A stretch of DNA of 64,000 bases from NCBI GenBank assembly GCA_027420455.1, contig DAIBJA010000078.1, positions 69,669 through 133,668 of the forward strand, in the 5' to 3' direction. Position 1 is the stretch's first letter. The number at the start of each line of letters is the position of its first letter. The notes under the pieces are model-generated. The model had not been told where the DNA came from, did not search any database, and was given only the letters and a program-made list of their open reading frames with translations. This document shows positions 1-64,000 of this stretch, one piece after another. The position numbers and the translations under genes were made by a program. This DNA is from Clostridia bacterium. GTDB lineage: Bacteria > Bacillota > Sulfobacillia > JAJZYS01 > JAJYTV01.

Positions 1-1532
1 CGATCGAGACGCACTATTTCGGCGAGAAGCTGCCTCTGACCGATGCCTACGACCTGATGATCGAAAAGGACTATTCGATCACCGTGCTTGAGGATGGCAT
101 GGAGAAGCGCAGGCCGTACCCGACCGGAGCTTACCCAACCTACCACCAGTTCAAGTACTGGTTCCACAAGCTCTACTCTGCGGACGAGCGCCTCCGGGGG
201 AGGCGCGGGCACCGGGACTATGTGCTGAATGAACGCCCGCTTGTCGGAAAGGCGAAGGCGTTCTGCGTGGGAGCTATCTTCGAAGTCGATGGCACCGAAT
301 TGCCGATCAACGTTGTCGACGACGAGACGCGGCTGCCGGCCGGCAGGCCACAGCTCTATGGGATCCTGGACCGATTCAGCACGTACGTTGTCGCGGCCCA
401 TGTGTTTCTCGGCCATGAGGGTTGGGAAGAGGTCATCGAAGCCCTCACGATCATGGTTGAGGAAAAGGTGGGCTACTGCGCACGTTTTGGTCTTGCGATC
501 ACTTCCGATCAGTGGCCGGCCCACGGTGTGATTCCAGAGAGCATCTATGCGGATAATGGTCCACTTAAGGCCATAAAGGCTGAGCCGCTGTTCGACGAAG
601 CGCTCCAAATCAAAGTTGACACGCTCGAAAGTGGCCGCGGTGACCGCAAGCCCTACATTGAAAGACTGTTCCGCTCCATTAAGGAAGGCCTAATTGCGAG
701 CCTTCCGGGTTACACAGACCGGTCGTATGGCGACGCGCCCAAGGCACTGAAGGATGCGGCCATGACAGTAAGTGAAGTGCAGCGCGAAGTGAACGACTGG
801 GTCATTTGGCATAACAACGAGAACTTAGTCTCCTCAGACTTGCTCGACCCGGAAGTGCTAGAGGAAATCGAGACACCTACGCCGCTGGCCGTCTGGAACT
901 GGGGGATGGAACACGGCGACAGCCTGCGACCGGCGCCGAGCAACTTCCGCACTCTCTTGCTCCCTCAAGAGGAAGTAACCATAAGACCGCGCCTGGGGCT
1001 GACATTCCGCAAGCTGCGCTACACATCCCCCACCGTGCTGGCTCTCTCCTTGGGGAACGTCCCAAAGCAGGAGCGCAAGCGGAGAATTGCCTATGACCCA
1101 GGGCGCGTGGACGTCATCTACCTGATCCAGCCAGATGGGAGTCGCGAGGAATGCCACCTGATCGGCGACGAGTTCGCTGGGCCGGAGTGGAGCTGGAAGA
1201 AGTACGAGAACTATCGCAAGGCCGAAAAGCAGAAGAGGCAAGAAGCGGAAGAGGCGTCCATTGCCGGGAGAGCGGAGTACCTCAAGCGGCGGCAGGAGCG
1301 TGTGGCCGCGGCCAAGGCACAAACCAAGGACCTGCGGCGCGGACTGCGTCCGGGAGAAATCACCGGCGGAGTCGAGGAACGCAAGGAGGCACAACGCGAC
1401 CGTGAGATCCAGCGCCGCAATGGAGTCCGGTCACCCCAGCCCAACAGCACCCAATCCGGCAAAGTGGTTCCTCTGCGGCAATCGAAGCCGACGCGGTACG
1501 ACTCTCTGTACGACGATCCTGAGAAGGGGTGA
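1..1532 (+). CDS. tnsB: Tn7-like transposase TnsB (DDE / RNase H-fold), 5' end truncated by the window edge
   Basis: The frame is open from nt 3 (IETHYFGEKLPLTDAYDL precedes the listed M at 57). DDE-type motifs are FEVDGTELPINVVDD, IYADNGPLK and YIERLFRSIKEGL. It overlaps the next gene (GTGA). Confidence 0.85.
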   Translation, partial: IETHYFGEKLPLTDAYDLMIEKDYSITVLEDGMEKRRPYPTGAYPTYHQFKYWFHKLYSADERLRGRRGHRDYVLNERPLVGKAKAFCVGAIFEVDGTELPINVVDDETRLPAGRPQLYGILDRFSTYVVAAHVFLGHEGWEEVIEALTIMVEEKVGYCARFGLAITSDQWPAHGVIPESIYADNGPLKAIKAEPLFDEALQIKVDTLESGRGDRKPYIERLFRSIKEGLIASLPGYTDRSYGDAPKALKDAAMTVSEVQREVNDWVIWHNNENLVSSDLLDPEVLEEIETPTPLAVWNWGMEHGDSLRPAPSNFRTLLLPQEEVTIRPRLGLTFRKLRYTSPTVLALSLGNVPKQERKRRIAYDPGRVDVIYLIQPDGSREECHLIGDEFAGPEWSWKKYENYRKAEKQKRQEAEEASIAGRAEYLKRRQERVAAAKAQTKDLRRGLRPGEITGGVEERKEAQRDREIQRRNGVRSPQPNSTQSGKVVPLRQSKPTRYDSLYDDPEKG

Positions 1533-3070
1533 GAAGCGTGCCCGACTACCCTCCAGCTGTCTACACCCCGCGCAAGGTCACCTATTACCAGGACAACCCG
1601 TTCATCGAGGCGCTGCCGCAGCCGAGGTCCATCGACGAGACCTTTGACGCCGTGAAGTGCTTTCCCGTCCCACGGCCGGATTGGCGGGAGTGCGACGCCA
1701 AGACACGCAGGGACGAGCTTGGCATTATGATCCGAAGCTTCTACTTCCCTACGCCGGACGCGATGGCAATGTGGGCCAAGGCTGAGAGCGCGCTGCACGA
1801 AGGTTATGTTGCACGGTGCCCTCAGCAGTGGCGCAAGGCGACGCTCACACCCAATGGCTTCAACCTGTTCGGTCCTCCTGGCCTCGGGAAGAGTTTAGGC
1901 GTGGAGCGCCTGCGGACACTGTACGGAACGCAGCCGATCGCCCATAACGAGTACAAGGGCCAGCGGTTTTCCATACTCCAGCTGCCCGTTCTGCTAGTCG
2001 AGTGCCCGCCGGACGGATCGGCCAAGGCCCTGCTTGTCGCCATTCTGGACCGGCTAGATGAGGAGCTGGGGACGTCGTACCGTCAGGACTATGCAAAGCC
2101 TCACACGACACGCGACGTGCTGTCGCTCGACGTGGTGAAAGTGCTCAAGCTGCACGTAGGCCTCTTGGTCATCGATGAAATCAACAACCTGCGTGATGGC
2201 GAGTGGTCAAGGGAGATCAACAACTTTCTCAAAATGATCCGCAACCAGTCCAAGGTCCCGGTGATTGTGGTTGGCACCCCACGTGCAAAACATCTGCTCA
2301 CGTCGACTTTGAGCGATGGTCGTCGTGGGCATGGCCAGGGGGAGAGCAACTGGAGACTGGTTCCCTGGGGCAAGGTTTGGGATAGATTCACTTCACGGCT
2401 CTGCGACATTCAGATGCTGCCTACGCCCGTCCAGTGGTCAGAAGATTTCGCCCAAGTCATGTACGAGTGCACAGCGGGGTTCCCGGAGTTGGCGACTCAG
2501 CTGCACCTTTGGGTGCAAGACCGCGCTCTTGCCGAGGGCTGGGAGACGTTTACGCCAGATCACATTCGCACGGTGCTTAAGGAGGACTTCCCCACAGCAG
2601 CGCAGATCGTAGGGAAGATCCTTTCCGGCAACAAGACAATCCTTGCTGAGTTGGAGGATCTCGGGCTGCCCGACCCAGAGGATCGTTACCTGCGCGTGGC
2701 GATCAACCTCCGAGGTTCGGTAGAGACTGGGGACTCGCAGGCAGACAGGGCAACGGTGGCGGACGAGACCCTTGCCTGGCTGCTGGATGCGGCCTACGAC
2801 GAGTCGTCTGCCATGGAGGCCATCACCCTGGCCGTCGACGAATTGGGAGAAGGCGCAACGGACGTGAGCGCCCTCAAACGCAAGGCTTACGAGATACTGA
2901 CCCGCAAGCCCCGGCGCCGGCCGAAGCCCAAGAGCGCTCCTTCGCCTGCGATGGAGCCTCTGCCGCCGCTCTACGTCGTGCGGTCCGAAGACGATGCCTA
3001 CGAGGTTCTACGCTCACAAGGTCTCGTGCGGAGCGTCGCGGACATCTTGGACGAGGTGAGTGCGGGGTGA
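1529..3070 (+). CDS. tnsC: TnsC/TniB-family AAA+ transposition ATPase
   Basis: Walker A FGPPGLGKS and Walker B LLVIDEINNL. It sits between tnsB and tniQ. GTG start overlaps the tnsB stop. Confidence 0.8.
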   Translation: MRSVPDYPPAVYTPRKVTYYQDNPFIEALPQPRSIDETFDAVKCFPVPRPDWRECDAKTRRDELGIMIRSFYFPTPDAMAMWAKAESALHEGYVARCPQQWRKATLTPNGFNLFGPPGLGKSLGVERLRTLYGTQPIAHNEYKGQRFSILQLPVLLVECPPDGSAKALLVAILDRLDEELGTSYRQDYAKPHTTRDVLSLDVVKVLKLHVGLLVIDEINNLRDGEWSREINNFLKMIRNQSKVPVIVVGTPRAKHLLTSTLSDGRRGHGQGESNWRLVPWGKVWDRFTSRLCDIQMLPTPVQWSEDFAQVMYECTAGFPELATQLHLWVQDRALAEGWETFTPDHIRTVLKEDFPTAAQIVGKILSGNKTILAELEDLGLPDPEDRYLRVAINLRGSVETGDSQADRATVADETLAWLLDAAYDESSAMEAITLAVDELGEGATDVSALKRKAYEILTRKPRRRPKPKSAPSPAMEPLPPLYVVRSEDDAYEVLRSQGLVRSVADILDEVSAG

Positions 3071-4662
3071 TCGCATACTGGACTGATCCGTACCCCGAAG
3101 AGCTGCTTTACTCCGCACTTGCCAGACTCGGGGATGCATTGAACTACGACAGCCCCTCCGCCCTCGCTCGCTTGGCCTTCGGTAGGCTGGCCTCCGCCAG
3201 CTACGATTTGCCGACCGACATCGACGCACTGATCGCTCGCTTGCCGCCACATCACAGCTACACGGCGAACCAGCTCATTCAGGAACACACCCTCTTGCCC
3301 TATTACACGCACTTCATGACCAAGAACAGAAGTGAGGCGGCAAGAGACGCCATGTGCAGCTCTTCGAGCCGCTTGACTAGACAGCAACTGATCAGAGTAA
3401 TTTCGGAGCCAGAATCGCTATGCTTCTGCCCGAAGTGCGTCGAAGAGCAGCGAGCTACTATCGGCGAGCCGTACTGGGTGCGAAGCCATCAGGTTCCGGG
3501 GAACTCCGTTTGCGCAACGCATGCATGTTTCTTGGAGCGTTCGACCGTGAGCCGACGCCGGAACTCCAATCCTCTGGCATACTCGTCCTTGGAACGGGCG
3601 CTGCGAGATCAAGACGTTGCCCCGCGAGACATTGACCCCAGTTCATCCAGTCACCATCTCCTGCTAATGCTGTCTGAGGACGTGTCATGGCTCATGTCCA
3701 ACCATGGACATGCTTCGCCGCAGGCACTTGTCGCCTTGTACCGACGCCGTCTGCAAGAACTCGGCTTGGTGTCTGTCGGCAGGAAGACCCACTACACGGA
3801 GGTCGCGGCCGCTTTCGACGCCTGGCTTCCCCAAGAAGCGCGTCTCTGGTTCCGCGATATGCATGCGTATTCGTCGACCGAGCTTTGGCTACGCCGAATG
3901 ATGCAGACTGGCGATTCAGCGCAAAACCCGATGTATCATCTAATCCTCCTCCGCTTCCTGGGATTCGAGGGGGTAGGGGCAATGTTCTCGGCGTCGGAGG
4001 CGCTGCCGACGCGGCAGCCGCCGGTGTCGCCGCTGGAACGCGGCTGCGAAACCGCCCCACTAGATGATCGTATCCCTCGGTGGCGAAGCGAGTGGGCGGA
4101 TCTTACGCTCAGTCATCCTGAAGCCTCGCGGACGCAGCTTCGGCGGCTGAGGCCGGCACTGTTCGCGCATCTGGCCCAAAGCGACCCAGTATGGCTAGAC
4201 AGACACCTCCCTCCCCGTCATCCCAGGCGCGCTGCGGGTATCGCGGGCCCCTACAAGGACTGGGGAACCCAGGATGCCAATCTGGCTCTAAAGGTGAAGG
4301 TCGCAGTCAAACGGCTGCTGAATTCCCCCGGTGCCCCCAAGCGCGTAACGGCTCGGGCGATAGAGCGACAGCTAGGGCACCAACTTCCGAGCGATCTGTC
4401 GCGGCTTCCGCGCACGGTAACGACGCTCAGGGAACTGACGGAATCCCGCGTACAATTCGCTCTCCGGCGCATCGAGTGGACCGCAAATCGACTTGCCCTG
4501 GAGGGAAAGGTTCTCTCACGATCTCAGTTCGTGCGCGCGGCGAACGTCCAGTACCTGCTCCATCTCAAGCCAATCGAAACAGCCGTAGATCGGACCCTCA
4601 ACGTATTGGCGGAGCGCAAGTCCGTCTGGCAGGACGTTGCCCCAAGTTCCGACTCGGCGTAG
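3067..4662 (+). CDS. tniQ: TnsD/TniQ-family target-selection protein (copy 1)
   Basis: TniQ-type N-terminus (YPEELLYSALARLGDAL). Cys/His zinc module CFCPKCVEEQ...VCATHACFL. 531 aa, TnsD-like length. The start overlaps the tnsC stop. Confidence 0.8.
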   Translation: MIAYWTDPYPEELLYSALARLGDALNYDSPSALARLAFGRLASASYDLPTDIDALIARLPPHHSYTANQLIQEHTLLPYYTHFMTKNRSEAARDAMCSSSSRLTRQQLIRVISEPESLCFCPKCVEEQRATIGEPYWVRSHQVPGNSVCATHACFLERSTVSRRRNSNPLAYSSLERALRDQDVAPRDIDPSSSSHHLLLMLSEDVSWLMSNHGHASPQALVALYRRRLQELGLVSVGRKTHYTEVAAAFDAWLPQEARLWFRDMHAYSSTELWLRRMMQTGDSAQNPMYHLILLRFLGFEGVGAMFSASEALPTRQPPVSPLERGCETAPLDDRIPRWRSEWADLTLSHPEASRTQLRRLRPALFAHLAQSDPVWLDRHLPPRHPRRAAGIAGPYKDWGTQDANLALKVKVAVKRLLNSPGAPKRVTARAIERQLGHQLPSDLSRLPRTVTTLRELTESRVQFALRRIEWTANRLALEGKVLSRSQFVRAANVQYLLHLKPIETAVDRTLNVLAERKSVWQDVAPSSDSA

Positions 4663-4849
4663 GAAACTCCCACTTGCCCCTGGATAGCCCGTCCTCATAA
4701 CGATGGTAGCCATCGGGCGCCACCTGTGCGCACAATTCACTTGCATTGACCGCATGCCGCGGACTGCCGTAGTCCGGTTGAAATGTGGGTCTTCGACAAA
4801 GACGGCTTCGGAGGGTATCTACAACGCTAATACCGGGCAAACTAAGCTC

Positions 4850-6358
4850 ATGTTGGGATACTTCACTGCCCCCTTTGCCGATGAACTGTTCTACTCCGTC
4901 ATCGCCCGTCTCGCCGATGAACTGCATCTGCGGGGGGTGCGTCCGATCTCGGAGAAGCTGTTCGGCGTTTACGTTCGACCAACGGTAGAGCTCCCCAGCC
5001 ACCTGAACTACTTCGTAGATCAGCTTCCGCCGCATCATACGTACACCGCAGGCATGTTCGTCGATAAGCACTCAATGTTTCCGTATTACGCGTGGCTGGT
5101 GGAGTCGCGTCAGCGCAAGATTGCCCGCGCTTTCATGCTCAAAGACGGCGGGGACCATACCCGGATGAGGCTGGGCATGGCGGCCCGAAGAACTGCAAGG
5201 CGAACTACACTTCGGTTCTGCCCCTCATGCATAGACCAAGATCGCCAACGCCATGGCATAGCGTACTGGCACCGGGCACACCAACTTCCCGGAGTCATCG
5301 TTTGTCCCCATCACCGAGATCCCCTCTACGAGGCCGAACGAGCAGTGACGCAGTCATACACCCCGCTTGAAGCTCTTGACATGTCAAAAGCTGGACGGGC
5401 GTTCCTCGGCGCAATCCCCCGGGTAGCGGCGGAAGTGGCGGGAGAAGCCTGGTGGGTCCTCTCTGGTGCCACAACAGGTCCTCTTGCCGAGAGTCTGAGC
5501 CAATCGATTGGGACTCTCCTTGTGGATGCCGGCTGGGCTTCAGCGAATGGCCGCGTCGCCGCCTCGCGGCTCGTACGATACTTCCGGAACTTCTACGGGG
5601 ACGAGTACCTGAAGCACACAGACTGCTCAGTTCACGAGGTTGACGACAACTGGCTTCTACGAATAGCACGAGGACACCCGAGAAGCCCGGATCCCCTGCA
5701 CTTTGTTCTGTTGGCCGTATTCCTGCAGACAACGCTGAAAAGCCTCGTGCAGTCCACCGGCGAAATGCGATCTACAAAGCCGGCGATTCGTACACCTGTA
5801 GTCCGTCGAGCGGTGCTTCAACTGGGCTCGGAGCGCCGCGCCGCGTGGCTCGAAGCGATGCGATCCCGGCCGGCCGTCGGGACCAAGGCTTTACGCCAAG
5901 AGTTTCCTGCTTTGTACGCTTGGCTCTACCGCAACGACCTGGAGTGGTTGAAAAGCCATCAACCGCCGATAAGAACGCGTTCGCCTAAGGCTCGCGTGGA
6001 TTGGACTGCCAGGGATAAGGAACTTGCCGAAAGTGTACTTGTGGCGGCAGAACAACTTCGAACCATCCAGCCCAGATCGCGCGTGACAAAGACGCTGATC
6101 GGTCGAACCATCGGACGTTTGTCGATTCTGGAGAAATGGGCGCCCAAACTACCTCGGACGGTAGCCGCTCTCGAAGCTGTCTGCGAAACTGTAGAAGAGT
6201 ACCGCCATCGCCGTATCCGCGAAACCGTCGTGCGTTTACAGCTTGACGGCAAACCGATGGCCTTCAGTACCTTCTACCGCCTTGCCGGCTTGCGTTCCAC
6301 TCCGACTTCGCTGGCCGAACAACAGTTGATCGCTGACTTGCTGAAGGCTGGCTGGTAA
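4850..6358 (+). CDS. tniQ: TnsD/TniQ-family target-selection protein (copy 2, paralogue)
   Basis: MLGYFTAPFADELFYSVIARLADEL aligns with the N-terminus of copy 1, so the ATG at 4850 is preferred over the track start at 4703. Zinc module FCPSCIDQD...VCPHHRDPL. Shared LPPHH(S/T)YTA motif. Confidence 0.75.
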   Translation: MLGYFTAPFADELFYSVIARLADELHLRGVRPISEKLFGVYVRPTVELPSHLNYFVDQLPPHHTYTAGMFVDKHSMFPYYAWLVESRQRKIARAFMLKDGGDHTRMRLGMAARRTARRTTLRFCPSCIDQDRQRHGIAYWHRAHQLPGVIVCPHHRDPLYEAERAVTQSYTPLEALDMSKAGRAFLGAIPRVAAEVAGEAWWVLSGATTGPLAESLSQSIGTLLVDAGWASANGRVAASRLVRYFRNFYGDEYLKHTDCSVHEVDDNWLLRIARGHPRSPDPLHFVLLAVFLQTTLKSLVQSTGEMRSTKPAIRTPVVRRAVLQLGSERRAAWLEAMRSRPAVGTKALRQEFPALYAWLYRNDLEWLKSHQPPIRTRSPKARVDWTARDKELAESVLVAAEQLRTIQPRSRVTKTLIGRTIGRLSILEKWAPKLPRTVAALEAVCETVEEYRHRRIRETVVRLQLDGKPMAFSTFYRLAGLRSTPTSLAEQQLIADLLKAGW

Positions 6359-6614
6359 AGGCCGGGGACACCTTGAAGGGTGCCGCATCAGGTTCTGCGG
6401 AAGCCCGCGTTAGATCGGGGTCTGACCCCTATCTCACCAGCGAACACTCGACGTGGCGCCGCCCATCGGCTGTCGAAGCCTCCATAATGATGCTTGTCCG
6501 GGCGACCGTCCGAGCCAGGCAGTGTCCCTCTAGCATCGCGATGCCGTCGAAAGGAGACGGCCAGCCGGGTTCGGATTCCGATGGATGATCAGGTAACTGC
6601 TTCGTACTGCGATC

Positions 6615-7664
6615 TCAAGGCGTGCCAGGTGTGGGTGGGCTCCCGCCCGGAGCAGGAATAGGGAACGGGAAAGGGATACCTGGAACTGGAGCTTGTCCAG
6701 GAATCGGGCCGAGGGGGATACGCATCACAACGCCCTGCGTTGTCCCCGCGCTGCGTATAAAGGCAACCCCTTGGTGGTTCTCAATAATCTTCACAGCTGC
6801 CGTATGGCTAAACACGTGGCTGGTCGCGTGATGCACACTCAAGACCAAGTCCTGCAAGGTTGAGTCGCTCTCCAAGTCAATGACGCGCAAGTGCTGACTG
6901 CGTGCCTGGGCACGGGAAACCTGCCTACTATGGGACTTGAAGTTCCCGTGATCAGCGAACCAGGTAGCGACATCACGCCCCAACTGGGTGCGGTTACGCC
7001 TTCGGCGAAACATATATGTCGCCAGCCATTGCCCCACCATATCTCGCGCAAGGGCCTGTTGGGTGACACACAGCTGCAGGAGGCCAGGATGATATCCGCG
7101 TAGAATCGGCATCCAAACAGGGAGCTTGGCAGGATCACGACATTCGGTTTGTGCCCGCTGGAACTCGTCGAGAAGTGCACGTGCAGGGACGTGAATCATA
7201 CCGTTGCCATTGGGGTTGGGCATTCCCAGTTGCGGATCGATAGGCCCAAGCTGAGAGTGTGCACCCATAACAATCTCATCGCATCCAAGCGCCAGCATCG
7301 TCGCTGCAGACATTGCGGCAACTGGAATGAAGACCCGAATTGGATTGAACCGCTGGCGGAGGTAGTTCAGCACAGACTCGGCCGCTTCCGCCATGCCTCC
7401 AGGGCTATGCAAAATGAGGTCCAGCGGGCCCTTAGGCAACCCTTTCACTGCCCCCATAAAGCCTTGAATGTCAGCGAGGGTAAGCATCACTGCTCCGCTA
7501 GGTGTCTCTGGCTTTTCGAGGTACGCCGTACTATACAAGATCACCGGATTCCCGGTATATTTGTACAACTGTGCGAGGTACTTCCGACGCACTCCATCAA
7601 AATCAGGCGTCCCATTAACTACGGTTTGCATAATCTCGTTTTCGATTTCACCCCACGTTGGCAT
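6615..7664 (-). CDS. SDH-family Clp-fold (S49-like) serine protease with Pro-rich C-terminal tail
   Basis: LILHSPGGMAEAAESVLNYLRQRF...IPVAAMSAATMLALGCDEIVMG is typical of the serine dehydrogenase proteinase / ClpP-fold family. RBS GAGGAGG lies upstream of the ATG. Confidence 0.7.
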   Translation of the reverse strand: MPTWGEIENEIMQTVVNGTPDFDGVRRKYLAQLYKYTGNPVILYSTAYLEKPETPSGAVMLTLADIQGFMGAVKGLPKGPLDLILHSPGGMAEAAESVLNYLRQRFNPIRVFIPVAAMSAATMLALGCDEIVMGAHSQLGPIDPQLGMPNPNGNGMIHVPARALLDEFQRAQTECRDPAKLPVWMPILRGYHPGLLQLCVTQQALARDMVGQWLATYMFRRRRNRTQLGRDVATWFADHGNFKSHSRQVSRAQARSQHLRVIDLESDSTLQDLVLSVHHATSHVFSHTAAVKIIENHQGVAFIRSAGTTQGVVMRIPLGPIPGQAPVPGIPFPFPIPAPGGSPPTPGTP

Positions 7665-7696
7665 GACGCCACCTCCTCAGCCCTCTTTACGAAGTG

Positions 7697-7728
7697 AGGT
7701 CCTCGGAGTGTCCACACCCCGAGGACCT
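7697..7728 (-). other. Perfect 10-bp-stem hairpin between the small ORF and the protease gene
   Basis: AGGTCCTCGG-N12-CCGAGGACCT with no following U-tract on the minus strand. It is intercistronic (7665-7735). Confidence 0.5.
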
Positions 7729-7735
7729 GGCGAAG

Positions 7736-7981
7736 CTACCTCGTTGAGGACGAATCCCAATAGAACGGCTCTGGAAGTGTGGACGCGTAAACTGTTGCCG
7801 CCATCTCGGTCAGTTGCAGCAGTTCACGCACACCAGGTTGAGTCGACGCTTGCTCAATCAGAGCTTGCAGTTCAGCATCTCTATCCTGAGCGCTCACCTC
7901 TTGCTTCGCGTCTTCTACGCCCCGGTTACTCACGTCCGCATCCTCCTCCTCGTTCATTCGGGGAGTTCTCCCCATGCACAT
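7736..7981 (-). CDS. Small acidic hypothetical protein (73-81 aa) upstream of the SDH protease
   Basis: ORF only; no family recognised. It is co-oriented with and 72 nt upstream of the protease. An internal start MNEEEDAD at 7957 has a GGGGAGA RBS. Confidence 0.4.
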   Translation of the reverse strand: MCMGRTPRMNEEEDADVSNRGVEDAKQEVSAQDRDAELQALIEQASTQPGVRELLQLTEMAATVYASTLPEPFYWDSSSTR

Positions 7982-8183
7982 GCAACTCCTTCCACGTTCT
8001 GTACTATTCAGAGCGACGCGATATAGTCCCTCGAATCGCGTAGTTCAATTCCGAAATAAGCACAACCCGACGCTGTCATTCAACACATGGACCGCTCGTA
8101 CCCGAGGACTTCTGCCCGAGCCTTTCCAGGGAGCTTTAGTTCGTCGCTGACGAGCGAGGGTAAGGACCTTGCGGGGATGCCCA

Positions 8184-8255
8184 GGGCGGATTTCTAAATC
8201 CCCAACCCGCATGAGAAAGGCGGGTTTTAGGGCGGATTTCAAATCCCCTCTCACA
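8184..8255. repeat. Two copies of a 19-20 nt palindromic repeat flanking a hairpin, ending in ...CACA (candidate L-end region of the transposon)
   Basis: 8184-8203 GGGCGGATTTCTAAATCCCC; 8204-8226 AACCCGC-N9-GCGGGTT; 8230-8248 GGGCGGATTTCAAATCCCC; then TCTCACA to 8255. Confidence 0.6.
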
Positions 8256-8261
8256 GGATTT

Positions 8262-8336
8262 TGTGGAGTGACAATAGGGTTTCGCGCTGATCAATAGAGA
8301 TTCGCGCTGGACAACAAAGTTTCGCACCGTGACCAC
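8262..8336 (+). mobile_element. Tn7-type terminal sequence plus three tandem 20-bp repeats (candidate TnsB-binding array; orphan R-end-like, interior to the right)
   Basis: TGTGGAGTGACAATAGGG carries the TGT-N5-GACAA signature. Cores TTCGCGCTGATCAATA (8281), TTCGCGCTGGACAACA (8301) and TTCGCACCGTGACCAC (8321) recur with a 20-bp period. Confidence 0.5.
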
Positions 8337-8339
8337 CGC

Positions 8340-8703
8340 GCTGGGTCCCGGTGCGAAACTTGTCCATGGAACCGATGCTTCATGCGGCGGACCGCAGGAC
8401 GCCTCGCTGGTCGAGCGTGATGAGTCGCATCGGGCCGGAGAGGAGATGCGCCTGCTGGCGGATCGCATCTTTGTCTGCCCTGCTTGCGACCACACAGAGG
8501 ACCGCGACCTGCACGCCTCGCGCAACATCCTGCGCGAAGGTCTGAGGATCATCCAAACTACCGAGGGTCCCTCGGAAAGTGACGCCTGTGGACAGGCGGC
8601 CTCCACGAAGCGTTCGCGCTTTGCGCACCGTCTGGTCGAAGCAGGAAGGGCGCAAGCCCACGGTAAGACACCGAAAGAAAGTGGCGGTCGTGAATACGTC
8701 TGA
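8340..8703 (+). pseudogene. tnpB: IS200/IS605-family TnpB, C-terminal fragment only
   Basis: RLLADRIFVCPACDHTEDRDLHASRNILREG matches the TnpB zinc-finger/RuvC-III tail (C..C....DRD.NAA.NI). About 300 aa of N-terminal sequence are missing. The ORF tail EAGRAQAHGK resembles the translated omega-RNA region typical of these loci. Confidence 0.65.
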
Positions 8704-8720
8704 CTACGTTTCCAGTGACA
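8500..8720 (+). ncRNA. Possible omega-RNA (reRNA) scaffold remnant overlapping the tnpB 3' end
   Basis: Position relative to the tnpB 3' end. Local hairpins are CCGAG-GGTCC-CTCGG (~8561) and GCCTGT-GG-ACAGGC (~8584). Boundaries are not determinable by eye. Confidence 0.3.
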
Positions 8721-8942
8721 GAACAAGACTCGGGCGGCGGACGCGATGGCGACTGCTTCGTTTCCCGCCGAGTGGTGGGAGCGCGGAGGAACGCACCAAG
8801 CTAGTGACGGCGGAGCAACAGACCCTGCGCGGCGCCGCCTCTCCTCTGTACTCGGTAAAGTCCAGCTCCGCATCTCTCCCGCTAGGGCCCTGAAGACACG
8901 CGGTCGACTGGTTGAACACCACACCCCTTGAATCCGCCTGCC

Positions 8943-9758
8943 TTAGAGAATTGCTTCTCGCTGCGCGTGATAGACGGTCGGTACCGTTGGCTTAAAGCCG
9001 AGGCTGCGCGCGAGAGATCCGTCCAGATGTCCCATCCACGGGTTTGGGAGTGGCTTGGCCGACGATTCATAGGCGGCGCCGACGATGCTGGCGATCTCGT
9101 ATACGCTAGTGGGTGCTTCGTCGACAATGTTGACCACATGACCGCCCAGGGATCCAGTGAGGGCAAGTTCGACGGCGGTCGCGATGTCGCGCTGGTGGAT
9201 GAGGCTTAGCGTCTGTGCGGGGTGCCAGTTCCAGGAGCCGAGTAGCTGCGGTGCTGATTGCAGGTGTCCGTCGCCGTCACCGTACACGAACCCGAGGCGG
9301 AGCACACTCCAAGTGAGTCCGCTGTCCCGGAGTGCGTTCTCTGCGGCGAGCTTGCTCGCCGGGTAGGCGCGGGTCGGATTTGCGGGGTCGTCCTCGCGCG
9401 CCGGACGGGGAATGTCGTCGTTGTACACCAGGCCGGTGCTCGCCATGATGATCCGCGCCTCCGGGGCGTGAGCCTTCGCGGCGGCAATGAGGTTCTGGGT
9501 GCCCTCGACGTTGGCCCTGCGGATCTCGTCGGGGTCGAGCACTCGCAGTACAGCTGCGAGATGCACGATCGCTGACACGCCTTCAACGGCCGATGCCAGC
9601 GACTCGGGATCAAGGAGATCTCCTTCGACGGTGGCGACGCCGTTGAGTACCGTCCTTCCGGGTCGCACGAGTGCGCGGCAGTCGACGCCGGCGTCGACAA
9701 GGCGGGGCAGCAGTCGCGAGCCGACAAGACCGGTCGCACCGGTGATGAGGATGGTCAT
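8943..9758 (-). CDS. NAD(P)-binding SDR / NmrA-like epimerase-dehydratase family protein
   Basis: MTILITGATGLVGSRLLPRLV Rossmann motif; 271 aa. Confidence 0.8.
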   Translation of the reverse strand: MTILITGATGLVGSRLLPRLVDAGVDCRALVRPGRTVLNGVATVEGDLLDPESLASAVEGVSAIVHLAAVLRVLDPDEIRRANVEGTQNLIAAAKAHAPEARIIMASTGLVYNDDIPRPAREDDPANPTRAYPASKLAAENALRDSGLTWSVLRLGFVYGDGDGHLQSAPQLLGSWNWHPAQTLSLIHQRDIATAVELALTGSLGGHVVNIVDEAPTSVYEIASIVGAAYESSAKPLPNPWMGHLDGSLARSLGFKPTVPTVYHAQREAIL

Positions 9759-10280
9759 GATTCGTCTCCTTCTGAGAGGTGTTCGGTGAGGTGTAGCGTC
9801 GCGTCGCGGAGCACTCGGACGGTCGTCACGAGGTCAGCTTCGTCGGCGCCAAGGAACGCGATCGCATCGATACGTGCGATCGGGCCCGGAAGCGCTTTCC
9901 ACAGTTCGACGTGCCCGTGTCGGTGATTCGCAGCCTCCGCTGGTGCTTGTCGGCGGGGTCGGGCGCCTAGTCGACGAGGCCCTTGCGCACGAGTGCGGCA
10001 ACGACGCCACTCAGGTCGCCCGTTCGCCGTCGAGCATGCACACGAGGATGCGTTGGTTCGTCGGTTCCTCGCTCGCGAGCTGGTAAATCGCGCACCACTG
10101 GGTGGGGCCAATGCCGTATGGGCGCACCATCATGGCCCGGCTGGCCAGGTAGTACTTCTTCACCCGCGCGCCGGCCGAAGGCTCTAATGGACCGGTGGAA
10201 CGTTGGACCCCACTTGCGGACGGCCGACGAACGCCTACGCATTGCACAGCACGGACGTCACTGGGGTAGCTGGGAGGCAC
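9755..10280 (-). pseudogene. MarR-family regulator, disrupted (two frameshifts plus an in-frame TAG)
   Basis: MarR-like segments are spread over three frames: GIGPTQWCAIYQLASEEPTNQRIL... / ...LSGVVAALVRKGLVD-TAG(9967)-APDPADKHQRRLRITDTG / ...ELWKALPGPIARIDAIAFLGADEADLVTTVRVL. Confidence 0.5.
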
Positions 10281-10417
10281 GTCCGCGGGGTCGTCGACGA
10301 GTTCGATTCCTCGGAATGAGGGAGAGAGTATGCACCGAACACGAACGGCCTGTACGTCGGCGACGGCACCCCATTGGCACGCTTGCGGTCGAGGTTGCTC
10401 GCCCTGTCAGGTTCACT

Positions 10418-11017
10418 TCAAGGAGCGTCATTTAGCCCCTTTCCATCAAGAATGTGCTGCACATATTTCTCCACTCTCGACTGGCGAGTTTTCGATTGTT
10501 TGGGCGAAGACAAATAGAGGATGTACGCCCTTCTCCGCCCTGGAGTTAGTGCGTCGAAGGCAGTCTCCAACGCTGGCAGTTCAATGAATTTATTTCGAAG
10601 CTCTTCAGGGATTATGTACTCTGAGGTATCTTTAAAATTAACTTTCAAACCAGACTTCTCAATTTCAACGGCTTCGTAAATGTAGGACTTTAAGACGGCT
10701 TCCATTTCAAGGATCTCCTGAAGATTAGTAAACCGAATCTGACGAGCCGCCTGTACATTTTCAGTCTGTTGGACCAGGATGCCCGAGGCATCCTGCAACA
10801 GCGCTCCCTTGTGGAACAGAAGCGCACAATATTCCTTGAAGCCATGTATCAAAACAATGTTTTGCTCCCCGAAAGTGTAACACGGATGCATCCACTTATA
10901 TTCTTCGGTCAATCCACATTCCAAAACGATTTCTCTCAATCCATCATATTCCGTCTGCCACTTCTTAGCTCTGCTTATGAATTCATCAACCTTGGGATTC
11001 CTTTTGTGCTCTACCAT
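10418..11017 (-). CDS. YdeI/OmpD-associated (DUF1801-type) family protein in a low-GC islet
   Basis: KVDEFISRAKKWQTEYDGLREIVL...YKWMHPCYTF and the C-terminal TPGRRRAYILYLSSPKQSKTRQSRVEKYV are typical of the YdeI family. The region is conspicuously AT-rich. Confidence 0.7.
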   Translation of the reverse strand: MVEHKRNPKVDEFISRAKKWQTEYDGLREIVLECGLTEEYKWMHPCYTFGEQNIVLIHGFKEYCALLFHKGALLQDASGILVQQTENVQAARQIRFTNLQEILEMEAVLKSYIYEAVEIEKSGLKVNFKDTSEYIIPEELRNKFIELPALETAFDALTPGRRRAYILYLSSPKQSKTRQSRVEKYVQHILDGKGLNDAP

Positions 11018-11364
11018 AAAGGGTACCCCTCTTCGACTTCTCGTTTCTCTTTGCCGAATGCCAAGAGACCAGCCGGAGCGCCGCAGGGATCTTAGCCGGC
11101 CCTGTCGGGTAACGCAATGCGACTAACCGCATCACCCATGCGCCCTCGGAGGAGTACTCCACGTTGTCCGTATACTAAATACTAACATATCTTCGACGGC
11201 GTTCGGCACCGACTACCCAGCGTTGACCATCCGCTTGCGGAACGTTTGCCGTCGCTAATGGCGCCCCATTGCGGTGCGCCAACTATCCAGGCCGCATTCC
11301 CTGTGCGATGGTGTCGGGGCTGAAAAGGCAACGAAGCATAGCGCCCAGGTTACCTATAAGGAGA

Positions 11365-12120
11365 CTAGCGGAACGGCCCCGACGCCAGCCAAGAGAACAG
11401 GAGATAACAGCCGGTACCGATCAAGATGCCGTACTGCAGCAGGCGAAACGCCACGGGCGTAAGATGCGCGAAAACCTTCTGTCCGAGCGCCATGCCGATG
11501 GCGACGGCGGGAAGCATCACGGCAGACAGAGACAGCAGATGGCCGCCGATACCCACGGTAAAGGCCTGCAACAGAAATGCAGCCCCGTATACCACCAGAT
11601 AGAAGGTAAGCGAAGTGCTTCGCACCAGGGCCTTCGCCTCCGCCGCTCCTGCCATGTAGGCGAGCAGCGGTGGTCCCGGTACGCCCACGCTGGTTCCGAA
11701 GAATCCCGCAAGGAAGCCCACGACTCGGTCGCGGGAGGCGGTTCGCACAAAGCGCACCCGGGTCATCAGAATGACAGTCACGGCCAGGATGGCGAGCGCT
11801 AGACCAAGCTTGATGTCGCGGATGGACAGCGAGAGAAACGCCAAGATGCCAAGGGGGAGACCAAATATGCTCCCCAGGACCAGATGCCTCAAGAGAGGTT
11901 TTTCCAGCTCCGTGTGGGTGCGTGTGAGCATGACAAGGGAGATGACCAGGGACAGAAGGATGTTGACCTGAATGCCGACACGCGCGGGAAGCAGCGTCAG
12001 GAGCACGGGGACGGCCACGAGGGAGAAACCAAAGCCCGTGCTGATCTGCAGGGCCGCCGCCGCCATAACAACAAATGATGCCTCGACAATCGATAGCCAG
12101 TCGATAGCGGTCACCTCCAC
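11365..12120 (-). CDS. TSUP (TauE/SafE) family anion exporter
   Basis: 251 aa polytopic membrane protein; VVMAAAALQISTGFGFSLVAVPVLL and the second-half repeat GFFGTSVGVPGPPLLAYM. Confidence 0.8.
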   Translation of the reverse strand: MEVTAIDWLSIVEASFVVMAAAALQISTGFGFSLVAVPVLLTLLPARVGIQVNILLSLVISLVMLTRTHTELEKPLLRHLVLGSIFGLPLGILAFLSLSIRDIKLGLALAILAVTVILMTRVRFVRTASRDRVVGFLAGFFGTSVGVPGPPLLAYMAGAAEAKALVRSTSLTFYLVVYGAAFLLQAFTVGIGGHLLSLSAVMLPAVAIGMALGQKVFAHLTPVAFRLLQYGILIGTGCYLLFSWLASGPFR

Positions 12121-12544
12121 CTGGGCGTGGCCGAGTCCTCGAGTGCATGGGCGCAGGCGCCGACGGTGAAGGTCAAGTACGAACCGGCGGCGCGCAAGCG
12201 GCGGTGGATCTGGTAGATGGCCTCAAGCCTACGGCGGGTGACGCGGGCGTAGACGGCGGTCATGTTGGCGCACGCCGCCTCAGCACTGGTTCCTCCCCCA
12301 TGTTCAGCGATGCTCCCTCTGTTGTCAGCAGGGCGCTTGCCAGCTACGGTAGCTGTCACGGCGCGAAATCGGTCATGCTTCCCCGGCGGCAAGGCCTTGC
12401 GGCCGCACGCGACTGCAGCCTGCGGCGAGGACGCTGCCCGATGCCTCGCGCAGTGTGCACTCTGAAAGTTCCGCCCAAAGGGCTGACCGGAGCCGGGAAC
12501 ACGTCAGCCTTTCGCCGCTGGACAGGCTCGCGCGACTAAGTCCC

Positions 12545-13258
12545 CTACTCCTGCAGATATAGGACGAGCATCTCGCGACGAAAGAGAAGTACCCCAAGCA
12601 CGCCGAGGACGATCGAGACAGCCCCGAACACCTCGGTGGCCTGCGCAAACCATGCCGTCGTGGCACCTAGGTGGATCCATCCGAGAAGGAACGGAATCAC
12701 CCAGATGCCGATGCTGAGTACCGTCACGAGGTACGCGCTCCGTTGATCCCCGACGCGCAACGCGACAAAGGTGCCGACAACAGCCACGTAAAGCGAGACC
12801 GCTGCCGACATTCCGAACGCCAGGATTATCCCCACCGGATCCGCGAGATAGAGCCAACTCCAGCCATGACCAGATAGCAAAGCCCCGAACACGAGCTGCA
12901 GGACAACCGCCACAAGAGCGGCAACGTAGCCGATCGCGGCAGCGACGATCACCTTGCCACCGAAAATCGCGCTGTCCGGAAGTCTGGTGGCGAGAAGGTA
13001 GTCGAGTGTACGGCCCACCCGCTCGTGCAACACGAGGTCCGGTGCAGTGTTGGCCACCACGATCGCGGTTGCGAACAGGATATAGACCACGCGCAGCAGG
13101 AGCAGAACAATCGGGTTGACGACCGCATGGCGGGCCGTGATCGAAGGCAGGACGCTCATGATGATCACGGCGATGCCAAATACGCGGAGGGATCGCTGGT
13201 TGCCGACGACCTCCGCAAACTCCTTCCACATCATGCTCGTAAGATCAAGCATCGGCAT
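12545..13258 (-). CDS. ABC-2 type transporter permease
   Basis: Hydrophobic 237 aa protein; overlaps the upstream ABC ATPase gene. Confidence 0.7.
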   Translation of the reverse strand: MPMLDLTSMMWKEFAEVVGNQRSLRVFGIAVIIMSVLPSITARHAVVNPIVLLLLRVVYILFATAIVVANTAPDLVLHERVGRTLDYLLATRLPDSAIFGGKVIVAAAIGYVAALVAVVLQLVFGALLSGHGWSWLYLADPVGIILAFGMSAAVSLYVAVVGTFVALRVGDQRSAYLVTVLSIGIWVIPFLLGWIHLGATTAWFAQATEVFGAVSIVLGVLGVLLFRREMLVLYLQE

Positions 13259-14183
13259 TGCCCCCGATCACTTGCAGGTAGGCTTCCTCGAGGGAGAGCG
13301 TGTCCGGCGTCACCTGGCGCACGCCGACACCCGCGTTGACGAGGGCGGACACCACCTTTTCCACGTCTTCTTCCTGGCCAAGCGTGCAGCGCCATTCGTC
13401 ACCCCCGAGCGCCTCCATGTGCAGGCCCGCCGGCAGCCCAACCGCGATCGCCGATGTCATGCGCGCAAGCCGCAGGCGCACGCTCGGTCCTTTGCGCCCC
13501 GCGATCTCGCCGGGCTCGCCGACCGCCAGGAGCTGTCCGCGCTGCAGGATGGCGACCCGGTCGCAGAGCTTCTGCGCCTCCGCCAGCAGATGTGTGCACA
13601 GGAAGATCGTGCGACCGCCCTCCTCTGCGAGGGAGAGGAGCAGTTCGCGCAGCATGACGATATTCTCCGGGTCGAGCCCGGCGGTCGGTTCGTCCAGAAC
13701 CAGCAGGCGCGGCTCGGTGAGAAGTGCGCGCGCCACGCCGAGTTTCTGGCGCATGCCCTTGCTGAAGCCGGACACCCGGTCATCTCCGCGGTCCAGGAGA
13801 TCGACTCGGCGCAGCGCAGCGTCAATCCGGCCGTCGCGTTCCGACACCGGCATGCGCGCGACACGAGCGGCGAACTCGAGATTCTGGCGCGCTGTCAGAC
13901 GCTCATAGAGGCCCACCTGGTCGAGTACGACACCGCACTGAGCGCGCACGCGCTCCCCGTCGGCGATCGGATCAAGGCCCAGCACGCGCACTTCGCCTCG
14001 GGTGGGGCGCAGGATGCCGAGCATCAGCCGCACGGTCGTCGTCTTGCCGGCTCCGTTCGGTCCGAGAAAGCCGAACACACTACCCGCAGGTACCTCGAAT
14101 GTAAGATCCTTCACCGCCGCACGTGCACGGAAACTTCGCGACAGACCGCGACACTCGATCGCGTTCGCATCCACTTCGGGCAC
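13245..14183 (-). CDS. ABC transporter ATP-binding protein
   Basis: Walker A GPNGAGKTTT, signature FSKGMRQKLGVA, Walker B LLVLDEPTAGLD. Confidence 0.9.
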   Translation of the reverse strand: MPEVDANAIECRGLSRSFRARAAVKDLTFEVPAGSVFGFLGPNGAGKTTTVRLMLGILRPTRGEVRVLGLDPIADGERVRAQCGVVLDQVGLYERLTARQNLEFAARVARMPVSERDGRIDAALRRVDLLDRGDDRVSGFSKGMRQKLGVARALLTEPRLLVLDEPTAGLDPENIVMLRELLLSLAEEGGRTIFLCTHLLAEAQKLCDRVAILQRGQLLAVGEPGEIAGRKGPSVRLRLARMTSAIAVGLPAGLHMEALGGDEWRCTLGQEEDVEKVVSALVNAGVGVRQVTPDTLSLEEAYLQVIGGNADA

Positions 14184-14421
14184 CTCCAGATAGCCTTCCG
14201 ATCCAGACGCACTTGCACTTTCCAGGCAAAGGGTTCACCAGACTGTCACAGCGGCCGACCACCGAGGCCCGCCTTCGGTCCAAAGGCGAGGCACCCCGGT
14301 GTCTCTTGTCATCGTACGGCAGAGATCAAGGATCCAATTCGTGTTGCCGGATGATACCGCCTGCACGGTTCGATGCGCGCGGCAAGCTCTCGACCGGTAT
14401 TGCGTTGCCTCGCCATGGGTC

Positions 14422-14447
14422 AGGCAGCCTCAGGGAGGAGGCTGCCT
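14422..14447. other. Perfect 10-bp hairpin in a divergent intergenic region
   Basis: AGGCAGCCTC-AGGGAG-GAGGCTGCCT. Confidence 0.45.
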
Positions 14448-14484
14448 TAGAAAATCGCCGGACTGACTTGATTTTTTGTCACAA

Positions 14485-14516
14485 TGACGTCATTATGACG
14501 TCATGAAGATGTCATC
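14485..14516 (+). promoter_or_regulatory. Tandem TGACGTCAT boxes overlapping the start codon of the RHH gene (candidate operator)
   Basis: TGACGTCAT at 14485-14493 and 14496-14504 (11-bp period), with a third degenerate ATGTCAT at ~14510. The ATG is at 14503. Confidence 0.45.
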
Positions 14517-14955
14517 TGTGACCCAGCAATTGCTCGAGGATCTGGTTGCCACCGCCCGCGCCATCGATCCCAGTCTGGCAGAGCCGATGGCCCGCTTGGT
14601 TTCGGTGAGCTCCACCGTAGTGTCGATGCGCCTGCTGAACCTGGTGACCGAACTGTCGGCTGAGCTCTCACAGGCTCTCCCGTCGGGAAGGGTTGAGGTG
14701 CGCCTGACCTCGCCCGATACACCGGAGCTGCTGTACATCGACACCTCGCTCGAGGCTCCGCCATCCCGGTTCGACGACAGCGAGCCGGCCCGGCTCACAC
14801 TGCGGTTGCCTCAATCTCTCAAGGAACAGGCGGGGCGGGCGGCCGAGGCCGGGGGCGTATCCCTCAACACCTGGGTTGTGACGCAACTTTCCGAGACGCT
14901 AGGTCGCCGTGCCCGCCCCAGCGGGCGCTACCTCAGCGGCTTCGGCAAGGCGTGA
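14503..14955 (+). CDS. Ribbon-helix-helix (HicB/Arc-like C-terminal) protein
   Basis: C-terminal ARLTLRLPQSLKEQAGRAAEAGGVSLNTWVVTQL RHH motif. The stop overlaps the next gene. Confidence 0.5.
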   Translation: MKMSSVTQQLLEDLVATARAIDPSLAEPMARLVSVSSTVVSMRLLNLVTELSAELSQALPSGRVEVRLTSPDTPELLYIDTSLEAPPSRFDDSEPARLTLRLPQSLKEQAGRAAEAGGVSLNTWVVTQLSETLGRRARPSGRYLSGFGKA

Positions 14956-15929
14956 TCTCTATGACTGGAGGCGGCAGCATGGTTCGTACGTTCGCAACAC
15001 CCGGAATCGTACGTCTCGCGGTGCGGAATGCGTGCGGGGAGATCGGCATCGCGTCGCACGACGCGGCGACGACCGAAGTACAGGTGCGGGCCCTCACCCG
15101 CATCTCCGAGGAGCAGGCCGCGGCTGCACGCGTGGAATGCACGGAGGAAGCGGGAGAGTACCGGGTGATCGTCGATGTCCCATCGCCAGCGCGGAGGCTT
15201 TGGCAAGGGGATCAGGAGATCGCCGTACTCGTGAAGGTGCCGGAAGGTACCTGGCTTGACATCGAGTCCTCCACAGCCGATGTGTCAGCGGAAGGGCGCT
15301 TCGCCGGTGGCAAGGTCCTGACCGCCTCAGGCGACGTGCGCGTCGAGCATGCCGCGGGCGACCTGTCGCTCGCCACCGCAAGCGGCGACGTAGCTGTGTT
15401 CCGAGCCGATGCAGCCCTCAAGGCCCGTTCGGCCAAGGGGGACATCTCGGTCATCCGTGCGGCCGGTCTGCTCACCCTGGAATCCGAGTCTGGCGATCTC
15501 GACCTCGGCAGCACCGAACTCGGCGGACGCCTGCGCACGGCCTCAGGCGATATTGAGGTCGAGAGGGCGGCAGGAACGCTCGAGGGGAGCAGCGCTTCCG
15601 GCGATCTCACCGTACGGGAGGTCTATGGCGCATGCCGCCTCGAATCCCGTTCAGGGGATGTGGACATCGAATCCGTACGTGAGGGAAAAGTCTTCATCGA
15701 AACCATGTCGGGCGATGTCACAGTCGGAGTGTCACCAGGGTCCAGCGTTTCGGTAGACGCCCATACGCACACAGGTGACCTTGAGTCGGACATTCCCCTC
15801 TCACCGGAGCTGGAGACCAATAGGGCCACGGCAGAAGGCCCTCTCGTTGCACTGGAGATTCGCACCATGACCGGTGATGTGCGCATCACACGCGGCCGGC
15901 ATCTGTCGACGAACCGGAGCGGCCTCTGA
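14952..15929 (+). CDS. DUF4097-family beta-strand repeat protein
   Basis: Repeated SGD(V/I/L) units (ASGDVRV, ASGDVAV, KGDISV, SGDLDL, ASGDIEV, SGDLTV, SGDVDI, SGDVTV, TGDVRI). Confidence 0.7.
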   Translation: MISMTGGGSMVRTFATPGIVRLAVRNACGEIGIASHDAATTEVQVRALTRISEEQAAAARVECTEEAGEYRVIVDVPSPARRLWQGDQEIAVLVKVPEGTWLDIESSTADVSAEGRFAGGKVLTASGDVRVEHAAGDLSLATASGDVAVFRADAALKARSAKGDISVIRAAGLLTLESESGDLDLGSTELGGRLRTASGDIEVERAAGTLEGSSASGDLTVREVYGACRLESRSGDVDIESVREGKVFIETMSGDVTVGVSPGSSVSVDAHTHTGDLESDIPLSPELETNRATAEGPLVALEIRTMTGDVRITRGRHLSTNRSGL

Positions 15930-16155
15930 AACCCTGCCACACCACCTGGCCGCTCCTCCGCGCGGCCGCGAACATCGTGATCGATGCCTCGTGTCCGATC
16001 GCGGAGGCGGTCGCCAAGCTCGAGGCGGGCCGTCCTGGCTGGATTCCGACGCACCGCCGGGCAGCGCCCTGGATTTCCCGGGCGTGTCCTGGTGGTGCGC
16101 AGCCGCCTATTCGCCCCATGAGCGTCCACCTTGAACTCTTGCCAGGAGTGAAGCC

Positions 16156-17010
16156 ATGAACCGGAACTTCTGGACCGCTATCCGAGCACAGGGATATCGG
16201 TTGCCGGCAGGGGCAGACCTCGCCGCACTGACAGATGAGCTCCTCACGATGCTGGGCTCGCCCGACGGCGAACTCAGGGACGACATCGCCTATGCGACGC
16301 TGGCCACCTGGGTGAGCGAAGGGCGCTATGATTCACAGGCCCTGCTGGCCATGGGTGAGCACATGGCCAGCAGCCTCACAGTCGGCCTCGGTGCACAGGC
16401 ATCGGACAGCGTCTTTCTGCGCGCCTTCTCGGTGCTCATTCTCGGGGAGATCGTCGCGCTCGACGCACGTGAGCCAGGCCTGCCCGCAGATCGCGTGCGG
16501 GCCTGGGCGGCTGAAGCCGCCCGTTACCTTCGCCTCGAGCGCGATGAGCGGGGCTTTGTGCCAGGTCGCGGCTGGGCGCATGCAGCGGCCCACACCGCAG
16601 ACTGCCTTGGGGCCGTCGCCCTACACCCGGCCACCGATGCGGCCCTGTTGCGCAGCATCCTGGCGGCCATTGCGGAGCGGGTTCTCCGTCCTCAGGGGCA
16701 GGTGTTCATCTATGAAGAGGACGAGCGCCTCGCTTTCGCCTGTCTCGCTCTCCTCCGCCGTCCCGAGATCCAGGAAGCGGACATAGTCGCCTGGTGCGAT
16801 TCCTTCCTGCATCCCACGGAGGGTGGCGACTGGCGCGCTGCGTCAGCCGGGGAGTCGGGGGCGCGGGCCTACCTCAACGTGAAGAGCTTCCTGCGCAGCC
16901 TCTATCTCCAGATGCTGTGGACGCAAAACCCGCCACCGCTCCGCGAGGATGCCCTACAGTCCGTCCTGGTCACCATCCGCGCGATCGGGACGTCGCTCTA
17001 CGGCCAGTAG
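16156..17010 (+). CDS. DUF2785-like protein
   Basis: LGSPDGELRDDIAYATLATWV and overall helical-repeat composition; recalled family resemblance only. Confidence 0.55.
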   Translation: MNRNFWTAIRAQGYRLPAGADLAALTDELLTMLGSPDGELRDDIAYATLATWVSEGRYDSQALLAMGEHMASSLTVGLGAQASDSVFLRAFSVLILGEIVALDAREPGLPADRVRAWAAEAARYLRLERDERGFVPGRGWAHAAAHTADCLGAVALHPATDAALLRSILAAIAERVLRPQGQVFIYEEDERLAFACLALLRRPEIQEADIVAWCDSFLHPTEGGDWRAASAGESGARAYLNVKSFLRSLYLQMLWTQNPPPLREDALQSVLVTIRAIGTSLYGQ

Positions 17011-17207
17011 CGGCGCCAAAGTCCGCTGCATTTCCATCCAGCAAAGCATTGCGCCCAAGCGTGAAACTTCTTGGCGACAGCCCACCTGAGCGGTATATCC
17101 TTATAGGCACCGCATGCAAGCCACAGCCGTCAAGCCGCCGAGACCGCCGCGGAGAGGAGTATTCGGTGAAGCCCCTCGCTGCCGCACCGTATCGCCGTCG
17201 CCCCACC

Positions 17208-17953
17208 ATGCTCTCCAAAGTGCCGGAAATCACCGCGTACTTCTGGATCGTCAAGGTGCTCACGACGGCCATGGGCGATTCAAGTCCGACTATCTTGTCT
17301 ACCACATGAATCCTTACCTGGCTGTCACCCTTGGCGGCGTCGCGCTCATGGCCGCCCTAGCCGTCCAGTTTGCCGCCCGCCGCTACGTGGCGTGGATTTA
17401 CTGGGTCACGGTCACGATGGTGGCCGTCTTCGGCACGATGGCCGCGGACGCCGCGCACATTGTGCTGGGCATCCCCTACACCGTGACGAGTGCGGCCTTC
17501 GCCATCGCGCTAGCTGCCCTTTTCGTGGTCTGGTACCGAAGTGAAGGAACACTCTCGATCCACAGCATCAACACGCGTCGCTGCGAATTCTTCTACTGGG
17601 CAACCGTGATGGCCACGTTCGCCCTCGGCACGGCCACCGGCGACATGACCGCCAACACCCTGCGCCTTGGCTACCTGGCCTCTGGCGTGATGTTCGCTCT
17701 TCTCTTCGCCGTGCCGTTGATCGGCGGCCGTCTGCTGCGCTGGAACGGGGTCTTCTCCTTCTGGTTCGCCTACGTCCTCACCCGTCCCCTGGGCGCGTCC
17801 TTCGCGGACTGGTTCGGCATGCCGCCCGTCGCAGGCGGCCTCGGCATCAACCGGGCCATCGTCAGCGGTGTTCTCACCGCCTTCATCGTTGCCTTGGTGG
17901 CCTATCTGAGCCTGAGGCGCAACGACATCCAGAGCGAAGTGGCCGCGGACTAG
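17208..17953 (+). pseudogene. Conserved membrane protein (COG4705-like) interrupted by a frameshift near 17275
   Basis: The N-terminus MLSKVPEITAYFWIVKVLTTAMG is in one frame (ATG 17208). The continuation SDYLVYHMNPYLAVTLGGVALM... runs to 17953 in another frame. Confidence 0.5.
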
Positions 17954-18023
17954 ACCACTGCCGCCTGTGGAGGTGTCCCAACTTGCCCTGCAATCTCACG
18001 GTTGCCACCTCGGTGCCATCGTC

Positions 18024-18809
18024 ATGAGCGATGTGAGCCAACTTCCTCGCATGATGTGGCCCGACATCGGCGCGATCGAGATCGGCGGCCTGTCGTCGCC
18101 GAAAGACCTTGAGACAGTGCTCGCCGCGGTTGCCGCGCAAGGCATCGCCTGGGCCATGCACATGCCGCTCTGGCGCTCTCGGCCACGCCGCGTGCCCGTG
18201 GCTCCCTCAGGGCTGTCGGCCGAGGAGGAGCGCTATCTGCGCGAGGATATGGCGACCGGCTCGAGGCGTCACGCTTCCTATGCGCTCGTGCATGCCCCCT
18301 GGCTTCCCTCGCACAGCCTGCCGGAGCGCGAGGCGAGAGCGATTGCCCAAGGGACCGTGGACTTCCTCGCCGAGCTCGCGCTCGCACACGACCTGCCCCT
18401 TGCGCTCGAACTCAAGCTCGGGCTACAGCGGGATCCCGGCGTCCTAGCCTACTTCCTCGCCGCGCCGGACGACTTCCTGGATCTCCAAGGAGGCACCTTC
18501 TGCGTCGACACGGGCGACTGGGTCCTAGCCTGCGAGGCGCTCGAGCTCGACCCCGTACGGGCCTTCGCTCCCTTCGCCGCACGCACGTCCGTCCTCCATG
18601 TCCATGCGGTTGAGCGCGCAACGCAGCCGTACCTTTGGAGACCGATCCATCCCACCGACCCCGACGCCGTCACCATGCTGCGACTCTGCCAGGTCGCGCA
18701 GGCGGCGCGAGAGGAACTGACGGTGGTATTCGAACACACGCCCCACCTCGACCCGGGCCCCGACTACGACCTCGAAGGATACGCCTGGCTGCTTTCCTCT
18801 CTGCTCTGA
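18024..18809 (+). CDS. Hypothetical protein, possibly a xylose-isomerase-like TIM-barrel enzyme
   Basis: Coding-like ORF. Weak resemblance (YALVHAPW, LALELKLG, VLHVHAVE). The start at MSDVSQL is inferred. Confidence 0.35.
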   Translation: MSDVSQLPRMMWPDIGAIEIGGLSSPKDLETVLAAVAAQGIAWAMHMPLWRSRPRRVPVAPSGLSAEEERYLREDMATGSRRHASYALVHAPWLPSHSLPEREARAIAQGTVDFLAELALAHDLPLALELKLGLQRDPGVLAYFLAAPDDFLDLQGGTFCVDTGDWVLACEALELDPVRAFAPFAARTSVLHVHAVERATQPYLWRPIHPTDPDAVTMLRLCQVAQAAREELTVVFEHTPHLDPGPDYDLEGYAWLLSSLL

Positions 18810-18913
18810 GTACAGTCTGCGGAGCCCTGACGCGAAGGTGGTCCCGCCAAGAAGGAAATCGATGCTCTATGCAATAAGTTTGATCATCGAAGCTTTTTGG
18901 GGAGGCCCTCTCT

Positions 18914-20368
18914 TTGCATCAGCGCAGTTCCTTCTCGGAGATCCCGGCGCAGGCGCGCCATCAGAAGACGGTCCTCATCAACACCACGATCGGTTCTCTG
19001 ATGGCGTCTTTGGACGGCTCCATCCTCACCGTGAGCCTGCCGACCATCGCCCGCGAACTCCACACCGGCGTCGGCCTCATGCTCTGGATCATGATGGGCT
19101 ACACGGTCGTCATCACAGCTCTGCTGCTGCCTTTCGGCCGCTTCGCCGACACCCATGGCAGGGTGCGCATGTACGGGCTAGGTTTCATCGTCTTCGCAGC
19201 AGCCTCCGCGCTCTGTGGCTTCGCCACGAGCGGGGTTTTCCTGCTCGCCAGCCGCCTCTTCCAGGGCGTCGGCGCCGCCATGCTGTGGTCCAATTCGCAG
19301 GCCATCCTGACCGACGCCTTCCCTGGGCAAGGGCGCGGCTTCGCCCTGGGCATCAACCAGGTGGCAGGACTCACTGGAAGCGTGGGCGGCCTCCTCTTGG
19401 GCGGTCTCATCACCGCCACGCTCGGCTGGCGCTGGATCTTCTTCGTCAACCTCCCCATCGGCGCGTTCGGCGCGATCTGGACCTTCACGTCTCTTCATGA
19501 GATCGCGTCGATCGACCGCGGCGAGCCCTTCGACAGTTATGGCATGGTGCTCTTCGTCGGCGGCATCCTGCTTGCACTGCTGGGCCTCACCATCGTCATC
19601 GAGGGCGGCGGCCCGGCCGTGCCGTGGCTGCTCGCGGCTGGCTTCCTGGCCCTGGTGGCGTTCACCTTCTACGAGCGCCGCACCAGCAGTCCCCTGATCG
19701 ACCTGCGCCTCTTCTCGATCCGCATCTTCACCTTCGGCAACGCGTCGCTCTTCCTCAATGCCCTTGCGCGCGGCGCGCTCATGTTCCTGATGACCTTCTC
19801 GTTCCAGGGCCTGCGCGGGGCGTCGCCACTCACGGCAGGTCTCATGATGCTTCCCCTGACCGTCGCCATCATGGTCGTCGGCCCGATCTCAGGACGCCTC
19901 TCAGACCGTTTCGGCTCACGCGAGCTCTCGTCTGGGGGGCTGCTCGTCACCGCCGTCGCGCTCGCCCTGCTGGCGCGCGACCCCCTGACCGGCTCCTACA
20001 CTCCCATCGCCGTCGCCCTGCTGCTCGCCGGCATCGGCAACGGACTCTTCAACTCACCGAACACGAGCGCCGTGATGGGCGCAGTGCCGCCGGACCGCCG
20101 CGGCGTGGCCGCGAGCACCCGCACCCTGCTCTTCAACGCGGGGCAGCTCTTCTCGCTTGCCCTCTCCTTCACGATCCTCTCGACCACGATGGGCGGCGGC
20201 CAGCTGAGTGGATTCCTCGCCGGCATGTCGACGCAGGCCGCTTCGATCGGCCACGCGGCGTTCGCGCGGGGCCTGGGCGAAGCCTTCGCCATCTCGACCG
20301 TTCTGTCGCTCATCGCGGCGGTGCTCTCGGCCCTGCGCGGCAAGGTCGCACCCTCCGCCACCGCCTGA
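18914..20368 (+). CDS. MFS transporter, DHA2/EmrB-like (14-TMS type)
   Basis: SLMASLDGSILTVSLPTIAREL, FGRFADTHGR; 484 aa polytopic. Confidence 0.85.
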   Translation: MHQRSSFSEIPAQARHQKTVLINTTIGSLMASLDGSILTVSLPTIARELHTGVGLMLWIMMGYTVVITALLLPFGRFADTHGRVRMYGLGFIVFAAASALCGFATSGVFLLASRLFQGVGAAMLWSNSQAILTDAFPGQGRGFALGINQVAGLTGSVGGLLLGGLITATLGWRWIFFVNLPIGAFGAIWTFTSLHEIASIDRGEPFDSYGMVLFVGGILLALLGLTIVIEGGGPAVPWLLAAGFLALVAFTFYERRTSSPLIDLRLFSIRIFTFGNASLFLNALARGALMFLMTFSFQGLRGASPLTAGLMMLPLTVAIMVVGPISGRLSDRFGSRELSSGGLLVTAVALALLARDPLTGSYTPIAVALLLAGIGNGLFNSPNTSAVMGAVPPDRRGVAASTRTLLFNAGQLFSLALSFTILSTTMGGGQLSGFLAGMSTQAASIGHAAFARGLGEAFAISTVLSLIAAVLSALRGKVAPSATA

Positions 20369-20410
20369 ACCCCAGAGCGCGTATCTTCCCTGCGAAAGGC
20401 GGCGTACGCC

Positions 20411-21421
20411 ATGGCGCGCATCCTAGTGATCGGCGGCTCGCGCTACATGGGACTCAGGCTCGTATGGAACCTTCTGGCGCAGGGCCACGCGGTGACGACC
20501 CTGAACCGCGGCCTGCACCCGGACCCCTTCGGCTCCCGCATCGCGCGACTGCACGCCGACCGCAGGTCGCCGCGGTTCCGTGCGCTGCTCGACGGGACCA
20601 GCTTCGATGCCGCCGTCGACTTGCAGACCTTCCGACGCAGCGATGCCGAGGACGCCCTGGAGGCGCTCAAAGGCCGCGTTGGCCACTACATCCTCATCAG
20701 CTCGGGTCAGGTCTACCTCGTGCGCGAAGGGATGAACGCACCCGCGCGCGATCCGGTGGCGGAGGATGGCTACCAGGGTCAGGTGATGGCGGAGCCGGAC
20801 GGCGCCAAGGATCGTTCGGAGTGGCTCTACGGCGTCGGCAAGCGCGAAGCCGAAGACACGCTCCTGGCGGCGTTCCACGCCGATGGCTTCCCGTACACCG
20901 CGTTGCGCCTGCCGATGGTGGACGGCGAGCGTGACCCCTCGCGGAGACTCGAGAGCTACCTCTGGCGCATCCTCGACGGCGGTCCGGTTCTGCTCCCTTC
21001 GGGCGGCGATGGTCCCGTCCGCCACGTGTACAGCGGCGACGTCGCGCTAGCGATCTCCCGCCTGCTCGGTGATCCAAAGACCTTCGGCGAGGCGTACAAT
21101 CTCTGCCAGGACGAGATGCCCACCCTGCGGGAGTTCGTGGCGCTCTGTGCGGCGACCCTGGACGCCAAAGCGAACATCGTGCCGGTAGAGCGCAAGGAGC
21201 TCGAGGCGGCAGGCATCCGGCCGGAAGCAGTGTCACCCTTCAGTACGCCCTGGATGTCTCTCCTCGACCCCGGCAAGGCGAAGCGTGATCTGAGCTTTCG
21301 GCACCAGCCGCTCGAGGCGTACCTCGGCCGCATCGTCGGCGAGTTCCTGAGCCGGGAGTCGCTCGAGCCGCCCGAGAACTATGGCCTGAGAGAACGAGAA
21401 CTCGCCCTCGTGCGCGGCTGA
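20411..21421 (+). CDS. NAD-dependent epimerase/dehydratase family protein
   Basis: MARILVIGGSRYMGLRLVWNLL Rossmann N-terminus; 336 aa. Confidence 0.75.
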   Translation: MARILVIGGSRYMGLRLVWNLLAQGHAVTTLNRGLHPDPFGSRIARLHADRRSPRFRALLDGTSFDAAVDLQTFRRSDAEDALEALKGRVGHYILISSGQVYLVREGMNAPARDPVAEDGYQGQVMAEPDGAKDRSEWLYGVGKREAEDTLLAAFHADGFPYTALRLPMVDGERDPSRRLESYLWRILDGGPVLLPSGGDGPVRHVYSGDVALAISRLLGDPKTFGEAYNLCQDEMPTLREFVALCAATLDAKANIVPVERKELEAAGIRPEAVSPFSTPWMSLLDPGKAKRDLSFRHQPLEAYLGRIVGEFLSRESLEPPENYGLRERELALVRG

Positions 21422-21523
21422 TCCACTAAAGGTCTCGTCGCTCAGGGATGTCCAGAAGGCGGATTCCGTTTTGCCGTCGCAATGCGAAGCGGTCCCGCCC
21501 ATCCTCCCTTCTGGAGTTTAGCG

Positions 21524-21734
21524 ATGCTTGCCCGCTGGGTCCGGTTTTGCGCCCGCAATCGTTGGTTCGTCGTGCTGGTCTGGATGGTCGTGCTGCACCT
21601 GGATCGCGCGCAGTATCCTGGTGCCGGGCAGCATCGCGCTCCTGGGCCGGTACGCCTTCTGGCCAGGGGTCAGTGGCGCCGAAACGACGCGAACGGCTGA
21701 CCCGCCTGCAGGAATCGCGCCACTCGGCCAGTAG
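21524..21734 (+). pseudogene. MMPL/RND-type transporter remnant (N- and C-terminal tips only)
   Basis: MLARWVRFCARNRWFVVLVWMVVL (MMPL-type N-terminus) is followed about 90 nt later, in another frame, by ILVPGSIALLGRYAFWPG (MMPL-type C-terminus). Confidence 0.45.
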
Positions 21735-21775
21735 CATAGGAAGCATACCGAAGGCTGCGGGGAGGGCATACGCCG

Positions 21776-22702
21776 GTGACCGTGGCGCTAGTCCTGGCCT
21801 TCAATCTGCTGGCCGGCTTCAACGACGGCGGCAACCTGCTCGCAACCCTGCTCCCCAGCCGCGTGCGTCCCATCCTTCTCTGGTTCTGGCTGGCCGTCGT
21901 CGTCAGCCTGGGGCCGATCGTCCTCGGCACCCACGTCGCCGACACCATCGTGCGACGTATCGTGACGCCGCAGAGTCTCTCGCCCATCCTTGCGTCCGCC
22001 ACGTTGAGCGCGATCGCCGTCGTGCTCGTGAGCTGGTGGCAGCGGGTGCCGACCTCCATGTCGCTGGCTCTCATCGGTGCAATGGTCGGCGCGGGCACGG
22101 CAGCGGGCAGCCATGTGCTGTGGGGTGGTGCTACACGCGCCGTGGTCGGCTTCGTCCTGACCGTGCTCCTCGGCGGGCTGCTCGGCCTCCTCATCGCGCG
22201 CTACGGCCGCCAGGTGCTGCGACACCTCAGGCGCGGCGCGGTACTGAGCCTGATCATGCTGCTCACCGCCCTGCTCGAGGGGCTGGCCTACGGCGGCAAC
22301 GACCTCGAGAAGGCCATCGGACTCCTGCACTTTTCGGGCTTCACACTGCACGGCGCCATACTCTTCGCCACGCTCTCGTTCGCCCTCGGCAGCGCGGTAG
22401 GGTCCTGGCGCATTGCACGCACCGTCTCGGGCCAGATCATCCGCCTGCGTCCGCCCGAAGCGCTCTATACCCAGGCAGCGACGGGACTTGCGGTGCTCGC
22501 CGCGGCGACAGCAGGCATCCCCGTCTCCACGAGCCAGACCGTCGACGCGAGCCTGCTCGGCGTGGGCTCGGCCGAGAATCCGCGCCACGTCGGCTGGCGC
22601 GTGGCGCGCCGCATGGTCTTCGCCTGGTTCTTCACCCCTTTGGCCGCGTTCGTGATGGGAGGTCTTGCGCAGTGGCTCGCCGTCCTGCTCCGGCACGTCT
22701 GA
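21776..22702 (+). CDS. pit: PiT-family inorganic phosphate transporter
   Basis: GFNDGGNLLAT and the second-half YGGNDLEKAIGLL motifs; 308 aa membrane protein; GTG start. Confidence 0.8.
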   Translation: MTVALVLAFNLLAGFNDGGNLLATLLPSRVRPILLWFWLAVVVSLGPIVLGTHVADTIVRRIVTPQSLSPILASATLSAIAVVLVSWWQRVPTSMSLALIGAMVGAGTAAGSHVLWGGATRAVVGFVLTVLLGGLLGLLIARYGRQVLRHLRRGAVLSLIMLLTALLEGLAYGGNDLEKAIGLLHFSGFTLHGAILFATLSFALGSAVGSWRIARTVSGQIIRLRPPEALYTQAATGLAVLAAATAGIPVSTSQTVDASLLGVGSAENPRHVGWRVARRMVFAWFFTPLAAFVMGGLAQWLAVLLRHV

Positions 22703-23346
22703 GACGCGCCTTCGAAAGTCTGCGCGAGATTCTTGGCCCCCGCGATCAGGTGTTCCAGGAACTGCTCCTCGAACAGGCCGGGCTCGCGCAACAGGCCATG
22801 GACCTGCTCTATCGCTACCTGACGCAGCCTTCGCAAGACCTGGGACAGGCGATCGGCGAGCTTGAGGAGCGCGGCGACCGCATCCTGTCCGACATCCAGC
22901 GGGCCCTGCGCGAGGCGCTCGTGACGCCCCTCGGCGGTAGCGACATCAACTACCTCGGCAATGCCCTCGATGACCTCCTCGACCAGTTCGAGGACATGGT
23001 GACCGAGGACCTGGCACTCGAAGCAGCGGGCGTCGGGGAGAGCAGCTACGAGGACCGCCAGTTCGGCGAGGTGCTCGAAGCCCTGCACAAGGCTTGCAAC
23101 ATCCTGCCCGAGGCGATGGCGGCGCTACTTCGCCGCCCCGCTGTGGCAGAGGAGAAGATCGCCGAACTGCGGGAGCGCTACCAGGACGGCAAACGCGCAT
23201 ACTCACTCGCCTATGCGGCGATCATGGCGGGGCGGGACGACGAGGGCAGCGCTCGGACCAAGAACCGGTTGCGCTGGCTGCGCCAGCACCTGCGGCGCAT
23301 CGAGAAGCTGGCGAACGCGATGGCGGGCATCCTCGCGAACAGCTGA
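22672..23346 (+). CDS. DUF47 (PhoU-like, YkaA-type) protein partnered with PiT
   Basis: FESLREILGPRDQVFQELLLEQAGLAQQAMDLL...IEKLANAMAGIL. There is no ATG; an in-frame GTG at 22672 is the inferred start. It overlaps the pit 3' end. Confidence 0.65.
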   Translation: MARRPAPARLRRAFESLREILGPRDQVFQELLLEQAGLAQQAMDLLYRYLTQPSQDLGQAIGELEERGDRILSDIQRALREALVTPLGGSDINYLGNALDDLLDQFEDMVTEDLALEAAGVGESSYEDRQFGEVLEALHKACNILPEAMAALLRRPAVAEEKIAELRERYQDGKRAYSLAYAAIMAGRDDEGSARTKNRLRWLRQHLRRIEKLANAMAGILANS

Positions 23347-23447
23347 CAGGTGGTCCGGCCCGCGTGGCGAATCCACTTCGGGTCTGTGCGTGGATCAAGA
23401 CCCTTTCCCTGCAGCAAGACTGAACCCCATGGGAGAGAAGCGCAGCT

Positions 23448-24119
23448 ATGGCCTTGAGCGACAAGATCGTCCTCTCCTGGAGTGGCGGCAAGGACAGTGC
23501 CATCGCCCTTGCGACGCTGCGGCAGTACGACGCACCCATCCATGCCCTCCTCACGACCGTCACGGACCCGCAAGCCCGCATCAGTATGCACGGCGTGCGC
23601 GAAGAGCTGCTGCGCCTGCAGGCAGAGTCGATCGGACTGCCGCTGCGCGTGGTGCGCATCCCGCAAAGCTGCACGAACGAGATCTACGAAAGCCTCTTCG
23701 CGACCGAGACGGATGCCCTGAAGCAGGAGGGCGTCGCACACTACGCCTTCGGTGACCTCTTCCTCCAGGACGTACGCGACTACCGCGAAAAGCAGCTTGG
23801 CCGTTCCGATCTGAGGGCGGTCTTCCCGCTCTGGGGTCTCGACACGAAGCAGCTCGCCGAGAACTTCATCCAACAGGGCTACAAGGCAGTCGTCGTGACA
23901 GTCGACCCGAAGAAGCTCGACCCCTCGTTCCTGGGCCGCGATTATGATCAGCGCTTTCTCGCGGACCTTCCACCCCACGTCGACCCTTGCGGGGAGAACG
24001 GGGAGTTCCACACCTTCGTCTACGCGGGGCCCATCTTCCGCAGGCCCATCGCCGTCGAGCGCGGCGAGGCTCAGGAACGCGACGGCTTCTACTTCCAGGA
24101 TCTCCTGCCGCTCGTCTGA
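23448..24119 (+). CDS. Dph6-related / MJ0570-family PP-loop ATP pyrophosphatase
   Basis: IVLSWSGGKDSAIAL PP-loop; GENGEFHTFV C-terminal motif. Confidence 0.7.
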   Translation: MALSDKIVLSWSGGKDSAIALATLRQYDAPIHALLTTVTDPQARISMHGVREELLRLQAESIGLPLRVVRIPQSCTNEIYESLFATETDALKQEGVAHYAFGDLFLQDVRDYREKQLGRSDLRAVFPLWGLDTKQLAENFIQQGYKAVVVTVDPKKLDPSFLGRDYDQRFLADLPPHVDPCGENGEFHTFVYAGPIFRRPIAVERGEAQERDGFYFQDLLPLV

Positions 24120-24135
24120 GAGCCGCTAAAACACG

Positions 24136-24172
24136 CAGGCGCGACCCATGCAACTGGCATGGGTCGCGCCTG
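24136..24172. terminator. 16-bp perfect hairpin between convergent genes (T-tract on the minus-strand side)
   Basis: CAGGCGCGACCCATGC-AACTG-GCATGGGTCGCGCCTG. The minus strand continues GTGTTTTAG. Confidence 0.7.
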
Positions 24173-24219
24173 GCTTGTATGCCCTGCCGGCCGGCAGGCG
24201 CCCCACGCGGCTCAAATCG

Positions 24220-24612
24220 TCAATCTTCGCTCACAAGCGGCTCCTCGCGCACCTCTCCCTCACCGAGCCAGTATCCGTGGAGCGCCATTGCCGGCGGTGC
24301 ACCCGCAATGAGGTGCAGTACGCCCGGGTACATGGCTTCGCGGATGTCCCTTGCGGATGGGCGCGGCTCGCCCGCGGGGTGCGAGTGGAAAATGGCCCGC
24401 AGTTCCATGCCGTCGCGCTCGAATTCCCGGAGGGCACGCATGACGTCCTCCGGGGCGATGGCGTAGCGGTAGGCGCTTTGCGCCGCATTGCGGCACGGAA
24501 TGAAGCAAAGGAGCTCAGCCCCCCTCCCGCCAAGAAGACCGCAAGCCTCGAAAGGCAAAGCCCTCGCCGCCTCTTCGCGGAGGGCTTGGCGCAGACCCCT
24601 GTCGAGCCGCAT
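24220..24612 (-). CDS. JAMM/MPN+ (Mov34, Mec-like) metallopeptidase
   Basis: EACG...HSHPAGEPRPSARD JAMM motif. Its ATG overlaps the stop of the upstream E1 gene (ATGA). Confidence 0.8.
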   Translation of the reverse strand: MRLDRGLRQALREEAARALPFEACGLLGGRGAELLCFIPCRNAAQSAYRYAIAPEDVMRALREFERDGMELRAIFHSHPAGEPRPSARDIREAMYPGVLHLIAGAPPAMALHGYWLGEGEVREEPLVSED

Positions 24613-25991
24613 CAGCAGGTGAGATCGAGTCCCGCAGCCGTCCAGGCGACGATGCCACCCTCGAGGCTGCGGGCGTCGATGCCGTGGCGCATCAGCCGCT
24701 CCGCGGCCAGCAGGGAGCGACGGCCGATCTCGCAGAAGACGACGACGGGGCGCGCCCCGTCGAGTGCCTCGCCGCTGCCCAGCTCCTCGAGCGGCAGCCT
24801 CAGCGCGCCGGGAATCGTCGGGCGGTCGACGGCTCCCTGGGCGCGCACGTCAAGCCACTGGACGCGCGGATCCTCCCTGAGCGCAAGCGCCTCGGGCACT
24901 GGGATACCGAGCCCCTCCTGCGCCTCCCGCGGCGCCTCGACGCCACAGAACGCCTCGTAATCGACCAGCTCCGTCAGGGTCGGGTGATCGCCGCAGGCGG
25001 CGCAGTGCGGGTCGCGACGGAGGCGGAAGCGACGCTCCTCGCCCATCAAGGCGTCGTAGACCAGAAGCCGGCCGCCCAGGCTCTCGCCGGCACCCGTGAT
25101 CAGCTTGATCGTCTCGAGCGCCTGCAAGGAACCCATCTGTCCACCCAAGGCGCCGATGACGCCTGCTTCCGCACAGCTTGGTACGCTGCCTGGCGGCGGC
25201 GGCTCGGGAAACAGGCAGCGATAGCAACCCTGGCGCGGCAGGTAGACAGAGAGCCGCCCCTCGAAGCGCAGGATCGACGCGTCGACGAGCGGCCTGCCGA
25301 GCAGGACTGCGGCATCGCTGACGAGATAGCGCGTGGGAAAGTTGTCGGACCCGTTGACGATCACGTCGCAGCCCCGCAGGAGCTCGAGGGCGTTATCCGC
25401 CGCAAGGAACTCCTCCACGGCGATGACCTCGATGTCCGGATTGATCGCGCGCAGGCTGCGTGCGGCGCTCTCGGCCTTCGGCCGCCCGACGTCCTCGTCG
25501 CGGTGCAGTGGCTGGCGCTGCAGGTTGGAACGCTCCACGCGATCGCCATCGATGATGACGAGATGGCCCACGCCCGCCGCCGCGAGGTACGTGGCGGCGG
25601 GCGCACCGAGCCCGCCGGCCCCGATCACGGCGACGCGGGCAGCCGTGAGCCTGGCCTGGCCGGCCGCGCCGATCTCGCCCAGGATCATCTGACGCGCGTA
25701 GCGCTCCGCCTGCCGAGGCGTCATGGGCTCAAGGGGGTAGGGCGCCAGGACAACACTGTCTTGCGGCAGCAGGGCAGCCTTGACCCCGCCCAAGAGCCGG
25801 GCATCGACGCCGTTCACCCGCACGTCGAGTTCCGGTGCGATGGCACCCTGGGCCGTGAACATGCGCCGGCCGAGTCCCGGCTCCGCCTGGGCGACCGCTT
25901 CGAGCAGTTCGCCCAAGGTGTCGCCTCGGGCGGCGATGGTTTCTTTCTGGTCTGCCAGAGCGATGAATGGGCCCTTGAGCGTCACGTCCAT
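24612..25991 (-). CDS. MoaD/ThiS-like domain fused to a MoeB/ThiF (MoeZ-type) E1 adenylyltransferase and a C-terminal rhodanese
   Basis: The start MDVTLKG is at 25991; the longer track ORF overlaps lpd. E1 motifs are VIGAGGLGAPAATYLAAAGVG, CYRCLFPEPPPPGSVPSCAEAGV and PHCAACG. Rhodanese active site VVVFCEIGRRS. The N-terminal ~90 aa are beta-grasp-like (VRVNGVD...LLPQDSVVLAPYP). Confidence 0.85.
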   Translation of the reverse strand: MDVTLKGPFIALADQKETIAARGDTLGELLEAVAQAEPGLGRRMFTAQGAIAPELDVRVNGVDARLLGGVKAALLPQDSVVLAPYPLEPMTPRQAERYARQMILGEIGAAGQARLTAARVAVIGAGGLGAPAATYLAAAGVGHLVIIDGDRVERSNLQRQPLHRDEDVGRPKAESAARSLRAINPDIEVIAVEEFLAADNALELLRGCDVIVNGSDNFPTRYLVSDAAVLLGRPLVDASILRFEGRLSVYLPRQGCYRCLFPEPPPPGSVPSCAEAGVIGALGGQMGSLQALETIKLITGAGESLGGRLLVYDALMGEERRFRLRRDPHCAACGDHPTLTELVDYEAFCGVEAPREAQEGLGIPVPEALALREDPRVQWLDVRAQGAVDRPTIPGALRLPLEELGSGEALDGARPVVVFCEIGRRSLLAAERLMRHGIDARSLEGGIVAWTAAGLDLTC

Positions 25992-26052
25992 GGCGTCACC
26001 CCCGCGATAAGGAGCAGCCCCCGCACCGCGTGCGGGGGCTGCCTCGGCCTGC

Positions 26053-27471
26053 TCAGGCCATCTTGCCGTCCGCAGCCAGCGCTGCGTCATTGATGATCTC
26101 GTAGAGGGTCGGGTGCGCGTGGACGGTCTCCTGCAGGTCGTAGAGCGAACCGTCGAAGGCCAGCGCCAGGCTGCCTTCCGCCACGAGGTCCGTGGCGTGC
26201 GGTCCGATGATGTGCAGGCCGAGCAGGTCACCTGTCTCGGCGTCCGCCACCACCTTGCAGATGCCCTGGTCCTCGCCGTAGATGAGGGCCTTGCCGTTCG
26301 CCTTGAAGAAGTATTTGCCCACCTTGACCTCGTGCCCCTGGTCGCGGGCCGCCTGCTCGTCCAGACCGACCGACGCAACCTCGGGACGGCTGTAGGTGCA
26401 ACGTGGCACCTTCACGTAATCGATGGTCTCAGGCTTCTTGCCGAGGATGGCATCCACCGCGATGAGCCCTTCGTGCACAGCGACGTGCGCAAGCTGCAGG
26501 CGGCCGATGACATCGCCGATCGCGAAGATGCGGGAGTCGCCCGTGCGCATCTCGGCGTCCACCTGAATGTAGCCGCGGTCGATCTTGACCTTGTCGAAGT
26601 TCTCGAGCCCGAGCCCCTCGCTGTTGGGCTTGCGGCCTATCGCCACGAGGATCTTCTGCGCCGCGAGCGTCTTCTTGCCGGACGGGCCCTCGATCGTGAC
26701 CTCGACTCCGTCGTAGGTCTCGCGATAGCTCGCGACGTCGACGCTGTGGCCCGGGTAGCATGCGATGCCGCGGCGCGTGAAGATGCGCTGCAGCTGGTCG
26801 GACATCTCCTTATCCTCCAGCGGCAGAAGCCGCGGCAGGGCCTCCACGAGGTGGACCTCGCCGCCGAGGTCCGCGAAGAGCGACGCCCACTCGCAACCGA
26901 TCGCGCCCGCGCCGACGATGATGGCCGACTTAGGCACCTCGCGCAGCTCGAGGGCATGGTCGCTCGAGATCACCCGCTCGCCATCGAACGGAAGTCCGGG
27001 CAATTCGCGCGCGGACGATCCGGTGGCGATCACGATGTGGTCCGGATTCAGGAGCTCGCGCTCGCCGTTGGACTTCTCCACAGAAACCGAGCCTGCCGGA
27101 GCGAAGATCGAAGGCGGCATGAGCGTGCCCACGCCTTCGTAGATCGTGACGCCCGCGCGCTTCAAAAGACCCTGAACGCCCTTGTAGAGCTGGTCGACGA
27201 TCTTCTGCTTGCGCGCCTGGGCCTGCACGAAGTCGAGGCGCGGCGTTCCGACCTCCAGGCCGAACTCCGAAGCCTCGCGCATGGTCGCCATGAGCTCCGC
27301 AGTGCGCAGGAGCGCCTTGGACGGAATGCAGCCCTTGTGCAGGCAGACGCCGCCCACCTTGTCCTTCTCCACGACGGCGGCCTTCAGGCCCGACTGGGCC
27401 GCGCGAATGGCCGCCTCGTAGCCGCCCGTACCTCCTCCTAGGAAGAGTACGTCGATCTTTTCGTCCGCCAA
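26053..27471 (-). CDS. lpdA: Dihydrolipoyl dehydrogenase
   Basis: GGGTGGYEAAIRAAQ FAD motif, redox disulfide GGVCLHKGCIPSK, HAHPTL. A TTG start at 27471 with an AGGAGGG RBS is preferred over the track start at 27528. Confidence 0.9.
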   Translation of the reverse strand: MADEKIDVLFLGGGTGGYEAAIRAAQSGLKAAVVEKDKVGGVCLHKGCIPSKALLRTAELMATMREASEFGLEVGTPRLDFVQAQARKQKIVDQLYKGVQGLLKRAGVTIYEGVGTLMPPSIFAPAGSVSVEKSNGERELLNPDHIVIATGSSARELPGLPFDGERVISSDHALELREVPKSAIIVGAGAIGCEWASLFADLGGEVHLVEALPRLLPLEDKEMSDQLQRIFTRRGIACYPGHSVDVASYRETYDGVEVTIEGPSGKKTLAAQKILVAIGRKPNSEGLGLENFDKVKIDRGYIQVDAEMRTGDSRIFAIGDVIGRLQLAHVAVHEGLIAVDAILGKKPETIDYVKVPRCTYSRPEVASVGLDEQAARDQGHEVKVGKYFFKANGKALIYGEDQGICKVVADAETGDLLGLHIIGPHATDLVAEGSLALAFDGSLYDLQETVHAHPTLYEIINDAALAADGKMA

Positions 27472-27482
27472 AGTCTGTCCCT

Positions 27483-27539
27483 CCTGGGTCGCCACCGGCG
27501 ACCCGCGTACTCCGCCCTGGGTCGCCACCGGCGACCCGC
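27483..27539 (-). promoter_or_regulatory. Tandem duplicated 24-bp element, each copy containing an 8-bp-stem palindrome, abutting the lpd RBS
   Basis: CCTGGGTCGCCACCGGCGACCCGC at 27483-27506 and 27516-27539. The palindrome is GGGTCGCC-N3-GGCGACCC. Confidence 0.55.
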
Positions 27540-27546
27540 ATTACGC

Positions 27547-27571
27547 CGTGGGCCGACATCTTCGGCCCACG
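27547..27571 (-). terminator. 10-bp hairpin downstream of dedA
   Basis: CGTGGGCCGA-N5-TCGGCCCACG. There is no clear U-tract. Confidence 0.4.
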
Positions 27572-27622
27572 CACTTGCCCGCTAGGAGAGTAGCACGACA
27601 CCGCCCATGAAGAAAGGCCGCG

Positions 27623-28165
27623 CTAGGTCCCGGAAGTCTTGCCGCGCCGGCGCCAGTAGATCCATCCACCAAGCGCCAGCAGGATTGCTGCGACGATGAC
27701 GAACCACGCCCGCTCGAGCCAGGTGATGAGCACTGGCCAGTTCGGTCCCACAAGATATCCCGCGCCAGCCGCCAGAAGCGGCCAGAGCAGGGCGCCGATC
27801 GCTGTGAACAGCACAAACCGGAGGTACGGCATCTCGAATAGGCCCGCGGGATACGAGATCAGGGCCCGGACCCCGGAGATCAGACGTCCGATGAGCAGCG
27901 CGGTGTCGCCACGTTTGCGGAAGAAGGCCTCTGCCTGCGCGAGGCGCACCTCCGTCAGACCGATGCGGGATCCATAGCGCAGGATGAGTTTGCGCCCGCC
28001 CCTGCGGGCGATCCAGTAGGCGATGTTGGCTCCGGTGATCGAACCCAATGCTCCGACGACGATGACCAGCGGCAGAGAGAGCTTCCCTTCTCCGGCCAGC
28101 ACACCCGCGTAGACGAGTGAGGCCTCGCTCGGCGAAGGGATGCCCAGGGACTCCACCAGCAGCAC
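27623..28165 (-). CDS. DedA-family membrane protein
   Basis: LVESLGIPSPSEASLVYAGVLAGEG. Family-conserved residues (IHVYGGIGYPLLYL) continue upstream of the first canonical start, so the true start is uncertain. Confidence 0.8.
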   Translation of the reverse strand: MLLVESLGIPSPSEASLVYAGVLAGEGKLSLPLVIVVGALGSITGANIAYWIARRGGRKLILRYGSRIGLTEVRLAQAEAFFRKRGDTALLIGRLISGVRALISYPAGLFEMPYLRFVLFTAIGALLWPLLAAGAGYLVGPNWPVLITWLERAWFVIVAAILLALGGWIYWRRRGKTSGT

Positions 28166-28439
28166 AAGGTAGAGGAGCGGATAACCGATGCCGCCGTAGA
28201 CGTGTATGGCCCGACCTGCCTCTCCGACCTCCTGCCGGAACCCGAGGCAGGTGCTACCCTCCTTCCGCGATAGACCGGCGGTCAGAAGCCGCCAGCTCCG
28301 TCTTCGCGTCTCCCCTTGTCCATATCATGGTGGCTGCCGCCGGCGACGTAAAGGGTGCGGGGCATCATCCTGGAATGTTAGGATAGAAGGCATCGTTTGC
28401 CCTCTGCACCCCACAGCAGCCTGAAAGGAGGCGTCCAAG

Positions 28440-29327
28440 GTGCAGGATACCCTAGCGCGTGCCACCGCCGAATCCGGCAGGATCCGGGCGATCGCCGTCA
28501 TCGGCACCCGGCTTGTGGAATCCGCCAGGCGTCGCCACGGCACGTTTCCGGTCGCGACCGCCGCGCTCGGCCGCAGCATGATGGGCGCAGTCCTGCTGGC
28601 CACGTCCATGCTCAAGCCGCCCGACCGGCTCACGCTTCGCCTGCTCGGCGACGGCCCGCTCGGCGCGGTCATCGCCGATGCCGACGCCGAGGGTGGCGTG
28701 CGCGGATATGTGCAGAATCCCCTAGTCGCGCTGCCCATCAAGGCGAACGGCAAGCTCGACGTCGGGCGCGCCGTCGGTAAGGGCATGCTCGTCGTGAGCC
28801 GCAGCATGGGCGAGGCCCAACCCTACACCACGACCTCCCCGCTTGTCAGCGGCGAGGTTGGAGACGACATCGCAAGCTATCTTCTCACTTCGGAGCAAGT
28901 GCCTTCCGCGGTCGCCCTGGGGGTGCTCCTGCGTGCCACCGGCACCGTCAAGGCTGCCGGCGGACTGCTGCTGCAGGTGCTGCCCGGCGGCGAGGAGTTC
29001 TCGGCCGAACTCGAGGCGCGCGTCCAGGCACTCGGGGCCATCTCGTCCCGTGTCGAGGTGACGGCTTCGGCGGACGACCTCCTGCGCGATCTCCTCGACG
29101 GCTTCAAGGACGTGCGCATCGCCAAGCCCTCGCCCTTGCGCCTGCGCTGCACCTGCAGCCGGACGCGGGCCAGCCGATCGCTGCTGCTGCTGGGGACGAA
29201 AGCGCTCGACGATCTCGTGGGTGACGGATCCGCTGAGCTCAAGTGCCACTTCTGCGGCCGGACATACCGCTTCGACCTCCCGCAGCTTGAACATCTGCGC
29301 GACGAGGTCTCCGCCCAGCAGGCATAA
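28440..29327 (+). CDS. hslO: Hsp33-family redox chaperone
   Basis: C-terminal zinc centre CTCS...CHFCGRTYRF; GTG start with a GAAAGGAGG RBS. Confidence 0.9.
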   Translation: MQDTLARATAESGRIRAIAVIGTRLVESARRRHGTFPVATAALGRSMMGAVLLATSMLKPPDRLTLRLLGDGPLGAVIADADAEGGVRGYVQNPLVALPIKANGKLDVGRAVGKGMLVVSRSMGEAQPYTTTSPLVSGEVGDDIASYLLTSEQVPSAVALGVLLRATGTVKAAGGLLLQVLPGGEEFSAELEARVQALGAISSRVEVTASADDLLRDLLDGFKDVRIAKPSPLRLRCTCSRTRASRSLLLLGTKALDDLVGDGSAELKCHFCGRTYRFDLPQLEHLRDEVSAQQA

Positions 29328-29329
29328 GC

Positions 29330-29938
29330 TCAAAGCCCCTGCGCGAATCCGCCCAGCGCGACCCGGCGCTCGAGGTCGAGCACCGTAAAGTCAGGTATGC
29401 CGATCCTGACCCAGAGCCGGGACCCGAGCCTGCGATCCAGGATGGCGCCGAGCAGCACCGTGATGATCCGGCCGTGCGACACGAGGGCGATGTCGCCTTC
29501 CTCTACGGCCATGATCTCCGCAAGGCACCGCGTGACGCGGTGCCTTGCCTCGTCATAGGGCTCGAACGCGGGATCCGCCGTGCCATCGAGATAGGCCCCG
29601 ACCCGCTCGCGAAATTCCGCTTGCGGCAGGATGCGCGCTGCGAAGGAGACCTCGCGTAGGCCCGCATGCACAGCGGTCGGGCCGCCTGAAAGGCTCGCCA
29701 TGATGCTGGCCGTCTCCACGGCCTTCGGTTCATCGCTGGTCCAGATCCGCACAGGGCCAAGTCCCACGCGGTGGCCCAGCTCGTACGCCTCCCGCCGTCC
29801 CTGCTCCGACAGCTGCCAGGCGCGAGGTGGCTTCTCCTCATCGATCGTGGGACTCGCATGACGGACGACGTAGAGGCGCCTTGACATCTCGTGGCGACTC
29901 GAAGGCGCTTTGATGGTCGGGAATATCGGTTTTTCCAT
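29330..29938 (-). CDS. Histidine phosphatase (phosphoglycerate mutase-like) family protein
   Basis: RLYVVRHASPT (RHG-type motif) and ALVSHGRIIT. The start MEKPIF is inferred from an AGGAGGAG RBS. Confidence 0.7.
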   Translation of the reverse strand: MEKPIFPTIKAPSSRHEMSRRLYVVRHASPTIDEEKPPRAWQLSEQGRREAYELGHRVGLGPVRIWTSDEPKAVETASIMASLSGGPTAVHAGLREVSFAARILPQAEFRERVGAYLDGTADPAFEPYDEARHRVTRCLAEIMAVEEGDIALVSHGRIITVLLGAILDRRLGSRLWVRIGIPDFTVLDLERRVALGGFAQGL

Positions 29939-30099
29939 TTTACAGGTCTCCTCCTGCGCAACTTCTGCTGGCGCGGCAGCGATCGCACGCGAGCCACGTT
30001 CGACATGTGTCGAGCCTGCGGCTTGACACACGGCCGACGTCTTGTGCAGTCTGGGGAAAAGACCTGGGCGCTCCGGCGCCGCAGCGCGAGGAGCATAGC

Positions 30100-30675
30100 A
30101 TGCGCGGTCATCTCTTCCTTCTCATCGGGCCCAGCGGCAGCGGCAAGACGACCCTGATCCAGGAAGTGCGCAAGGTAAGGCCGGCCGTGCGTTTCATCCC
30201 GACCACCACGACCCGCAAACCACGACCGGGCGAAGAGCACGGGCGCGAGTACTTCTTCGCGACGGACGACGAGTTCGACGCTCTGATCGCCAGGGGCGAC
30301 CTGCTCGAATGGCAGTGGGTGCACAGCAATCGCTACGGTACGTCACGCCATCGCTTCGAGGAGGCGATCGAAGGCGGCGTGTTGGGCATCACATCGATCG
30401 ACGTGCTGGGCGGCGTCACCGTCAAGTCGGCGTTCCCCGACGACAGCACGTCGATTTTCGTGCGCCCCTCGTCGCCCGAGGAGCTCAGACGACGCCTGAT
30501 CGCCCGCGGCGACACGCCGGGCGAGGATCTGGAGCGGCGCATGGAGCGCGTCGAGATGGAGTTCGCGCAGCAGGGCCGGTGCGACGCTGTCGTGACGAAC
30601 GACGACGGTCACCTCGCCGTCGCCCTTGAACAGCTTCTCGAGATCATGGCGCCCTATCTGCACGACCTGGGCTAG
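30100..30675 (+). CDS. gmk: Guanylate kinase
   Basis: GPSGSGKTTL P-loop, TTTRKPRPGEEHGREYFF, NRYGTS. The internal ATG at 30100 is preferred. Confidence 0.85.
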   Translation: MRGHLFLLIGPSGSGKTTLIQEVRKVRPAVRFIPTTTTRKPRPGEEHGREYFFATDDEFDALIARGDLLEWQWVHSNRYGTSRHRFEEAIEGGVLGITSIDVLGGVTVKSAFPDDSTSIFVRPSSPEELRRRLIARGDTPGEDLERRMERVEMEFAQQGRCDAVVTNDDGHLAVALEQLLEIMAPYLHDLG

Positions 30676-31646
30676 GGCACCAGGAGGCCGATGGCCCGCT
30701 TGACCGAGTCGAGCATGGGCCCAGCTTCCGCGTGCGCATGGCTACGCCCGCGCTCAAGCGCCTCGTCGATTTCCGTAGGACTCGCGAGCAGTTCGAGCAC
30801 GCGCTCGCGCAGCGGGCGGACGGCACCAATCACGATGTCGGCCACCGCGCCCTTGAAGGCGCCGTAGCCCTTGTCCCGGTAACGGGCGGCGAGGTCCTCC
30901 ACCGCTTCCCCGCCCAGGGTTGCGGCGATCTCGAGCAGGTTCGAGATGCCGGGTTTCTCGTCGGGATCGTAGTAGACCTCGCGGCCGGAATCGGTCACCG
31001 CGGTCATGATCTTCTTGCGGATGACATCGTCGCCGTCGGTGAGGAGAATCTTGCTGTTCGGATCAGGATCGGACTTCGACATCTTCTCCTGGGGATTGCG
31101 CAGAGACAGAACGCGCGCCCCCACCTCGGAGATGCGGGGCTCGGGGACCGTGAAGACGGGCCCGTAGCGGCTGTTGAAACGCAGCGCCAGGTCGCGCGTC
31201 AGTTCGATGTGCTGCTTCTGGTCCTCCCCGACCGGCACCTCGTGCACACCGTAGAGCAGGATGTCCGCGGCCATCAGCAGCGGGTAGGCGAAGAGCCCCA
31301 CTGAGACGTCCTGCCTGCCCCTCCCTTTGGACTTGTACTGCGTCATGCGACTCAGCTCGCCCATGCGTCCGAGGCACGTGAGGATCCAGCTGAGCTCCGC
31401 ATGCTCCGGTACCTGGCTCTGCAAGAAGACGCGGGACGGCTCGCCGAGACCGAGCGCGAGCAGGTGGGCCGCCGTCGAGCGGCTATTGCGCAGCATCTCG
31501 GCCGGATCCCAGGGCATCGTCATGCTGTGGAGGTCCACGACGCAATAGTAGGAGCCGCTCTCCGGCTTCCAGTTGCGCAGGGCGCCAATATAGTTGCCAA
31601 GGTGGATCTCGCCAGTGGGCTGGATACCGGAAAACGCCTTAGCCAA
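30672..31646 (-). CDS. trpS: Tryptophan--tRNA ligase
   Basis: The HIGH region reads FSGIQPTGEIHLGNY and the second signature is KMSKS. A TTG start at 31646 (RBS AGGAGAGG) gives MAKAFSGIQ; the ATG at 31682 is the alternative. Confidence 0.9.
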   Translation of the reverse strand: MAKAFSGIQPTGEIHLGNYIGALRNWKPESGSYYCVVDLHSMTMPWDPAEMLRNSRSTAAHLLALGLGEPSRVFLQSQVPEHAELSWILTCLGRMGELSRMTQYKSKGRGRQDVSVGLFAYPLLMAADILLYGVHEVPVGEDQKQHIELTRDLALRFNSRYGPVFTVPEPRISEVGARVLSLRNPQEKMSKSDPDPNSKILLTDGDDVIRKKIMTAVTDSGREVYYDPDEKPGISNLLEIAATLGGEAVEDLAARYRDKGYGAFKGAVADIVIGAVRPLRERVLELLASPTEIDEALERGRSHAHAEAGPMLDSVKRAIGLLVP

Positions 31647-31711
31647 TGTTTCCTCTCCTAACGCTCCACACTTAGCCTCCATGATAGACTTGCCTCGCGG
31701 AGGTGTGAAAC

Positions 31712-32056
31712 TTGCATGCCTTGTTCTTCTGGTACCCTGGCTGAACGTCCTGCCGCAAGGCGAGGGCGGAGCTCTCGCAAAGAGGGTTCGCGGTAACGGA
31801 GCGGCGGCTGCCCAAGGAGGCGCCTGACCGCGAAGAACTGCGTCAGATGGCGACTCTCCTCCCGGGCGGCGTGCGGGACCTCGTCGCGCTGCGCGGCCAG
31901 CACTGGCGCGCCCAGGGGGTAGACCTCGCTAGCCTGCCGGATGAAGAAGTGCTCGCTCGCCTGCTCGACGATCCGCTGTCGCTGCGGCGTCCGCTCCTCT
32001 GGTTGCCCGGGCGTCTGCTCCTGGGCTACAGCGCGGAGAGCTACCGCGACCTTTGA
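31712..32056 (+). CDS. Spx/MgsR/ArsC-family protein with an in-frame TGA at the first Cys position of CXXC (selenocysteine candidate or nonsense pseudogene)
   Basis: TTG start at 31712 with a GGAGGTG RBS 6 nt upstream. Translation is MHALFFWYPG-TGA(31742)-TSCRKARAELSQRGFAVTERRLPKEAPDREELRQ...LSLRRPLLWLPGRLLLGYSAESYRDL. This aligns with the Spx/MgsR pattern Y..PSCTSCRKA...LLRRPI...GYN. Confidence 0.6.
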
Positions 32057-32207
32057 CGCACCGTGGACGCGGCGTCGCCCTCCCTCTGGGCAAGACAAGC
32101 GTAAAAGGGTGCCCTTGGCACGACGGCGAAACATCAAGCATGATCATAACCACAGAGCGGATGAAGGTGCGAGCCCCAAAGCCTTCAACACCGCGAAAGG
32201 AACGTTC

Positions 32208-33404
32208 GTGACCGCGTGGCCCAGGCCGCGCGGTCCTGTGCTGTCGCTGGCCGTTGCCCGGTTCTTCGGCGCCATCGCGAGCTACATGGTCCTGCCCTTC
32301 ATCGCCGTCCGCCTGACCGAGGCGGGCACGGGGCTGGCGGTCGCTGGCATCGTTGCCGGCGTCGGTCCGCTGGTGCGCGTCCTCGCGGGTGCCCTCGGGG
32401 GCCTCGCCGCAGACCACCTCGGGCGCCGCAGGACGATGCTGCTCGGCAACGCCATCTCCGTCGTGGCCATGGCCGGCTTCGCCTTCTCGCACGGCGCCCT
32501 CGCCTACGCCCTGCTGAACGGCCTGAACGGCCTCGCGCGCGCTGTAGCGGGCCCGGCGCAACAGGCCGCGATCGCCGATGTCACATCGCCCGAGGAGCGC
32601 AGAGAGGCCTACGCCTACGTCCGCGTGGCGATGAACGTCGGTGCCGCCATCGGCCCGTTCCTGGGCGCCTTCTTCGTGCTCGGCCACGCGAGGCTCGTCT
32701 TCCTCGGGGCAGCGCTCGCGAGCCTCCTCGTCGTCGCCCTCCTCTTCGTCACGGTGCCGGAAACGGGGCGACAGCTGCGCCAGGTTACGAACCGGGAGGC
32801 CATGCGCCGCATCGGGTCCGACACTGCCCTCTGGCTCTACGTGCTGGGCGGATCGATGCAGCTCGGCGTCTACATGGTCATCGAGACCATCTTCCCAGCC
32901 TATCTGCGCGGCGCCGTCCCCGGCGGACTCGAGCTATACGCCCTCATGACCCTGGTGAACACGGCCCTGGTGGCCTTGCTCCAGATCCCCCTCAACCGCT
33001 GGCTGCGCAGCATCGGCACAGGAACGGGTTTCGCCCTGGGCCTCGCATTCTTCGCCGCCGCCTATCTCGGCATCGCCTATCTGCGCAGCCCTGTGGCCCT
33101 CATCCTCACCATGGTCGTCTTCACCGCCGGCGAGATGATGGTATTCGTCGTCCTGCCCGCCTACGAAGCGGCCCTGGGCGACGAGGCCGTGCGGGGACGC
33201 ACCTTCGGCGCCCTGAGCGTCAAGAACGCAGGCGCGGCGCTCGGTCCCCTCGTCGTGGGCGGGCTCCTTCAGCTCGGTGGCCCGCACCTCGCCTTCCCGG
33301 CCGTATCGGCGATCGCTCTCTGTGCAGGGCTCATCCTGGTATGGTCGGTGCATCTCAGGGAGCGGCACGCCGCGGAGCCTCGCCAGGAAAGCTCGGCCGT
33401 ATGA
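32208..33404 (+). CDS. MFS transporter (12-TMS type)
   Basis: Polytopic protein with a DHLGRRRTMLLG loop motif. The GTG start at 32208 is inferred (GAAAGGA RBS). Confidence 0.8.
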   Translation: MTAWPRPRGPVLSLAVARFFGAIASYMVLPFIAVRLTEAGTGLAVAGIVAGVGPLVRVLAGALGGLAADHLGRRRTMLLGNAISVVAMAGFAFSHGALAYALLNGLNGLARAVAGPAQQAAIADVTSPEERREAYAYVRVAMNVGAAIGPFLGAFFVLGHARLVFLGAALASLLVVALLFVTVPETGRQLRQVTNREAMRRIGSDTALWLYVLGGSMQLGVYMVIETIFPAYLRGAVPGGLELYALMTLVNTALVALLQIPLNRWLRSIGTGTGFALGLAFFAAAYLGIAYLRSPVALILTMVVFTAGEMMVFVVLPAYEAALGDEAVRGRTFGALSVKNAGAALGPLVVGGLLQLGGPHLAFPAVSAIALCAGLILVWSVHLRERHAAEPRQESSAV

Positions 33405-33453
33405 GCGATCCCGGGCTACCGCTGCATCGTGCTCCGGCGCTTCTCCCAGGGTA

Positions 33454-33780
33454 TCATCTCATGCACGCAATCGCGTCGCTGCCCCTCATGCCCACCGTGA
33501 CGCCCAGCGCCTCGGCCGCCGGGGTCACGGACTCCATCGGAGCCGCGAGGAGTTCCTCGATGTTGCGGACGCCGACGGCCCTGGCCGCGACGATCTCCCG
33601 CCCGCGCAGTCTGGTCGACAGGAGAGCGACGTCGAGCGCGCCGCACATCAGGAAGCCCTTGTCCGTCGTGACCACCACGAGGCGGGTGCGCGGGAGTTCC
33701 ACCTCGATGCCAACCGCTGTTCCGCCATCGATCGCCACGGGCCGCATGAACACCAAGCCCGCCACCTCCCGCCATGGCAT
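33454..33780 (-). CDS. DUF1805 (YunC-like) protein
   Basis: LVVVTTDKGFLMCGALDVALL...AARAVGVRNIEELL. Confidence 0.7.
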   Translation of the reverse strand: MPWREVAGLVFMRPVAIDGGTAVGIEVELPRTRLVVVTTDKGFLMCGALDVALLSTRLRGREIVAARAVGVRNIEELLAAPMESVTPAAEALGVTVGMRGSDAIACMR

Positions 33781-33821
33781 ATGCGGCGGCGAGGCAGCGG
33801 GCCAGTCTTGCTGCGCGGATT

Positions 33822-34679
33822 TCAGCCGAGGGTCGCGTGGGCGATCTGGTCGAGACGCTCGAGGTAGAGCTCCTGGAGTCGCATGGTGACGGGGCCCGGT
33901 TCCCCGTCACCCACCTTCCGGCCGTCGATCTCGACGATCGGCATGACGAACGACGTGGTGCTCGTGATGAACACCTCGTCCATCTGCATCAGTTCCTCGG
34001 CCGAGGCGAAGCGTTCGGCGACAGGCATCTTCTCCGCCTGCGCGAGTTCCAGCACGACGCCGCGCACGATGCCGGAGAGGATCCAGTTGCTTGCCGGCGC
34101 GGTCACGATGCTGCCCTGGTGCACCATCCAGATGTTCGTCGCGGAGCCTTCCGTCACGCCCACGCCGGCCCGCACCTGGAGTGCCTCGCGCACGCCGCGG
34201 TTCGCGGCCTGCTGACGGGCGAGCACGTTCGGCAGCAGCGACACGGACTTGATGTCGCACCTGAGCCAGCGCAGGTCTGGCACCGTGATCGCCTTGACTC
34301 CGTGCTGCAGGGCACCCTGGTCCACGGGCGCATCCTTGAGGTAGGCTATCACCGTCGGCTGCACCACCGCGGGGAACCGGTGGTCGCGAGGCGCGACGCC
34401 GCGTGTCACCTGCAGGTAAAGCGCCGCCTGCTTCACCTCGGCGCGATGGAGGAGCTCCTCGGTGACGGCGCGAATCTCGGAGCGCGTGAACGGGAGATCG
34501 AGCTCGATCGCCTGGGCGGAGCGCTCGAGACGCTCGAGATGGCGGTCGAGATCGACGAACTGGCCGCCCCAGACGAGCGCCACTTCGTAAACGCCATCGG
34601 CGAACTGGAGTCCGCGCTCATCCACAGGCAGGAGCGCCTGCGAGTAGTCGAGATACTTGCCGTTCAGGTAGATCAGCAT
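33822..34679 (-). CDS. Class IV aminotransferase (D-amino-acid / branched-chain type)
   Basis: MLIYLNGKYLDYSQALLPVDERGLQFADGVYEV, DIKSVSLLPNVLA, FITSTTSFVMPIVEIDG. Internal ATG at 34679 with a GGAAGGAAGGA RBS. Confidence 0.85.
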   Translation of the reverse strand: MLIYLNGKYLDYSQALLPVDERGLQFADGVYEVALVWGGQFVDLDRHLERLERSAQAIELDLPFTRSEIRAVTEELLHRAEVKQAALYLQVTRGVAPRDHRFPAVVQPTVIAYLKDAPVDQGALQHGVKAITVPDLRWLRCDIKSVSLLPNVLARQQAANRGVREALQVRAGVGVTEGSATNIWMVHQGSIVTAPASNWILSGIVRGVVLELAQAEKMPVAERFASAEELMQMDEVFITSTTSFVMPIVEIDGRKVGDGEPGPVTMRLQELYLERLDQIAHATLG

Positions 34680-34728
34680 CTGACGTATCCTTCCTTCCTG
34701 AGCTTGCGGCCGGAGGTGCCTACGCGAA

Positions 34729-35460
34729 ATGTCCCTGTGCCTTGTCACCGGAGCCACCGGCGCGATCGGCACCGCCATCGCTCGGCGCTTGGCCCTTCCC
34801 GGCAACACGATCGTCCTGCACTATCACATGCATCGAGAAGAGATCGATGCACTCGCCGCGCAAATTACTGCGCTTGGCGCAGGGGCCATCCCTGTAGAGG
34901 GCGATCTGCGGGACCTCCGAGCCGTCGACGGCCTTGTCCAACGGGTAATGGACGAGGTCGGCACGCCGCACGCTGTGGTGCATGCGGCAGGTACCAGTCA
35001 GTTCGCCCTTTTGCAAGACCTTCCCTTGTCCGAGTGGCGAAACTTGCAGGATGTCCATCTTGGTTCCGCCTACCGCCTTCTCCATGCCTTCCTGCCTGGC
35101 ATGATCGAGCGGCACTACGGCAGGTTCGTACTGATCGGATCGGTCTACGGCGAGCGCGGCGGAGCGATGGAAGCTGGCTACGCTGCCGCCAAGGCGGGCT
35201 ATTCCGCCTTGGCGCGCGCCACCCTGGGCGAGGTGGGGCGCAGCGGCGTGACGGTCAACGTCGTGGCGCCCGGAGCCATCGATACGCCGATGCTCGCCCG
35301 CCTTAGCGACCAGGAGCGCCAGGAACTGAGGGCCCAGATCCCCCTCGGCAGACTCGGCCGCCCCGAAGAGGTTGCCGCAGCTGTCGCCTTCCTGCTCTCG
35401 CCGCCGGCGGGTTACATCAGCGGCTGCACGCTGCGTGTGGACGGCGGCTACTCGATATAG
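34729..35460 (+). CDS. SDR-family oxidoreductase (FabG-like)
   Basis: VTGATGAIGTAIA, YAAAKAG, VNVVAPGAIDTPM. Confidence 0.85.
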   Translation: MSLCLVTGATGAIGTAIARRLALPGNTIVLHYHMHREEIDALAAQITALGAGAIPVEGDLRDLRAVDGLVQRVMDEVGTPHAVVHAAGTSQFALLQDLPLSEWRNLQDVHLGSAYRLLHAFLPGMIERHYGRFVLIGSVYGERGGAMEAGYAAAKAGYSALARATLGEVGRSGVTVNVVAPGAIDTPMLARLSDQERQELRAQIPLGRLGRPEEVAAAVAFLLSPPAGYISGCTLRVDGGYSI

Positions 35461-36017
35461 CGGGTGATTTCCTGAAGCGGCCTACGCTTCCAATCGGGCG
35501 GAATCTCCTCGGGGTGACCGAGCAGGAGGCAGCAGGTGATCTCTTCGCCATCCCTGCAGCCGAGAAAGCTGCGCACGGCCTCTTTGCGGGTAAGTTGGCC
35601 CGTGTTCCAGCGCACCCCAACCTCACGTTCCCATGCGACGAGCTGCAGCGCATAGGCCGCCATCATGCAGGAGGCGTAATCCTCCTGGCGGCGCTTCTCG
35701 TCCTCGACCACCGCCTGCAAGACGTAGACGACAGCCGCCGCATCCTCCACCTCGGCCCGGATGGCCGCGAGATCGCCAACGGGCTTGCCGTCCTTCGCGG
35801 CGCGCTGACGCTGCAGTTCCACGCGGAGATCGGCCAGCCGAGAGATCGCCTGCCCACGCACGACGACGAACCGCCATGGCTGCGTATGCTTGTGGTTCGG
35901 GGCATGCGAGGCCATCTCGAGCATCTCCTCGATCAGGCCGTCAGGAAGCGGACCCGGACGAAAACGGTAGACCGTGCGGCGCTGCCGCACGGCCTCCGCG
36001 ACAGGATGAGACTCCAT
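35448..36017 (-). CDS. Nitroreductase-family protein
   Basis: RRTVYRFRP...APNHKHTQPWRFVVV. Confidence 0.8.
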   Translation of the reverse strand: MESHPVAEAVRQRRTVYRFRPGPLPDGLIEEMLEMASHAPNHKHTQPWRFVVVRGQAISRLADLRVELQRQRAAKDGKPVGDLAAIRAEVEDAAAVVYVLQAVVEDEKRRQEDYASCMMAAYALQLVAWEREVGVRWNTGQLTRKEAVRSFLGCRDGEEITCCLLLGHPEEIPPDWKRRPLQEITRYIE

Positions 36018-36370
36018 TATTCCAGCATGCCTCCAGCAATGAAGGTGCGCCGACGCAGCCGCCCGCCTTCGCCGCGCCCAACCCGAAGCAGTCCAATTTC
36101 AAGGGTACCCTCGCCACGCTCGACGCTGCGGCGGACACGGCTGATCGTGGCGGTGGATGCTCCGGTGACCTGAGCGATCATCTCATAGGTGCTGCCCTCA
36201 AGAAGCTGAGCCGCGACTTCCACCCGCTGCGCCGCGTCCCGGAGCTCGCCAGGGGTCCACACCTCGCGCAACAGGTTCTCGAGCTCCCGTGGATCCCGGC
36301 ATGAAGCCACGACCCGCGTCAACAGCTCGAGATTGTAGGCGCGAAACCCGTCCTCCGTCATCCTAACCAC
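36017..36370 (-). CDS. yerC: YerC/YecD-family TrpR-related protein
   Basis: LLREVWTPGELRDAAQRVEVAAQLLEGSTYEMIAQVTGASTATISRVRRSV. Confidence 0.8.
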   Translation of the reverse strand: MVRMTEDGFRAYNLELLTRVVASCRDPRELENLLREVWTPGELRDAAQRVEVAAQLLEGSTYEMIAQVTGASTATISRVRRSVERGEGTLEIGLLRVGRGEGGRLRRRTFIAGGMLE

Positions 36371-36377
36371 CCCTCTT

Positions 36378-37979
36378 TCACTGGGCTGCCAGCGTGTATA
36401 CGGTACTGCGGTTCCTCCCCGCGCCCTTGCTCACGTAGAGCGCTTGGTCGGCTGCCCTGAGCAGCCTGTCGACATCATCGGCATGGTCGGGGAACGTCGC
36501 GATGCCGATGCTGACCGCAAGCGGGATATCGATACCAACCTGTATCGCCTGCACCGCCAGGCGGATGCGTTCCGCGACCTGACGCGCGGCCTCGCTCGGA
36601 GCATCGACGAGCAGTGCGATGAACTCGTCTCCTGCATAGCGTACCACGATATCGCCGCTACGCACTTCCCGGCGCAAGACAGCCGACAATTCGCGCAGGA
36701 ACTCGTCCCCAAGGGCGTGACCGAACTGGTCGTTCACCGACTTGAGGCAGTCGGTGTCGATCATCAGCACCGAGAGCGGCTGCCCAGAGGCGCGGGCTTC
36801 CGCAAGGAGACGCGGCGCCTCTTCGGTGAGATAGCGCTGGTTGTGGAGGCCCGTGAGGCCGTCGGTGACGCTCAGCACCCGCATCTTGCGGTAAAGGTGT
36901 CTCGTCTCGGCGTATAGCCGCGCGTTCTGGATGGCAAAAGCCGCGTGCCGGCCGAAGACCTCCGCCATCCTGAGGTCAGGCTCGGTGAAGAAGTTCGTGC
37001 CGCGATGGGTGACGCGCAAGACGCCCACGACCTGCTCCTCCAGCTTGAGCGGGATGAAGATGGCTGAGGTGGAGAGGTCCGGCGTGCCGGGTATGTTCAC
37101 CGAACGCGGATCGTGCTCGAGGTCACCCGTCATCACCTGCTCTCCGGAGCGCGCCACGAAGCCGGTCACGCCCTGGCCGATCGGCACCGGCCAAGAGCGG
37201 AGCACCATCGCCTCGTCGTCCGGGACGCCGGGCGAGATGTCGGAGGCCTCCGGAATGAGCTGCTGCCCGTCGTCCGACAGGAGATAGCAGATGACGTAGT
37301 CGGCCTTCGTCAGGCGCCGCAGCACAGCGACGACGCCGCCGAGCATGGAGCCGAGCTCGTCGCCCTGCTCGAAGCTGCTGGCCTTGAAGATCTCCTCGAG
37401 CAGCTCGCGCACCTTGCGCTGGTCACGTGCCTCGGCGGAGAGGAACGCGGACAGATATCCGATCACGCCGAGGAGCACGATCATCACGACGTCCCGCGCG
37501 ATGAAGTGGGCCGTAAGGGGACCGACCAGGGCGGGCGCGAGGCTCAGGACCGCTGCGACCAGCCCGACCAGAAGGACCCGCCGGAAGGGGGAGAACATCG
37601 CCGCGCCCGCGACGACGAGCAGATAAAGCGGCCAGAACGGCGAATCCTGTCCGCCCGTGGACATCACGGTGACTGCGACCAGCACGATGGCGAGGTAGGA
37701 AGGGTCGGTGCGCCGCGTCAGGCGCGGGCGCAAATAGGCGAAGACGGCCACCGCCAGCGCGACGGCGGAGACCACAATAAGCCAAGCCCAGTTGGGGTTG
37801 GGCACGGCGCCTGGCCACAGTGTCACGGCGAGGGTCAGCAGGATGCTGACGACGAACAGGCCGGCAACAGCTCTGCCGTACTGTGCCTCAGCTGTTCCCC
37901 TGTTCACGCGCGTCGCCTCCGGTCCGGCCTTTCGACGCGCAAGCAGCACTATCCTTTGTCCACAATGTAACGATGTCAT
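36378..37979 (-). CDS. Membrane-anchored GAF-GGDEF diguanylate cyclase
   Basis: N-terminal TM helices, a GAF-like core, a GGDEF variant RYAGDEF and the DGLTGLHNQRY motif. The start at 37979 (MTSLHCG) was chosen to avoid overlap with the upstream gene. Confidence 0.8.
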   Translation of the reverse strand: MTSLHCGQRIVLLARRKAGPEATRVNRGTAEAQYGRAVAGLFVVSILLTLAVTLWPGAVPNPNWAWLIVVSAVALAVAVFAYLRPRLTRRTDPSYLAIVLVAVTVMSTGGQDSPFWPLYLLVVAGAAMFSPFRRVLLVGLVAAVLSLAPALVGPLTAHFIARDVVMIVLLGVIGYLSAFLSAEARDQRKVRELLEEIFKASSFEQGDELGSMLGGVVAVLRRLTKADYVICYLLSDDGQQLIPEASDISPGVPDDEAMVLRSWPVPIGQGVTGFVARSGEQVMTGDLEHDPRSVNIPGTPDLSTSAIFIPLKLEEQVVGVLRVTHRGTNFFTEPDLRMAEVFGRHAAFAIQNARLYAETRHLYRKMRVLSVTDGLTGLHNQRYLTEEAPRLLAEARASGQPLSVLMIDTDCLKSVNDQFGHALGDEFLRELSAVLRREVRSGDIVVRYAGDEFIALLVDAPSEAARQVAERIRLAVQAIQVGIDIPLAVSIGIATFPDHADDVDRLLRAADQALYVSKGAGRNRSTVYTLAAQ

Positions 37980-38031
37980 GACAGGAGTGACAGAGCTCCT
38001 GGCCAGGTGCCATCCTCCGGAACGATCGCTC

Positions 38032-38631
38032 CTAGCCCGCTCCGCCTCCGCTGCTGCCGCTGCTGCCGCTGCCGCTGCTGCCGCTGCTCGATCCACTGCT
38101 GCCGCTGCTGCCACCGCTCGAAGAGCTGCCACCGCCAGACGATGAGGAGCTCTGGGACAATAACTGCATCAGGGCCTGGCGCACAGCAGCTGCGATCGTC
38201 TGCGCCATGCGCGGCGACTGCACGATCTTTTCCATCGATGCCTCAAGCGCCTGCTGGCCGGTAGGCGTCGAAAGCGCGGACTGCAAGGCGGAACTCGCGC
38301 CTTGCGAGGACGACGATCCTCCGCTCGATCCGCCACCCGAACTCGAACCGCCCATCGCGCTGCCGCTCGATCCGCCGCTCGACGATCCGCCGCTCGACGA
38401 TCCGCCGCCCGACGCCGAGGACCCGCCGCCGCCAGAGGACGTATTGGACCCGCCGCTCATAGACGACCCGCCTTCCGTGCCCTGACTCGACCCGGCGCTG
38501 GTCGTGCTCTTCTCACCGGAGACGACACCGGTCGCCGACCCGCCCATCGGCGACGGCTCGCTGCTGCCGACATGCAGCGTACAGCCGCCCAGCAGCACCG
38601 TGAGGGCCATCAGAGGAATCAGCCTGCGCAT
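38032..38631 (-). CDS. Ser/Gly-rich lipoprotein (low complexity)
   Basis: MRRLIPLMALTVLLGGC lipobox signal peptide (start 38631). Long (S/G)n tracts are encoded by GCT/GCC/GGA-type trinucleotide repeats. Confidence 0.6.
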   Translation of the reverse strand: MRRLIPLMALTVLLGGCTLHVGSSEPSPMGGSATGVVSGEKSTTSAGSSQGTEGGSSMSGGSNTSSGGGGSSASGGGSSSGGSSSGGSSGSAMGGSSSGGGSSGGSSSSQGASSALQSALSTPTGQQALEASMEKIVQSPRMAQTIAAAVRQALMQLLSQSSSSSGGGSSSSGGSSGSSGSSSGSSGSGSSGSSGGGAG

Positions 38632-38727
38632 GAAGCCACCACCTGCCCTGCTAGCGTTCAGCGCTAGAATGCCCATTGCCGCGCGGCGACATCGCTCGGT
38701 CGGCGGACGAGCCGAGACACGGCCGAA

Positions 38728-38769
38728 GAAAAAGGCAAGGCGCTGTCTGCCGCACAGCGTCTTGCCTTT
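38728..38769 (-). terminator. Intrinsic terminator of the pur operon
   Basis: 16-bp stem AAAGGCAAGGCGCTGT-N7-ACAGCGTCTTGCCTTT. The minus strand continues TTCTTC. Confidence 0.8.
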
Positions 38770-38795
38770 GGTCAAGCTCAGGTCGCCACGTCGCT

Positions 38796-40031
38796 TCAGA
38801 CGTCCCAGCTGCGCCCGATATCCTCGCGCCACTGCGCACCGGTAAACCGGATGAAGCTCGCGGCGGCATATGCGTTATCGCGCGCCTCACTCGGTCCTTC
38901 GCCCTGCCCCACGACGCAGACGACGCGCCCGCCGGCCACCTGCCAGACATCACCCAGCCTGCGGGTGCCGGCATGAAAGACGAGCGCGCCCGCGGCGCGC
39001 GCGGCTTCAAGCCCTGCGATCTCCGCCCCGCTCTCGGGTTCGTCAGGATAGCCTTGCGCCGCGAGCACGACGCCGAGTGCGTTGCGCACCACCTGCGGCG
39101 CCTCGGACGGCAGGCGACCGCGCGCCGCTCCGTCGAGCCAAGGCAGGATGGATCCGGCGATGGCCGGCAGCAGCACCTCGGTTTCAGGATCGCCGAAGCG
39201 TACGTTGTACTCGAGCACCTTCGGCCCCCGTTCGGTCAGGATCAGCCCGGCATAGAGGGCGCCGGAATACGGCGTGCCTCGGTCGTCGAGCAGTTTGAGC
39301 AGGGGACCGATCGTGCGCTCGGCGCACTCCTCGGCCGTCACGGACGTCGTGGGCACCGGTGCGAAGGCGCCCATGCCGCCGGTGTTGGGACCGAGGTCCC
39401 CGGTGAGCAGCCTCTTGTGGTCGCGAGCAAACGGCAGGAGCCGATAGTCGCGTCCATGACAGATCGCGATCAGCGATACCTCGGGACCGCGCATGCGCTC
39501 CTCGAGCAGGACGCTGCCGTACTGTCCGATCAGGCGGCGGGCGGCACGCCGCGCACCAGCCGCGTCGTCCGCGACGATGACACCCTTGCCGGCTGCGAGA
39601 CCGTCCGCTTTGACGACCGTGCGGTCGGGGTGTACAGCGAGCGTCTGCTCCACCGCGCCAAAGTCCTGGCAGAGCGAAGCGGCGGCCGTCGGGATGCCCG
39701 CGGCCCGCATCAGCGTCTTGGCGTGCGCCTTGCTCGCCTCGATCTGGGCGCCCAGGCGGTCTGGGCCGAAGACGGCGATGCCCTGCGCCCTGAGGTCTTC
39801 CGCGATGCCGCGCACGAGCGGCTCTTCCGGTCCGGGCACGACGAGGTCTATGTGGAGGCGCCGCACCGCGTCGAGCACGTCGACGGTCGACGTCGAGTCG
39901 CCCGCCACGCTCTCCGCCACGGTGGCGATCCCGTCGCTGCCCGGCATGGCGAACACGGTCGCGCCGCCCGCGACCAGGGACCACGAGAGGGCGTGTTCAC
40001 GGCCGCCCTTGCCCAGCACCAGCGCGCGCAT
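38796..40031 (-). CDS. purD: Phosphoribosylamine--glycine ligase
   Basis: MRALVLGKGGREHALSWSL...; ATP-grasp; last gene of the pur operon. Confidence 0.95.
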   Translation of the reverse strand: MRALVLGKGGREHALSWSLVAGGATVFAMPGSDGIATVAESVAGDSTSTVDVLDAVRRLHIDLVVPGPEEPLVRGIAEDLRAQGIAVFGPDRLGAQIEASKAHAKTLMRAAGIPTAAASLCQDFGAVEQTLAVHPDRTVVKADGLAAGKGVIVADDAAGARRAARRLIGQYGSVLLEERMRGPEVSLIAICHGRDYRLLPFARDHKRLLTGDLGPNTGGMGAFAPVPTTSVTAEECAERTIGPLLKLLDDRGTPYSGALYAGLILTERGPKVLEYNVRFGDPETEVLLPAIAGSILPWLDGAARGRLPSEAPQVVRNALGVVLAAQGYPDEPESGAEIAGLEAARAAGALVFHAGTRRLGDVWQVAGGRVVCVVGQGEGPSEARDNAYAAASFIRFTGAQWREDIGRSWDV

Positions 40032-41524
40032 CAGTGGCGGAAGTGGCGCTCGCCGGTGAAGTAGAGCGAGATGCCACTCCCCTGCGCCACATCCTTCGAC
40101 TCCTCGTCCCTCAGCGAGCCGCCCGGTTCGACGACCGCCGCGATGCCGCGCTCAGCGGCCAGTTGCAGCACGTCGCCGAAGGGGAAGAAGCCGTCCGAGG
40201 CGAGCGCCGCTCCTTCCGCAGCGCCGCCGGCCTGGGCGAACGCTGCCTGTGCGGCGCGAACGCGGCTGACCTGACCCGCCCCGATACCCAGGGTCACGCC
40301 GTCCTTGGCGACGACGATAGCGTTCGAGCGCGCATGCTTGGCCACTGTGAACGCGAACGCGAGGTCTTCCCTATCCTTCAGGTCCGGCCCCGCGACATGC
40401 TGCCACGCATCGGCCGGCCTCATGGCGTCATCCGGCGACTGGAGCACGAGGCCGCCGCCGATCACCCGCACCTCGAGCCCGCGGCGCCTCTTTGCCGGCA
40501 GCGCGAGAACCCTGAGGTTCGGCTTTGCGGCCAGGATGGCCCGCGCCCCAGGTGTCACGCCCTCCGCCACCACGACCTCGAAGAAGCGGGACGTCACGTA
40601 CTCCGCGATCGCCTCGTCGATCGTGCCCCGCAGAGCGATGACGCCGCCGAAGGCCGCCTCGTCGTCGGCGGCCACCGCCGCCGCGAGCGATTGCTTGAGC
40701 GCCATGAGGGAGGCGGCACCGGACGGGGTCTGGTGCTTGATGACGCAGGCTGCCTCTGGCGGCAGGTCGAGCGCGAGTCGCCAGGCGGCGTCGGCGTCGA
40801 GGAGGTTATTGTAGGAGAGCTCCTTGCCTTGGACCACCTCGGCGCTTGCGATGCCAGGACCGCCGTCGCGGTAGAGGGCTGCCACCTGGTGCGGATTCTC
40901 CCCGTAGCGCAGCGCGTGGACGAACGACGCCGACGCGGCGGGAAACTGCGGCCAGTCTTCGCCCGCGAGGTAGTCGGCGATGGCCATGTCGTAGCGCGCC
41001 GTCTCGCGGAAGGCTGCCGCCGCGAGGCGTCGGCGCAGTTCGGCGTCCCCGGCGTCGATTCCGCTCAGGACATCGGCGTAGAAGTCGGGGCCCGGCACGA
41101 CCCAGACGCGGTCATGATTCTTCGCCGCCGCACGCAGCAGGGCGACTCCTCCGATGTCGATCTCCTCGATGACGGTGGGCCGATCGGCACCCGACGCCAC
41201 CGTCTCGACGAAGGGGTAGAGAGAAACAGCCACGAGGTCGATGCGCCGGGCTCCGATGCGGACGAGATCCCGCTCGTCATCGGAGGTCGGGCGGCTCAGG
41301 ATGCCGCCGTGCACGGCAGGATGGAGCGTCTTGACGCGGCCGCCGAGGACCTCCGGCGAACCGGTGTAATCCGCCACCTCCTGCACCTCGAGCCCTGCGG
41401 CCCTCAGGGCAGCGGCCGTCCCGCCACTTGCCAAGAGGTCGAAGTGGCGCTCTGCAAGAGCCTGCGCGAATGCGACGAGTCCGGACTTGTCACGAACGCT
41501 GAGAAGTGCTGTCGGCATGTTCAT
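40031..41524 (-). CDS. purH: Bifunctional AICAR transformylase / IMP cyclohydrolase
   Basis: ALLSVRDKSGLVAFAQAL...GGRVKTLHP...YFTGERHFRH. Confidence 0.95.
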   Translation of the reverse strand: MNMPTALLSVRDKSGLVAFAQALAERHFDLLASGGTAAALRAAGLEVQEVADYTGSPEVLGGRVKTLHPAVHGGILSRPTSDDERDLVRIGARRIDLVAVSLYPFVETVASGADRPTVIEEIDIGGVALLRAAAKNHDRVWVVPGPDFYADVLSGIDAGDAELRRRLAAAAFRETARYDMAIADYLAGEDWPQFPAASASFVHALRYGENPHQVAALYRDGGPGIASAEVVQGKELSYNNLLDADAAWRLALDLPPEAACVIKHQTPSGAASLMALKQSLAAAVAADDEAAFGGVIALRGTIDEAIAEYVTSRFFEVVVAEGVTPGARAILAAKPNLRVLALPAKRRRGLEVRVIGGGLVLQSPDDAMRPADAWQHVAGPDLKDREDLAFAFTVAKHARSNAIVVAKDGVTLGIGAGQVSRVRAAQAAFAQAGGAAEGAALASDGFFPFGDVLQLAAERGIAAVVEPGGSLRDEESKDVAQGSGISLYFTGERHFRH

Positions 41525-42123
41525 CCCTCCGCGATATGCACAATTCGGCCCTCGAGCTCGAGCCGGCCCAGAACCAGGAGGCGTAGAGCCTCCGGCAGCA
41601 GCCGGTGTTCGATGGCGTGCACCCTGGTCTCGAGCTCCGCACGGGTCTCCCCTCCCAGCACAGGCAGCGCCTCCTGCAGGATGATGGGACCCGCGTCGAG
41701 GCCCTGGTCGACGAAATGCACCGTGACTCCCGTGACCTTCGCGCCGTACCGCATCGCCTGACCGATGCCATCAAGTCCCGGGAAGGCCGGCAGCAGCGAA
41801 GGATGCACGTTGACGATGCGGCCCGCGAAGCGCTCGACGAAGCTCGGCGACAGGATGCGCAGGAATCCCGCCAGTACGACGGCGTCGACCGCGGCGTCCT
41901 CGAGTGCGGCCAGGAGCTCCTGTTCCCAGGCCGGCATCCCGAGCCTCCTGGCGTCGGCGAAGAACGTCGTGATGCCCTGGGCTTCGGCCCAGCGCAGCGC
42001 GGGCGCCTCACGATCCGCGCCGACGAGCGCAAGGCTTGCCGGCATAGACCCGTCGCGCATGGCGCGATCGAGCGCCATGAGGTTCGTGCCGCGGCCGGAG
42101 ACGAGCACCGCAAGGCGCTTCAA
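41521..42123 (-). CDS. purN: Phosphoribosylglycinamide formyltransferase
   Basis: LAVLVSGRGTNL...NVHPSLLPAFPG. Confidence 0.9.
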   Translation of the reverse strand: MKRLAVLVSGRGTNLMALDRAMRDGSMPASLALVGADREAPALRWAEAQGITTFFADARRLGMPAWEQELLAALEDAAVDAVVLAGFLRILSPSFVERFAGRIVNVHPSLLPAFPGLDGIGQAMRYGAKVTGVTVHFVDQGLDAGPIILQEALPVLGGETRAELETRVHAIEHRLLPEALRLLVLGRLELEGRIVHIAEG

Positions 42124-43130
42124 AGCGTTACCCCCTCCCCTTGCCGCACCTCGCCCACGACGCGCGGCCGGCCGCCCGCGGCCGAGATGCCCGCGATGAT
42201 GCGGGGTGCCTCCTCGGCCTCGACGGCGAGGACGAGTCCGAGGCCCATGTTGAAGACCTGGTAGGCCTCCTGCTCTGGGATCTTGCCGCGCTCCAGGAGG
42301 AGTTCGAGCTCCCCTGGCACCCCCCAGGTCTTGCGGTCGAAGGCGGCCATGAGACCCCGCCCAAGCATGCGCGGCACGTTGCCTGGGATACCGCCGCCCG
42401 TGATGTGGCTGATGCCGTGGATGCCTGGGCTGCGCAGCGCCGGAAGGACTTCCGGGCCATAGAGGTGGGTCGGCCGCAGCAGCACCTCACCCAGCGGCCG
42501 CTCGAGGTCGTAGTTGGCACCCAGGTCCAGTCCCGCTTCGCGCACGATGCGGCGCACGAGGCTGAAGCCGTTGCTGTGCACGCCATCGGACGGCAGCCCG
42601 ATCAGGATGTCCCCGGCCTTCGCCAAGGTGTCGGTGATGACGTTCTCGCGCTCCACGACGCCGACGCCGAAGCCCACGAGGTCAAGCCCGCCGCTTGGGA
42701 AGAGGTCCGGGAGTTCCGCCGTCTCCCCGCCGAGCAGGGCGCAGCCGATCTGGGCGCAAGCCTTGCCTACACCCGAGACCACCTGGGCGACCTCGGCCGG
42801 CACGAGATGGCCGACTCCGACGTAATCGAGGAAGAAAAGCATCTCCGCCCCTTGGCAGAGCACATCGTTCGCGACCATCGCAAGACAGTCCTGACCTACC
42901 TGCGTAAGGTCCCCGAGCTCCTGCGCGAGCATCAGCTTCGTACCCACGCCGTCGGCCCCGGCCACGAGCACAGGGTCCGCGTAGCCCTGAAGGCGGAAGA
43001 GGCCGCCAAAGCCGCCGATGCCGGCAACCACCTCGGGCCGCGTCGCCATCCGCCCGATCGCCTTGAGGTGGCCAAGCAGGTCCTCCTTGGCCTTCAGATC
43101 AACGCCGGAGCGCCGATACGCCTCACTCAC
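42120..43130 (-). CDS. purM: Phosphoribosylformylglycinamidine cyclo-ligase
   Basis: YRRSGVDLKA...DGVGTK...HITGGG. A GTG start at 43130 after an AAGGAGG RBS is preferred over the track start. Confidence 0.95.
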   Translation of the reverse strand: MSEAYRRSGVDLKAKEDLLGHLKAIGRMATRPEVVAGIGGFGGLFRLQGYADPVLVAGADGVGTKLMLAQELGDLTQVGQDCLAMVANDVLCQGAEMLFFLDYVGVGHLVPAEVAQVVSGVGKACAQIGCALLGGETAELPDLFPSGGLDLVGFGVGVVERENVITDTLAKAGDILIGLPSDGVHSNGFSLVRRIVREAGLDLGANYDLERPLGEVLLRPTHLYGPEVLPALRSPGIHGISHITGGGIPGNVPRMLGRGLMAAFDRKTWGVPGELELLLERGKIPEQEAYQVFNMGLGLVLAVEAEEAPRIIAGISAAGGRPRVVGEVRQGEGVTL

Positions 43131-43144
43131 ATCCCTGGCCTCCT

Positions 43145-44515
43145 TCAGATCTCGCCGTCCTGCACCGGCACCGGGTACTCGCCCGTGAAGCACGCGAGAC
43201 AGTGATCGGGGCGACCGGTCGCCCTGAGAACGCCTTGCGCCGAGAGAAAGCGCAGGCTGTCAGCGCCGATCAGTCCTCTCAGCGCATTCTCGCCGGCCGC
43301 GACGGCGATCAGCTCGTCGCGGTTGGACGTATCGATGCCATAGTGGCAGGGATGGAGGTAGCGAGGCGAGGCGATGCGCACATGGACCTCGGTCGCTCCC
43401 GCTTCCCGCAGAAGGCGCGTCAGGTGGCGCATGGTCGTGCCGCGCACGAGCGAGTCGTCGATGAGCGCGACCCGCCGCCCGCGCACCACCTCCGCCACCA
43501 CCGTCAGCTTGCGCTGCACGCCGCTCTCGCGGCTCTGCTGCGCGGGATGGATGAAGGTGCGCGCGACATAGCGGTTCTTGACCAGGCCAAGTTCCTGCCT
43601 GAGTCCCAGTTCCGCTGCGTAGCCCTCCGCCGCCGGCAGGCTCGAGTCCGGTACGCCGAGGACGACGTCGGCCGGTGCCGGCGCCTCGCGTGCCAACTGC
43701 TGACCGAGCCGGCGACGCGCCTGGTAGATCGATTCCCCGCCATAGCGGGAGTCAGGGCGTGCGAAGTAGATGAGTTCGAAGGCGCAGAGCTTCTCGTGCG
43801 CGGGGTCGCCGGGTCTCAGGACATGGACGTCGCCCATGAGGTCGAGCTGCACCACTTCACCTGGTTCCACCTCGCGCACGAAGTCCGCGCCGATCGCCGT
43901 CAGGGCGCAGGTCTCGGACGCCAGGCAGGGCATGCCCTGCAGCCGTCCGAGGACCAGGGGCCGGATGCCGAAGGGGTCGCGAGCCCCGAGGACTCCGTTC
44001 GGCGTGAGCAGGGTGAAGGCGTAGCCACCGCTGAGCTGCGTCAGCGCGTCCTGGAAGGCGGCTTCGAGACTGCCTCCCTGGGAGCGGGCCATGAGGTGGG
44101 CCACCACCTCCGTGTCGGTCGTCGTCTGGAAGATGGCCCCCTGGCGTTCCAGCCGGTCGCGTGCCGCCTGCGCGTCGACGAGGTTGCCGTTATGTCCGAG
44201 GGCGAACGGGCCGAGGTGCGAGCGCACGTAGAGCGGCTGGGCGTTCTCCGGCCGTGACGCGCCCGTCGTCGAGTAGCGGACGTGCCCGATGGCCGAGTAT
44301 CCCTTGAGCTGCAGGATGTCGTCCGCTCCGAAGACCTCATGCACCAGACCCATGCCCTTGTGCAAGTGGATGCCGTCGTCGTCGAGCACGGCTATGCCGG
44401 CACTCTCCTGCCCGCGGTGCTGTAGGGAGAAGAGCGCCTCGGCGGTCAGCGCGGCCGCGTCCCGCCGCCCGACGATGCCGAAGACGCCGCATGCCTCCCG
44501 CAGCTCATCCGTCAT
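43145..44515 (-). CDS. purF: Amidophosphoribosyltransferase
   Basis: The propeptide is followed by the catalytic CGVFGIVG. PRPP motif VALIDDSLVRGTT. The alternative start at 44530 overlaps purL. Confidence 0.95.
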   Translation of the reverse strand: MTDELREACGVFGIVGRRDAAALTAEALFSLQHRGQESAGIAVLDDDGIHLHKGMGLVHEVFGADDILQLKGYSAIGHVRYSTTGASRPENAQPLYVRSHLGPFALGHNGNLVDAQAARDRLERQGAIFQTTTDTEVVAHLMARSQGGSLEAAFQDALTQLSGGYAFTLLTPNGVLGARDPFGIRPLVLGRLQGMPCLASETCALTAIGADFVREVEPGEVVQLDLMGDVHVLRPGDPAHEKLCAFELIYFARPDSRYGGESIYQARRRLGQQLAREAPAPADVVLGVPDSSLPAAEGYAAELGLRQELGLVKNRYVARTFIHPAQQSRESGVQRKLTVVAEVVRGRRVALIDDSLVRGTTMRHLTRLLREAGATEVHVRIASPRYLHPCHYGIDTSNRDELIAVAAGENALRGLIGADSLRFLSAQGVLRATGRPDHCLACFTGEYPVPVQDGEI

Positions 44516-46653
44516 GCCTCTCGCCTCCACGCCCGCTGGAGCTCTTCCTGCCCGTACTCCCAGACACCCAGGTCACTTTGGATCCTGAGTCCGCCCGCCG
44601 TCGTGCGTCCGAGGGTGCGGCAGTTCACGCCGGCCCTCTCGGCGGCTGCCATCAGTGCGCCTGGATCCCCAGAGAGCGCGACGAACTGGGCGCTCGCCTC
44701 GCCGAAGAGCGTCAAGGCGTCTGCCTGGCCCAATGCGAGATCGAGCCCAAGGCCCGTGTAGAGCGCGATTTCCGCGAGCGCTGTCATGAGGCCGCCGTCC
44801 GCGACGTCATGGAGGAGCGCGATCGCCTCCCTGGCCGCGTCATTCTCGAGTACCGCCCGCATGCGCCTGAGGCCTTCGTAGTCGGGCTGGGCGGGCTCGG
44901 ACTGCCCGAGCGACTTCAGCTCCGCGAACACGCTGCCGCCGAGGTGCGGCGCGAAGTCGCCCAGCAGCAGCACTTCGAGTCCCGGGACAGCCGGCCCAAC
45001 GCCAATCGCGTGCTCAGGGTCCGGAAGGAGCCCGATCATGCCGATCACCGGTGTCGGCACGATCGCGACGCCTTCGGCCTCGTTGTAGAGGCTGACATTG
45101 CCGCCCGTGACGGGCACGCCGAGTTCCCGCGCGGCATGCCCGATCCCGGCCACCACAGCCCGCAGCGCGGCGGCGCCCTCCGGGTGCTCGGGACTCGGCA
45201 GGTTGAGGCAGTTCGTCAGGCCGATCGGGGCCGCGCCGCGGGCCATGACATTGCGGGCCGCCTCCGCCACCGCGTGCTCCGCTCCCAGCTCGGGGGAGAG
45301 CGCGCAGAGGCGCGGATTCTGGTCGGTCGTCACGGCTACGCCGGGCGCGCCCAGCGCCGCGCGCAGCACCGCGGCATCGAGTCCGGGCCGGACGACGGTG
45401 CGCAGACCGACATCCTGGTCGTAGGTGGAGTAGATGGGCGAGCGGTCCGAGAGGTCGGGCAGGCCGAGAAGGGAAAGAAGGTCCTGCCGCGCCGCGGGAG
45501 CATCATACGTCAGGAGAGCCCTGTGGCCCACCGGCATGCCTTCCGGCAGATGCCGCAGCGGCGCTTCTGCATAGATCGCCGTGTCGAGCTCCGAAAGGCA
45601 TTGGCCATGGAAGAGGAAGCGCATCGCGGGTTTCGCCGTGATGCGGCCGATGGCGGCCGCCTCGATGCCGTAGCGCCTGGCCACCGCCTGCGCCGGCGCG
45701 ACATCCTCCGGCCGCAGACAGAGCAGCATGCGCTCCTGGCTCTCGGAGAGGAGGATCTCGGGCGGCACGAGGTCCTGGGCGCGCAGCGGCACCTGGGCCA
45801 GCTCGATCTCGGCGCCGACTCCCCCCTGGTGGCACATCTCGATCGAAGCGCCGGCGAGTCCTCCGGCACCGAGATCCTGGATCGCGACGACCTTGAGGTC
45901 GCGCAGGATTTCGAGCGTGGCCTCGATCAGCAGCTTGCCGAAGAAAGGATCCCCGACCTGCACGCGCGGGCGGTCCTGTGAGGCGTCCGCCTGCAGTTCC
46001 ACCGAAGCGAAGGCGGCACCGCCGATGCCGTCGCGCCCGGTCGCCGCTCCCAGCAGCAGGAAGACGTTCCCTTCGCCGGCCGCGGCCGCGCTGCGCATCT
46101 CCTCATGACGCAGGAAGCCGACGCACATGGCATTGACGAGCGGGTTGCGCTGATAGCTCGGATGGTAGTAGACGTCGCCGCCGACCGTGGGCACGCCGAC
46201 GCAGTTGCCATAGTGGCCGACGCCCGCGACGACGCCGCGCGCCAGAAACGCGCTGCGCGGATCGTCCAGGGGGCCGAAGCGCAGGGAGTCGAGGAACGCG
46301 GCCGGCCGCGCCCCCATGGCGAGAACGTCGCGCATGATGCCGCCGAGGCCCGTCGCGGCGCCTTGGAGCGGCTCCACGGCCGAAGGGTGGTTGTGTGACT
46401 CGATCTTCGCGGCGCAGGCCCAGCCGTCACCCAGATCGAGCACACCGGCACTCGCACCGGGTCCGGCCATGACGCTCGCGCCCTCCTTGGGCAGGCTGCG
46501 CAGCAGTTCTTTCGAGTGCTTGTAGGCGCAGTGCTCGGACCACTGGACCCCGAGGATCGCCCATTCGAGGGAGTTCAGCTCGCGCCCGGCCCTGCGCCGG
46601 GCCTCCTTCGCCTCCTCCGGCGTGAGGCCGGCTGCCGCCGCCAGATCAGCCAT
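44512..46653 (-). CDS. purL: Phosphoribosylformylglycinamidine synthase subunit PurL
   Basis: GVQWSEHCAYKHSK, ESHNHPS. The ATG at 46653 overlaps the purQ stop. Confidence 0.95.
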   Translation of the reverse strand: MADLAAAAGLTPEEAKEARRRAGRELNSLEWAILGVQWSEHCAYKHSKELLRSLPKEGASVMAGPGASAGVLDLGDGWACAAKIESHNHPSAVEPLQGAATGLGGIMRDVLAMGARPAAFLDSLRFGPLDDPRSAFLARGVVAGVGHYGNCVGVPTVGGDVYYHPSYQRNPLVNAMCVGFLRHEEMRSAAAAGEGNVFLLLGAATGRDGIGGAAFASVELQADASQDRPRVQVGDPFFGKLLIEATLEILRDLKVVAIQDLGAGGLAGASIEMCHQGGVGAEIELAQVPLRAQDLVPPEILLSESQERMLLCLRPEDVAPAQAVARRYGIEAAAIGRITAKPAMRFLFHGQCLSELDTAIYAEAPLRHLPEGMPVGHRALLTYDAPAARQDLLSLLGLPDLSDRSPIYSTYDQDVGLRTVVRPGLDAAVLRAALGAPGVAVTTDQNPRLCALSPELGAEHAVAEAARNVMARGAAPIGLTNCLNLPSPEHPEGAAALRAVVAGIGHAARELGVPVTGGNVSLYNEAEGVAIVPTPVIGMIGLLPDPEHAIGVGPAVPGLEVLLLGDFAPHLGGSVFAELKSLGQSEPAQPDYEGLRRMRAVLENDAAREAIALLHDVADGGLMTALAEIALYTGLGLDLALGQADALTLFGEASAQFVALSGDPGALMAAAERAGVNCRTLGRTTAGGLRIQSDLGVWEYGQEELQRAWRREA

Positions 46654-47360
46654 CAGAGTGTCCCTCCCTGCATCGCGGTCGCGAGTCCCGCCGCGAGGAT
46701 GCGCAAACCGTCGGTCCTGCCGATCGCGGGCCACGCCGCCCGCTCGGGGTGCGGCATCATGCCGAGGACGCGGCCGCCCTCCGCCAGGACGCCAGCGACA
46801 CTGGCGTAGGAGCCGTTCGGGTTGTAGTCCCCGGCCGTCTCGCCGTGCGGCCCACAGTAGGTGAACGCGATGCGGCCCTCATCCTTCAGGCGCCGATACT
46901 CGTCCTCCGTCAGCCGGTAGTTGCCTTCCTGGTGCGCGATAGGCAGCGTCAGGACGTCGCCTGCGGCGAACGCATCGAGAAACGGCGACGCGGCACGCTC
47001 GACGCGTAGCGCCACGTCGCGGCAGATGAAGTGCTGCACGGTGTTCGCCTGGAAGGCGCCGGGCAGGATGCCCGCTTCGACGAGCACTTGAAAGCCGTTG
47101 CAGATGCCGAGGACGAGGCCGCCGCGCGCGATCAGCGCCCTGACTCCCTCGATGGCCGGGGAACGGGCCGCCAAAGCGCCGGCGCGCAGGTAGTCGCCGT
47201 GCGCGAAGCCTCCCGGCAGGACGCAGAACTGACTTCCCGAGAGGTCCGCGCCGTCGTGCCACTGACGCGTCACCTGCCAGCCTGGCAGGGCCTCCCTGAG
47301 GGCGATCTCGGTATCGACGTCGCAGTTGGAGCCCGGGAAGACGAGAATGTCGGCTCTCAT
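46653..47360 (-). CDS. purQ: Phosphoribosylformylglycinamidine synthase subunit PurQ (glutaminase)
   Basis: ILVFPGSNCD, LGICNGFQ, MMPHPER. Confidence 0.95.
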   Translation of the reverse strand: MRADILVFPGSNCDVDTEIALREALPGWQVTRQWHDGADLSGSQFCVLPGGFAHGDYLRAGALAARSPAIEGVRALIARGGLVLGICNGFQVLVEAGILPGAFQANTVQHFICRDVALRVERAASPFLDAFAAGDVLTLPIAHQEGNYRLTEDEYRRLKDEGRIAFTYCGPHGETAGDYNPNGSYASVAGVLAEGGRVLGMMPHPERAAWPAIGRTDGLRILAAGLATAMQGGTL

Positions 47361-47608
47361 CGCGGTGCGATCTCGAGGTCGAAGTCCTCGAGCACGGGAT
47401 TGACGAGAAGTTCCGCCGCCATGCGGCGCACCTCCGCTTCGGCCAGCTCGAGCGAGGCGGCGTCCACGGTCAGTTCGATCAGCTTGCCTACAGCGACGTC
47501 GCGGGCCGAAAAGCCGAGATCGCGCAGGGCATGTCCCACCGCCTGGCCGGCGGGGTCGAGCACGCCGGACCTGAGGCGCACCCCGAGCTGAGCGCGATAC
47601 TCAGGCAT
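47357..47608 (-). CDS. purS: Phosphoribosylformylglycinamidine synthase subunit PurS
   Basis: 83 aa; VLDPAGQAVGHALRDLGF; positioned between purC and purQ. Confidence 0.9.
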   Translation of the reverse strand: MPEYRAQLGVRLRSGVLDPAGQAVGHALRDLGFSARDVAVGKLIELTVDAASLELAEAEVRRMAAELLVNPVLEDFDLEIAPR

Positions 47609-48314
47609 GCGCGGCCACCAGACGGCGCAGGACTTCCTGGTACGCTTCCTCGACGCCGCCGAGGTCCTGGCGGAAACGGTCCTTGTCGAGCTTCTGGCGG
47701 GTCTCGCCGTCCCACAGGCGGCAGGTGTCGGGAGTGACCTCGTCGCCGAGGACGATCTCGTTGCCGCGGCGCCCGAACTCGAGCTTGAAGTCGACGAGGA
47801 CCAGGTCGGCCGCGAGGAAGTATGCCTGGAGAAGGCTGTTCACCTTGCGGCCGAGCGCCTTGACCGCGGCGATCTCCTCGGCGGTCGCAAGTCCGAGGGC
47901 TAGGGCGTGGTCGTCGTTGATCAGCGGGTCGCCGAGGTCGTCGTCCTTGAGGTAGAGCTCGACGATGCCCTCCGCGAACGTGCGTCCCTCTTCGATCCCG
48001 AGCCGCTTCACGAGCGAACCGGCGGCCACATTGCGCATCACGACCTCGAGTTTGAGCATCGCGAGCCCATCGACCAGGAGATCGCGTTCCCCCACCTGCT
48101 CCCGCAGATGCGTCGGGATGCCGTGGCTCTGGAGGTACTGGAAGACCCGCCGCGTGACTTCGGCATTGACGATGCCCTTGTCGCCGATCGTGCCGCGCTT
48201 GAGTCCGTTCTGCGCCGTCGCGTCGTCCTTGAACTCCATCCAGAAGACGTTCTCCTGCTCCGTGCGGTAGATGCGCTTGGCCTTGCCCTCGTACACGAAC
48301 TCGCCCTTCTGCAT
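47601..48314 (-). CDS. purC: SAICAR synthase
   Basis: YEGKAKRIY...DFKLEFG...DEVTPDTCRLWD. Confidence 0.95.
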   Translation of the reverse strand: MQKGEFVYEGKAKRIYRTEQENVFWMEFKDDATAQNGLKRGTIGDKGIVNAEVTRRVFQYLQSHGIPTHLREQVGERDLLVDGLAMLKLEVVMRNVAAGSLVKRLGIEEGRTFAEGIVELYLKDDDLGDPLINDDHALALGLATAEEIAAVKALGRKVNSLLQAYFLAADLVLVDFKLEFGRRGNEIVLGDEVTPDTCRLWDGETRQKLDKDRFRQDLGGVEEAYQEVLRRLVAAHA

Positions 48315-49621
48315 TACGCTTCCTCCTCCCGAATACCGGCGCGCCTTAGGATCTCATCGACATGCACGAGGTAGCCGGTGACATCGAAGAGTGCCTCGAG
48401 TTCCTGCGGGGGGATGCGCTCGGTCACCCGCGTGTCGTGGAGCAGGGCCCCGCGGAAGTCCCCACCTTGAGCCAGGGCCGCCATCGCGTGGCCCTGCACG
48501 ATGGCATAGGCGTCCTCCCGGCTGAGGCCCGTCTCGACCAGCCGGAGCAGCACGCGCTGCGAAAAGACGAGGCCGCCGCTGCCCCAGATGTTGCGTTCCA
48601 TGTTCGCGCGATCGATCTTCATGCCGCGGATGAGCCACGTCATGTCGCGCAGCAGGAAGTCCAGAAGCAGCGCGGCGTCTGGCAGGGCGACGCGTTCCAC
48701 GGAGGAGTGCGAGATGTCCCGCTCGTGCCAGAGCGCGACGTCCTCGAGTCCCGCGACGAGATAGCCGCGCAAAAGGCGCGCCAGACCGCAGATGCGCTCC
48801 GCCACCACCGGGTTGCGTTTGTGCGGCATGGCGGAGCTGCCCTTCTGGCCCGTTGCGAACGGCTCTTCGAGCTCGCGCACCTCGCTGCGCTGCAAGGAGC
48901 GCACCTCGGTCGCGATTTTTTCAAGGCTGGCGCCGGTCAGGGCAACGCTGAACAGCCATTCCGCATGGCGGTCCCGCTGCACGATCTGCGTCGGCACCGT
49001 CTCAGGGACGAGACCGAGCGCAGCGAGCGCCTGCCTTTCGATCTCCGGCGGCAGCTCCGCATAGGTGCCGACCGCACCGGCGATCTTGCCGACAGCCACC
49101 GCGGCGCGGGCGCGTTCGAGACGTTCACGGTCGCGGCCGAGCTCGGCGTACCAGAGAGCAAGCTTGAGTCCGAAGCTCGTCGGTTCCGCGTGGATGCCGT
49201 GGGTCCGCCCGATCACCGGCGTCCGGCGCTCTTCCCAGGCCCGCCGGGCAAGCACCTCACGCAGAGCGTCGATATCCCCCAGGAGTACGTCGGTCGCCTC
49301 GCGCAGCGCCATGCCCCACGCCGTGTCCACCACGTCGGACGAAGTCAGGCCGTAGTGCAGGTAGCGCGCCGCGGGTCCCACGCTCTCGGCGATGCCCTGG
49401 GTGAAGGCGACGACGTCATGCCGCACCGTCGCCTCGATCGCGAGGATGCGGTCCACATCGATCACGGCGCGGCCTCGGATCTCGTCGACGGCTGCGCGCG
49501 GCACCGTTCCGGCGTCCGCGAGCGCGTCGAGCACCGCGAGTTCGACCTCGAGCCAGCGCCTGTACTGCGCCTCAAGGCTGAAGGTCTCCGCGAACTCCTT
49601 GCGGGAGTAGCGCTCGATCAT
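48314..49621 (-). CDS. purB: Adenylosuccinate lyase
   Basis: MIERYSR...[11 protein letters not shown] signature. Confidence 0.95.
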
Positions 49622-50136
49622 CGGCTGGCCTCCAGGTAGCCTTGCGGTCCCAGTTCCTGCAGGCGGCGGTCCTTGGCCTCGAGTCCGATGCGCTGCGCCT
49701 CGCGCACCCGCTGGAGCCGTGCCGCGAGCTCCGGGTCCGTGAGCGCGAGGATCTGCGCTGCAAGATAGGCGGCGTTGTCGCCGCGATCGATGCCCACCGT
49801 CGCGACCGGCATGCCCTTCGGCATCTGCACCGTGCTGTAGAGCGCGTCCACGCCCGAGAGCGCCGACCCGCTCAGCGGCACGCCGATGACCGGCAGCAGC
49901 GTGCGGGCGGCCACGGCGCCCGCCAGGTGCGCCGCCATGCCGGCGGCGGCGATGATCACGCGAATGCCTCGCCCGGCTGCGCCCTGCGCCAGCTCGCCGA
50001 CGCGCAGGGGGTCTCGGTGCGCGGATGCCAACGCCATCTCGAACGGCACCTCGAGCTCCTCAAAAACCGACAGGAGACCTTGCATGCGCGGCAGGTCGGA
50101 GTCGCTGCCAAGCAACACGAGCACGTACGGCTGCAT
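49618..50136 (-). CDS. purE: 5-(carboxyamino)imidazole ribonucleotide mutase
   Basis: VLVLLGSDSDLPRM...AGMAAHLAG. ATG at 50136 with a GGAGGGA RBS. purB follows directly; no purK is present. Confidence 0.9.
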   Translation of the reverse strand: MQPYVLVLLGSDSDLPRMQGLLSVFEELEVPFEMALASAHRDPLRVGELAQGAAGRGIRVIIAAAGMAAHLAGAVAARTLLPVIGVPLSGSALSGVDALYSTVQMPKGMPVATVGIDRGDNAAYLAAQILALTDPELAARLQRVREAQRIGLEAKDRRLQELGPQGYLEASR

Positions 50137-50184
50137 GAGATCCCTCCACGTCCAGACTAACGCCTGCATGGGACAGGGTCAATC

Positions 50185-50228
50185 AAAACCGAACGTTTTT
50201 AACCTTTGTGGCTTATTCGTTCGGAATT
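50185..50228 (-). promoter_or_regulatory. PurR operator: two inverted PurBoxes upstream of purE
   Basis: AAAACCGAACGTT (50185-50197) and, on the other strand, AATTCCGAACGAA (50216-50228). Both fit the consensus AWWWCCGAACWWT, with an ~18-nt spacer. A TTGACC -35-like hexamer lies just downstream on the minus strand. Confidence 0.7.
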
Positions 50229-50324
50229 GGTTGGGAGAATCAGGTCCGTTCGTCCCTCAACGCACCCGCCCTGAAGGTGTAGTCTCGATGTAGACGCCCC
50301 GGCTATGCAGGAGGGGAGCGGAGG

Positions 50325-50864
50325 TTGGAGCAGACGGAGTTGCCCGAGGACATCGAATCCCTTTCAAAGGAACAGTTGCGCGAGCTCCTGTCCGACATGG
50401 CCAAGCGCTGGCTCGCCCATGACGGGCTCTGGTTCCAGGCGGTCGAACGCGCCCATGGCATGGACGAGGCCATCCGCCTGGATGCAGAAGCCTGGTACGG
50501 CATGACCCGAGGCGAGGCACAGCGCATCCTGCGCTTCCTCGGGGTGTCGGCCGGCGGCGGGCTCGACCTGCTCGAACGCGCGCTGCGTTTCCGCCTCTAC
50601 GCTCTTCTCAACGACCAGGAGTCCGAGAGGGTCGGCGACGACACGCTCATCTTTCGCATGCGCACCTGCCGCGTGCAGGAGGCGAGGCGGCGCAAGGGCC
50701 TGCCCGACTTCCCCTGCAAGGAGGTCGGCAAGGTGGAGTACAGCGGATTCGCTGCCTCGATCGATCCCCGCATCAAGACAGAGGTCATTGCCTGCCCGCC
50801 CGACGACGAACCGCGCGACTACGCCTGCGCCTGGCGCTTCACGCTCAAAGATGAGGGCGCTTGA
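50325..50864 (+). CDS. Conserved hypothetical cytosolic protein
   Basis: Coding-like ORF (WLAHDGLWFQAVERAHG...). The family is not confidently recognised. Confidence 0.5.
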   Translation: MEQTELPEDIESLSKEQLRELLSDMAKRWLAHDGLWFQAVERAHGMDEAIRLDAEAWYGMTRGEAQRILRFLGVSAGGGLDLLERALRFRLYALLNDQESERVGDDTLIFRMRTCRVQEARRRKGLPDFPCKEVGKVEYSGFAASIDPRIKTEVIACPPDDEPRDYACAWRFTLKDEGA

Positions 50865-50972
50865 ACGCGGGTCTCGTCACCGGCCGAAGGAAGGATCAAG
50901 AGCGCAGTGCTCGCCCGAAGGAGCGCTGCGCTCTTCGCTTGGCGGTGGGAAAGTCGCTGCGGCAGCCCGTCT

Positions 50973-52328
50973 TCAGATGGCTGGCGGCGCCGTGAGCAGG
51001 GCCTGAAGGTCCGGCGCCGTGTTTCCCAGGCGCGCCTCCACCTCGCGCAACGCGGTCCTGAGGGCATCGGGCATGTGCAGGGCCATGTACGTCTCGCGGC
51101 AGTGCAGCAGAGCCTCCGCCGCGCACCCCGGTCGGCCGTCCGTCGCGCATGCGATCGCCTGGCGCGCCATGAGCTCGGCAAGGCGCTCCCAGTCCCTGGC
51201 CCGGCGCGCGTGCTCGATGCCGATGGCGGCGAATCGCACGGACGCCTCGGCATCGCCGCGCGCAAGTCTCTGATCGACGAGTCCGAGGCAGCTCAAGACG
51301 CACAGCGCGTCGTCGCCTGCGGACCGCGCCGCCGCGAGGCACTCTTCCGCCTCTTCTGCGTCGTCATGCGCCGCGAGGCGCACGAGCCCCGCGAGCGTGC
51401 TCAGCCGGAGCGCGAGGCGCTCGTCCGCAAGTCCCTGCGCGAGAGGACGAACATTGTCGAGCTCGACCTGCGCCTCACGCAACCGTCCCTGCGCCAGCCG
51501 TATCTCGGCCAGAAGGAGCCTGGCGGCTGCTTCATCCCGCCCATCGCCGTACTGGCGGCAGATTCCCGCTGCCTGGCCCGCGCTCTCCGCAGCCTCCTCC
51601 GCCATGCCGCTGCGCAGCAGGATGCGGCCGAGCTCGATCCGTGCGCGGCTGTGGACACGGTCGCGCTGCGCCGTATGTCTGAGCGCCCGCTCGAGAGAGC
51701 TCCGGGCGCTCACGAGATCGCCGCGGTCGCGGTACGCCATGGCTGCGGTCACGTAGCACTGTCCCAGAAGGCGCGACGAGCCTTCCCGCCCGTATACCTC
51801 GAGGGCGTCGGTCGTCGCCTGGAGTGCGTCCTCCGTATGACCGGCACGGCGCAAGGCGTCGGCGTAGCGCAGGAGAGACTGTCCATGCAGCGCGGAGCTT
51901 TCGCTGGCCCCGGCCACGCGGCTTGCCTGCTCGAGCATGTCGAGTTCGCTCTCCTGCTCGCCGTGCAGGCCGAGGCGTCGAGCAGCCTCCCAGAGGCGTG
52001 TCACGTCCTCCAAGCGGTACGAATTGTCCAGTTCTGGCGCGAGCCGCTTGACCGACGTGCCGAGTCGCGTCGCAATCACGCAGAGCAGGGACAGCGACGG
52101 TGCCACCTTGCCCTGTTCGATCTGGCTGACGTAGCCCTTGGAAAACGGCCGGCCGATCTCCTCCTGCGTCCAGCCCGCTTCGAGTCTCAGCCTGCGCACG
52201 CGAGCACCGATTGCGGCGAACGCCGCCGGACCGAGCGCCCGCGGCGCAAGGTGGTGCGCCCGTTCCGCAGCGTCTTGCATTTCGGCAGGCAGAGCAGAGG
52301 CGTACCAATCCTCCGTGAAACATCCCAT
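50973..52328 (-). CDS. XRE-type HTH regulator with a C-terminal TPR-like repeat domain
   Basis: IGARVRRLRLEAGWTQEEIGRPFSKGYVSQIEQGKVAPSLSLL HTH, followed by an Ala/Leu-rich helical repeat region. The start MGCFTEDW at 52328 is inferred. Confidence 0.7.
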   Translation of the reverse strand: MGCFTEDWYASALPAEMQDAAERAHHLAPRALGPAAFAAIGARVRRLRLEAGWTQEEIGRPFSKGYVSQIEQGKVAPSLSLLCVIATRLGTSVKRLAPELDNSYRLEDVTRLWEAARRLGLHGEQESELDMLEQASRVAGASESSALHGQSLLRYADALRRAGHTEDALQATTDALEVYGREGSSRLLGQCYVTAAMAYRDRGDLVSARSSLERALRHTAQRDRVHSRARIELGRILLRSGMAEEAAESAGQAAGICRQYGDGRDEAAARLLLAEIRLAQGRLREAQVELDNVRPLAQGLADERLALRLSTLAGLVRLAAHDDAEEAEECLAAARSAGDDALCVLSCLGLVDQRLARGDAEASVRFAAIGIEHARRARDWERLAELMARQAIACATDGRPGCAAEALLHCRETYMALHMPDALRTALREVEARLGNTAPDLQALLTAPPAI

Positions 52329-52660
52329 GGCCCGGGCCCCGCCTTCCAGGACGGCTTTGTATTGGGAAGATTTTCTTCCTCCGCCATAATACCGGCCTCC
52401 CTCCAGTGGGCCTTCCGCTCCCTGGACGTTCCTGGCTCCTGCCCATTGGCCGAGCTTTGCTGTCCATATGTACCAGTCCCCGCCCGCATCTGTCAGGGGG
52501 CGGATCCGCCGCGACACCCGCCGCACGCCATGTCCCTTTGCCCGCGTCGTCGCGACGATGTCCCGGCATCGACAGGACATCCCGCAGACGCTCCGAGCCT
52601 GACCGGAGGCGGCCGTTCGTCCGGACGGCGTTTCAATCCTTATAGACATGGCCGCGCAGC

Positions 52661-53650
52661 GTGCCCGGTGCTATGATGTTCGCCGGATTCATACGCTTAC
52701 CGGTGCAACGGAAAGGGCGACGCACATTGGACAGTACGCAATTCTTGCGTCAATTGATTCTTCGCCTCGCTGGCTCGCCATCAGTCTCCCGCTTCGTGCA
52801 CAAGCACGACAAGACGCTCGGAGCGCGCCGCTTCTTTGCGGGTGTCACGCTTGAAGACGCTATTGCCGCGATCAGGCAGCTGAATGGGCAGGGCATCCTC
52901 GCCACCCTCGACCACCTGGGAGAGAGCGTGACGAACGCGAAGGATGCCGAGGTGCAGGCGAACGCCTACATCGAAGTGCTCCACGCCATAGCCGATGCCA
53001 AGGTCGACGCCAACGTCTCGATCAAGCTGACGCAGATGGGGCTCGACGTCGGTCGCGAGGAGTGTCTCGGCAACATGCGGCGCATCGTCGCGGCCGCCAA
53101 GGAGAGCCAGAACTTCGTCCGCATCGACATGGAAGACTCGCAGCACGTCGACGCCACGCTCGACGTGGTCTACACGCTGCGGCGGGACTACGACAAGATC
53201 GGCACGGTTCTGCAGTCCTACCTCTACCGCACCAAGAACGACCTGGATCGCCTGATCGGCGACGGCGTCACCGTCCGCATCGTCAAGGGTGCCTATCTCG
53301 AGCCTGAGAGCGTCGCCTTCCCGCAGAAGGCCGATGTCGACCGCAGCTATCTCGAACTCGTCGACACTTGCCTGAAACGCGGCCATTATGTCGCAATCGC
53401 CACCCATGACGAGGCGATCATCCAGCAGGTGGACGCCTGGGTGAAGGAACGCAAGCTCCCGCGCGAACGCTTCGAGTTCCAGATGCTCTACGGCATCCGT
53501 TCGGCGCGCCAGCGCGAGCTTGCGGCGGCCGGCTACCGCGTCCGCTGCTACGTCCCCTACGGCACCGACTGGTACGCCTACTTCATGCGGCGCCTAGCCG
53601 AGCGCCCCGCCAACCTAGGCTTCATGCTGCGCTCCTTGTGGCGCAAGTAA
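52661..53650 (+). CDS. Proline dehydrogenase
   Basis: RRFFAGVTLEDAIAAIRQLNGQGILATLDHLGES, VRIDMEDS, RIVKGAY, ATHD, YVPYG. Confidence 0.85.
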   Translation: MPGAMMFAGFIRLPVQRKGRRTLDSTQFLRQLILRLAGSPSVSRFVHKHDKTLGARRFFAGVTLEDAIAAIRQLNGQGILATLDHLGESVTNAKDAEVQANAYIEVLHAIADAKVDANVSIKLTQMGLDVGREECLGNMRRIVAAAKESQNFVRIDMEDSQHVDATLDVVYTLRRDYDKIGTVLQSYLYRTKNDLDRLIGDGVTVRIVKGAYLEPESVAFPQKADVDRSYLELVDTCLKRGHYVAIATHDEAIIQQVDAWVKERKLPRERFEFQMLYGIRSARQRELAAAGYRVRCYVPYGTDWYAYFMRRLAERPANLGFMLRSLWRK

Positions 53651-53797
53651 CGCTCGCGTGGAATCCTGAGGGCGACCATCGGGCATTGATCCCGTGAACC
53701 AGATAGCAGGAAAATACGAGCGGTCGGGCAGAACATCTTGCACGACCGCTCGCACTTGCTTGTCGGCGAGTCGCCGGCGAAGGGAACGTGATGCGCG

Positions 53798-54454
53798 GTG
53801 GCGACCAGCAATGTCGAACATTACCTCGAAGCGATCTACGTGCTCTCGGTGGAAACCCAGAACCCGTTCAGCGCCCGCATAGCGGAGTACCTGGGCGTTT
53901 CGGCGCCGAGCGTGACGCAGGCCATGCGGCGTCTGAAACGTGACGGGCTCGTCGAAGATGACGGCCGTAAGGCGCTCCGCCTCACCCCGAAGGGGCTCGT
54001 GGAGGCGGAGCAGGTAGTTCGCCGCCACCGCCTCGCGGAGCGCTGGGCCCATGACGTGCTCGGTCTCGACTGGGCGGAGTGCCACCAGGAGGCCCACCAT
54101 CTCGAACACGCGTTGACGCCGCTGCTCGAGGAGAGGCTGTGGCAGAGCCTCGGTCGACCGACCACCTGCCCGCATGGCAACCCGATTCCCGGCCTATCGC
54201 AGTCTGAGAGCTCGCCTCTGCGCACGCTCGCCGAAACACCCGCGGGCCTGCATGTCGTCGTCGATCGCGTCTTCGAGCAGGTGGAGGGCCTCGGCGAGTT
54301 CCTCCAGGAGCTGCAGCAGCAGGGCCTCGTGCCCGGCGCTGAACTGAAGATCCTCAAGAACACGCCAGACGGCCTCACCTGCGAGATGGGAGAGAAGAGC
54401 TTCACCGTTTCGCTCGAGACCGCGCGGCGCTTGGCGGTGCGCTCCACCGGCTGA
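53798..54454 (+). CDS. DtxR/MntR-family metal-dependent regulator with FeoA-like C-terminal domain
   Basis: VEHYLEAIYVL...SVTQAMRRLKRDGLV...RRHRLAERW. Confidence 0.85.
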   Translation: MATSNVEHYLEAIYVLSVETQNPFSARIAEYLGVSAPSVTQAMRRLKRDGLVEDDGRKALRLTPKGLVEAEQVVRRHRLAERWAHDVLGLDWAECHQEAHHLEHALTPLLEERLWQSLGRPTTCPHGNPIPGLSQSESSPLRTLAETPAGLHVVVDRVFEQVEGLGEFLQELQQQGLVPGAELKILKNTPDGLTCEMGEKSFTVSLETARRLAVRSTG

Positions 54455-54469
54455 TCCTGCGGCCGCGGC

Positions 54470-54799
54470 TTGGAAGGGGGCATAAAGGCGATGCGGCTAT
54501 GGCGCTGGCTCGTCCTCATCCTGGGCGTGTGGCAACTATCCTCCACCTATGCCCTGCACTTCCACAGCGGATTCAGCATGGCGAGCTCCGTAATCTTCGG
54601 CTTCTTCATCGCGCTTGCGGGGGTCATCGCAAATCTGGTGCCGGACCGCTGGCCCTTCGCCACGTCCGGTCTCTTCGGCCTCGGACTGGTGGCCCTGCCG
54701 TTCGTCCATCACACCGGTGCCGCCACCGACTTCGTCATCGTCGGCGCGCTGACTTGCGCCGCCAGCCTCATGGGCTACATCGAACGCCAGCACGTCTGA
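54470..54799 (+). CDS. Small integral membrane protein (SPW-repeat-like)
   Basis: Four predicted TM segments; weak resemblance to SPW-repeat proteins. Confidence 0.4.
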   Translation: MEGGIKAMRLWRWLVLILGVWQLSSTYALHFHSGFSMASSVIFGFFIALAGVIANLVPDRWPFATSGLFGLGLVALPFVHHTGAATDFVIVGALTCAASLMGYIERQHV

Positions 54800-54802
54800 C
54801 GG

Positions 54803-55654
54803 CTAGCGGGCGAGCCTGAACACGCGGTACGTCTCTTCGGTGCGGAAGCCTAAGTTCCGGTAGAGCGCGAGTGCCGGCTCGTTCGGCTGGCAGACGGCGA
54901 GGTGCAGCCTGCGCGCTCCGGCGCGTGTGGCCTGTGCAGCCGTGCGCAAGAGGAGTTCGCGGCCGTACCCCTGCCCGCGGCACTCGGGCACCGTGCCGAG
55001 GAAACTCACGACCCAATCGCTCGGCGCAGGGCCATAGCGGTCCAGAAGGGCCATGCCTGCCGGTCGGCCGTCCGGCTGCAGGCCAAGGTACCAGCGCCTG
55101 CCGTCGGGCCCGTGGTCCTGGGCGCTCTGAAAGGCCAGCGCCGCCTGAGGATTCTGCCGGTCCTCGAGCGACATGGGAGATCGGCACTCGACGAGGCAGC
55201 GCGCGTAGGTTTCGACGAAGAGGTCCTCCTGGTCCGCTGCGAACGGCAGGAGCCTAAGCCTCTCCTCTGGCGCGTTCGGCGCTGGCAGCCGCCTCTGCAT
55301 GCTGAAGCGGTGCACGAACTCTTGGAATCCCTGCTCGAGATAGGCGCGCCCGACGGGTCCAAGCCAACTCGCGTCGTAGTGGTAGACGCGTCGCACCTCG
55401 GACGGCAGTTCCCGGAGCATGGCGGCCAAGAGCAGCGGCAGATCGTCGATGCCAAGGGCGCCGGAGGCACTGCCGAGGAAGAACTGGTCCGGCCCGAACG
55501 GCAGACCCGCGAGCCAACCGGGGCTGGGCGAGCCAGGCCGCCCCACGACGATGGCGTCGGGGCCGAGGCTGCGTCCGATCGCGTGTCGCACCGCATCGCC
55601 ACGCCAGATTTCGACGGGCCGCCTTCCCTGCGCTGAAATCTCTGCCATGTCCAC
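54803..55654 (-). CDS. GNAT-family N-acetyltransferase
   Basis: PECRGQGYGRELLLRTAAQATRAGARRLHLAV...NEPALALYRNLGFR. Confidence 0.65.
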   Translation of the reverse strand: MDMAEISAQGRRPVEIWRGDAVRHAIGRSLGPDAIVVGRPGSPSPGWLAGLPFGPDQFFLGSASGALGIDDLPLLLAAMLRELPSEVRRVYHYDASWLGPVGRAYLEQGFQEFVHRFSMQRRLPAPNAPEERLRLLPFAADQEDLFVETYARCLVECRSPMSLEDRQNPQAALAFQSAQDHGPDGRRWYLGLQPDGRPAGMALLDRYGPAPSDWVVSFLGTVPECRGQGYGRELLLRTAAQATRAGARRLHLAVCQPNEPALALYRNLGFRTEETYRVFRLAR

Positions 55655-55660
55655 CCTGCC

Positions 55661-56437
55661 TTACGCTACAGGGAACGCATTGTGCTCGCGCTCCCAGGCG
55701 ACGCTCGTGACGGGGCCATGCCCGCAGTAGAGTACGGTGTCGTCCGGCGCCGCGAGGATGCGGCGCGCGGTCTCGAGCAGTACGGGATAGTTGCGGGCGC
55801 TGTCCGCCCGTCCGAGCGAGCCCGCGAAGATGGTGTCGCCAACGAAGGCGAGGCCATCGCCGAGAAAGGCGAGCATGTCCAGGCTGTGGCCCGGCGCGTA
55901 CATGACGTCGAGTCCGGCTACGCGCTCGCCGTTCTCGAGCGGCCGGGAGCCCGGGATGCGCCGGCTGAGTTCGGGATGGGCGTAGACCTCCACCCCTGGC
56001 GGCAGTGTGCCGAGACCGCCGACGTGGTCATGGTGGCCGTGCGTTATCAGCACGGCGTCCGGCGTGCGGCCAAGTGCCCCCAGGAGCCGCGGCACGTCGC
56101 CGCCGCAGTCGACGAGGAACACGGCGCCCGGACCCTCCACTGCGTAGGCGAAGGCGCCGACGTCCCGCGCGAAGACGGCGGTCACGGCATAGCCCTTGGG
56201 CGGTCGCTGCGGCGGAGGCTCCGCCGCGGCCGTGGCGATGGCGCGCAGGGGGCCCGCCCTCAGGCCGAGCACGGCCGCGAGGTGCTCCACCTCGCTCGAG
56301 GTCGGCATCTGACCAGCCTCGAGCGCCTCAAGCCGCAGCGGAGCGAGGTTGGCGTCGCTGGCGACGGCGACCGTCGTGCGTCCCAACCCGGCACGCGCCT
56401 TGCGGATGATGTCGCAGAAGTCGTCCTCGAGCGGCAT
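55661..56437 (-). CDS. XRE-like HTH domain fused to an MBL-fold hydrolase (glyoxalase II-like)
   Basis: N-terminal IRKARAGLGRTTVAVASDANLAPLRLEALEAGQ; MBL motif ITHGHHDHVGG. Confidence 0.75.
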   Translation of the reverse strand: MPLEDDFCDIIRKARAGLGRTTVAVASDANLAPLRLEALEAGQMPTSSEVEHLAAVLGLRAGPLRAIATAAAEPPPQRPPKGYAVTAVFARDVGAFAYAVEGPGAVFLVDCGGDVPRLLGALGRTPDAVLITHGHHDHVGGLGTLPPGVEVYAHPELSRRIPGSRPLENGERVAGLDVMYAPGHSLDMLAFLGDGLAFVGDTIFAGSLGRADSARNYPVLLETARRILAAPDDTVLYCGHGPVTSVAWEREHNAFPVA

Positions 56438-56853
56438 CAGGCGTCACTCGGCTGCAGCAGCTCGATCTCGTAGCCGTCGGGGTCGTCGATGAAGGCAAGC
56501 GCCGACCCGCTCTCGCTGAAGTGCGGCCCGTCCGTGAACGGAATGCCAAGGGCATTCAGCCTCTCGCCCGTCTCGCGCAGGTCGGCGACGGCGAGCGCGA
56601 TGTGAAAGATGTCCTCGGGGAAGCGGAATTCGCCCTCGCCCGGTTGGAAGCAGAGCTCGATCTCGTGCCCCGAATCCGGGTCGCGCATGAAGGCGAGACG
56701 GTTGCCGCGGGGCGACGTCTGGGCCCCCGCCTCTTCGAGGCCCAGCACGTCACGGTAGAAGGCGATCGAACGCTCAAGATCCCGTACGCGAATGCGCGTG
56801 TGCAGGATGCGCAAAGGCTGATTCCTCCCAGGGCCCGGCTTCCAGATGCTCAC
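56437..56853 (-). CDS. VOC-family lactoylglutathione lyase (glyoxalase I-like)
   Basis: ILHTRIRVRDLERSIAFYRDVLGL...GYEIELL. Its stop overlaps the start of the MBL gene. Confidence 0.8.
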   Translation of the reverse strand: MSIWKPGPGRNQPLRILHTRIRVRDLERSIAFYRDVLGLEEAGAQTSPRGNRLAFMRDPDSGHEIELCFQPGEGEFRFPEDIFHIALAVADLRETGERLNALGIPFTDGPHFSESGSALAFIDDPDGYEIELLQPSDA

Positions 56854-56901
56854 CCATTCATTCTTGCCCTATGCCCTCGCTCCTTCCTTCAGCGGCCGAG
56901 G

Positions 56902-57708
56902 CTAGTCGACGCGGTAGCTGAGACGCTCCACGGCAAGGAACAGCAGCGCCGAGAACACGAGGAGCATCACCCCGTCCACGAGCCAGACGACGGCTGTGGC
57001 GTGCCCCGTCAGGAGATGCAGCAGAAGACGCACGCCGTAGGTGGAGGGCAGGATGTCCGAGAGGGCGACGAGCGGCAAGGGCAGGCGGCTTGCGGGGATG
57101 ATGCCCAGGAAGAGGACGGCCATCATGACAAGATTGCCAGTGAGACCCGCGAGTTCGCCATCGCGCGATGCCATGCCCAGGAGAGCGCCTATGCCGGATA
57201 GCGCGACGCCGGTGCCGAGGATGACCGGCACGAGCCCCCATGAGATGACGAGGTGCACCCCGTAGAAGAGTGCCCCGACCGTAAGTACCACGGCGATGCC
57301 GGGCAGCGCGAAGATGAGGTAGGCGACCAGGATCGCCAGGATGACGGCGGAATTGGCCACCGGCAGGGTGTGGTAGTAGTCGAAGGTGCGGTTCTGGCGC
57401 ATCCAGGCCACCTGCTGCGCGAGCATGGCGATCGCCGTGATGGTCACCGACAGCACCACATTGCCGCTGATGATCTGCAGCGCGAGAGCGGCGCTCGGAT
57501 GGCTCGTCATCGCCCGCAGCAGGATGGCGATGCCGCTCGGCATCGCCGAGGAGACGATGATGTACTGCCGCCAGCTGCGCCGTGCGCGCGCCAGCTGCAT
57601 GGAGAGCAGCACCCAGAACGCCGCGAAGGCCCCGGCCTTGCCGGAGGCATGGTCAGTGCGCATCGCTATGACCCTCCGTGTCGTGGTAGGCAAGATAAAC
57701 ATCCTCAA
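56902..57708 (-). CDS. ABC-2 type transporter permease
   Basis: Polytopic 268 aa protein; overlaps the upstream ATPase gene. Confidence 0.65.
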   Translation of the reverse strand: MRMFILPTTTRRVIAMRTDHASGKAGAFAAFWVLLSMQLARARRSWRQYIIVSSAMPSGIAILLRAMTSHPSAALALQIISGNVVLSVTITAIAMLAQQVAWMRQNRTFDYYHTLPVANSAVILAILVAYLIFALPGIAVVLTVGALFYGVHLVISWGLVPVILGTGVALSGIGALLGMASRDGELAGLTGNLVMMAVLFLGIIPASRLPLPLVALSDILPSTYGVRLLLHLLTGHATAVVWLVDGVMLLVFSALLFLAVERLSYRVD

Positions 57709-58585
57709 GCGACGGGCTCACGATCCGAAGGTCGTCGATCTGGGCGCTGACCGCAGGCCCCGCAAGGTGCTGAAGCGCCTCGCCCAGGCGCGGGCGGTCG
57801 AGCGTCAGGCTGAAGCGCCGCTCTCCGATCTGCCTTGCGCCGGCGAGCCACTCCCCGACGTCCGGTCCATCCTCGCGCAGGGCGATCTCGAGGCGCACCT
57901 TGGCGTTGAGACGCTCCTTGAGGTCACCCGGAGTCCCGATAGCCGAGATCCGCCCGCGGGCCATGATAGCGACCCGTCCGACGACGCGCTCGGCCTCGAG
58001 TACGTTGTGCGTCACGAGGATGATCGTGGTGCCCGCCTCGCGCCGACGCATCAGCATGTCCCAGACGCGGCGGCGCGCCACCGGGTCGAGTTCGTTCGTC
58101 GGCTCGTCCAGGATCAGGATCGGCGGGCTGCCGACGAGCGCGGTGGCGATTCCGACGAGCCGGTGCTCGCCGCCAGAAAGGTTGCCTACCAGGCGATCCT
58201 GGCGATCCAGCAGGCCGATCTCGTCCAGAAGCTCCTTGGCCTCGCGCTCCGCGGCCGAGCGTCCCAGGCCGCGCAGGCGGCCAGTGGCCACCACCGCCTC
58301 GCGGACCCGCAGGTCGAAGAGGGCCAGCGGCCGCTGGGCAAGATAGCCGACCGCCTGGCGCACACGGCGATCGTGCGCACGGACACGCTCTCCGTGCAGC
58401 CGGATCTCCCCGCTCGTGGGCACACTCAGGCCGACCATCTGCTGCACGAGCGTCGATTTTCCGGCGCCATTGGAGCCGAGAATGCCGAACACCTCGCCCG
58501 CCTCGATCGCAAAGTCGAGGCCATCGTTCGCGTGCACGTCGCGGCCGTAGATCTTGTGCAGATCGCGGATCTCAAACGCCGCCAT
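57653..58585 (-). CDS. ABC transporter ATP-binding protein (DrrA-like)
   Basis: GSNGAGKSTL, LSGGEHRLVGIA, ILILDEPTNELD. Confidence 0.9.
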   Translation of the reverse strand: MAAFEIRDLHKIYGRDVHANDGLDFAIEAGEVFGILGSNGAGKSTLVQQMVGLSVPTSGEIRLHGERVRAHDRRVRQAVGYLAQRPLALFDLRVREAVVATGRLRGLGRSAAEREAKELLDEIGLLDRQDRLVGNLSGGEHRLVGIATALVGSPPILILDEPTNELDPVARRRVWDMLMRRREAGTTIILVTHNVLEAERVVGRVAIMARGRISAIGTPGDLKERLNAKVRLEIALREDGPDVGEWLAGARQIGERRFSLTLDRPRLGEALQHLAGPAVSAQIDDLRIVSPSLEDVYLAYHDTEGHSDAH

Positions 58586-58745
58586 CCCCAGACCTCCAAT
58601 CTCGGCCCCATTCTCGCCGATAGGAGGCCTGCCGCGTCACGAGCGGGAGCACACCGGTTTTGTGCCTTGCGTCACATCGCCGGAGGTTCCCCAGGGCGAT
58701 GCGTGGAAATCTCCATCGGATCGGCTCGCTTTTCGTCGAAGGGGG

Positions 58746-59936
58746 ATGGCCTTGGCGGAGCGCGATTTTCCGGATGGCTTCCTGTTCGGCGCCGCGACAT
58801 CCGCCCACCAGGTCGATGGCGGCAACGCGGGCTGCGACTGGTGGGAGTGGGAACAGCGAGGAGGCTCCAAGGATCCCTCAGGCGACGCCTGCGACCACTA
58901 CCACCGCTACCCCGAGGACATCGCGCTGCTGCGCGATCTCGGCCTGAAGAGCTACCGCTTCTCGGTCGAATGGGCGCGCATCGAGCCCGAGGAAGGCCGC
59001 TTCGATCCCGCCCCCCTGGACCATTACCGGGCCATGGTGGACGTGTGCCGCGAGGTCGGTGTCGAGCCGGTTGTCACGCTCTATCACTTCACCCTGCCGA
59101 CATGGCTCAGCCGGCGCGGCGGAGTGCTTGCACCTTCTAGCGCACAGCTCTTCGCGCGCTACTGCCGCGAGGTGGCAAGGTCCCTCAAGGGCCGGGTGCG
59201 CTGGGTACTCACGATCAATGAACCGATGATCCTCGTGCTCATGGGCTATCTGCAGGGCGTCTGGGCACCAGGACTGCGCTCACCCGCGGCCGCCGTCCGC
59301 GCGGCGCACCGTCTGGTCGCCTGGCACCGCGAGGCCGCGGCGGCGATCCGGCAGGTCGACCCGGGGATGCAGCTCGGCATCGCAAAGCACTGGATCGACT
59401 TTCAGCCGCTCGATGTCACAAATGGCCTGCACCGGGCGGGCAGCGCGCTCCAGCACCGACTCTTCAACCGCTGGTACCTCGATCAGGTGAAGAGCCTTTG
59501 TGACTTCATCGGCATCAACTACTACGCAAGGCAGTACACAACTGGCCTCGTGCACCAGGTTCCCCTCGCGAACGCGGGCGATCCACACACCGACATGGGC
59601 TGGTCGATCGCTGCGGAGGGCCTACAGGCTGCGCTTGAGGAGGCCGCAACCTACGGCCTGCCGCTTATGGTGACCGAGAACGGCATCGCCTGCGAGGATG
59701 ACCGGGAGCGCATCCGCTACATCGACAGCCACCTTGCGTCCGTGCTCGCGGCCATGGCGCACGGGGCAGACGTCCAGGGCTACCAGTACTGGTCGCTGCT
59801 CGACAACTTCGAGTGGGCCGAGGGCTACCGGCCGAAGTTCGGTCTCGTCGCCGTCGACCGTACAACGCAACTCCGCACCGTGAGGGAGAGCGCACGCCAC
59901 CTGGGCGAGATCGCGCGAAGCGGTCGCCTTGTCTGA
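58746..59936 (+). CDS. GH1 beta-glucosidase
   Basis: FPDGFLFGAATSAHQVDG, TINEP, VTENGIA, KFGLVAVD. The start MALAERDF is inferred. Confidence 0.85.
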   Translation: MALAERDFPDGFLFGAATSAHQVDGGNAGCDWWEWEQRGGSKDPSGDACDHYHRYPEDIALLRDLGLKSYRFSVEWARIEPEEGRFDPAPLDHYRAMVDVCREVGVEPVVTLYHFTLPTWLSRRGGVLAPSSAQLFARYCREVARSLKGRVRWVLTINEPMILVLMGYLQGVWAPGLRSPAAAVRAAHRLVAWHREAAAAIRQVDPGMQLGIAKHWIDFQPLDVTNGLHRAGSALQHRLFNRWYLDQVKSLCDFIGINYYARQYTTGLVHQVPLANAGDPHTDMGWSIAAEGLQAALEEAATYGLPLMVTENGIACEDDRERIRYIDSHLASVLAAMAHGADVQGYQYWSLLDNFEWAEGYRPKFGLVAVDRTTQLRTVRESARHLGEIARSGRLV

Positions 59937-59985
59937 AACCAGAGATCCTGCACGCCGATCCATTACCCGGAGGAGTTGAGACCCC

Positions 59986-61248
59986 GTGCCGCCACTTCAT
60001 TTCAGCTGGGATTCGGACGGCCGAGCCGTGTTCGCGGGCGCCCCCGTCAGCGGTCTCGCCTCGGCGTTCGGTACACCGCTCTACCTCTACGACGAACGGG
60101 ACCTCACCGCCCGCATCGAGGCCTACAGCCAGGCATTCGGCAAGGAGAACGTCGCCGTCGCGGCCAAGGCCTTCCTCACCGGTCGCCTGCTGGATCTGGC
60201 CCAGGCCGCAGGCCTCGGGCTCGACGTGGTCAGCGAAGGAGAACTCGAATTCGCCCTGCGCCTCGGCTTCCGGCCGGAGCGCATCATCATGCATGGACTC
60301 CATAAGCCAGCCTCGGCCCTGCGCACCGCTGCGAGGCAGGGCGTCGGCCTTGTCGTGCTCGAATCGCCCGGTGAGGTCGAGGAGACTGTCCGCGTCGCGC
60401 GTCAGGAGAAGGCGCGGATTCCGGTGCTGCTGCGACTCGCCCCCGCCGTCGACGTGCACACCCATCCGTCGCTGGCGACGGGCGCGCCCGCGAGCCAGTT
60501 CGGGGTGCCGATCGCGGACGGTCAGGCTCTCGAGACGGTGCGCCTTCTGCTCTCCGCGGAGGACGCGATCGATTTCAAGGGCTACCACATGCACGTCGGC
60601 TCGCAGATCGCGACGCTCGATCCCTTTCTCTCCGGCGCAGCGGCTGTCGCCACCTTCGCCCGCACGGTGTTCAGCGAGACCGGCTCCTGGCCGGAGATCC
60701 TGGACCTCGGCGGCGGTCTCGGCATCAGCCCGGATTCTCCCTCACCGGCGAGCCTTAGGCAGGCGTACGCGGCCACGATCGCCCCGATCCTGAAGAGTGG
60801 TCCCATGCCGCGGCTGATGACGGAGCCGGGCCGCTACATCGTCTCCCCGCCGGGCGTCACGGTCTACCACATCGTGCAGCGCAAGACGGCCGCGGACGGT
60901 CGCACCTACCTGATCGTCGACGGCGGCATGTCCGACGGACCGCGGCCGGCGCTCTACGGCGCCAGGCCCGAGCTGGCCGTGTCGCCAGATCGCAGCGGCG
61001 AGGAGCTGGTGGACATCGCCGGCATGCACTGCGAGAGCGGCGACATCGTGCGCCGCGATGTCCGGGTGACGTCGACGGAGGTGGGCGACCTGCTCATCGT
61101 GTTCGACACCGGCGCATACAACCACTCGATGGCATCGCACTACAACCGCGTGTCCGTGCCGCCCGTGGTGTTCGTCAAGGACGGCGTCGCGCGTCCCGCG
61201 ACACGCCGGGACAACCTGAGCGACTGGCTTCGCCTGGAGGTCCGCTAG
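59986..61248 (+). CDS. Orn/DAP/Arg-type PLP-dependent decarboxylase (LysA-like)
   Basis: FGTPLYLYDE, VAVAAKAF (PLP lysine), LDLGGGLG, CESGD, DTGAYNHSMAS. Confidence 0.8.
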   Translation: MPPLHFSWDSDGRAVFAGAPVSGLASAFGTPLYLYDERDLTARIEAYSQAFGKENVAVAAKAFLTGRLLDLAQAAGLGLDVVSEGELEFALRLGFRPERIIMHGLHKPASALRTAARQGVGLVVLESPGEVEETVRVARQEKARIPVLLRLAPAVDVHTHPSLATGAPASQFGVPIADGQALETVRLLLSAEDAIDFKGYHMHVGSQIATLDPFLSGAAAVATFARTVFSETGSWPEILDLGGGLGISPDSPSPASLRQAYAATIAPILKSGPMPRLMTEPGRYIVSPPGVTVYHIVQRKTAADGRTYLIVDGGMSDGPRPALYGARPELAVSPDRSGEELVDIAGMHCESGDIVRRDVRVTSTEVGDLLIVFDTGAYNHSMASHYNRVSVPPVVFVKDGVARPATRRDNLSDWLRLEVR

Positions 61249-61250
61249 CG

Positions 61251-62171
61251 GTGGAAACACCCCGGGTAGTGGTCGTCGGCCCGGCCTACCTCGACGTCGT
61301 GGCCGCGGCCATGCCAGAGTGGCCGGAGCTCGGGCAGGAGGTCTTCACCGACCAGGTGGAACTCGCGGCCGGCGGGTTCGCGATCGCGACCGTCGCGCTC
61401 AGGCGTCTGGGCGTGCCCGTGGGGCTCGGCACCGCCTGCGGTGCGGATGGGCCGGGCACGTACCTCTCCGGCCTCCTGGCGGCGGAGGGCGTCGCCTGCG
61501 CCGGCCCCGTCATCGCGCGCACGCCAGTGACGGTGGCACTGAACCGCGCTGGCGACCGCGCCTTTGTCACGGCGGGGCCGCCCGATGCGCAGAGCCTGCT
61601 CGCGGCCGGCACCGCGGCCCTCGGGCAGTGGCCGGAGGCGAGGTGGCTCCACCTCTCGGGGCGCGGTCCCTGGTCGGCCGCAGTGGCTGCGTCGGCGCGC
61701 AAGCGGGGGCTCTTCATATCCCTCGACTGCGGCACGGATCCGACGTGGCTTGCGAGCGACAGCTTCCGGGATCTCCTGGCCTGCGTCGACCTCTACCTGC
61801 CAAACGCGCGCGAGGCCGCCTGCGTGACCGGCAGAAACGAGCCAACCGAGGCGGCGTCCGCACTCATGGACATGGTGCCGCAGGCCATTGTGAAGCTCGG
61901 CGCGGAAGGCGTCCTCAGCACCTCGGGCCAGACGGTCCGGCATCACCCGACCCAGCCGCTCCATGTGGTGGACGCCACTGGTGCCGGAGACGTCTTCGAC
62001 GCAGGCTACATCGCGGGGCGACTTTACGGGTTTTCAGAGGATGACGCGATCGCACTCGGCCAGTTCGCGGCCGGCAAGGCCATTGGCGCCCTCGGCGGCG
62101 CGACATCCGCGCCCACGCGGGCGATGTGCCAGGAGGCCCTCGGTCACCTGCCCTGGCCTCTTGATGTCTAA
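61251..62171 (+). CDS. PfkB-family carbohydrate/nucleoside kinase
   Basis: DATGAGDVFDAGYIAG anion-hole motif. Confidence 0.8.
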   Translation: METPRVVVVGPAYLDVVAAAMPEWPELGQEVFTDQVELAAGGFAIATVALRRLGVPVGLGTACGADGPGTYLSGLLAAEGVACAGPVIARTPVTVALNRAGDRAFVTAGPPDAQSLLAAGTAALGQWPEARWLHLSGRGPWSAAVAASARKRGLFISLDCGTDPTWLASDSFRDLLACVDLYLPNAREAACVTGRNEPTEAASALMDMVPQAIVKLGAEGVLSTSGQTVRHHPTQPLHVVDATGAGDVFDAGYIAGRLYGFSEDDAIALGQFAAGKAIGALGGATSAPTRAMCQEALGHLPWPLDV

Positions 62172-62184
62172 GGAGGTTCGCAGC

Positions 62185-63561
62185 ATGCGATCCGTGGAGA
62201 AGGTCGCGGTGATCGGTGGCGGCGGCGTGCGCGTGCCGCTGCTCCTGCATGGGCTTCTGCGCCGCAGCCGTCAGCTTGCGCTCGATGAGATCGTGCTCAC
62301 CGACTCTTTGCCTGGGCGCGCGCAGCTGGTGGCCGCACTCGGCGAGGCGATGCGCCAGGAGCTCGGTTCGGGGACCGCGATCCGTGTCAGCGAGGATCTG
62401 GACGACGTGTTCGAAGGAATCTCCTTCGCGTTCTCGGCGGTGCGCACCGGCGGTGCCGAGGCGCGCATCCTCGACGAGCGCATTGCGCTCGCCCACGGCC
62501 TGATCGGCCAGGAGACGACCGGCATCGGCGGCATGTCGATGGCTCTGCGCACCATCCCTGTGGCGCTCTCGCTGATCGAGCGCATGGAGCGCCGCGCCCC
62601 GAACGCCTGGTTCCTCAATTTCACGAATCCCTCCGGCCTGATCGTCGAGGCCCTGCACGAGGAGGGCCACGAGCACGTGGTGGGGCTGTGCGACGCGCCG
62701 TCGGGCCTCAAGGGCGATCTCTGCCGCTATCTCGGCGTCGATGAGGACAAGGTCTCGATCGCCTACCAGGGTCTCAACCACCTGGGCTTCATCCAGTCCG
62801 TGCGCATCGAGGGCATCGAGGTCTTGCCGGCGCTCCTCGAAGGCGCCGAGGACCTCTGCGCCGGTGTGCGCACGCTCGGCTTCTTCGGGCCGGATCTGAT
62901 CCGGGGGCTTGGCCTGCTGCCCAACGAGTACCTCTACTACTTCTACCGGCGACAGGCGGCCTACGAGCGGGAACGGGCCCTCGACCAGACGCGGGGCGAG
63001 ATGGTCCTCGCGTGGAACGAGCGGCTCTATGCCGATCTCGCGGAAGCCTTGGCCCGCGGTGACGGTCAGGATGCCCTGGCCCGCTACCGGACGATCCTGG
63101 CCGCCCGGCGCAACTCCTACATGTCCGAAGTGACCGCGAGCCGGCACGATCGCGGCATCACGGCGGACACGATCTTCACCGAGGAGGGCTACGAGGGTCT
63201 GGCGCTCCGCGTGATGACGGCACTTGCCGGCCATGGTGAGCAGGAGCTCCACCTGAACGTGCCCAGCCGTGGCGCCACGGATCTCCTGATGGCGGACGAG
63301 GTCGGAGAGCTCACCTGCGACGTGGACGAGCATGGCGCCCACCCAAGGCCCGCGGTACCGCTGCCCTTCGGTCCTCGCGGCCTCGTGCGCCAGGTCAAGG
63401 ACTATGAGCGCCTGACCGTGCGCGCAGCCCTCTATGGCGACCGCGAGGCTGCCCTGCAGGCTGCGATGGCCCATCCCCTGATCGGCGATCGCAGCGTGGC
63501 CGCGTCCTGCCTCGACGAGCTCCTCGAGAGGCATCGCGACCATCTGCCGCAGTTCGCCTAG
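62185..63561 (+). CDS. GH4-family glycosidase (6-phospho-glucosidase-like)
   Basis: KVAVIGGGGVRVP NAD-binding N-terminus, FLNFTNPSG, GLCDAP, GLNH. ATG with an AAGGAGG RBS. Confidence 0.8.
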   Translation: MRSVEKVAVIGGGGVRVPLLLHGLLRRSRQLALDEIVLTDSLPGRAQLVAALGEAMRQELGSGTAIRVSEDLDDVFEGISFAFSAVRTGGAEARILDERIALAHGLIGQETTGIGGMSMALRTIPVALSLIERMERRAPNAWFLNFTNPSGLIVEALHEEGHEHVVGLCDAPSGLKGDLCRYLGVDEDKVSIAYQGLNHLGFIQSVRIEGIEVLPALLEGAEDLCAGVRTLGFFGPDLIRGLGLLPNEYLYYFYRRQAAYERERALDQTRGEMVLAWNERLYADLAEALARGDGQDALARYRTILAARRNSYMSEVTASRHDRGITADTIFTEEGYEGLALRVMTALAGHGEQELHLNVPSRGATDLLMADEVGELTCDVDEHGAHPRPAVPLPFGPRGLVRQVKDYERLTVRAALYGDREAALQAAMAHPLIGDRSVAASCLDELLERHRDHLPQFA

Positions 63562-63617
63562 CTGGCCGAAGCCCATGCGGGAGTCGGTCGGGACAGGATC
63601 GCGTTTGGCGGCAGGAG

Positions 63618-63898
63618 TTGAAGGCGGCCCTCGGCTCGGGCGGCGCCTTGGTGGCGGTTGAGACGGCAGTGCTGACGCATGGCCGTCACCGCCAGGCCTT
63701 GCGGCGATGTCCCGCATGTCGCGTGCGGTGCGCGATGAGGACGCCCTTCCGGCGGTCCTCGGCATCCTGGGCGGACAGCCCACCCTCGGTCTCACCGAGG
63801 CGGAGTGGCCGGCCTTGTTCGAGGGCCCTCGGAACTGTTCGCTGCGGGATTTCGATCCTCGAGAGGTGAGCTTCCAGGCGGAACTCAGAACACGATGA
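63618..63898 (+). pseudogene. psuG: Pseudouridine-5'-phosphate glycosidase remnant (frameshifted and 3'-truncated)
   Basis: ALVAVETAVLTHG (frame 1) is followed, after a shift near 63685, by WPSPPGLAAMSRMSRAVRDEDALPAVLGILGGQPTLGLTEAEW...CSLRDF. This matches PsuG residues ~30-100. The ORF stops at 63898, so about two-thirds of the gene is missing. Confidence 0.5.
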
Positions 63899-64000
63899 GC
63901 AGCCGGCCGCGCACGCCGCCGGCCATCAGCCTGTGATGCGCCTCTCCCGCCTCTTCGGGCGGGAACGTCTCGGCGACGCGCGGGGTCAGAACGCCGGCGC
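63885..64000 (-). CDS. C-terminal end of a quinone oxidoreductase / MDR-family protein (partial at window edge)
   Basis: The minus-strand translation ...VAETFPPEEAGEAHHRLMAGGVRGRLLIVF-stop is a typical C-terminus of zeta-crystallin-like reductases. Confidence 0.45.
   Translation of the reverse strand, partial: AGVLTPRVAETFPPEEAGEAHHRLMAGGVRGRLLIVF

Follow-up and report, generated by a model that had tools for sequence, protein, structure and literature searches.

A leftover Tn7-type right end abuts a resident Tn7-like transposon behind glmS in an uncultured Bacillota genome

Behind the glmS gene of an uncultured Bacillota genome, the left (L) end of a resident 20.9-kb Tn7-like transposon meets a leftover right (R) end of about 100 bp that belongs to another Tn7-like family. 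We refer to the resident transposon as element a, to its ends as family a, and to the leftover end as family b. We consider it probable (about 0.8) that Tn7-like transposons with unrelated ends have occupied this attTn7 site two times or more, first a family-b and then a family-a element, and that the older end imposed no target immunity. The window, that is, the whole stretch of 64,000 nucleotides that was analysed (C52:69669-133668), belongs to a metagenome-assembled genome of 1.98 Mb in 87 contigs with a completeness of 77% (G000). A preliminary description of this DNA had drawn attention to the junction, and all the sequences that it listed were present where it had placed them, exact to the base. 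The features of the region are given below in window positions.

1 to 1532, plus strand: 3′ part of tnsB of element a, of which the first 613 nt are outside the window; tnsA is located immediately upstream of the gene.
1529 to 3070, plus strand: tnsC (AAA+ / TniB-like; Pfam AAA_22 and TniB).
3067 to 6358, plus strand: two TnsD/TniQ target-selector paralogues (3067-4662 and 4703-6358), each with Pfam TniQ and TnsD.
6615 to 7981, minus strand: cargo on the L-end side, an SDH/ClpP-like serine protease gene (6615-7664; Pfam SDH_protease) and an ORF of 81 aa (7736-7981).
8184 to 8255, minus strand: family-a L end, with site L2 (8184-8203), site L1 (8230-8248) and a spacer of 26 bp; its terminus reads ...CTCTCACA, with 8255 as the last base.
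8256 to 8261, no strand: right-hand copy of the duplicated target site (GGATT) and one additional T; on the left side, the flank ...CCAATGGGAT is directly followed by TGTGAGAG.
8262 to 8329, plus strand: orphan Tn7-type R end, family b, with the terminal TGTGGAGT and three contiguous 20-bp units.
8310 to 8365, plus strand: hairpin formed by unit 3 and an inverted copy that is 3 nt shorter (8349-8365); −29.5 kcal/mol, z −4.9; inner limit of family-b homology.
8455 to 8722, plus strand: 3′ fragment of a multi-copy insertion sequence of the TnpB type (Pfam Cas12f1-like_TNB on ORF 8329-8703), outside both transposon ends.
10418 to 11017, minus strand: DUF1801/YdeI-like gene (Pfam), the first gene syntenic with the empty-site genome G004 and the far limit of the glmS island.

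The family-a L end is composed of GGGCGGATTTCTAAATCCCC (8184-8203), the inverted repeat AACCCGC-N9-GCGGGTT (8204-8226), GGGCGGATTTCAAATCCCC (8230-8248) and TCTCACA (8249-8255). The hairpin in this end was not significant by folding alone (z −1.6). The preliminary description had taken this segment as an L end with two spaced sites and had pointed to the sequence upstream of tnsB as the place where the matching motif family should recur in inverted orientation. It is family a, not family b, that recurs there. At C52:57050 the R terminus reads TGTGAGAGGGGATTTGAAATCCGCCCT, and positions 57050-57076 are the reverse complement of 8229-8255, identical at 27 of 27 nt. The first site is directly followed by two more (GGGAAAAGAAATCCGCC and GGGGATTTAGAGATCCGCCC), and a fourth (TGTGAGCGGGGATTCGAAGCC) begins 9 nt further on, at 57125. 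The R end is thus packed, with three contiguous sites plus the fourth, and the L end has two sites 26 bp apart. With up to three mismatches, the family-a motif matched twice in the window (0.07 expected), a count reached in none of 100 shuffles. In its strict form it occurs three times in the whole assembly, as L1, L2 and one inverted copy at the far end of element a.

Element a extends over C52:57050-77923 (20,874 bp), with the upstream copy of the terminus 20.9 kb from the L end and with 5′-TGT...ACA-3′ termini within a perfect terminal inverted repeat of 27 nt. Upstream of it lies glmS, which was recognised from its ribozyme (glmS ribozyme, 71.7 bits) and from the GATase and SIS domains of its 604-aa ORF. 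The R end is on the glmS side, and its terminus is 24 nt from the glmS stop codon; the corresponding distance is 25 nt for E. coli Tn7 and also 25 nt for a family-a element in the relative G007. Here and below, the reference Tn7 is a genuine insertion in an E. coli chromosome, of which the sequence was fetched and the distances were measured. The 5-bp target-site duplication that had been anticipated was found in part. GGAT(T) is present on both flanks, which read GGGAT followed by TGTGAGAG on one side and CTCTCACA followed by GGATT on the other, but the duplication is perfect only for 4 bp (GGAT), and 5 bp (GGATT) are obtained only if the R terminus gives up its first T, a 1-nt anomaly at the R end. 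Apart from the duplication, which is not a clean 5 bp, the element has the defining features of a Tn7-like transposon. The resident tnsABCDD′ element is complete and located at attTn7, and family a at 8184-8255 is its true L end.

From glmS outward, element a contains the R end, a cargo of about 11 kb (Vsr, a Dcm methylase and unknowns), tnsA, tnsB, tnsC, tnsD, tnsD′, the protease gene with a small ORF on the opposite strand, and the L end. TnsB is encoded by a 714-aa ORF with 27% identity over 526 aa to TnsB of E. coli Tn7 (tblastn, E 8e-45). TnsA carries the Pfam Tn7_TnsA-like N and C domains and was matched by E. coli Tn7 TnsA in tblastn (E 5e-20). Overall, TnsA and TnsB of the element are 27-33% identical to their E. 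coli Tn7 counterparts, and the two TnsD/TniQ paralogues are about 28% identical to one another. TnsB is barely recognised by Pfam and NCBIfam, and NCBIfam names none of the Tns proteins. Searches with these proteins, with the proteins of a relative that are 25-32% identical to them, and with those of E. coli Tn7 uncovered a single tns gene set in the assembly. Just upstream of tnsA there is a three-copy TGTCATAC array, which was considered as the real R end and rejected because its inverted partner is absent everywhere.

Family b is separated from the family-a end by GGATTT (8256-8261). It begins with TGTGGAGT (8262-8269) and continues with three units of the GACAAT type without gaps between them, GACAATAGGGTTTCGCGCTG (8270-8289), ATCAATAGAGATTCGCGCTG (8290-8309) and GACAACAAAGTTTCGCACCG (8310-8329). 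Tandem Repeats Finder reported a period-20 array at 8272-8325. The unit matched twice in the window (0.01 expected), and family b occurs once in the whole assembly. In the preliminary description the end at 8262 was regarded as Tn7-type, R-like and facing outward, and the contiguous units and the comparison with Tn7 agree with that view. Family b has the TGT-N5-GACAAT layout of real Tn7. When TGTGGAGT-GACAATAGGG... is compared with the genuine Tn7 R end, TGTGGGCG-GACAATAAAG..., 11 of 14 and 29 of 48 positions are identical, and the 8262 end is the best 48-mer match to Tn7R (29/48) among the 3.95 million positions of the assembly. Once element a and one copy of the duplication are taken out, the distance from the glmS stop codon to TGTGGAGT is 26 nt, which puts it at the attTn7 insertion point. 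The family-a sites (GGGGATTTnGAAATCCGCCC) and the family-b sites (for example the first unit) share no similarity. Family b (8262-8368) is an orphan Tn7-type R end that has been mobile, and its resemblance to Tn7 and its position suggest a tie to a Tns machinery.

No recognisably tns-derived sequence was detected between 8262 and about 10400, and neither a second tns set nor tns genes after family b were found in the assembly, in line with the earlier remark that no tns genes follow the outward-facing end. A family-b L end, inverted family-b sites and a family-b target duplication were likewise absent from the window and the assembly, as judged by matches with up to five mismatches and an inverted-repeat scan, with 9700-10480 and 11000-11700 inspected by eye. 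One match with five mismatches, at 11483, was dismissed as lying inside a coding region. No intact family-b element with tnsA beside its end was found in 209 genomes of the class, in a collection of species-representative genomes or in metagenome contigs; the metagenome contigs gave no family-b matches. Family b is therefore an orphan remnant and not an element, since its cognate genes and partner end are absent. The older element had been proposed to have decayed into the zone of 8.3-11.3 kb, which is more than can be shown: from 8262 to about 10400 there is room for some 2.1 kb at the most, with synteny restored at the DUF1801 gene. These 2.1 kb contain the TnpB-type 3′ fragment, an intact epimerase/SDR gene and a degraded regulator. 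Copies of the TnpB-type fragment are found on another contig of the same assembly (G000:C39; 96% identity) and in relatives (84-87%).

Family b is rare among related bacteria. A pattern search detected it in two of 40 related genomes (none with the reversed pattern as a control), and a scan of the 209 class genomes allowing three mismatches returned only G000, G001 and G006. In the species-representative collection, family b was found on three remnant-bearing contigs only, one of them beyond the genome scan. In G006, 25 nt separate it from the stop codon of a second glmS, a paralogue. G001 carries two diverged copies in tandem behind a Tn7-like element of a further family, c, and its family b is 26 nt from glmS once element c is removed. 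The family-c element encodes tnsABCDD′, with proteins 25-32% identical to those of element a, and its R end lies directly behind glmS on a different contig. The flanks of the element show a perfect 5-bp TCGTT duplication, then T, then TGTG, with the same +1 offset as in the window. The contig L020, from a near-identical strain, is 99.7% identical to the window from 8256 on; there a family-c L end (...CCCTCACCTCAG) replaces family a and is followed by GGATT-T-TGTGGAGT as in the window. Two unrelated elements, a and c, have thus independently hit the same nucleotide next to one and the same family-b remnant. C52 is a contig of a metagenome assembly, and its 8255/8256 junction is backed only by the assembly and by the same architecture in the independent L020 and G001 contigs.

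The inner part of family b forms a strong hairpin. The perfect 12-bp inverted repeat (8318-8329 / 8349-8360) noted in the preliminary description was confirmed, and hairpins of other sequence occupy the equivalent place in the copies of G006 and G001 (z −3.3 and −4.5). In all three well-preserved copies the innermost unit pairs with its own inverted copy, forming stems of 12-17 bp with differing sequences. A hairpin with a U-run after it is also present in genuine Tn7 (z −4.2), in the interval from the last TnsB site to tnsA; the family-b hairpins are without a U-tract. Simple terminator and promoter scans of 7600-8800 yielded nothing. The family-b hairpin may serve as an R-end insulator or terminator against read-through from glmS. 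In all copies, family-b homology stops right after the hairpin. Such a common stop is odd for random decay, and it leaves room for two less likely readings of the remnant.

The first of these is that the module of about 105 bp (terminus, three sites and hairpin) may have been kept by selection after the rest of its element was lost. A Tn7-type insertion parts glmS from its former downstream sequence, so that an R-end hairpin may take over the termination or insulation of glmS transcription; the putative TnsB sites would at the same time serve as an immunity decoy specific to their family and so determine which Tn7 family can come next. Selection of this kind would account for the three genomes keeping exactly this piece, with the hairpin preserved through differing sequences. 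We regard it as unlikely.

The second reading, distinctly unlikely in our view, is that family b is a complete non-autonomous miniature element, with an R end, three direct sites and one inverted site as a minimal L end, which was mobilised in trans to attTn7. The termination of every copy just after the inverted unit and hairpin would suit such an element. After the inverted unit in the G006 copy, moreover, comes GACCCACA; its reverse complement, TGTGGGTC, is close to the terminus of that copy (TGTGGACC). Non-autonomous derivatives do exist in the lineage, as G007 has a 3.1-kb family-a element with both ends and without tns genes. However, no family-b copy is flanked by a matching target duplication, and for this reason the miniature-element reading is only a minor one. 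In addition, CATGGAAC, which follows the inverted unit in the window, is not a TGT/ACA terminus, and the same applies to the first G001 copy (b1). The inverted unit reads equally well as a hairpin like that of the genuine Tn7 R end. We therefore favour an R-end remnant of a larger, lost element.

Whether the 20.9 kb of element a are one mobile unit can also be questioned. The family-a R end behind glmS and the L end at 8255 might stem from two separate family-a insertions, for example an orphan R end plus a mosaic region, followed by a tns-bearing element of which the own R end is lost or unrecognised. The distance of 11 kb between tnsA and the R end and the odd TGTCATAC array are the kind of features that such a history might leave. 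Orphan R ends are common at this glmS site, and G007 has two family-a R ends in tandem; no family-a tns genes were found in the 25 kb behind its family-a R end. Since one and the same 5 bp serve repeatedly for insertions here, the duplication does not tell one insertion from two. Against two insertions, the terminal 27 nt are identical at both ends, further family-a sites between the ends are absent, and an inverted partner of the array is absent throughout. Target immunity from a resident family-a end should also keep out a second family-a insertion. Finally, the G001 family-c element shares the same layout, with cargo between its R end and tnsA. Two insertions are accordingly very improbable, and a single transposition unit of 20,874 bp is retained here.

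The genomes of relatives bear on whether family b could be native chromosomal sequence after glmS, such as a terminator region, that merely resembles a Tn7 end. Its constant position next to glmS and its strong hairpin, where a terminator is expected, speak for a native origin. The preliminary description had called for related genomes that define empty sites, and had named conserved chromosomal sequence as the finding that would tell against its model. In the same-genus genome G004 the site is empty and family b is absent: the DUF1801 gene starts 218 nt after glmS, and matches are collinear from there over 15 kb onward. L020 has family c at the same position as family a in the window, and G006 has family b directly behind glmS. 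Orthologous sites in G002-G005 are without family b, and in G002, G003 and G005 another end family occupies its position behind glmS. The second glmS of G006, behind which family b lies, encodes a paralogue of only 43% aa identity to the glmS here, and the two diverged tandem copies of G001 are hard to reconcile with a native sequence. Furthermore, TGTG is exactly where similarity among the copies sets in, with 79-88% identity in the 48 nt that start there, against 32-44% in the unrelated 25 nt of spacer before it; the similarity extends for 70-110 bp. A native origin is thus largely refuted. The first glmS of G006 carries a fifth end family, and at least five unrelated end families are therefore found at glmS sites within one bacterial family. 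An alternative in the preliminary description, that the 20-bp units adjoining the tns-distal side of the element are L-end TnsB sites of the present element, is refuted by the R end, which has family-a sites only, by the family-a terminal inverted repeat and GGAT(T) flanks that bracket C52:57050-77923, by the outward direction of the units, and by the occurrence of the same units without element a in L020, G001 and G006.

The main model of the preliminary description, serial insertion at one attachment site, is upheld by the content of the R end, by the relatives and by the absence of family b at the empty site. In Tn7, the 3′ end of the glmS coding sequence is bound by TnsD, and the element inserts at a constant distance from there, with its R end towards glmS. 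Because the recognition sequence stays intact, the next element to arrive is directed to that point as well and comes to lie between glmS and its predecessor. At the locus studied here, a family-b element would have inserted first, about 26 nt after the glmS stop codon and with its R end beside glmS, and would later have been lost except for its first 105 bp or so, comprising TGTGGAGT, three presumed TnsB sites and the hairpin. The 20,874-bp family-a element would then have been sent to the same spot, presumably through recognition of the 3′ end of glmS by one of its two TnsD/TniQ proteins. It would have inserted 1 nt off the old insertion point, duplicated GGAT(T) and pushed the family-b remnant to its far side, which would explain why the family-a L end (8184-8255) is now 6 bp from the outward-facing family-b R end (8262). 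This order, b before a, follows from the geometry, because the newest element adjoins glmS. Target immunity normally blocks re-insertion and depends on TnsB bound to sites in the resident end (PMC11014353, PMC11406308). Since the family-a and family-b sites are without similarity, the family-b remnant should be invisible to family-a TnsB; it is not expected to recruit this protein, and so would impose no target immunity.

The true boundaries of the 20.9-kb element are now fixed, 24 nt after glmS on one side and at window position 8255 on the other, and its cargo, including the Dcm/Vsr operon and the protease, is thereby defined. The locus is a natural example of two mutually unrelated end families at one glmS site, with at least five across the bacterial family. 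As integration systems of the Tn7 or CAST style, such sets of end families are candidates for mutual orthogonality, and they are also natural tests of the specificity of target immunity.

Element a resembles Tn7 of E. coli, in which TnsABC and TnsD direct insertion into attTn7, in its TnsA, TnsB, TnsC and TnsD homologues, its TGT...ACA termini, the packed sites at the glmS-proximal R end and the spaced sites at the L end. Insertions in the genomes studied here lie 24-26 nt after the glmS stop codon, compared with 25 nt in Tn7. Family b shares with Tn7R the sequence TGTGG..(N3)..GACAATA and a hairpin after the last site. Unlike Tn7, element a encodes a pair of TnsD/TniQ paralogues and lacks TnsE, and its quasi-palindromic sites (GGGGATTTnGAAATCCGCCC) bear no relation to those of Tn7. 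Its tnsA is separated from the R end by about 11 kb of cargo; in Tn7, 134 bp lie between the terminus and the start of tnsA.

That Tn7-like elements with unrelated ends colonise attTn7 one after another is already known; the lineage described here is new. Genomic islands that arise from serial or tandem Tn7-like insertions at one att site were reportedly described by Parks and Peters in 2007 and 2009 and by Peters et al. in 2014. The Tn6022-family islands of Acinetobacter are a further example, and ancestral remnants with barely recognisable ends are described for the nrdB site (PMC11014353). The glmS island resembles these islands in that heterologous elements or remnants are stacked at one site with the newest by the att gene, in that immunity would be tied to element-specific TnsB sites, and in that the ends of ancestral remnants are difficult to recognise. 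It differs from them in its host, an uncultured high-GC lineage of Bacillota, in the at least five unrelated end families within one bacterial family, and in the older element, which is cut down to a sharply bounded module of about 105 bp, made up of R end and hairpin and present in three genomes.

The glmS sites of a single bacterial family carry at least five unrelated families of Tn7-type ends, as found in the glmS-downstream loci of the related genomes G001-G007 (L016, L037-L044), in the source assembly (G000) and in L020, a contig of a near-identical strain. Family a comprises the ends of the resident 20,874-bp element, family b the orphan R end and family c the ends of a different Tn7-like element.

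Distribution of end families at glmS sites
Family a: G000, G007
Family b: G000, G001, G006
Family c: G001, L020
Family d (TGGACTCTGACAAGTATGTTTGTCC type): G002, G003, G005
Family e: G006 (contig C73)

The 5-25 kb stretches fetched downstream of glmS in G001-G007 yielded no tns genes. The sister genus (G005, G006, G007 and G008) has two glmS paralogues, which are ~75% and ~43% identical to the glmS of the source assembly, and in G006 Tn7-type ends lie behind both of them.

In G007, family-a ends and a family-b-like end are stacked in one stretch (L042).

G007:C48:5675-9020, stack of ends, in the order small family-a element, family-b-like R end, second family-a R end

The small element (3,096 bp) has both ends, lacks tns genes and lies 25 nt behind glmS; no clean duplication was found around it. 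The family-b-like R end (TGTTGGCC-GACAATGATG...) starts only 3 bp past its terminal ACA. The second family-a R end, at 8954, is degenerate, and is preceded by ~15 nt similar to the glmS spacer of the source assembly (CCAAATGGATT versus CCAATGGGATT).

The duplication around the resident element shows a one-base anomaly, with GGGAT/TGTG on the left versus ACA/GGATT on the right (C52:57045-57051; window 8256-8261). In L020, the same site is uninterrupted and reads GGGATTTTGTGG. The anomaly is compatible with a 4-bp GGAT duplication as well as with the loss of a T, and may also represent a homopolymer error in the assembly.

Two further repeated sequences were located in the source assembly.

Window 8455-8722, TnpB-type insertion sequence, 3′ piece (266 bp)
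C52:66833-67163 (L004:16833-17163), three 56-nt units (TGTCATACATTTGTCATACAA plus a hairpin) spaced 137-138 bp apart, immediately upstream of tnsA

Several copies of the TnpB-type piece are known, one on contig C39 of the source assembly (96%) and others in G001, G008 and G013 (84-87%). It is always this piece that recurs, which points to a mini-derivative that is mobile or has been retained repeatedly. No inverted partner of the 56-nt units occurs in the whole assembly, and the units may have a regulatory role.

In the resident element (C52:57050-68113, before the window, and window 1-8255), the tns operon is on the L-end side, and ~11 kb of cargo separates tnsA from the R end, whereas in E. 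coli Tn7 this interval is 134 bp. The family-c element of G001 has a similar layout: its R end lies on contig C10, where the next 5.5 kb contain no tns genes, and its tnsABCDD′ genes, on contig C200, stop 0.6 kb short of the L end. Family-a sites have a quasi-palindromic sequence, GGGGATTT-n-AAATCCgCCC (window 8184-8248; C52:57058-57115), which is unusual compared with the directional TnsB sites of Tn7. Family-b R ends have a hairpin directly after the last site in three genomes, with differing stem sequences.

Window 8310-8365, family-b hairpin
G006:C88 ~14650-14600, family-b hairpin
G001:C200 ~700-640, family-b hairpin

No such hairpin was found in family-a R ends. Family d of G002 and a genuine Tn7 inserted in the E. 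coli chromosome (L060:2595-2628) likewise have a hairpin directly after their last R-end site.

Follow-up and report, generated by a model that had tools for sequence, protein, structure and literature searches.

A conserved in-frame TGA predicts a selenocysteine-containing relative of Spx in uncultured high-GC Bacillota

The region 31712-32056 on the forward strand of the window (the whole 64,000-nt stretch of DNA that was analyzed) very probably represents a gene that is intact and expressed and that encodes a 114-residue selenoprotein with an ArsC/Spx thioredoxin-like fold, as judged by comparison with its orthologues. The in-frame TGA within it is almost certainly a genuine selenocysteine (Sec) codon in a small Spx/ArsC-like redox protein, to go by its conservation and its surroundings. 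A reading made from the sequence alone had proposed a UxxC selenoprotein at this site, and that proposal is now supported by the presence of the TGA in 14 orthologues, a reading frame conserved on both sides of it, a constrained downstream hairpin with a compensatory change, and the fit of that hairpin to the bacterial SECIS (bSECIS) model.

The gene consists, in order, of a ribosome-binding site, a TTG start, 10 codons, the TGA and a further 103 codons of an ArsC-fold protein (Table 1), and the frame from 31712 translates as LHALFFWYPG-(TGA)-TSCRKARAELSQRGF...YRDL-(TGA). Direct reading confirmed each of these elements as first described: the TTG, the GGAGGTG 6 nt before it, the internal TGA and the continuation of the frame to 32056. 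All 13 orthologues having upstream DNA carry GGAGGTG upstream of the start. In the 12 closer orthologues a TTG, GTG or ATG stands 10 codons ahead of the TGA, in frame throughout, while L024 and L026 have a TTG or GTG start one codon further upstream, and the segment xxVFFWYPG is kept in frame in all 14. As had also been noted, the open reading frame list covers only the 3' part of the gene (31847-32056, 69 aa), and public protein sets contain exactly that 69-aa fragment (P0003). The public annotations of the orthologues are, in all copies, fragments of 69-101 aa that do not include the active site, because gene callers stop at the TGA. Truncated Spx/MgsR-like entries occur elsewhere in public data as well (P0018-P0033, plus P0039, which has W at the Cys position), and these N-terminally truncated entries give a hint that Sec forms may be more widespread than annotated.

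Table 1. Features of the predicted selenoprotein gene, in window coordinates.
Feature	Position	Strand	Observation
RBS GGAGGTG	31699-31705	+	Direct reading; followed after 6 nt by TTG at 31712
Start codon TTG	31712-31714	+	Start position kept in frame among orthologues
N-terminal coding segment M-HALFFWYPG, strand beta1 of thioredoxin-like fold	31712-31741	+	
In-frame TGA, predicted Sec codon, U11 of the U-T-S-C motif	31742-31744	+	TGA in 14/14 orthologues
Remaining 103 codons, ArsC/Spx fold (C14, G53, R61, R92-R93-P94, G105-Y106)	31745-32053	+	
SECIS-like hairpin GCGAGGG-CGGAG-CUCUCGC	31760-31778	+	Stem 31760-31766 pairs with 31772-31778; apical loop 31767-31771
Genuine stop TGA	32054-32056	+	Direct reading

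The identity of the codon at the Sec position across relatives was a check suggested at the outset, and the alignment returned TGA in every one of the 14 distinct orthologues. Their sources are NCBI "Bacillota bacterium" metagenome-assembled genomes (MAGs) and assemblies of ENA, JGI and Logan, all independent of one another, and identity falls, by an estimate made by eye, to roughly 45-50%. Among the assemblies with an orthologue are GCA_021793315.1, GCA_027372255.1, GCA_021806845.1, GCA_027320615.1, those of JAJYNV01, JAJZIE01, JAJZQO01 and JAJZAT01, and the 303-kb JGI contig Ga0080006_1124101. They share synteny, with trpS divergently adjacent and an MFS or DUF1805 gene downstream; the gene neighborhood is redox-themed. 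A metagenome scan with the clade alignment returned only two loci, both already in the set. Over codons -7 to -1 before the TGA, pN is 0.029 and pS is 0.362, which shows this segment to be translated and under purifying selection. After the TGA, dN/dS is ~0.22 at a mean dS of ~0.97 (codons +12 to +100). Purifying selection, as estimated from these substitution rates, is thus acting on both sides of the TGA.

These data bear directly on the possibility of a recent pseudogene or a sequencing error, in which a TGC or TGT codon of a Cys-type Spx/MgsR gene mutated to TGA or had a base miscalled. One nucleotide change would suffice and the public gene calls do give a short fragment; the sequence-only reading had accordingly kept a one-nucleotide recent pseudogene as its alternative. 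That alternative is refuted by the retention of an identical TGA in independent assemblies of 14 distinct orthologues at a mean dS of about 1, and we regard any version of it as extremely improbable. The selection on both flanks and the conserved start codon and RBS also speak against it, as does the fact that no orthologue with a Cys codon was found in genome, metagenome and 1.84-billion-protein searches. A single contaminated source for all the assemblies is excluded because the sequences diverge.

TGA is otherwise the commonest ordinary stop on the contig, ending 40 of its 61 called genes, and the orthologous genes themselves end in TGA in 11 of 14 cases, so that the recoding has to be a local event. 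Shortly after the in-frame TGA comes a 19-nt hairpin with a 7-bp stem and the 5-nt loop CGGAG, which begins 15 nt after the UGA, has a UGA-to-loop spacing of 22 nt and an energy of about -10.7 kcal/mol, and overlaps with its stem the codons of the ARAELS helix. The GCGAG/CTCGC hairpin originally pointed out here does exist, and two further pairs (G.U and G-C) extend it to the full stem. The bSECIS model calls for a loop of 3-9 nt, an upper stem of 4-16 bp, a G in the first two loop positions, a UGA-loop spacing of 16-37 nt and a minimum free energy (MFE) of -7.5 kcal/mol or lower (PMC13188914). The hairpin lies within all of these limits (5-nt loop, 7-bp stem, 22 nt, -10.7 kcal/mol or better), which bears out the earlier suggestion that it is compatible with bacterial SECIS rules, and its loop fits the pattern N1-G-[G|U]-N-N2, with N1 (C) and N2 (G) able to pair.

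The proposed covariation check among orthologues was run as well. The same hairpin is the RNAalifold consensus of the orthologues, and its stem pairing is retained in 98 of 98 cells of the orthologue alignment. In L026 an A-U pair of the stem has become C-G, and of the two compensating substitutions one is synonymous while its partner replaces Ser with Ala; L019 shows one G.U to A-U change, and the changes in L003 are confined to the hairpin loop. The covariation consists of this single double-sided change and is only modestly significant in a shuffle control (33 of 500 shuffles reach it), since the hairpin is almost invariant. Among conserved residues, the codon itself is invariant at 9 of 9 positions from +1 to +11, compared with 10 of 56 elsewhere (Fisher p = 2.9e-6), and the divergent L024, numbering from the U of the UGA, has four changed sites at 4-18 and none at 19-37, the positions of the hairpin. 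This pattern of codon use indicates that the stretch just 3' of the TGA is under RNA-level constraint, with synonymous sites frozen over the hairpin.

Two other structures were considered and rejected. The single-sequence MFE fold is a hairpin 5-27 nt after the U of the UGA with a GCAA loop (-15.1 kcal/mol); we do not regard it as the functional element, since four of its nine pairs are disrupted without compensation among L019, L024 and L026 (six cells in all), with the 19-37 hairpin left intact. A second MFE hairpin (positions 28-48) shows no conservation, as codons 12-15 vary freely. An Rfam scan of the window gave no match.

The presence of a short open reading frame followed by a hairpin superficially resembles an attenuator, and it is conceivable that the TGA terminates a 10-codon leader peptide, that the hairpin is part of a regulatory leader, and that a shorter protein starts downstream at one of the in-frame GTG, TTG or ATG codons found by gene callers. 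We consider this very improbable, given that no start codon follows the TGA and the called downstream starts vary by orthologue (residue 21, 26-30 or 46). Moreover, conservation at the protein level extends through the 34 codons that separate the TGA from Met46 (TSCRKARAELS...ERRLPKEAPD), which correspond in the Spx alignment to strand beta1, helix alpha1 and strand beta2; the supposed leader is in the same frame as the rest of that alignment, and a product of 69-101 aa would be without both the helix of the CxxC motif and the initial strands of the fold.

Conservation demonstrates that the UGA is decoded and leaves the identity of the inserted residue aside, so that a residue other than Sec also has to be weighed, whether through genome-wide reassignment of UGA to Trp or Gly, near-cognate read-through stimulated by the hairpin, or SelB-delivered Cys on a tRNA(Sec)-like tRNA(Cys). 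A tRNA of this last kind has reportedly been described by Mukai et al. Global reassignment is excluded by the many contig genes that end in TGA. The site corresponds to the nucleophilic Cys of CxxC, the signature position of Sec/Cys exchange, and the hairpin fits a SelB-type SECIS model including the G-G loop; were Cys required, moreover, a TGC or TGT codon would be the simpler solution, and one should turn up in at least some of the 14 lineages. Decoding as something other than Sec is therefore improbable in our estimation, and insertion of Sec is the reading we retain.

We also looked for the Sec-insertion genes that the sequence-only reading had named. The window, its 10-kb flanks and 27 further records yielded no selA, selB, selD or tRNA-Sec, a search that spanned ~100 kb of this genome together with syntenic portions of related ones. 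ARAGORN reported no tRNA of any kind in the window or in 10 loci. When E. coli SelA, SelB and SelD and an archaeal-type SelD served as queries in a local tblastn, PurL and PurM were the only matches. We set these aside as paralogues of the AIR-synthase superfamily, the match in L009 being 79% identical to the PurM of the window. A scan of the window for in-frame TGA codons with coding-like GC3 flanks gave seven candidates, of which the six other than the present one were gene ends or antisense frames, leaving no second selenoprotein candidate there. The conserved Sec codon and SECIS-like hairpin would imply that these high-GC Bacillota MAGs possess the whole selenocysteine machinery and have a need for selenium.

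Taken together, these sequence signatures suggest the following mechanism. Translation would start at the TTG at 31712, and the ribosome would pass the UGA at 31742 because the mRNA hairpin at 31760-31778, whose loop is C-GGA-G, functions as a SECIS element of the bacterial type. The hairpin would recruit SelB.GTP.Sec-tRNA(Sec), with the result that selenocysteine is inserted. The chemistry of the resulting U11-T-S-C14 motif would most likely be that of a reversible switch from selenol/thiol to selenenylsulfide.

With Sec written as Cys, the conceptual product matches Pfam ArsC PF03960 over residues 6-113 at 55.5 bits (cut-off 24). The top NCBIfam model for all 10 orthologues tested is the Spx/MgsR model TIGR01617, at 53.8-69.6 bits, below its curated cut-off of 75.05. 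Scores for the Spx models NF002459, NF009210 and NF009885 are 26-62 bits, against cut-offs of 123-159; those for NF041106, the ArsC family (seleno)protein model, are 26.7-31.7 bits where reported at all, compared with 112-130 bits for its true members and a cut-off of 85; and those for the glutaredoxin (Grx)-coupled ArsC model TIGR00014 are 26-34 bits, against 106.05. By these profile scores the clade is nearest to the Spx/MgsR family, yet it lies under every curated NCBIfam cut-off. The TGA codon aligns with the first Cys of CxxC in the Cys-type relatives P0013-P0015, P0038 and P0046.

[quoted passage not shown] The match has an E-value of about 2e-14 and 29% identity, and the alignment is gapless over residues 5-113, so that the whole-length likeness to Spx/MgsR-type proteins described initially is upheld. 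The motif C/U-T-S-C-R-K-A-R-A is identical in the two proteins, being U11-T-S-C14 here and C10-T-S-C13 in Spx. The Sec takes the place of Spx Cys10, and the TGA does therefore fall on the N-terminal redox Cys, as had been stated. An N-terminal C10xxC13 redox center is a feature of Spx, its Gly52 contacts Tyr263 of the alpha C-terminal domain, and its Arg60 and Lys62 are needed for transcriptional activation (PMC2801614). Residues kept from Spx include Gly52, Arg60, Arg91-Arg92-Pro93 and Gly104-Tyr105; the equivalent of Gly52, Gly53, is invariant in 14 of 14 orthologues. The position of Arg60 is Arg in 13 of the 14 (His in L017), and that of Lys62 is Gln or Arg and in no orthologue Lys. Spx has 131 aa against the 114-119 aa of the present proteins, which end 0-6 residues past the last aligned residue of the Spx core and are missing its C-terminal tail of about 15 residues. 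In Spx this tail carries the ClpXP/YjbH degradation signal. Spx is under ClpXP control (PMC2801614).

As to function, we lean slightly, with nearly an even chance in mind, towards a Spx-like stress regulator that would dock on the RNA polymerase alpha C-terminal domain, on the grounds that it shares with Spx the motif CTSCRKARA and the residues Gly52, Arg60 and Arg92-Pro93, and that no solved structure matches it better than that of Spx. It is, conversely, quite feasible, if somewhat short of our own preference, that the protein is a genuine selenoprotein acting as a stand-alone thiol/selenol oxidoreductase or an arsenate-reductase-like enzyme of the "ArsC-like" type, rather than as a regulator that binds RNA polymerase. 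Such an enzyme would be consistent with the redox-themed neighborhood, the missing Spx tail, the unconserved Lys62 and the orthologue scores below the cut-offs (54-70 against 75.05 bits for TIGR01617, 48-62 against 123 bits for Spx model NF002459); selenoproteins are, in addition, overwhelmingly oxidoreductases, and the known Sec-containing relatives are all labeled reductases. Against it, the top-ranking family is Spx/MgsR and the top-ranking structure Spx, compared with the low scores for Grx-coupled ArsC, and the motif and residues just listed are those of Spx. That the protein is a true Spx-type regulator on the alpha C-terminal domain, with a U11-C14 selenenylsulfide instead of a disulfide as its redox switch, is possible and, in our judgment, rather unlikely.

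Nothing described so far comes closer to a Sec version of Spx than this protein. Binding to RNA polymerase, if it occurs, would take selenoproteins beyond enzymes and into the control of transcription, and the protein would provide a clean Sec/Cys pair for redox-sensing studies. To our knowledge no selenoprotein transcription factor was known before, and a Spx-type regulator with Sec would be the first. A true Sec-Spx regulator would furthermore be a natural experiment on what a redox sensor gains from selenium, the possible gains being faster oxidation, easier reduction and resistance to over-oxidation. At the level of annotation, a correct gene model would have to treat the TGA as a Sec codon, and the clade falls short of the cut-off of all curated NCBIfam models. 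The compact, almost invariant 19-nt hairpin may serve as an extra training example for SECIS predictors.

Sec-containing proteins of this fold have been described previously. An "ArsC-like/arsenate reductase" selenoprotein with a UTTC motif is catalogued in deep-Sep Data S1 (PMC12013277), and an "ArsC-like" selenoprotein family was reported in 2006 in Deltaproteobacteria (Zhang et al. 2006, PMC1794560), a lineage distinct from the uncultured high-GC Bacillota considered here. The UTTC protein shares with the present one a length of ~115 aa, the ArsC fold, a Sec that stands first in UxxC right after strand beta1 (...CYPQ-U-TTC-QRARGWL in the former and ...WYPG-U-TSC-RKARAEL here), and TIGR01617 as the best model. 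The two are only 29% identical with two gaps; a segment that reads NTSGNSY in the UTTC protein is ALRGQHW here and STRSKVF in Spx, and the UTTC protein passes TIGR01617 at 111.9 bits, which this clade does not. The UxxC proteins of NF041106, annotated "ArsC family (seleno)protein" or "arsenate reductase-like protein" (e.g., MDE3003982.1), have a nearly identical context (...RPG-U-TSC-KR...) and match in fold and size, but identity is 34% with 15 gap positions and the central part (LYVAKGK...LRAP) differs. Grx-coupled ArsC, including the UxxS selenoprotein MBT3519430.1, has Pfam PF03960 in common with the present protein and its nucleophile at the same structural position; it has, however, a single nucleophile (CxxS or UxxS), whereas the present protein has UxxC. 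As the catalogued UTTC protein is a full TIGR01617 member, the Sec form of the family is a known kind, and the initial view that a Sec-containing Spx-like regulator would be unusual holds only in part. The present proteins form a new branch within a kind of selenoprotein that had been described before; the novelty lies in the clade and in how close it stands to Spx.

The ribosome-binding site, TTG start, TGA and continuing frame described in the sequence-only reading are as stated (see table). The sole entry for this gene in the mechanical ORF list is a 69-aa tail (31847-32056), and public protein sets carry the identical 69-aa fragment (protein entry P0003). In a protein search all 12 close homologues were N-terminally short (69-101 aa), the first hint that the TGA is decoded. 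Their DNA (NCBI MAGs under the title 'Bacillota bacterium'; ENA, JGI and Logan assemblies) carries TGA at the identical codon in every case, with xxVFFWYPG in frame ahead of it. Two far more distant orthologues came from an exhaustive profile search across 1.84 billion representatives, P0016 (DNA locus L024) and P0017 (locus L026; roughly 45-50% identity by eye), both of which have kept synteny and the TGA; the proposed check of orthologues for Cys or TGA gave TGA in all 14 distinct sequences. The 12 closer orthologues alternate between TTG, GTG and ATG at one start position, L024 and L026 start one codon further upstream, and wherever upstream DNA is available the start has GGAGGTG ahead of it.

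Features of the selenoprotein gene and of the Tn7-like module in the window
Feature	Position	Strand	Remark
RBS GGAGGTG	31699-31705	+	followed by six bases to start
Start codon TTG	31712	+	supported by conservation
N-terminal segment M-HALFFWYPG	ten sense codons from 31712	+	ahead of TGA
In-frame TGA	31742-31744	+	present in 14/14 orthologues
SECIS-like hairpin	31760-31778 (positions 19-37)	+	GCGAGGG-CGGAG-CUCUCGC, -10.7 kcal/mol
C-terminal part TSCRKARAELSQRGF...GYSAESYRDL	103 sense codons after TGA	+	read from sequence
Stop codon TGA	32054-32056	+	read from sequence
tnsB, C-terminal part	57-1532		Tn7-like module
tniB/tnsC	1529-3070		Tn7-like module
tniQ/tnsD, two genes	3067-4662 and 4703-6358		Tn7-like module

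Substitution patterns indicate that the reading frame is under selection both before the TGA (codons -7 to -1, pN 0.029 vs. pS 0.362) and after it (codons +12 to +100, mean dN 0.216 vs. mean dS 0.969, ratio 0.22). TGA is also an ordinary stop: of the 61 genes called on the contig that carries the window, 40 end in it, as do 11 of the 14 orthologues. Together these observations exclude a recent pseudogene, the alternative offered in the sequence-only reading (TGA in every orthologue, selection on both sides), a base-calling error (TGA common to distinct orthologues) and genome-wide reassignment of TGA (its use as a stop). It is very unlikely that the TGA terminates a leader peptide followed by a shorter protein from a downstream start, as the 34 codons past the TGA are conserved as protein, where they make up the fold's first strands and its CxxC helix, and gene callers place the downstream start at different points in different orthologues. 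We consider it highly probable that the TGA is a genuine and conserved site of selenocysteine-type recoding, and that the gene is mis-annotated everywhere; the conserved TGA, selected frame and hairpin fit support the original interpretation of a Sec-type UGA in a Spx/MgsR/ArsC gene with a SECIS hairpin.

The hairpin noted earlier is present, its stem being longer by one G.U and one G-C pair and extending to positions 19-37 (U of UGA = position 1). A competing fold, hairpin A (positions 5-27, GCAA loop, -15.1 kcal/mol), dominates the single-sequence MFE structure; we chose the 19-37 helix because substitutions in the orthologues decide between the two. Hairpin substitutions in locus L003 are confined to loop positions 26 and 30, and in L019 G24.U32 becomes A-U within the 19-37 helix while two hairpin A pairs are broken. 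L024 has four substitutions within positions 4-18 (three synonymous) that destroy hairpin A, with positions 19-37 unchanged, and in L026 both sides of one pair have changed (A22 to C, U34 to G), a compensatory replacement of A-U by C-G; of these two substitutions one is synonymous and one turns Ser into Ala. In a formal count over the orthologues the 19-37 helix was paired in 98/98 cells and showed two compatible changes, one double-sided and the other single-sided, and hairpin A had six broken cells across four pairs and zero compensation; RNAalifold independently selected the 19-37 helix. Covariation was found in the one L026 exchange; its statistical weight is modest (reached by 33 of 500 shuffles) because the element is almost invariant. 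In the first set of seven orthologues, synonymous change affected 0/9 conserved-residue codons from +1 to +11 and 46/56 elsewhere (Fisher p = 2.9e-6). The hairpin also fits the published bacterial SECIS model (PMC13188914) on all four counts, with a 5-nt loop N1-G-G-N-N2 with N1/N2 pairing possible, a 7-bp stem, 22 nt from UGA to loop, and an energy under -7.5 kcal/mol. The case for an RNA element is made by the frozen synonymous sites, perfect pairing, single compensation and model fit in combination.

Transcription probably starts ~20 nt or less upstream of the RBS. The start codon of the divergent trpS (minus strand, 31682-31680) is only 30 nt from the TTG, and the tiny intergenic region (31680-31712) houses two ribosome-binding sites and the conserved TGATAGACT (31682-31690), which could be an extended -10 element but shares bases with the start region of trpS on the opposite strand; a promoter-like site was flagged on the minus strand (31709-31681). 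Translation would begin at the conserved TTG, and SelB on the hairpin would bring Sec-tRNA(Sec) to the UGA; from these sequence signatures we infer that the inserted residue is Sec. By analogy with the family, the product would alternate between a selenol/thiol form and a U11-C14 selenenylsulfide.

No selA, selB, selD or tRNA-Sec was seen in the window, in the 10 kb to its left, in the contig's central and right parts, or in 27 largely syntenic records (367 kb total). Weak SelD tblastn matches were the paralogues PurL and PurM, members like SelD of the AIR-synthase superfamily; both are encoded in a complete purine operon of Bacillus type, purE-B-C-S-Q-L-F-M-N-H-D, at 38796-50169 (minus strand). 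Between a GAF-GGDEF gene and purD are overlapping tandem repeats (38042-38430; periods 9, 15, 24 and 42, e.g., CGATCCGCCGCTCGA x3), in and beside a 92-aa ORF (38207-38485) without Pfam match. The upstream neighborhood (~24250-29330) is redox/sulfur-themed, with genes for Prok-JAB, a ThiF/rhodanese E1-like protein, a pyridine-nucleotide disulfide oxidoreductase, a DedA/VTT membrane protein and Hsp33 (28440-29327), and on the downstream side there is a nitroreductase gene (35448-36017); orthologous loci have kept this synteny. At the left end is a Tn7-like transposition module (1-6358), with tnsA immediately left of the window (module at 3902-11656 on locus L015). The lower GC content of the first 12 kb (0.56-0.62 vs. 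0.65-0.70 elsewhere) suggests an acquired island.

No second in-frame TGA candidate was found within the window. Many public Spx/MgsR-family proteins with TIGR01617 as best model (P0018, P0019, P0024-P0028, P0031-P0033 and P0039) are N-terminally truncated at the CxxC position or directly past it, and P0039 has Trp at the first Cys/Sec position (NT-W-QTCQK), as if TGA were translated under code 4; there may be further unannotated Sec forms of this family.

The earlier family placement, with the TGA on the first Cys of CxxC, was borne out. Scored with Cys in place of Sec, the product reaches 55.5 bits against Pfam ArsC PF03960 (cut-off 24), and its best NCBIfam model is TIGR01617 (Spx/MgsR family; 67.7 bits, cut-off 75.05), as it is for 10/10 orthologues tested (54-70 bits, under the cut-off). 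The orthologues fall below the cut-offs of the Spx models NF002459, NF009210 and NF009885 (26-62 bits, cut-off 123-159), of NF041106, the known 'ArsC family (seleno)protein' (26-32, cut-off 85), and of TIGR00014, Grx-coupled ArsC (26-34, cut-off 106). The clade is isolated, with E below 1e-10 for only five of the 1.84 billion representatives.

The closest solved structures by clade profile are of Bacillus subtilis Spx (E ~2e-14), which aligns gaplessly across residues 5-113 and places Cys10 of its C10xxC13 center at the TGA. The nine-residue motif C/U-TSCRKARA is identical. Among the Spx-defining residues (PMC2801614), the equivalents of Gly52 (contact residue for Tyr263 in the alpha C-terminal domain) and of Arg92-Pro93 are invariant, and that of Arg60 is kept in 13/14 orthologues; however, Gln or Arg stands at the Lys62 position, a C-terminal tail of ~15 residues is absent, and identity to the window's protein is 29%. 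For the output we lean only slightly toward docking, as in Spx, to the alpha C-terminal domain of RNA polymerase, with direct substrate reduction almost as probable; docking, if true, would make this a selenium-based Spx-type transcriptional regulator. ArsC-like selenoproteins have been on record since 2005-2006 (PMC1794560), and the account of known ones that we compared mentions neither Spx, MgsR nor TIGR01617. The deep-Sep reference data (PMC12013277) include an 'Arsenate reductase' selenoprotein (MLLLCYPQ-U-TTCQRARGWL...) that we scored at 111.9 bits on TIGR01617; the catalogue thus already contains Sec proteins that belong to the Spx/MgsR-family model, listed under a different name. This entry is also 29% identical to the window's protein, which thus represents a clade of its own, new within a kind of selenoprotein that is already known.
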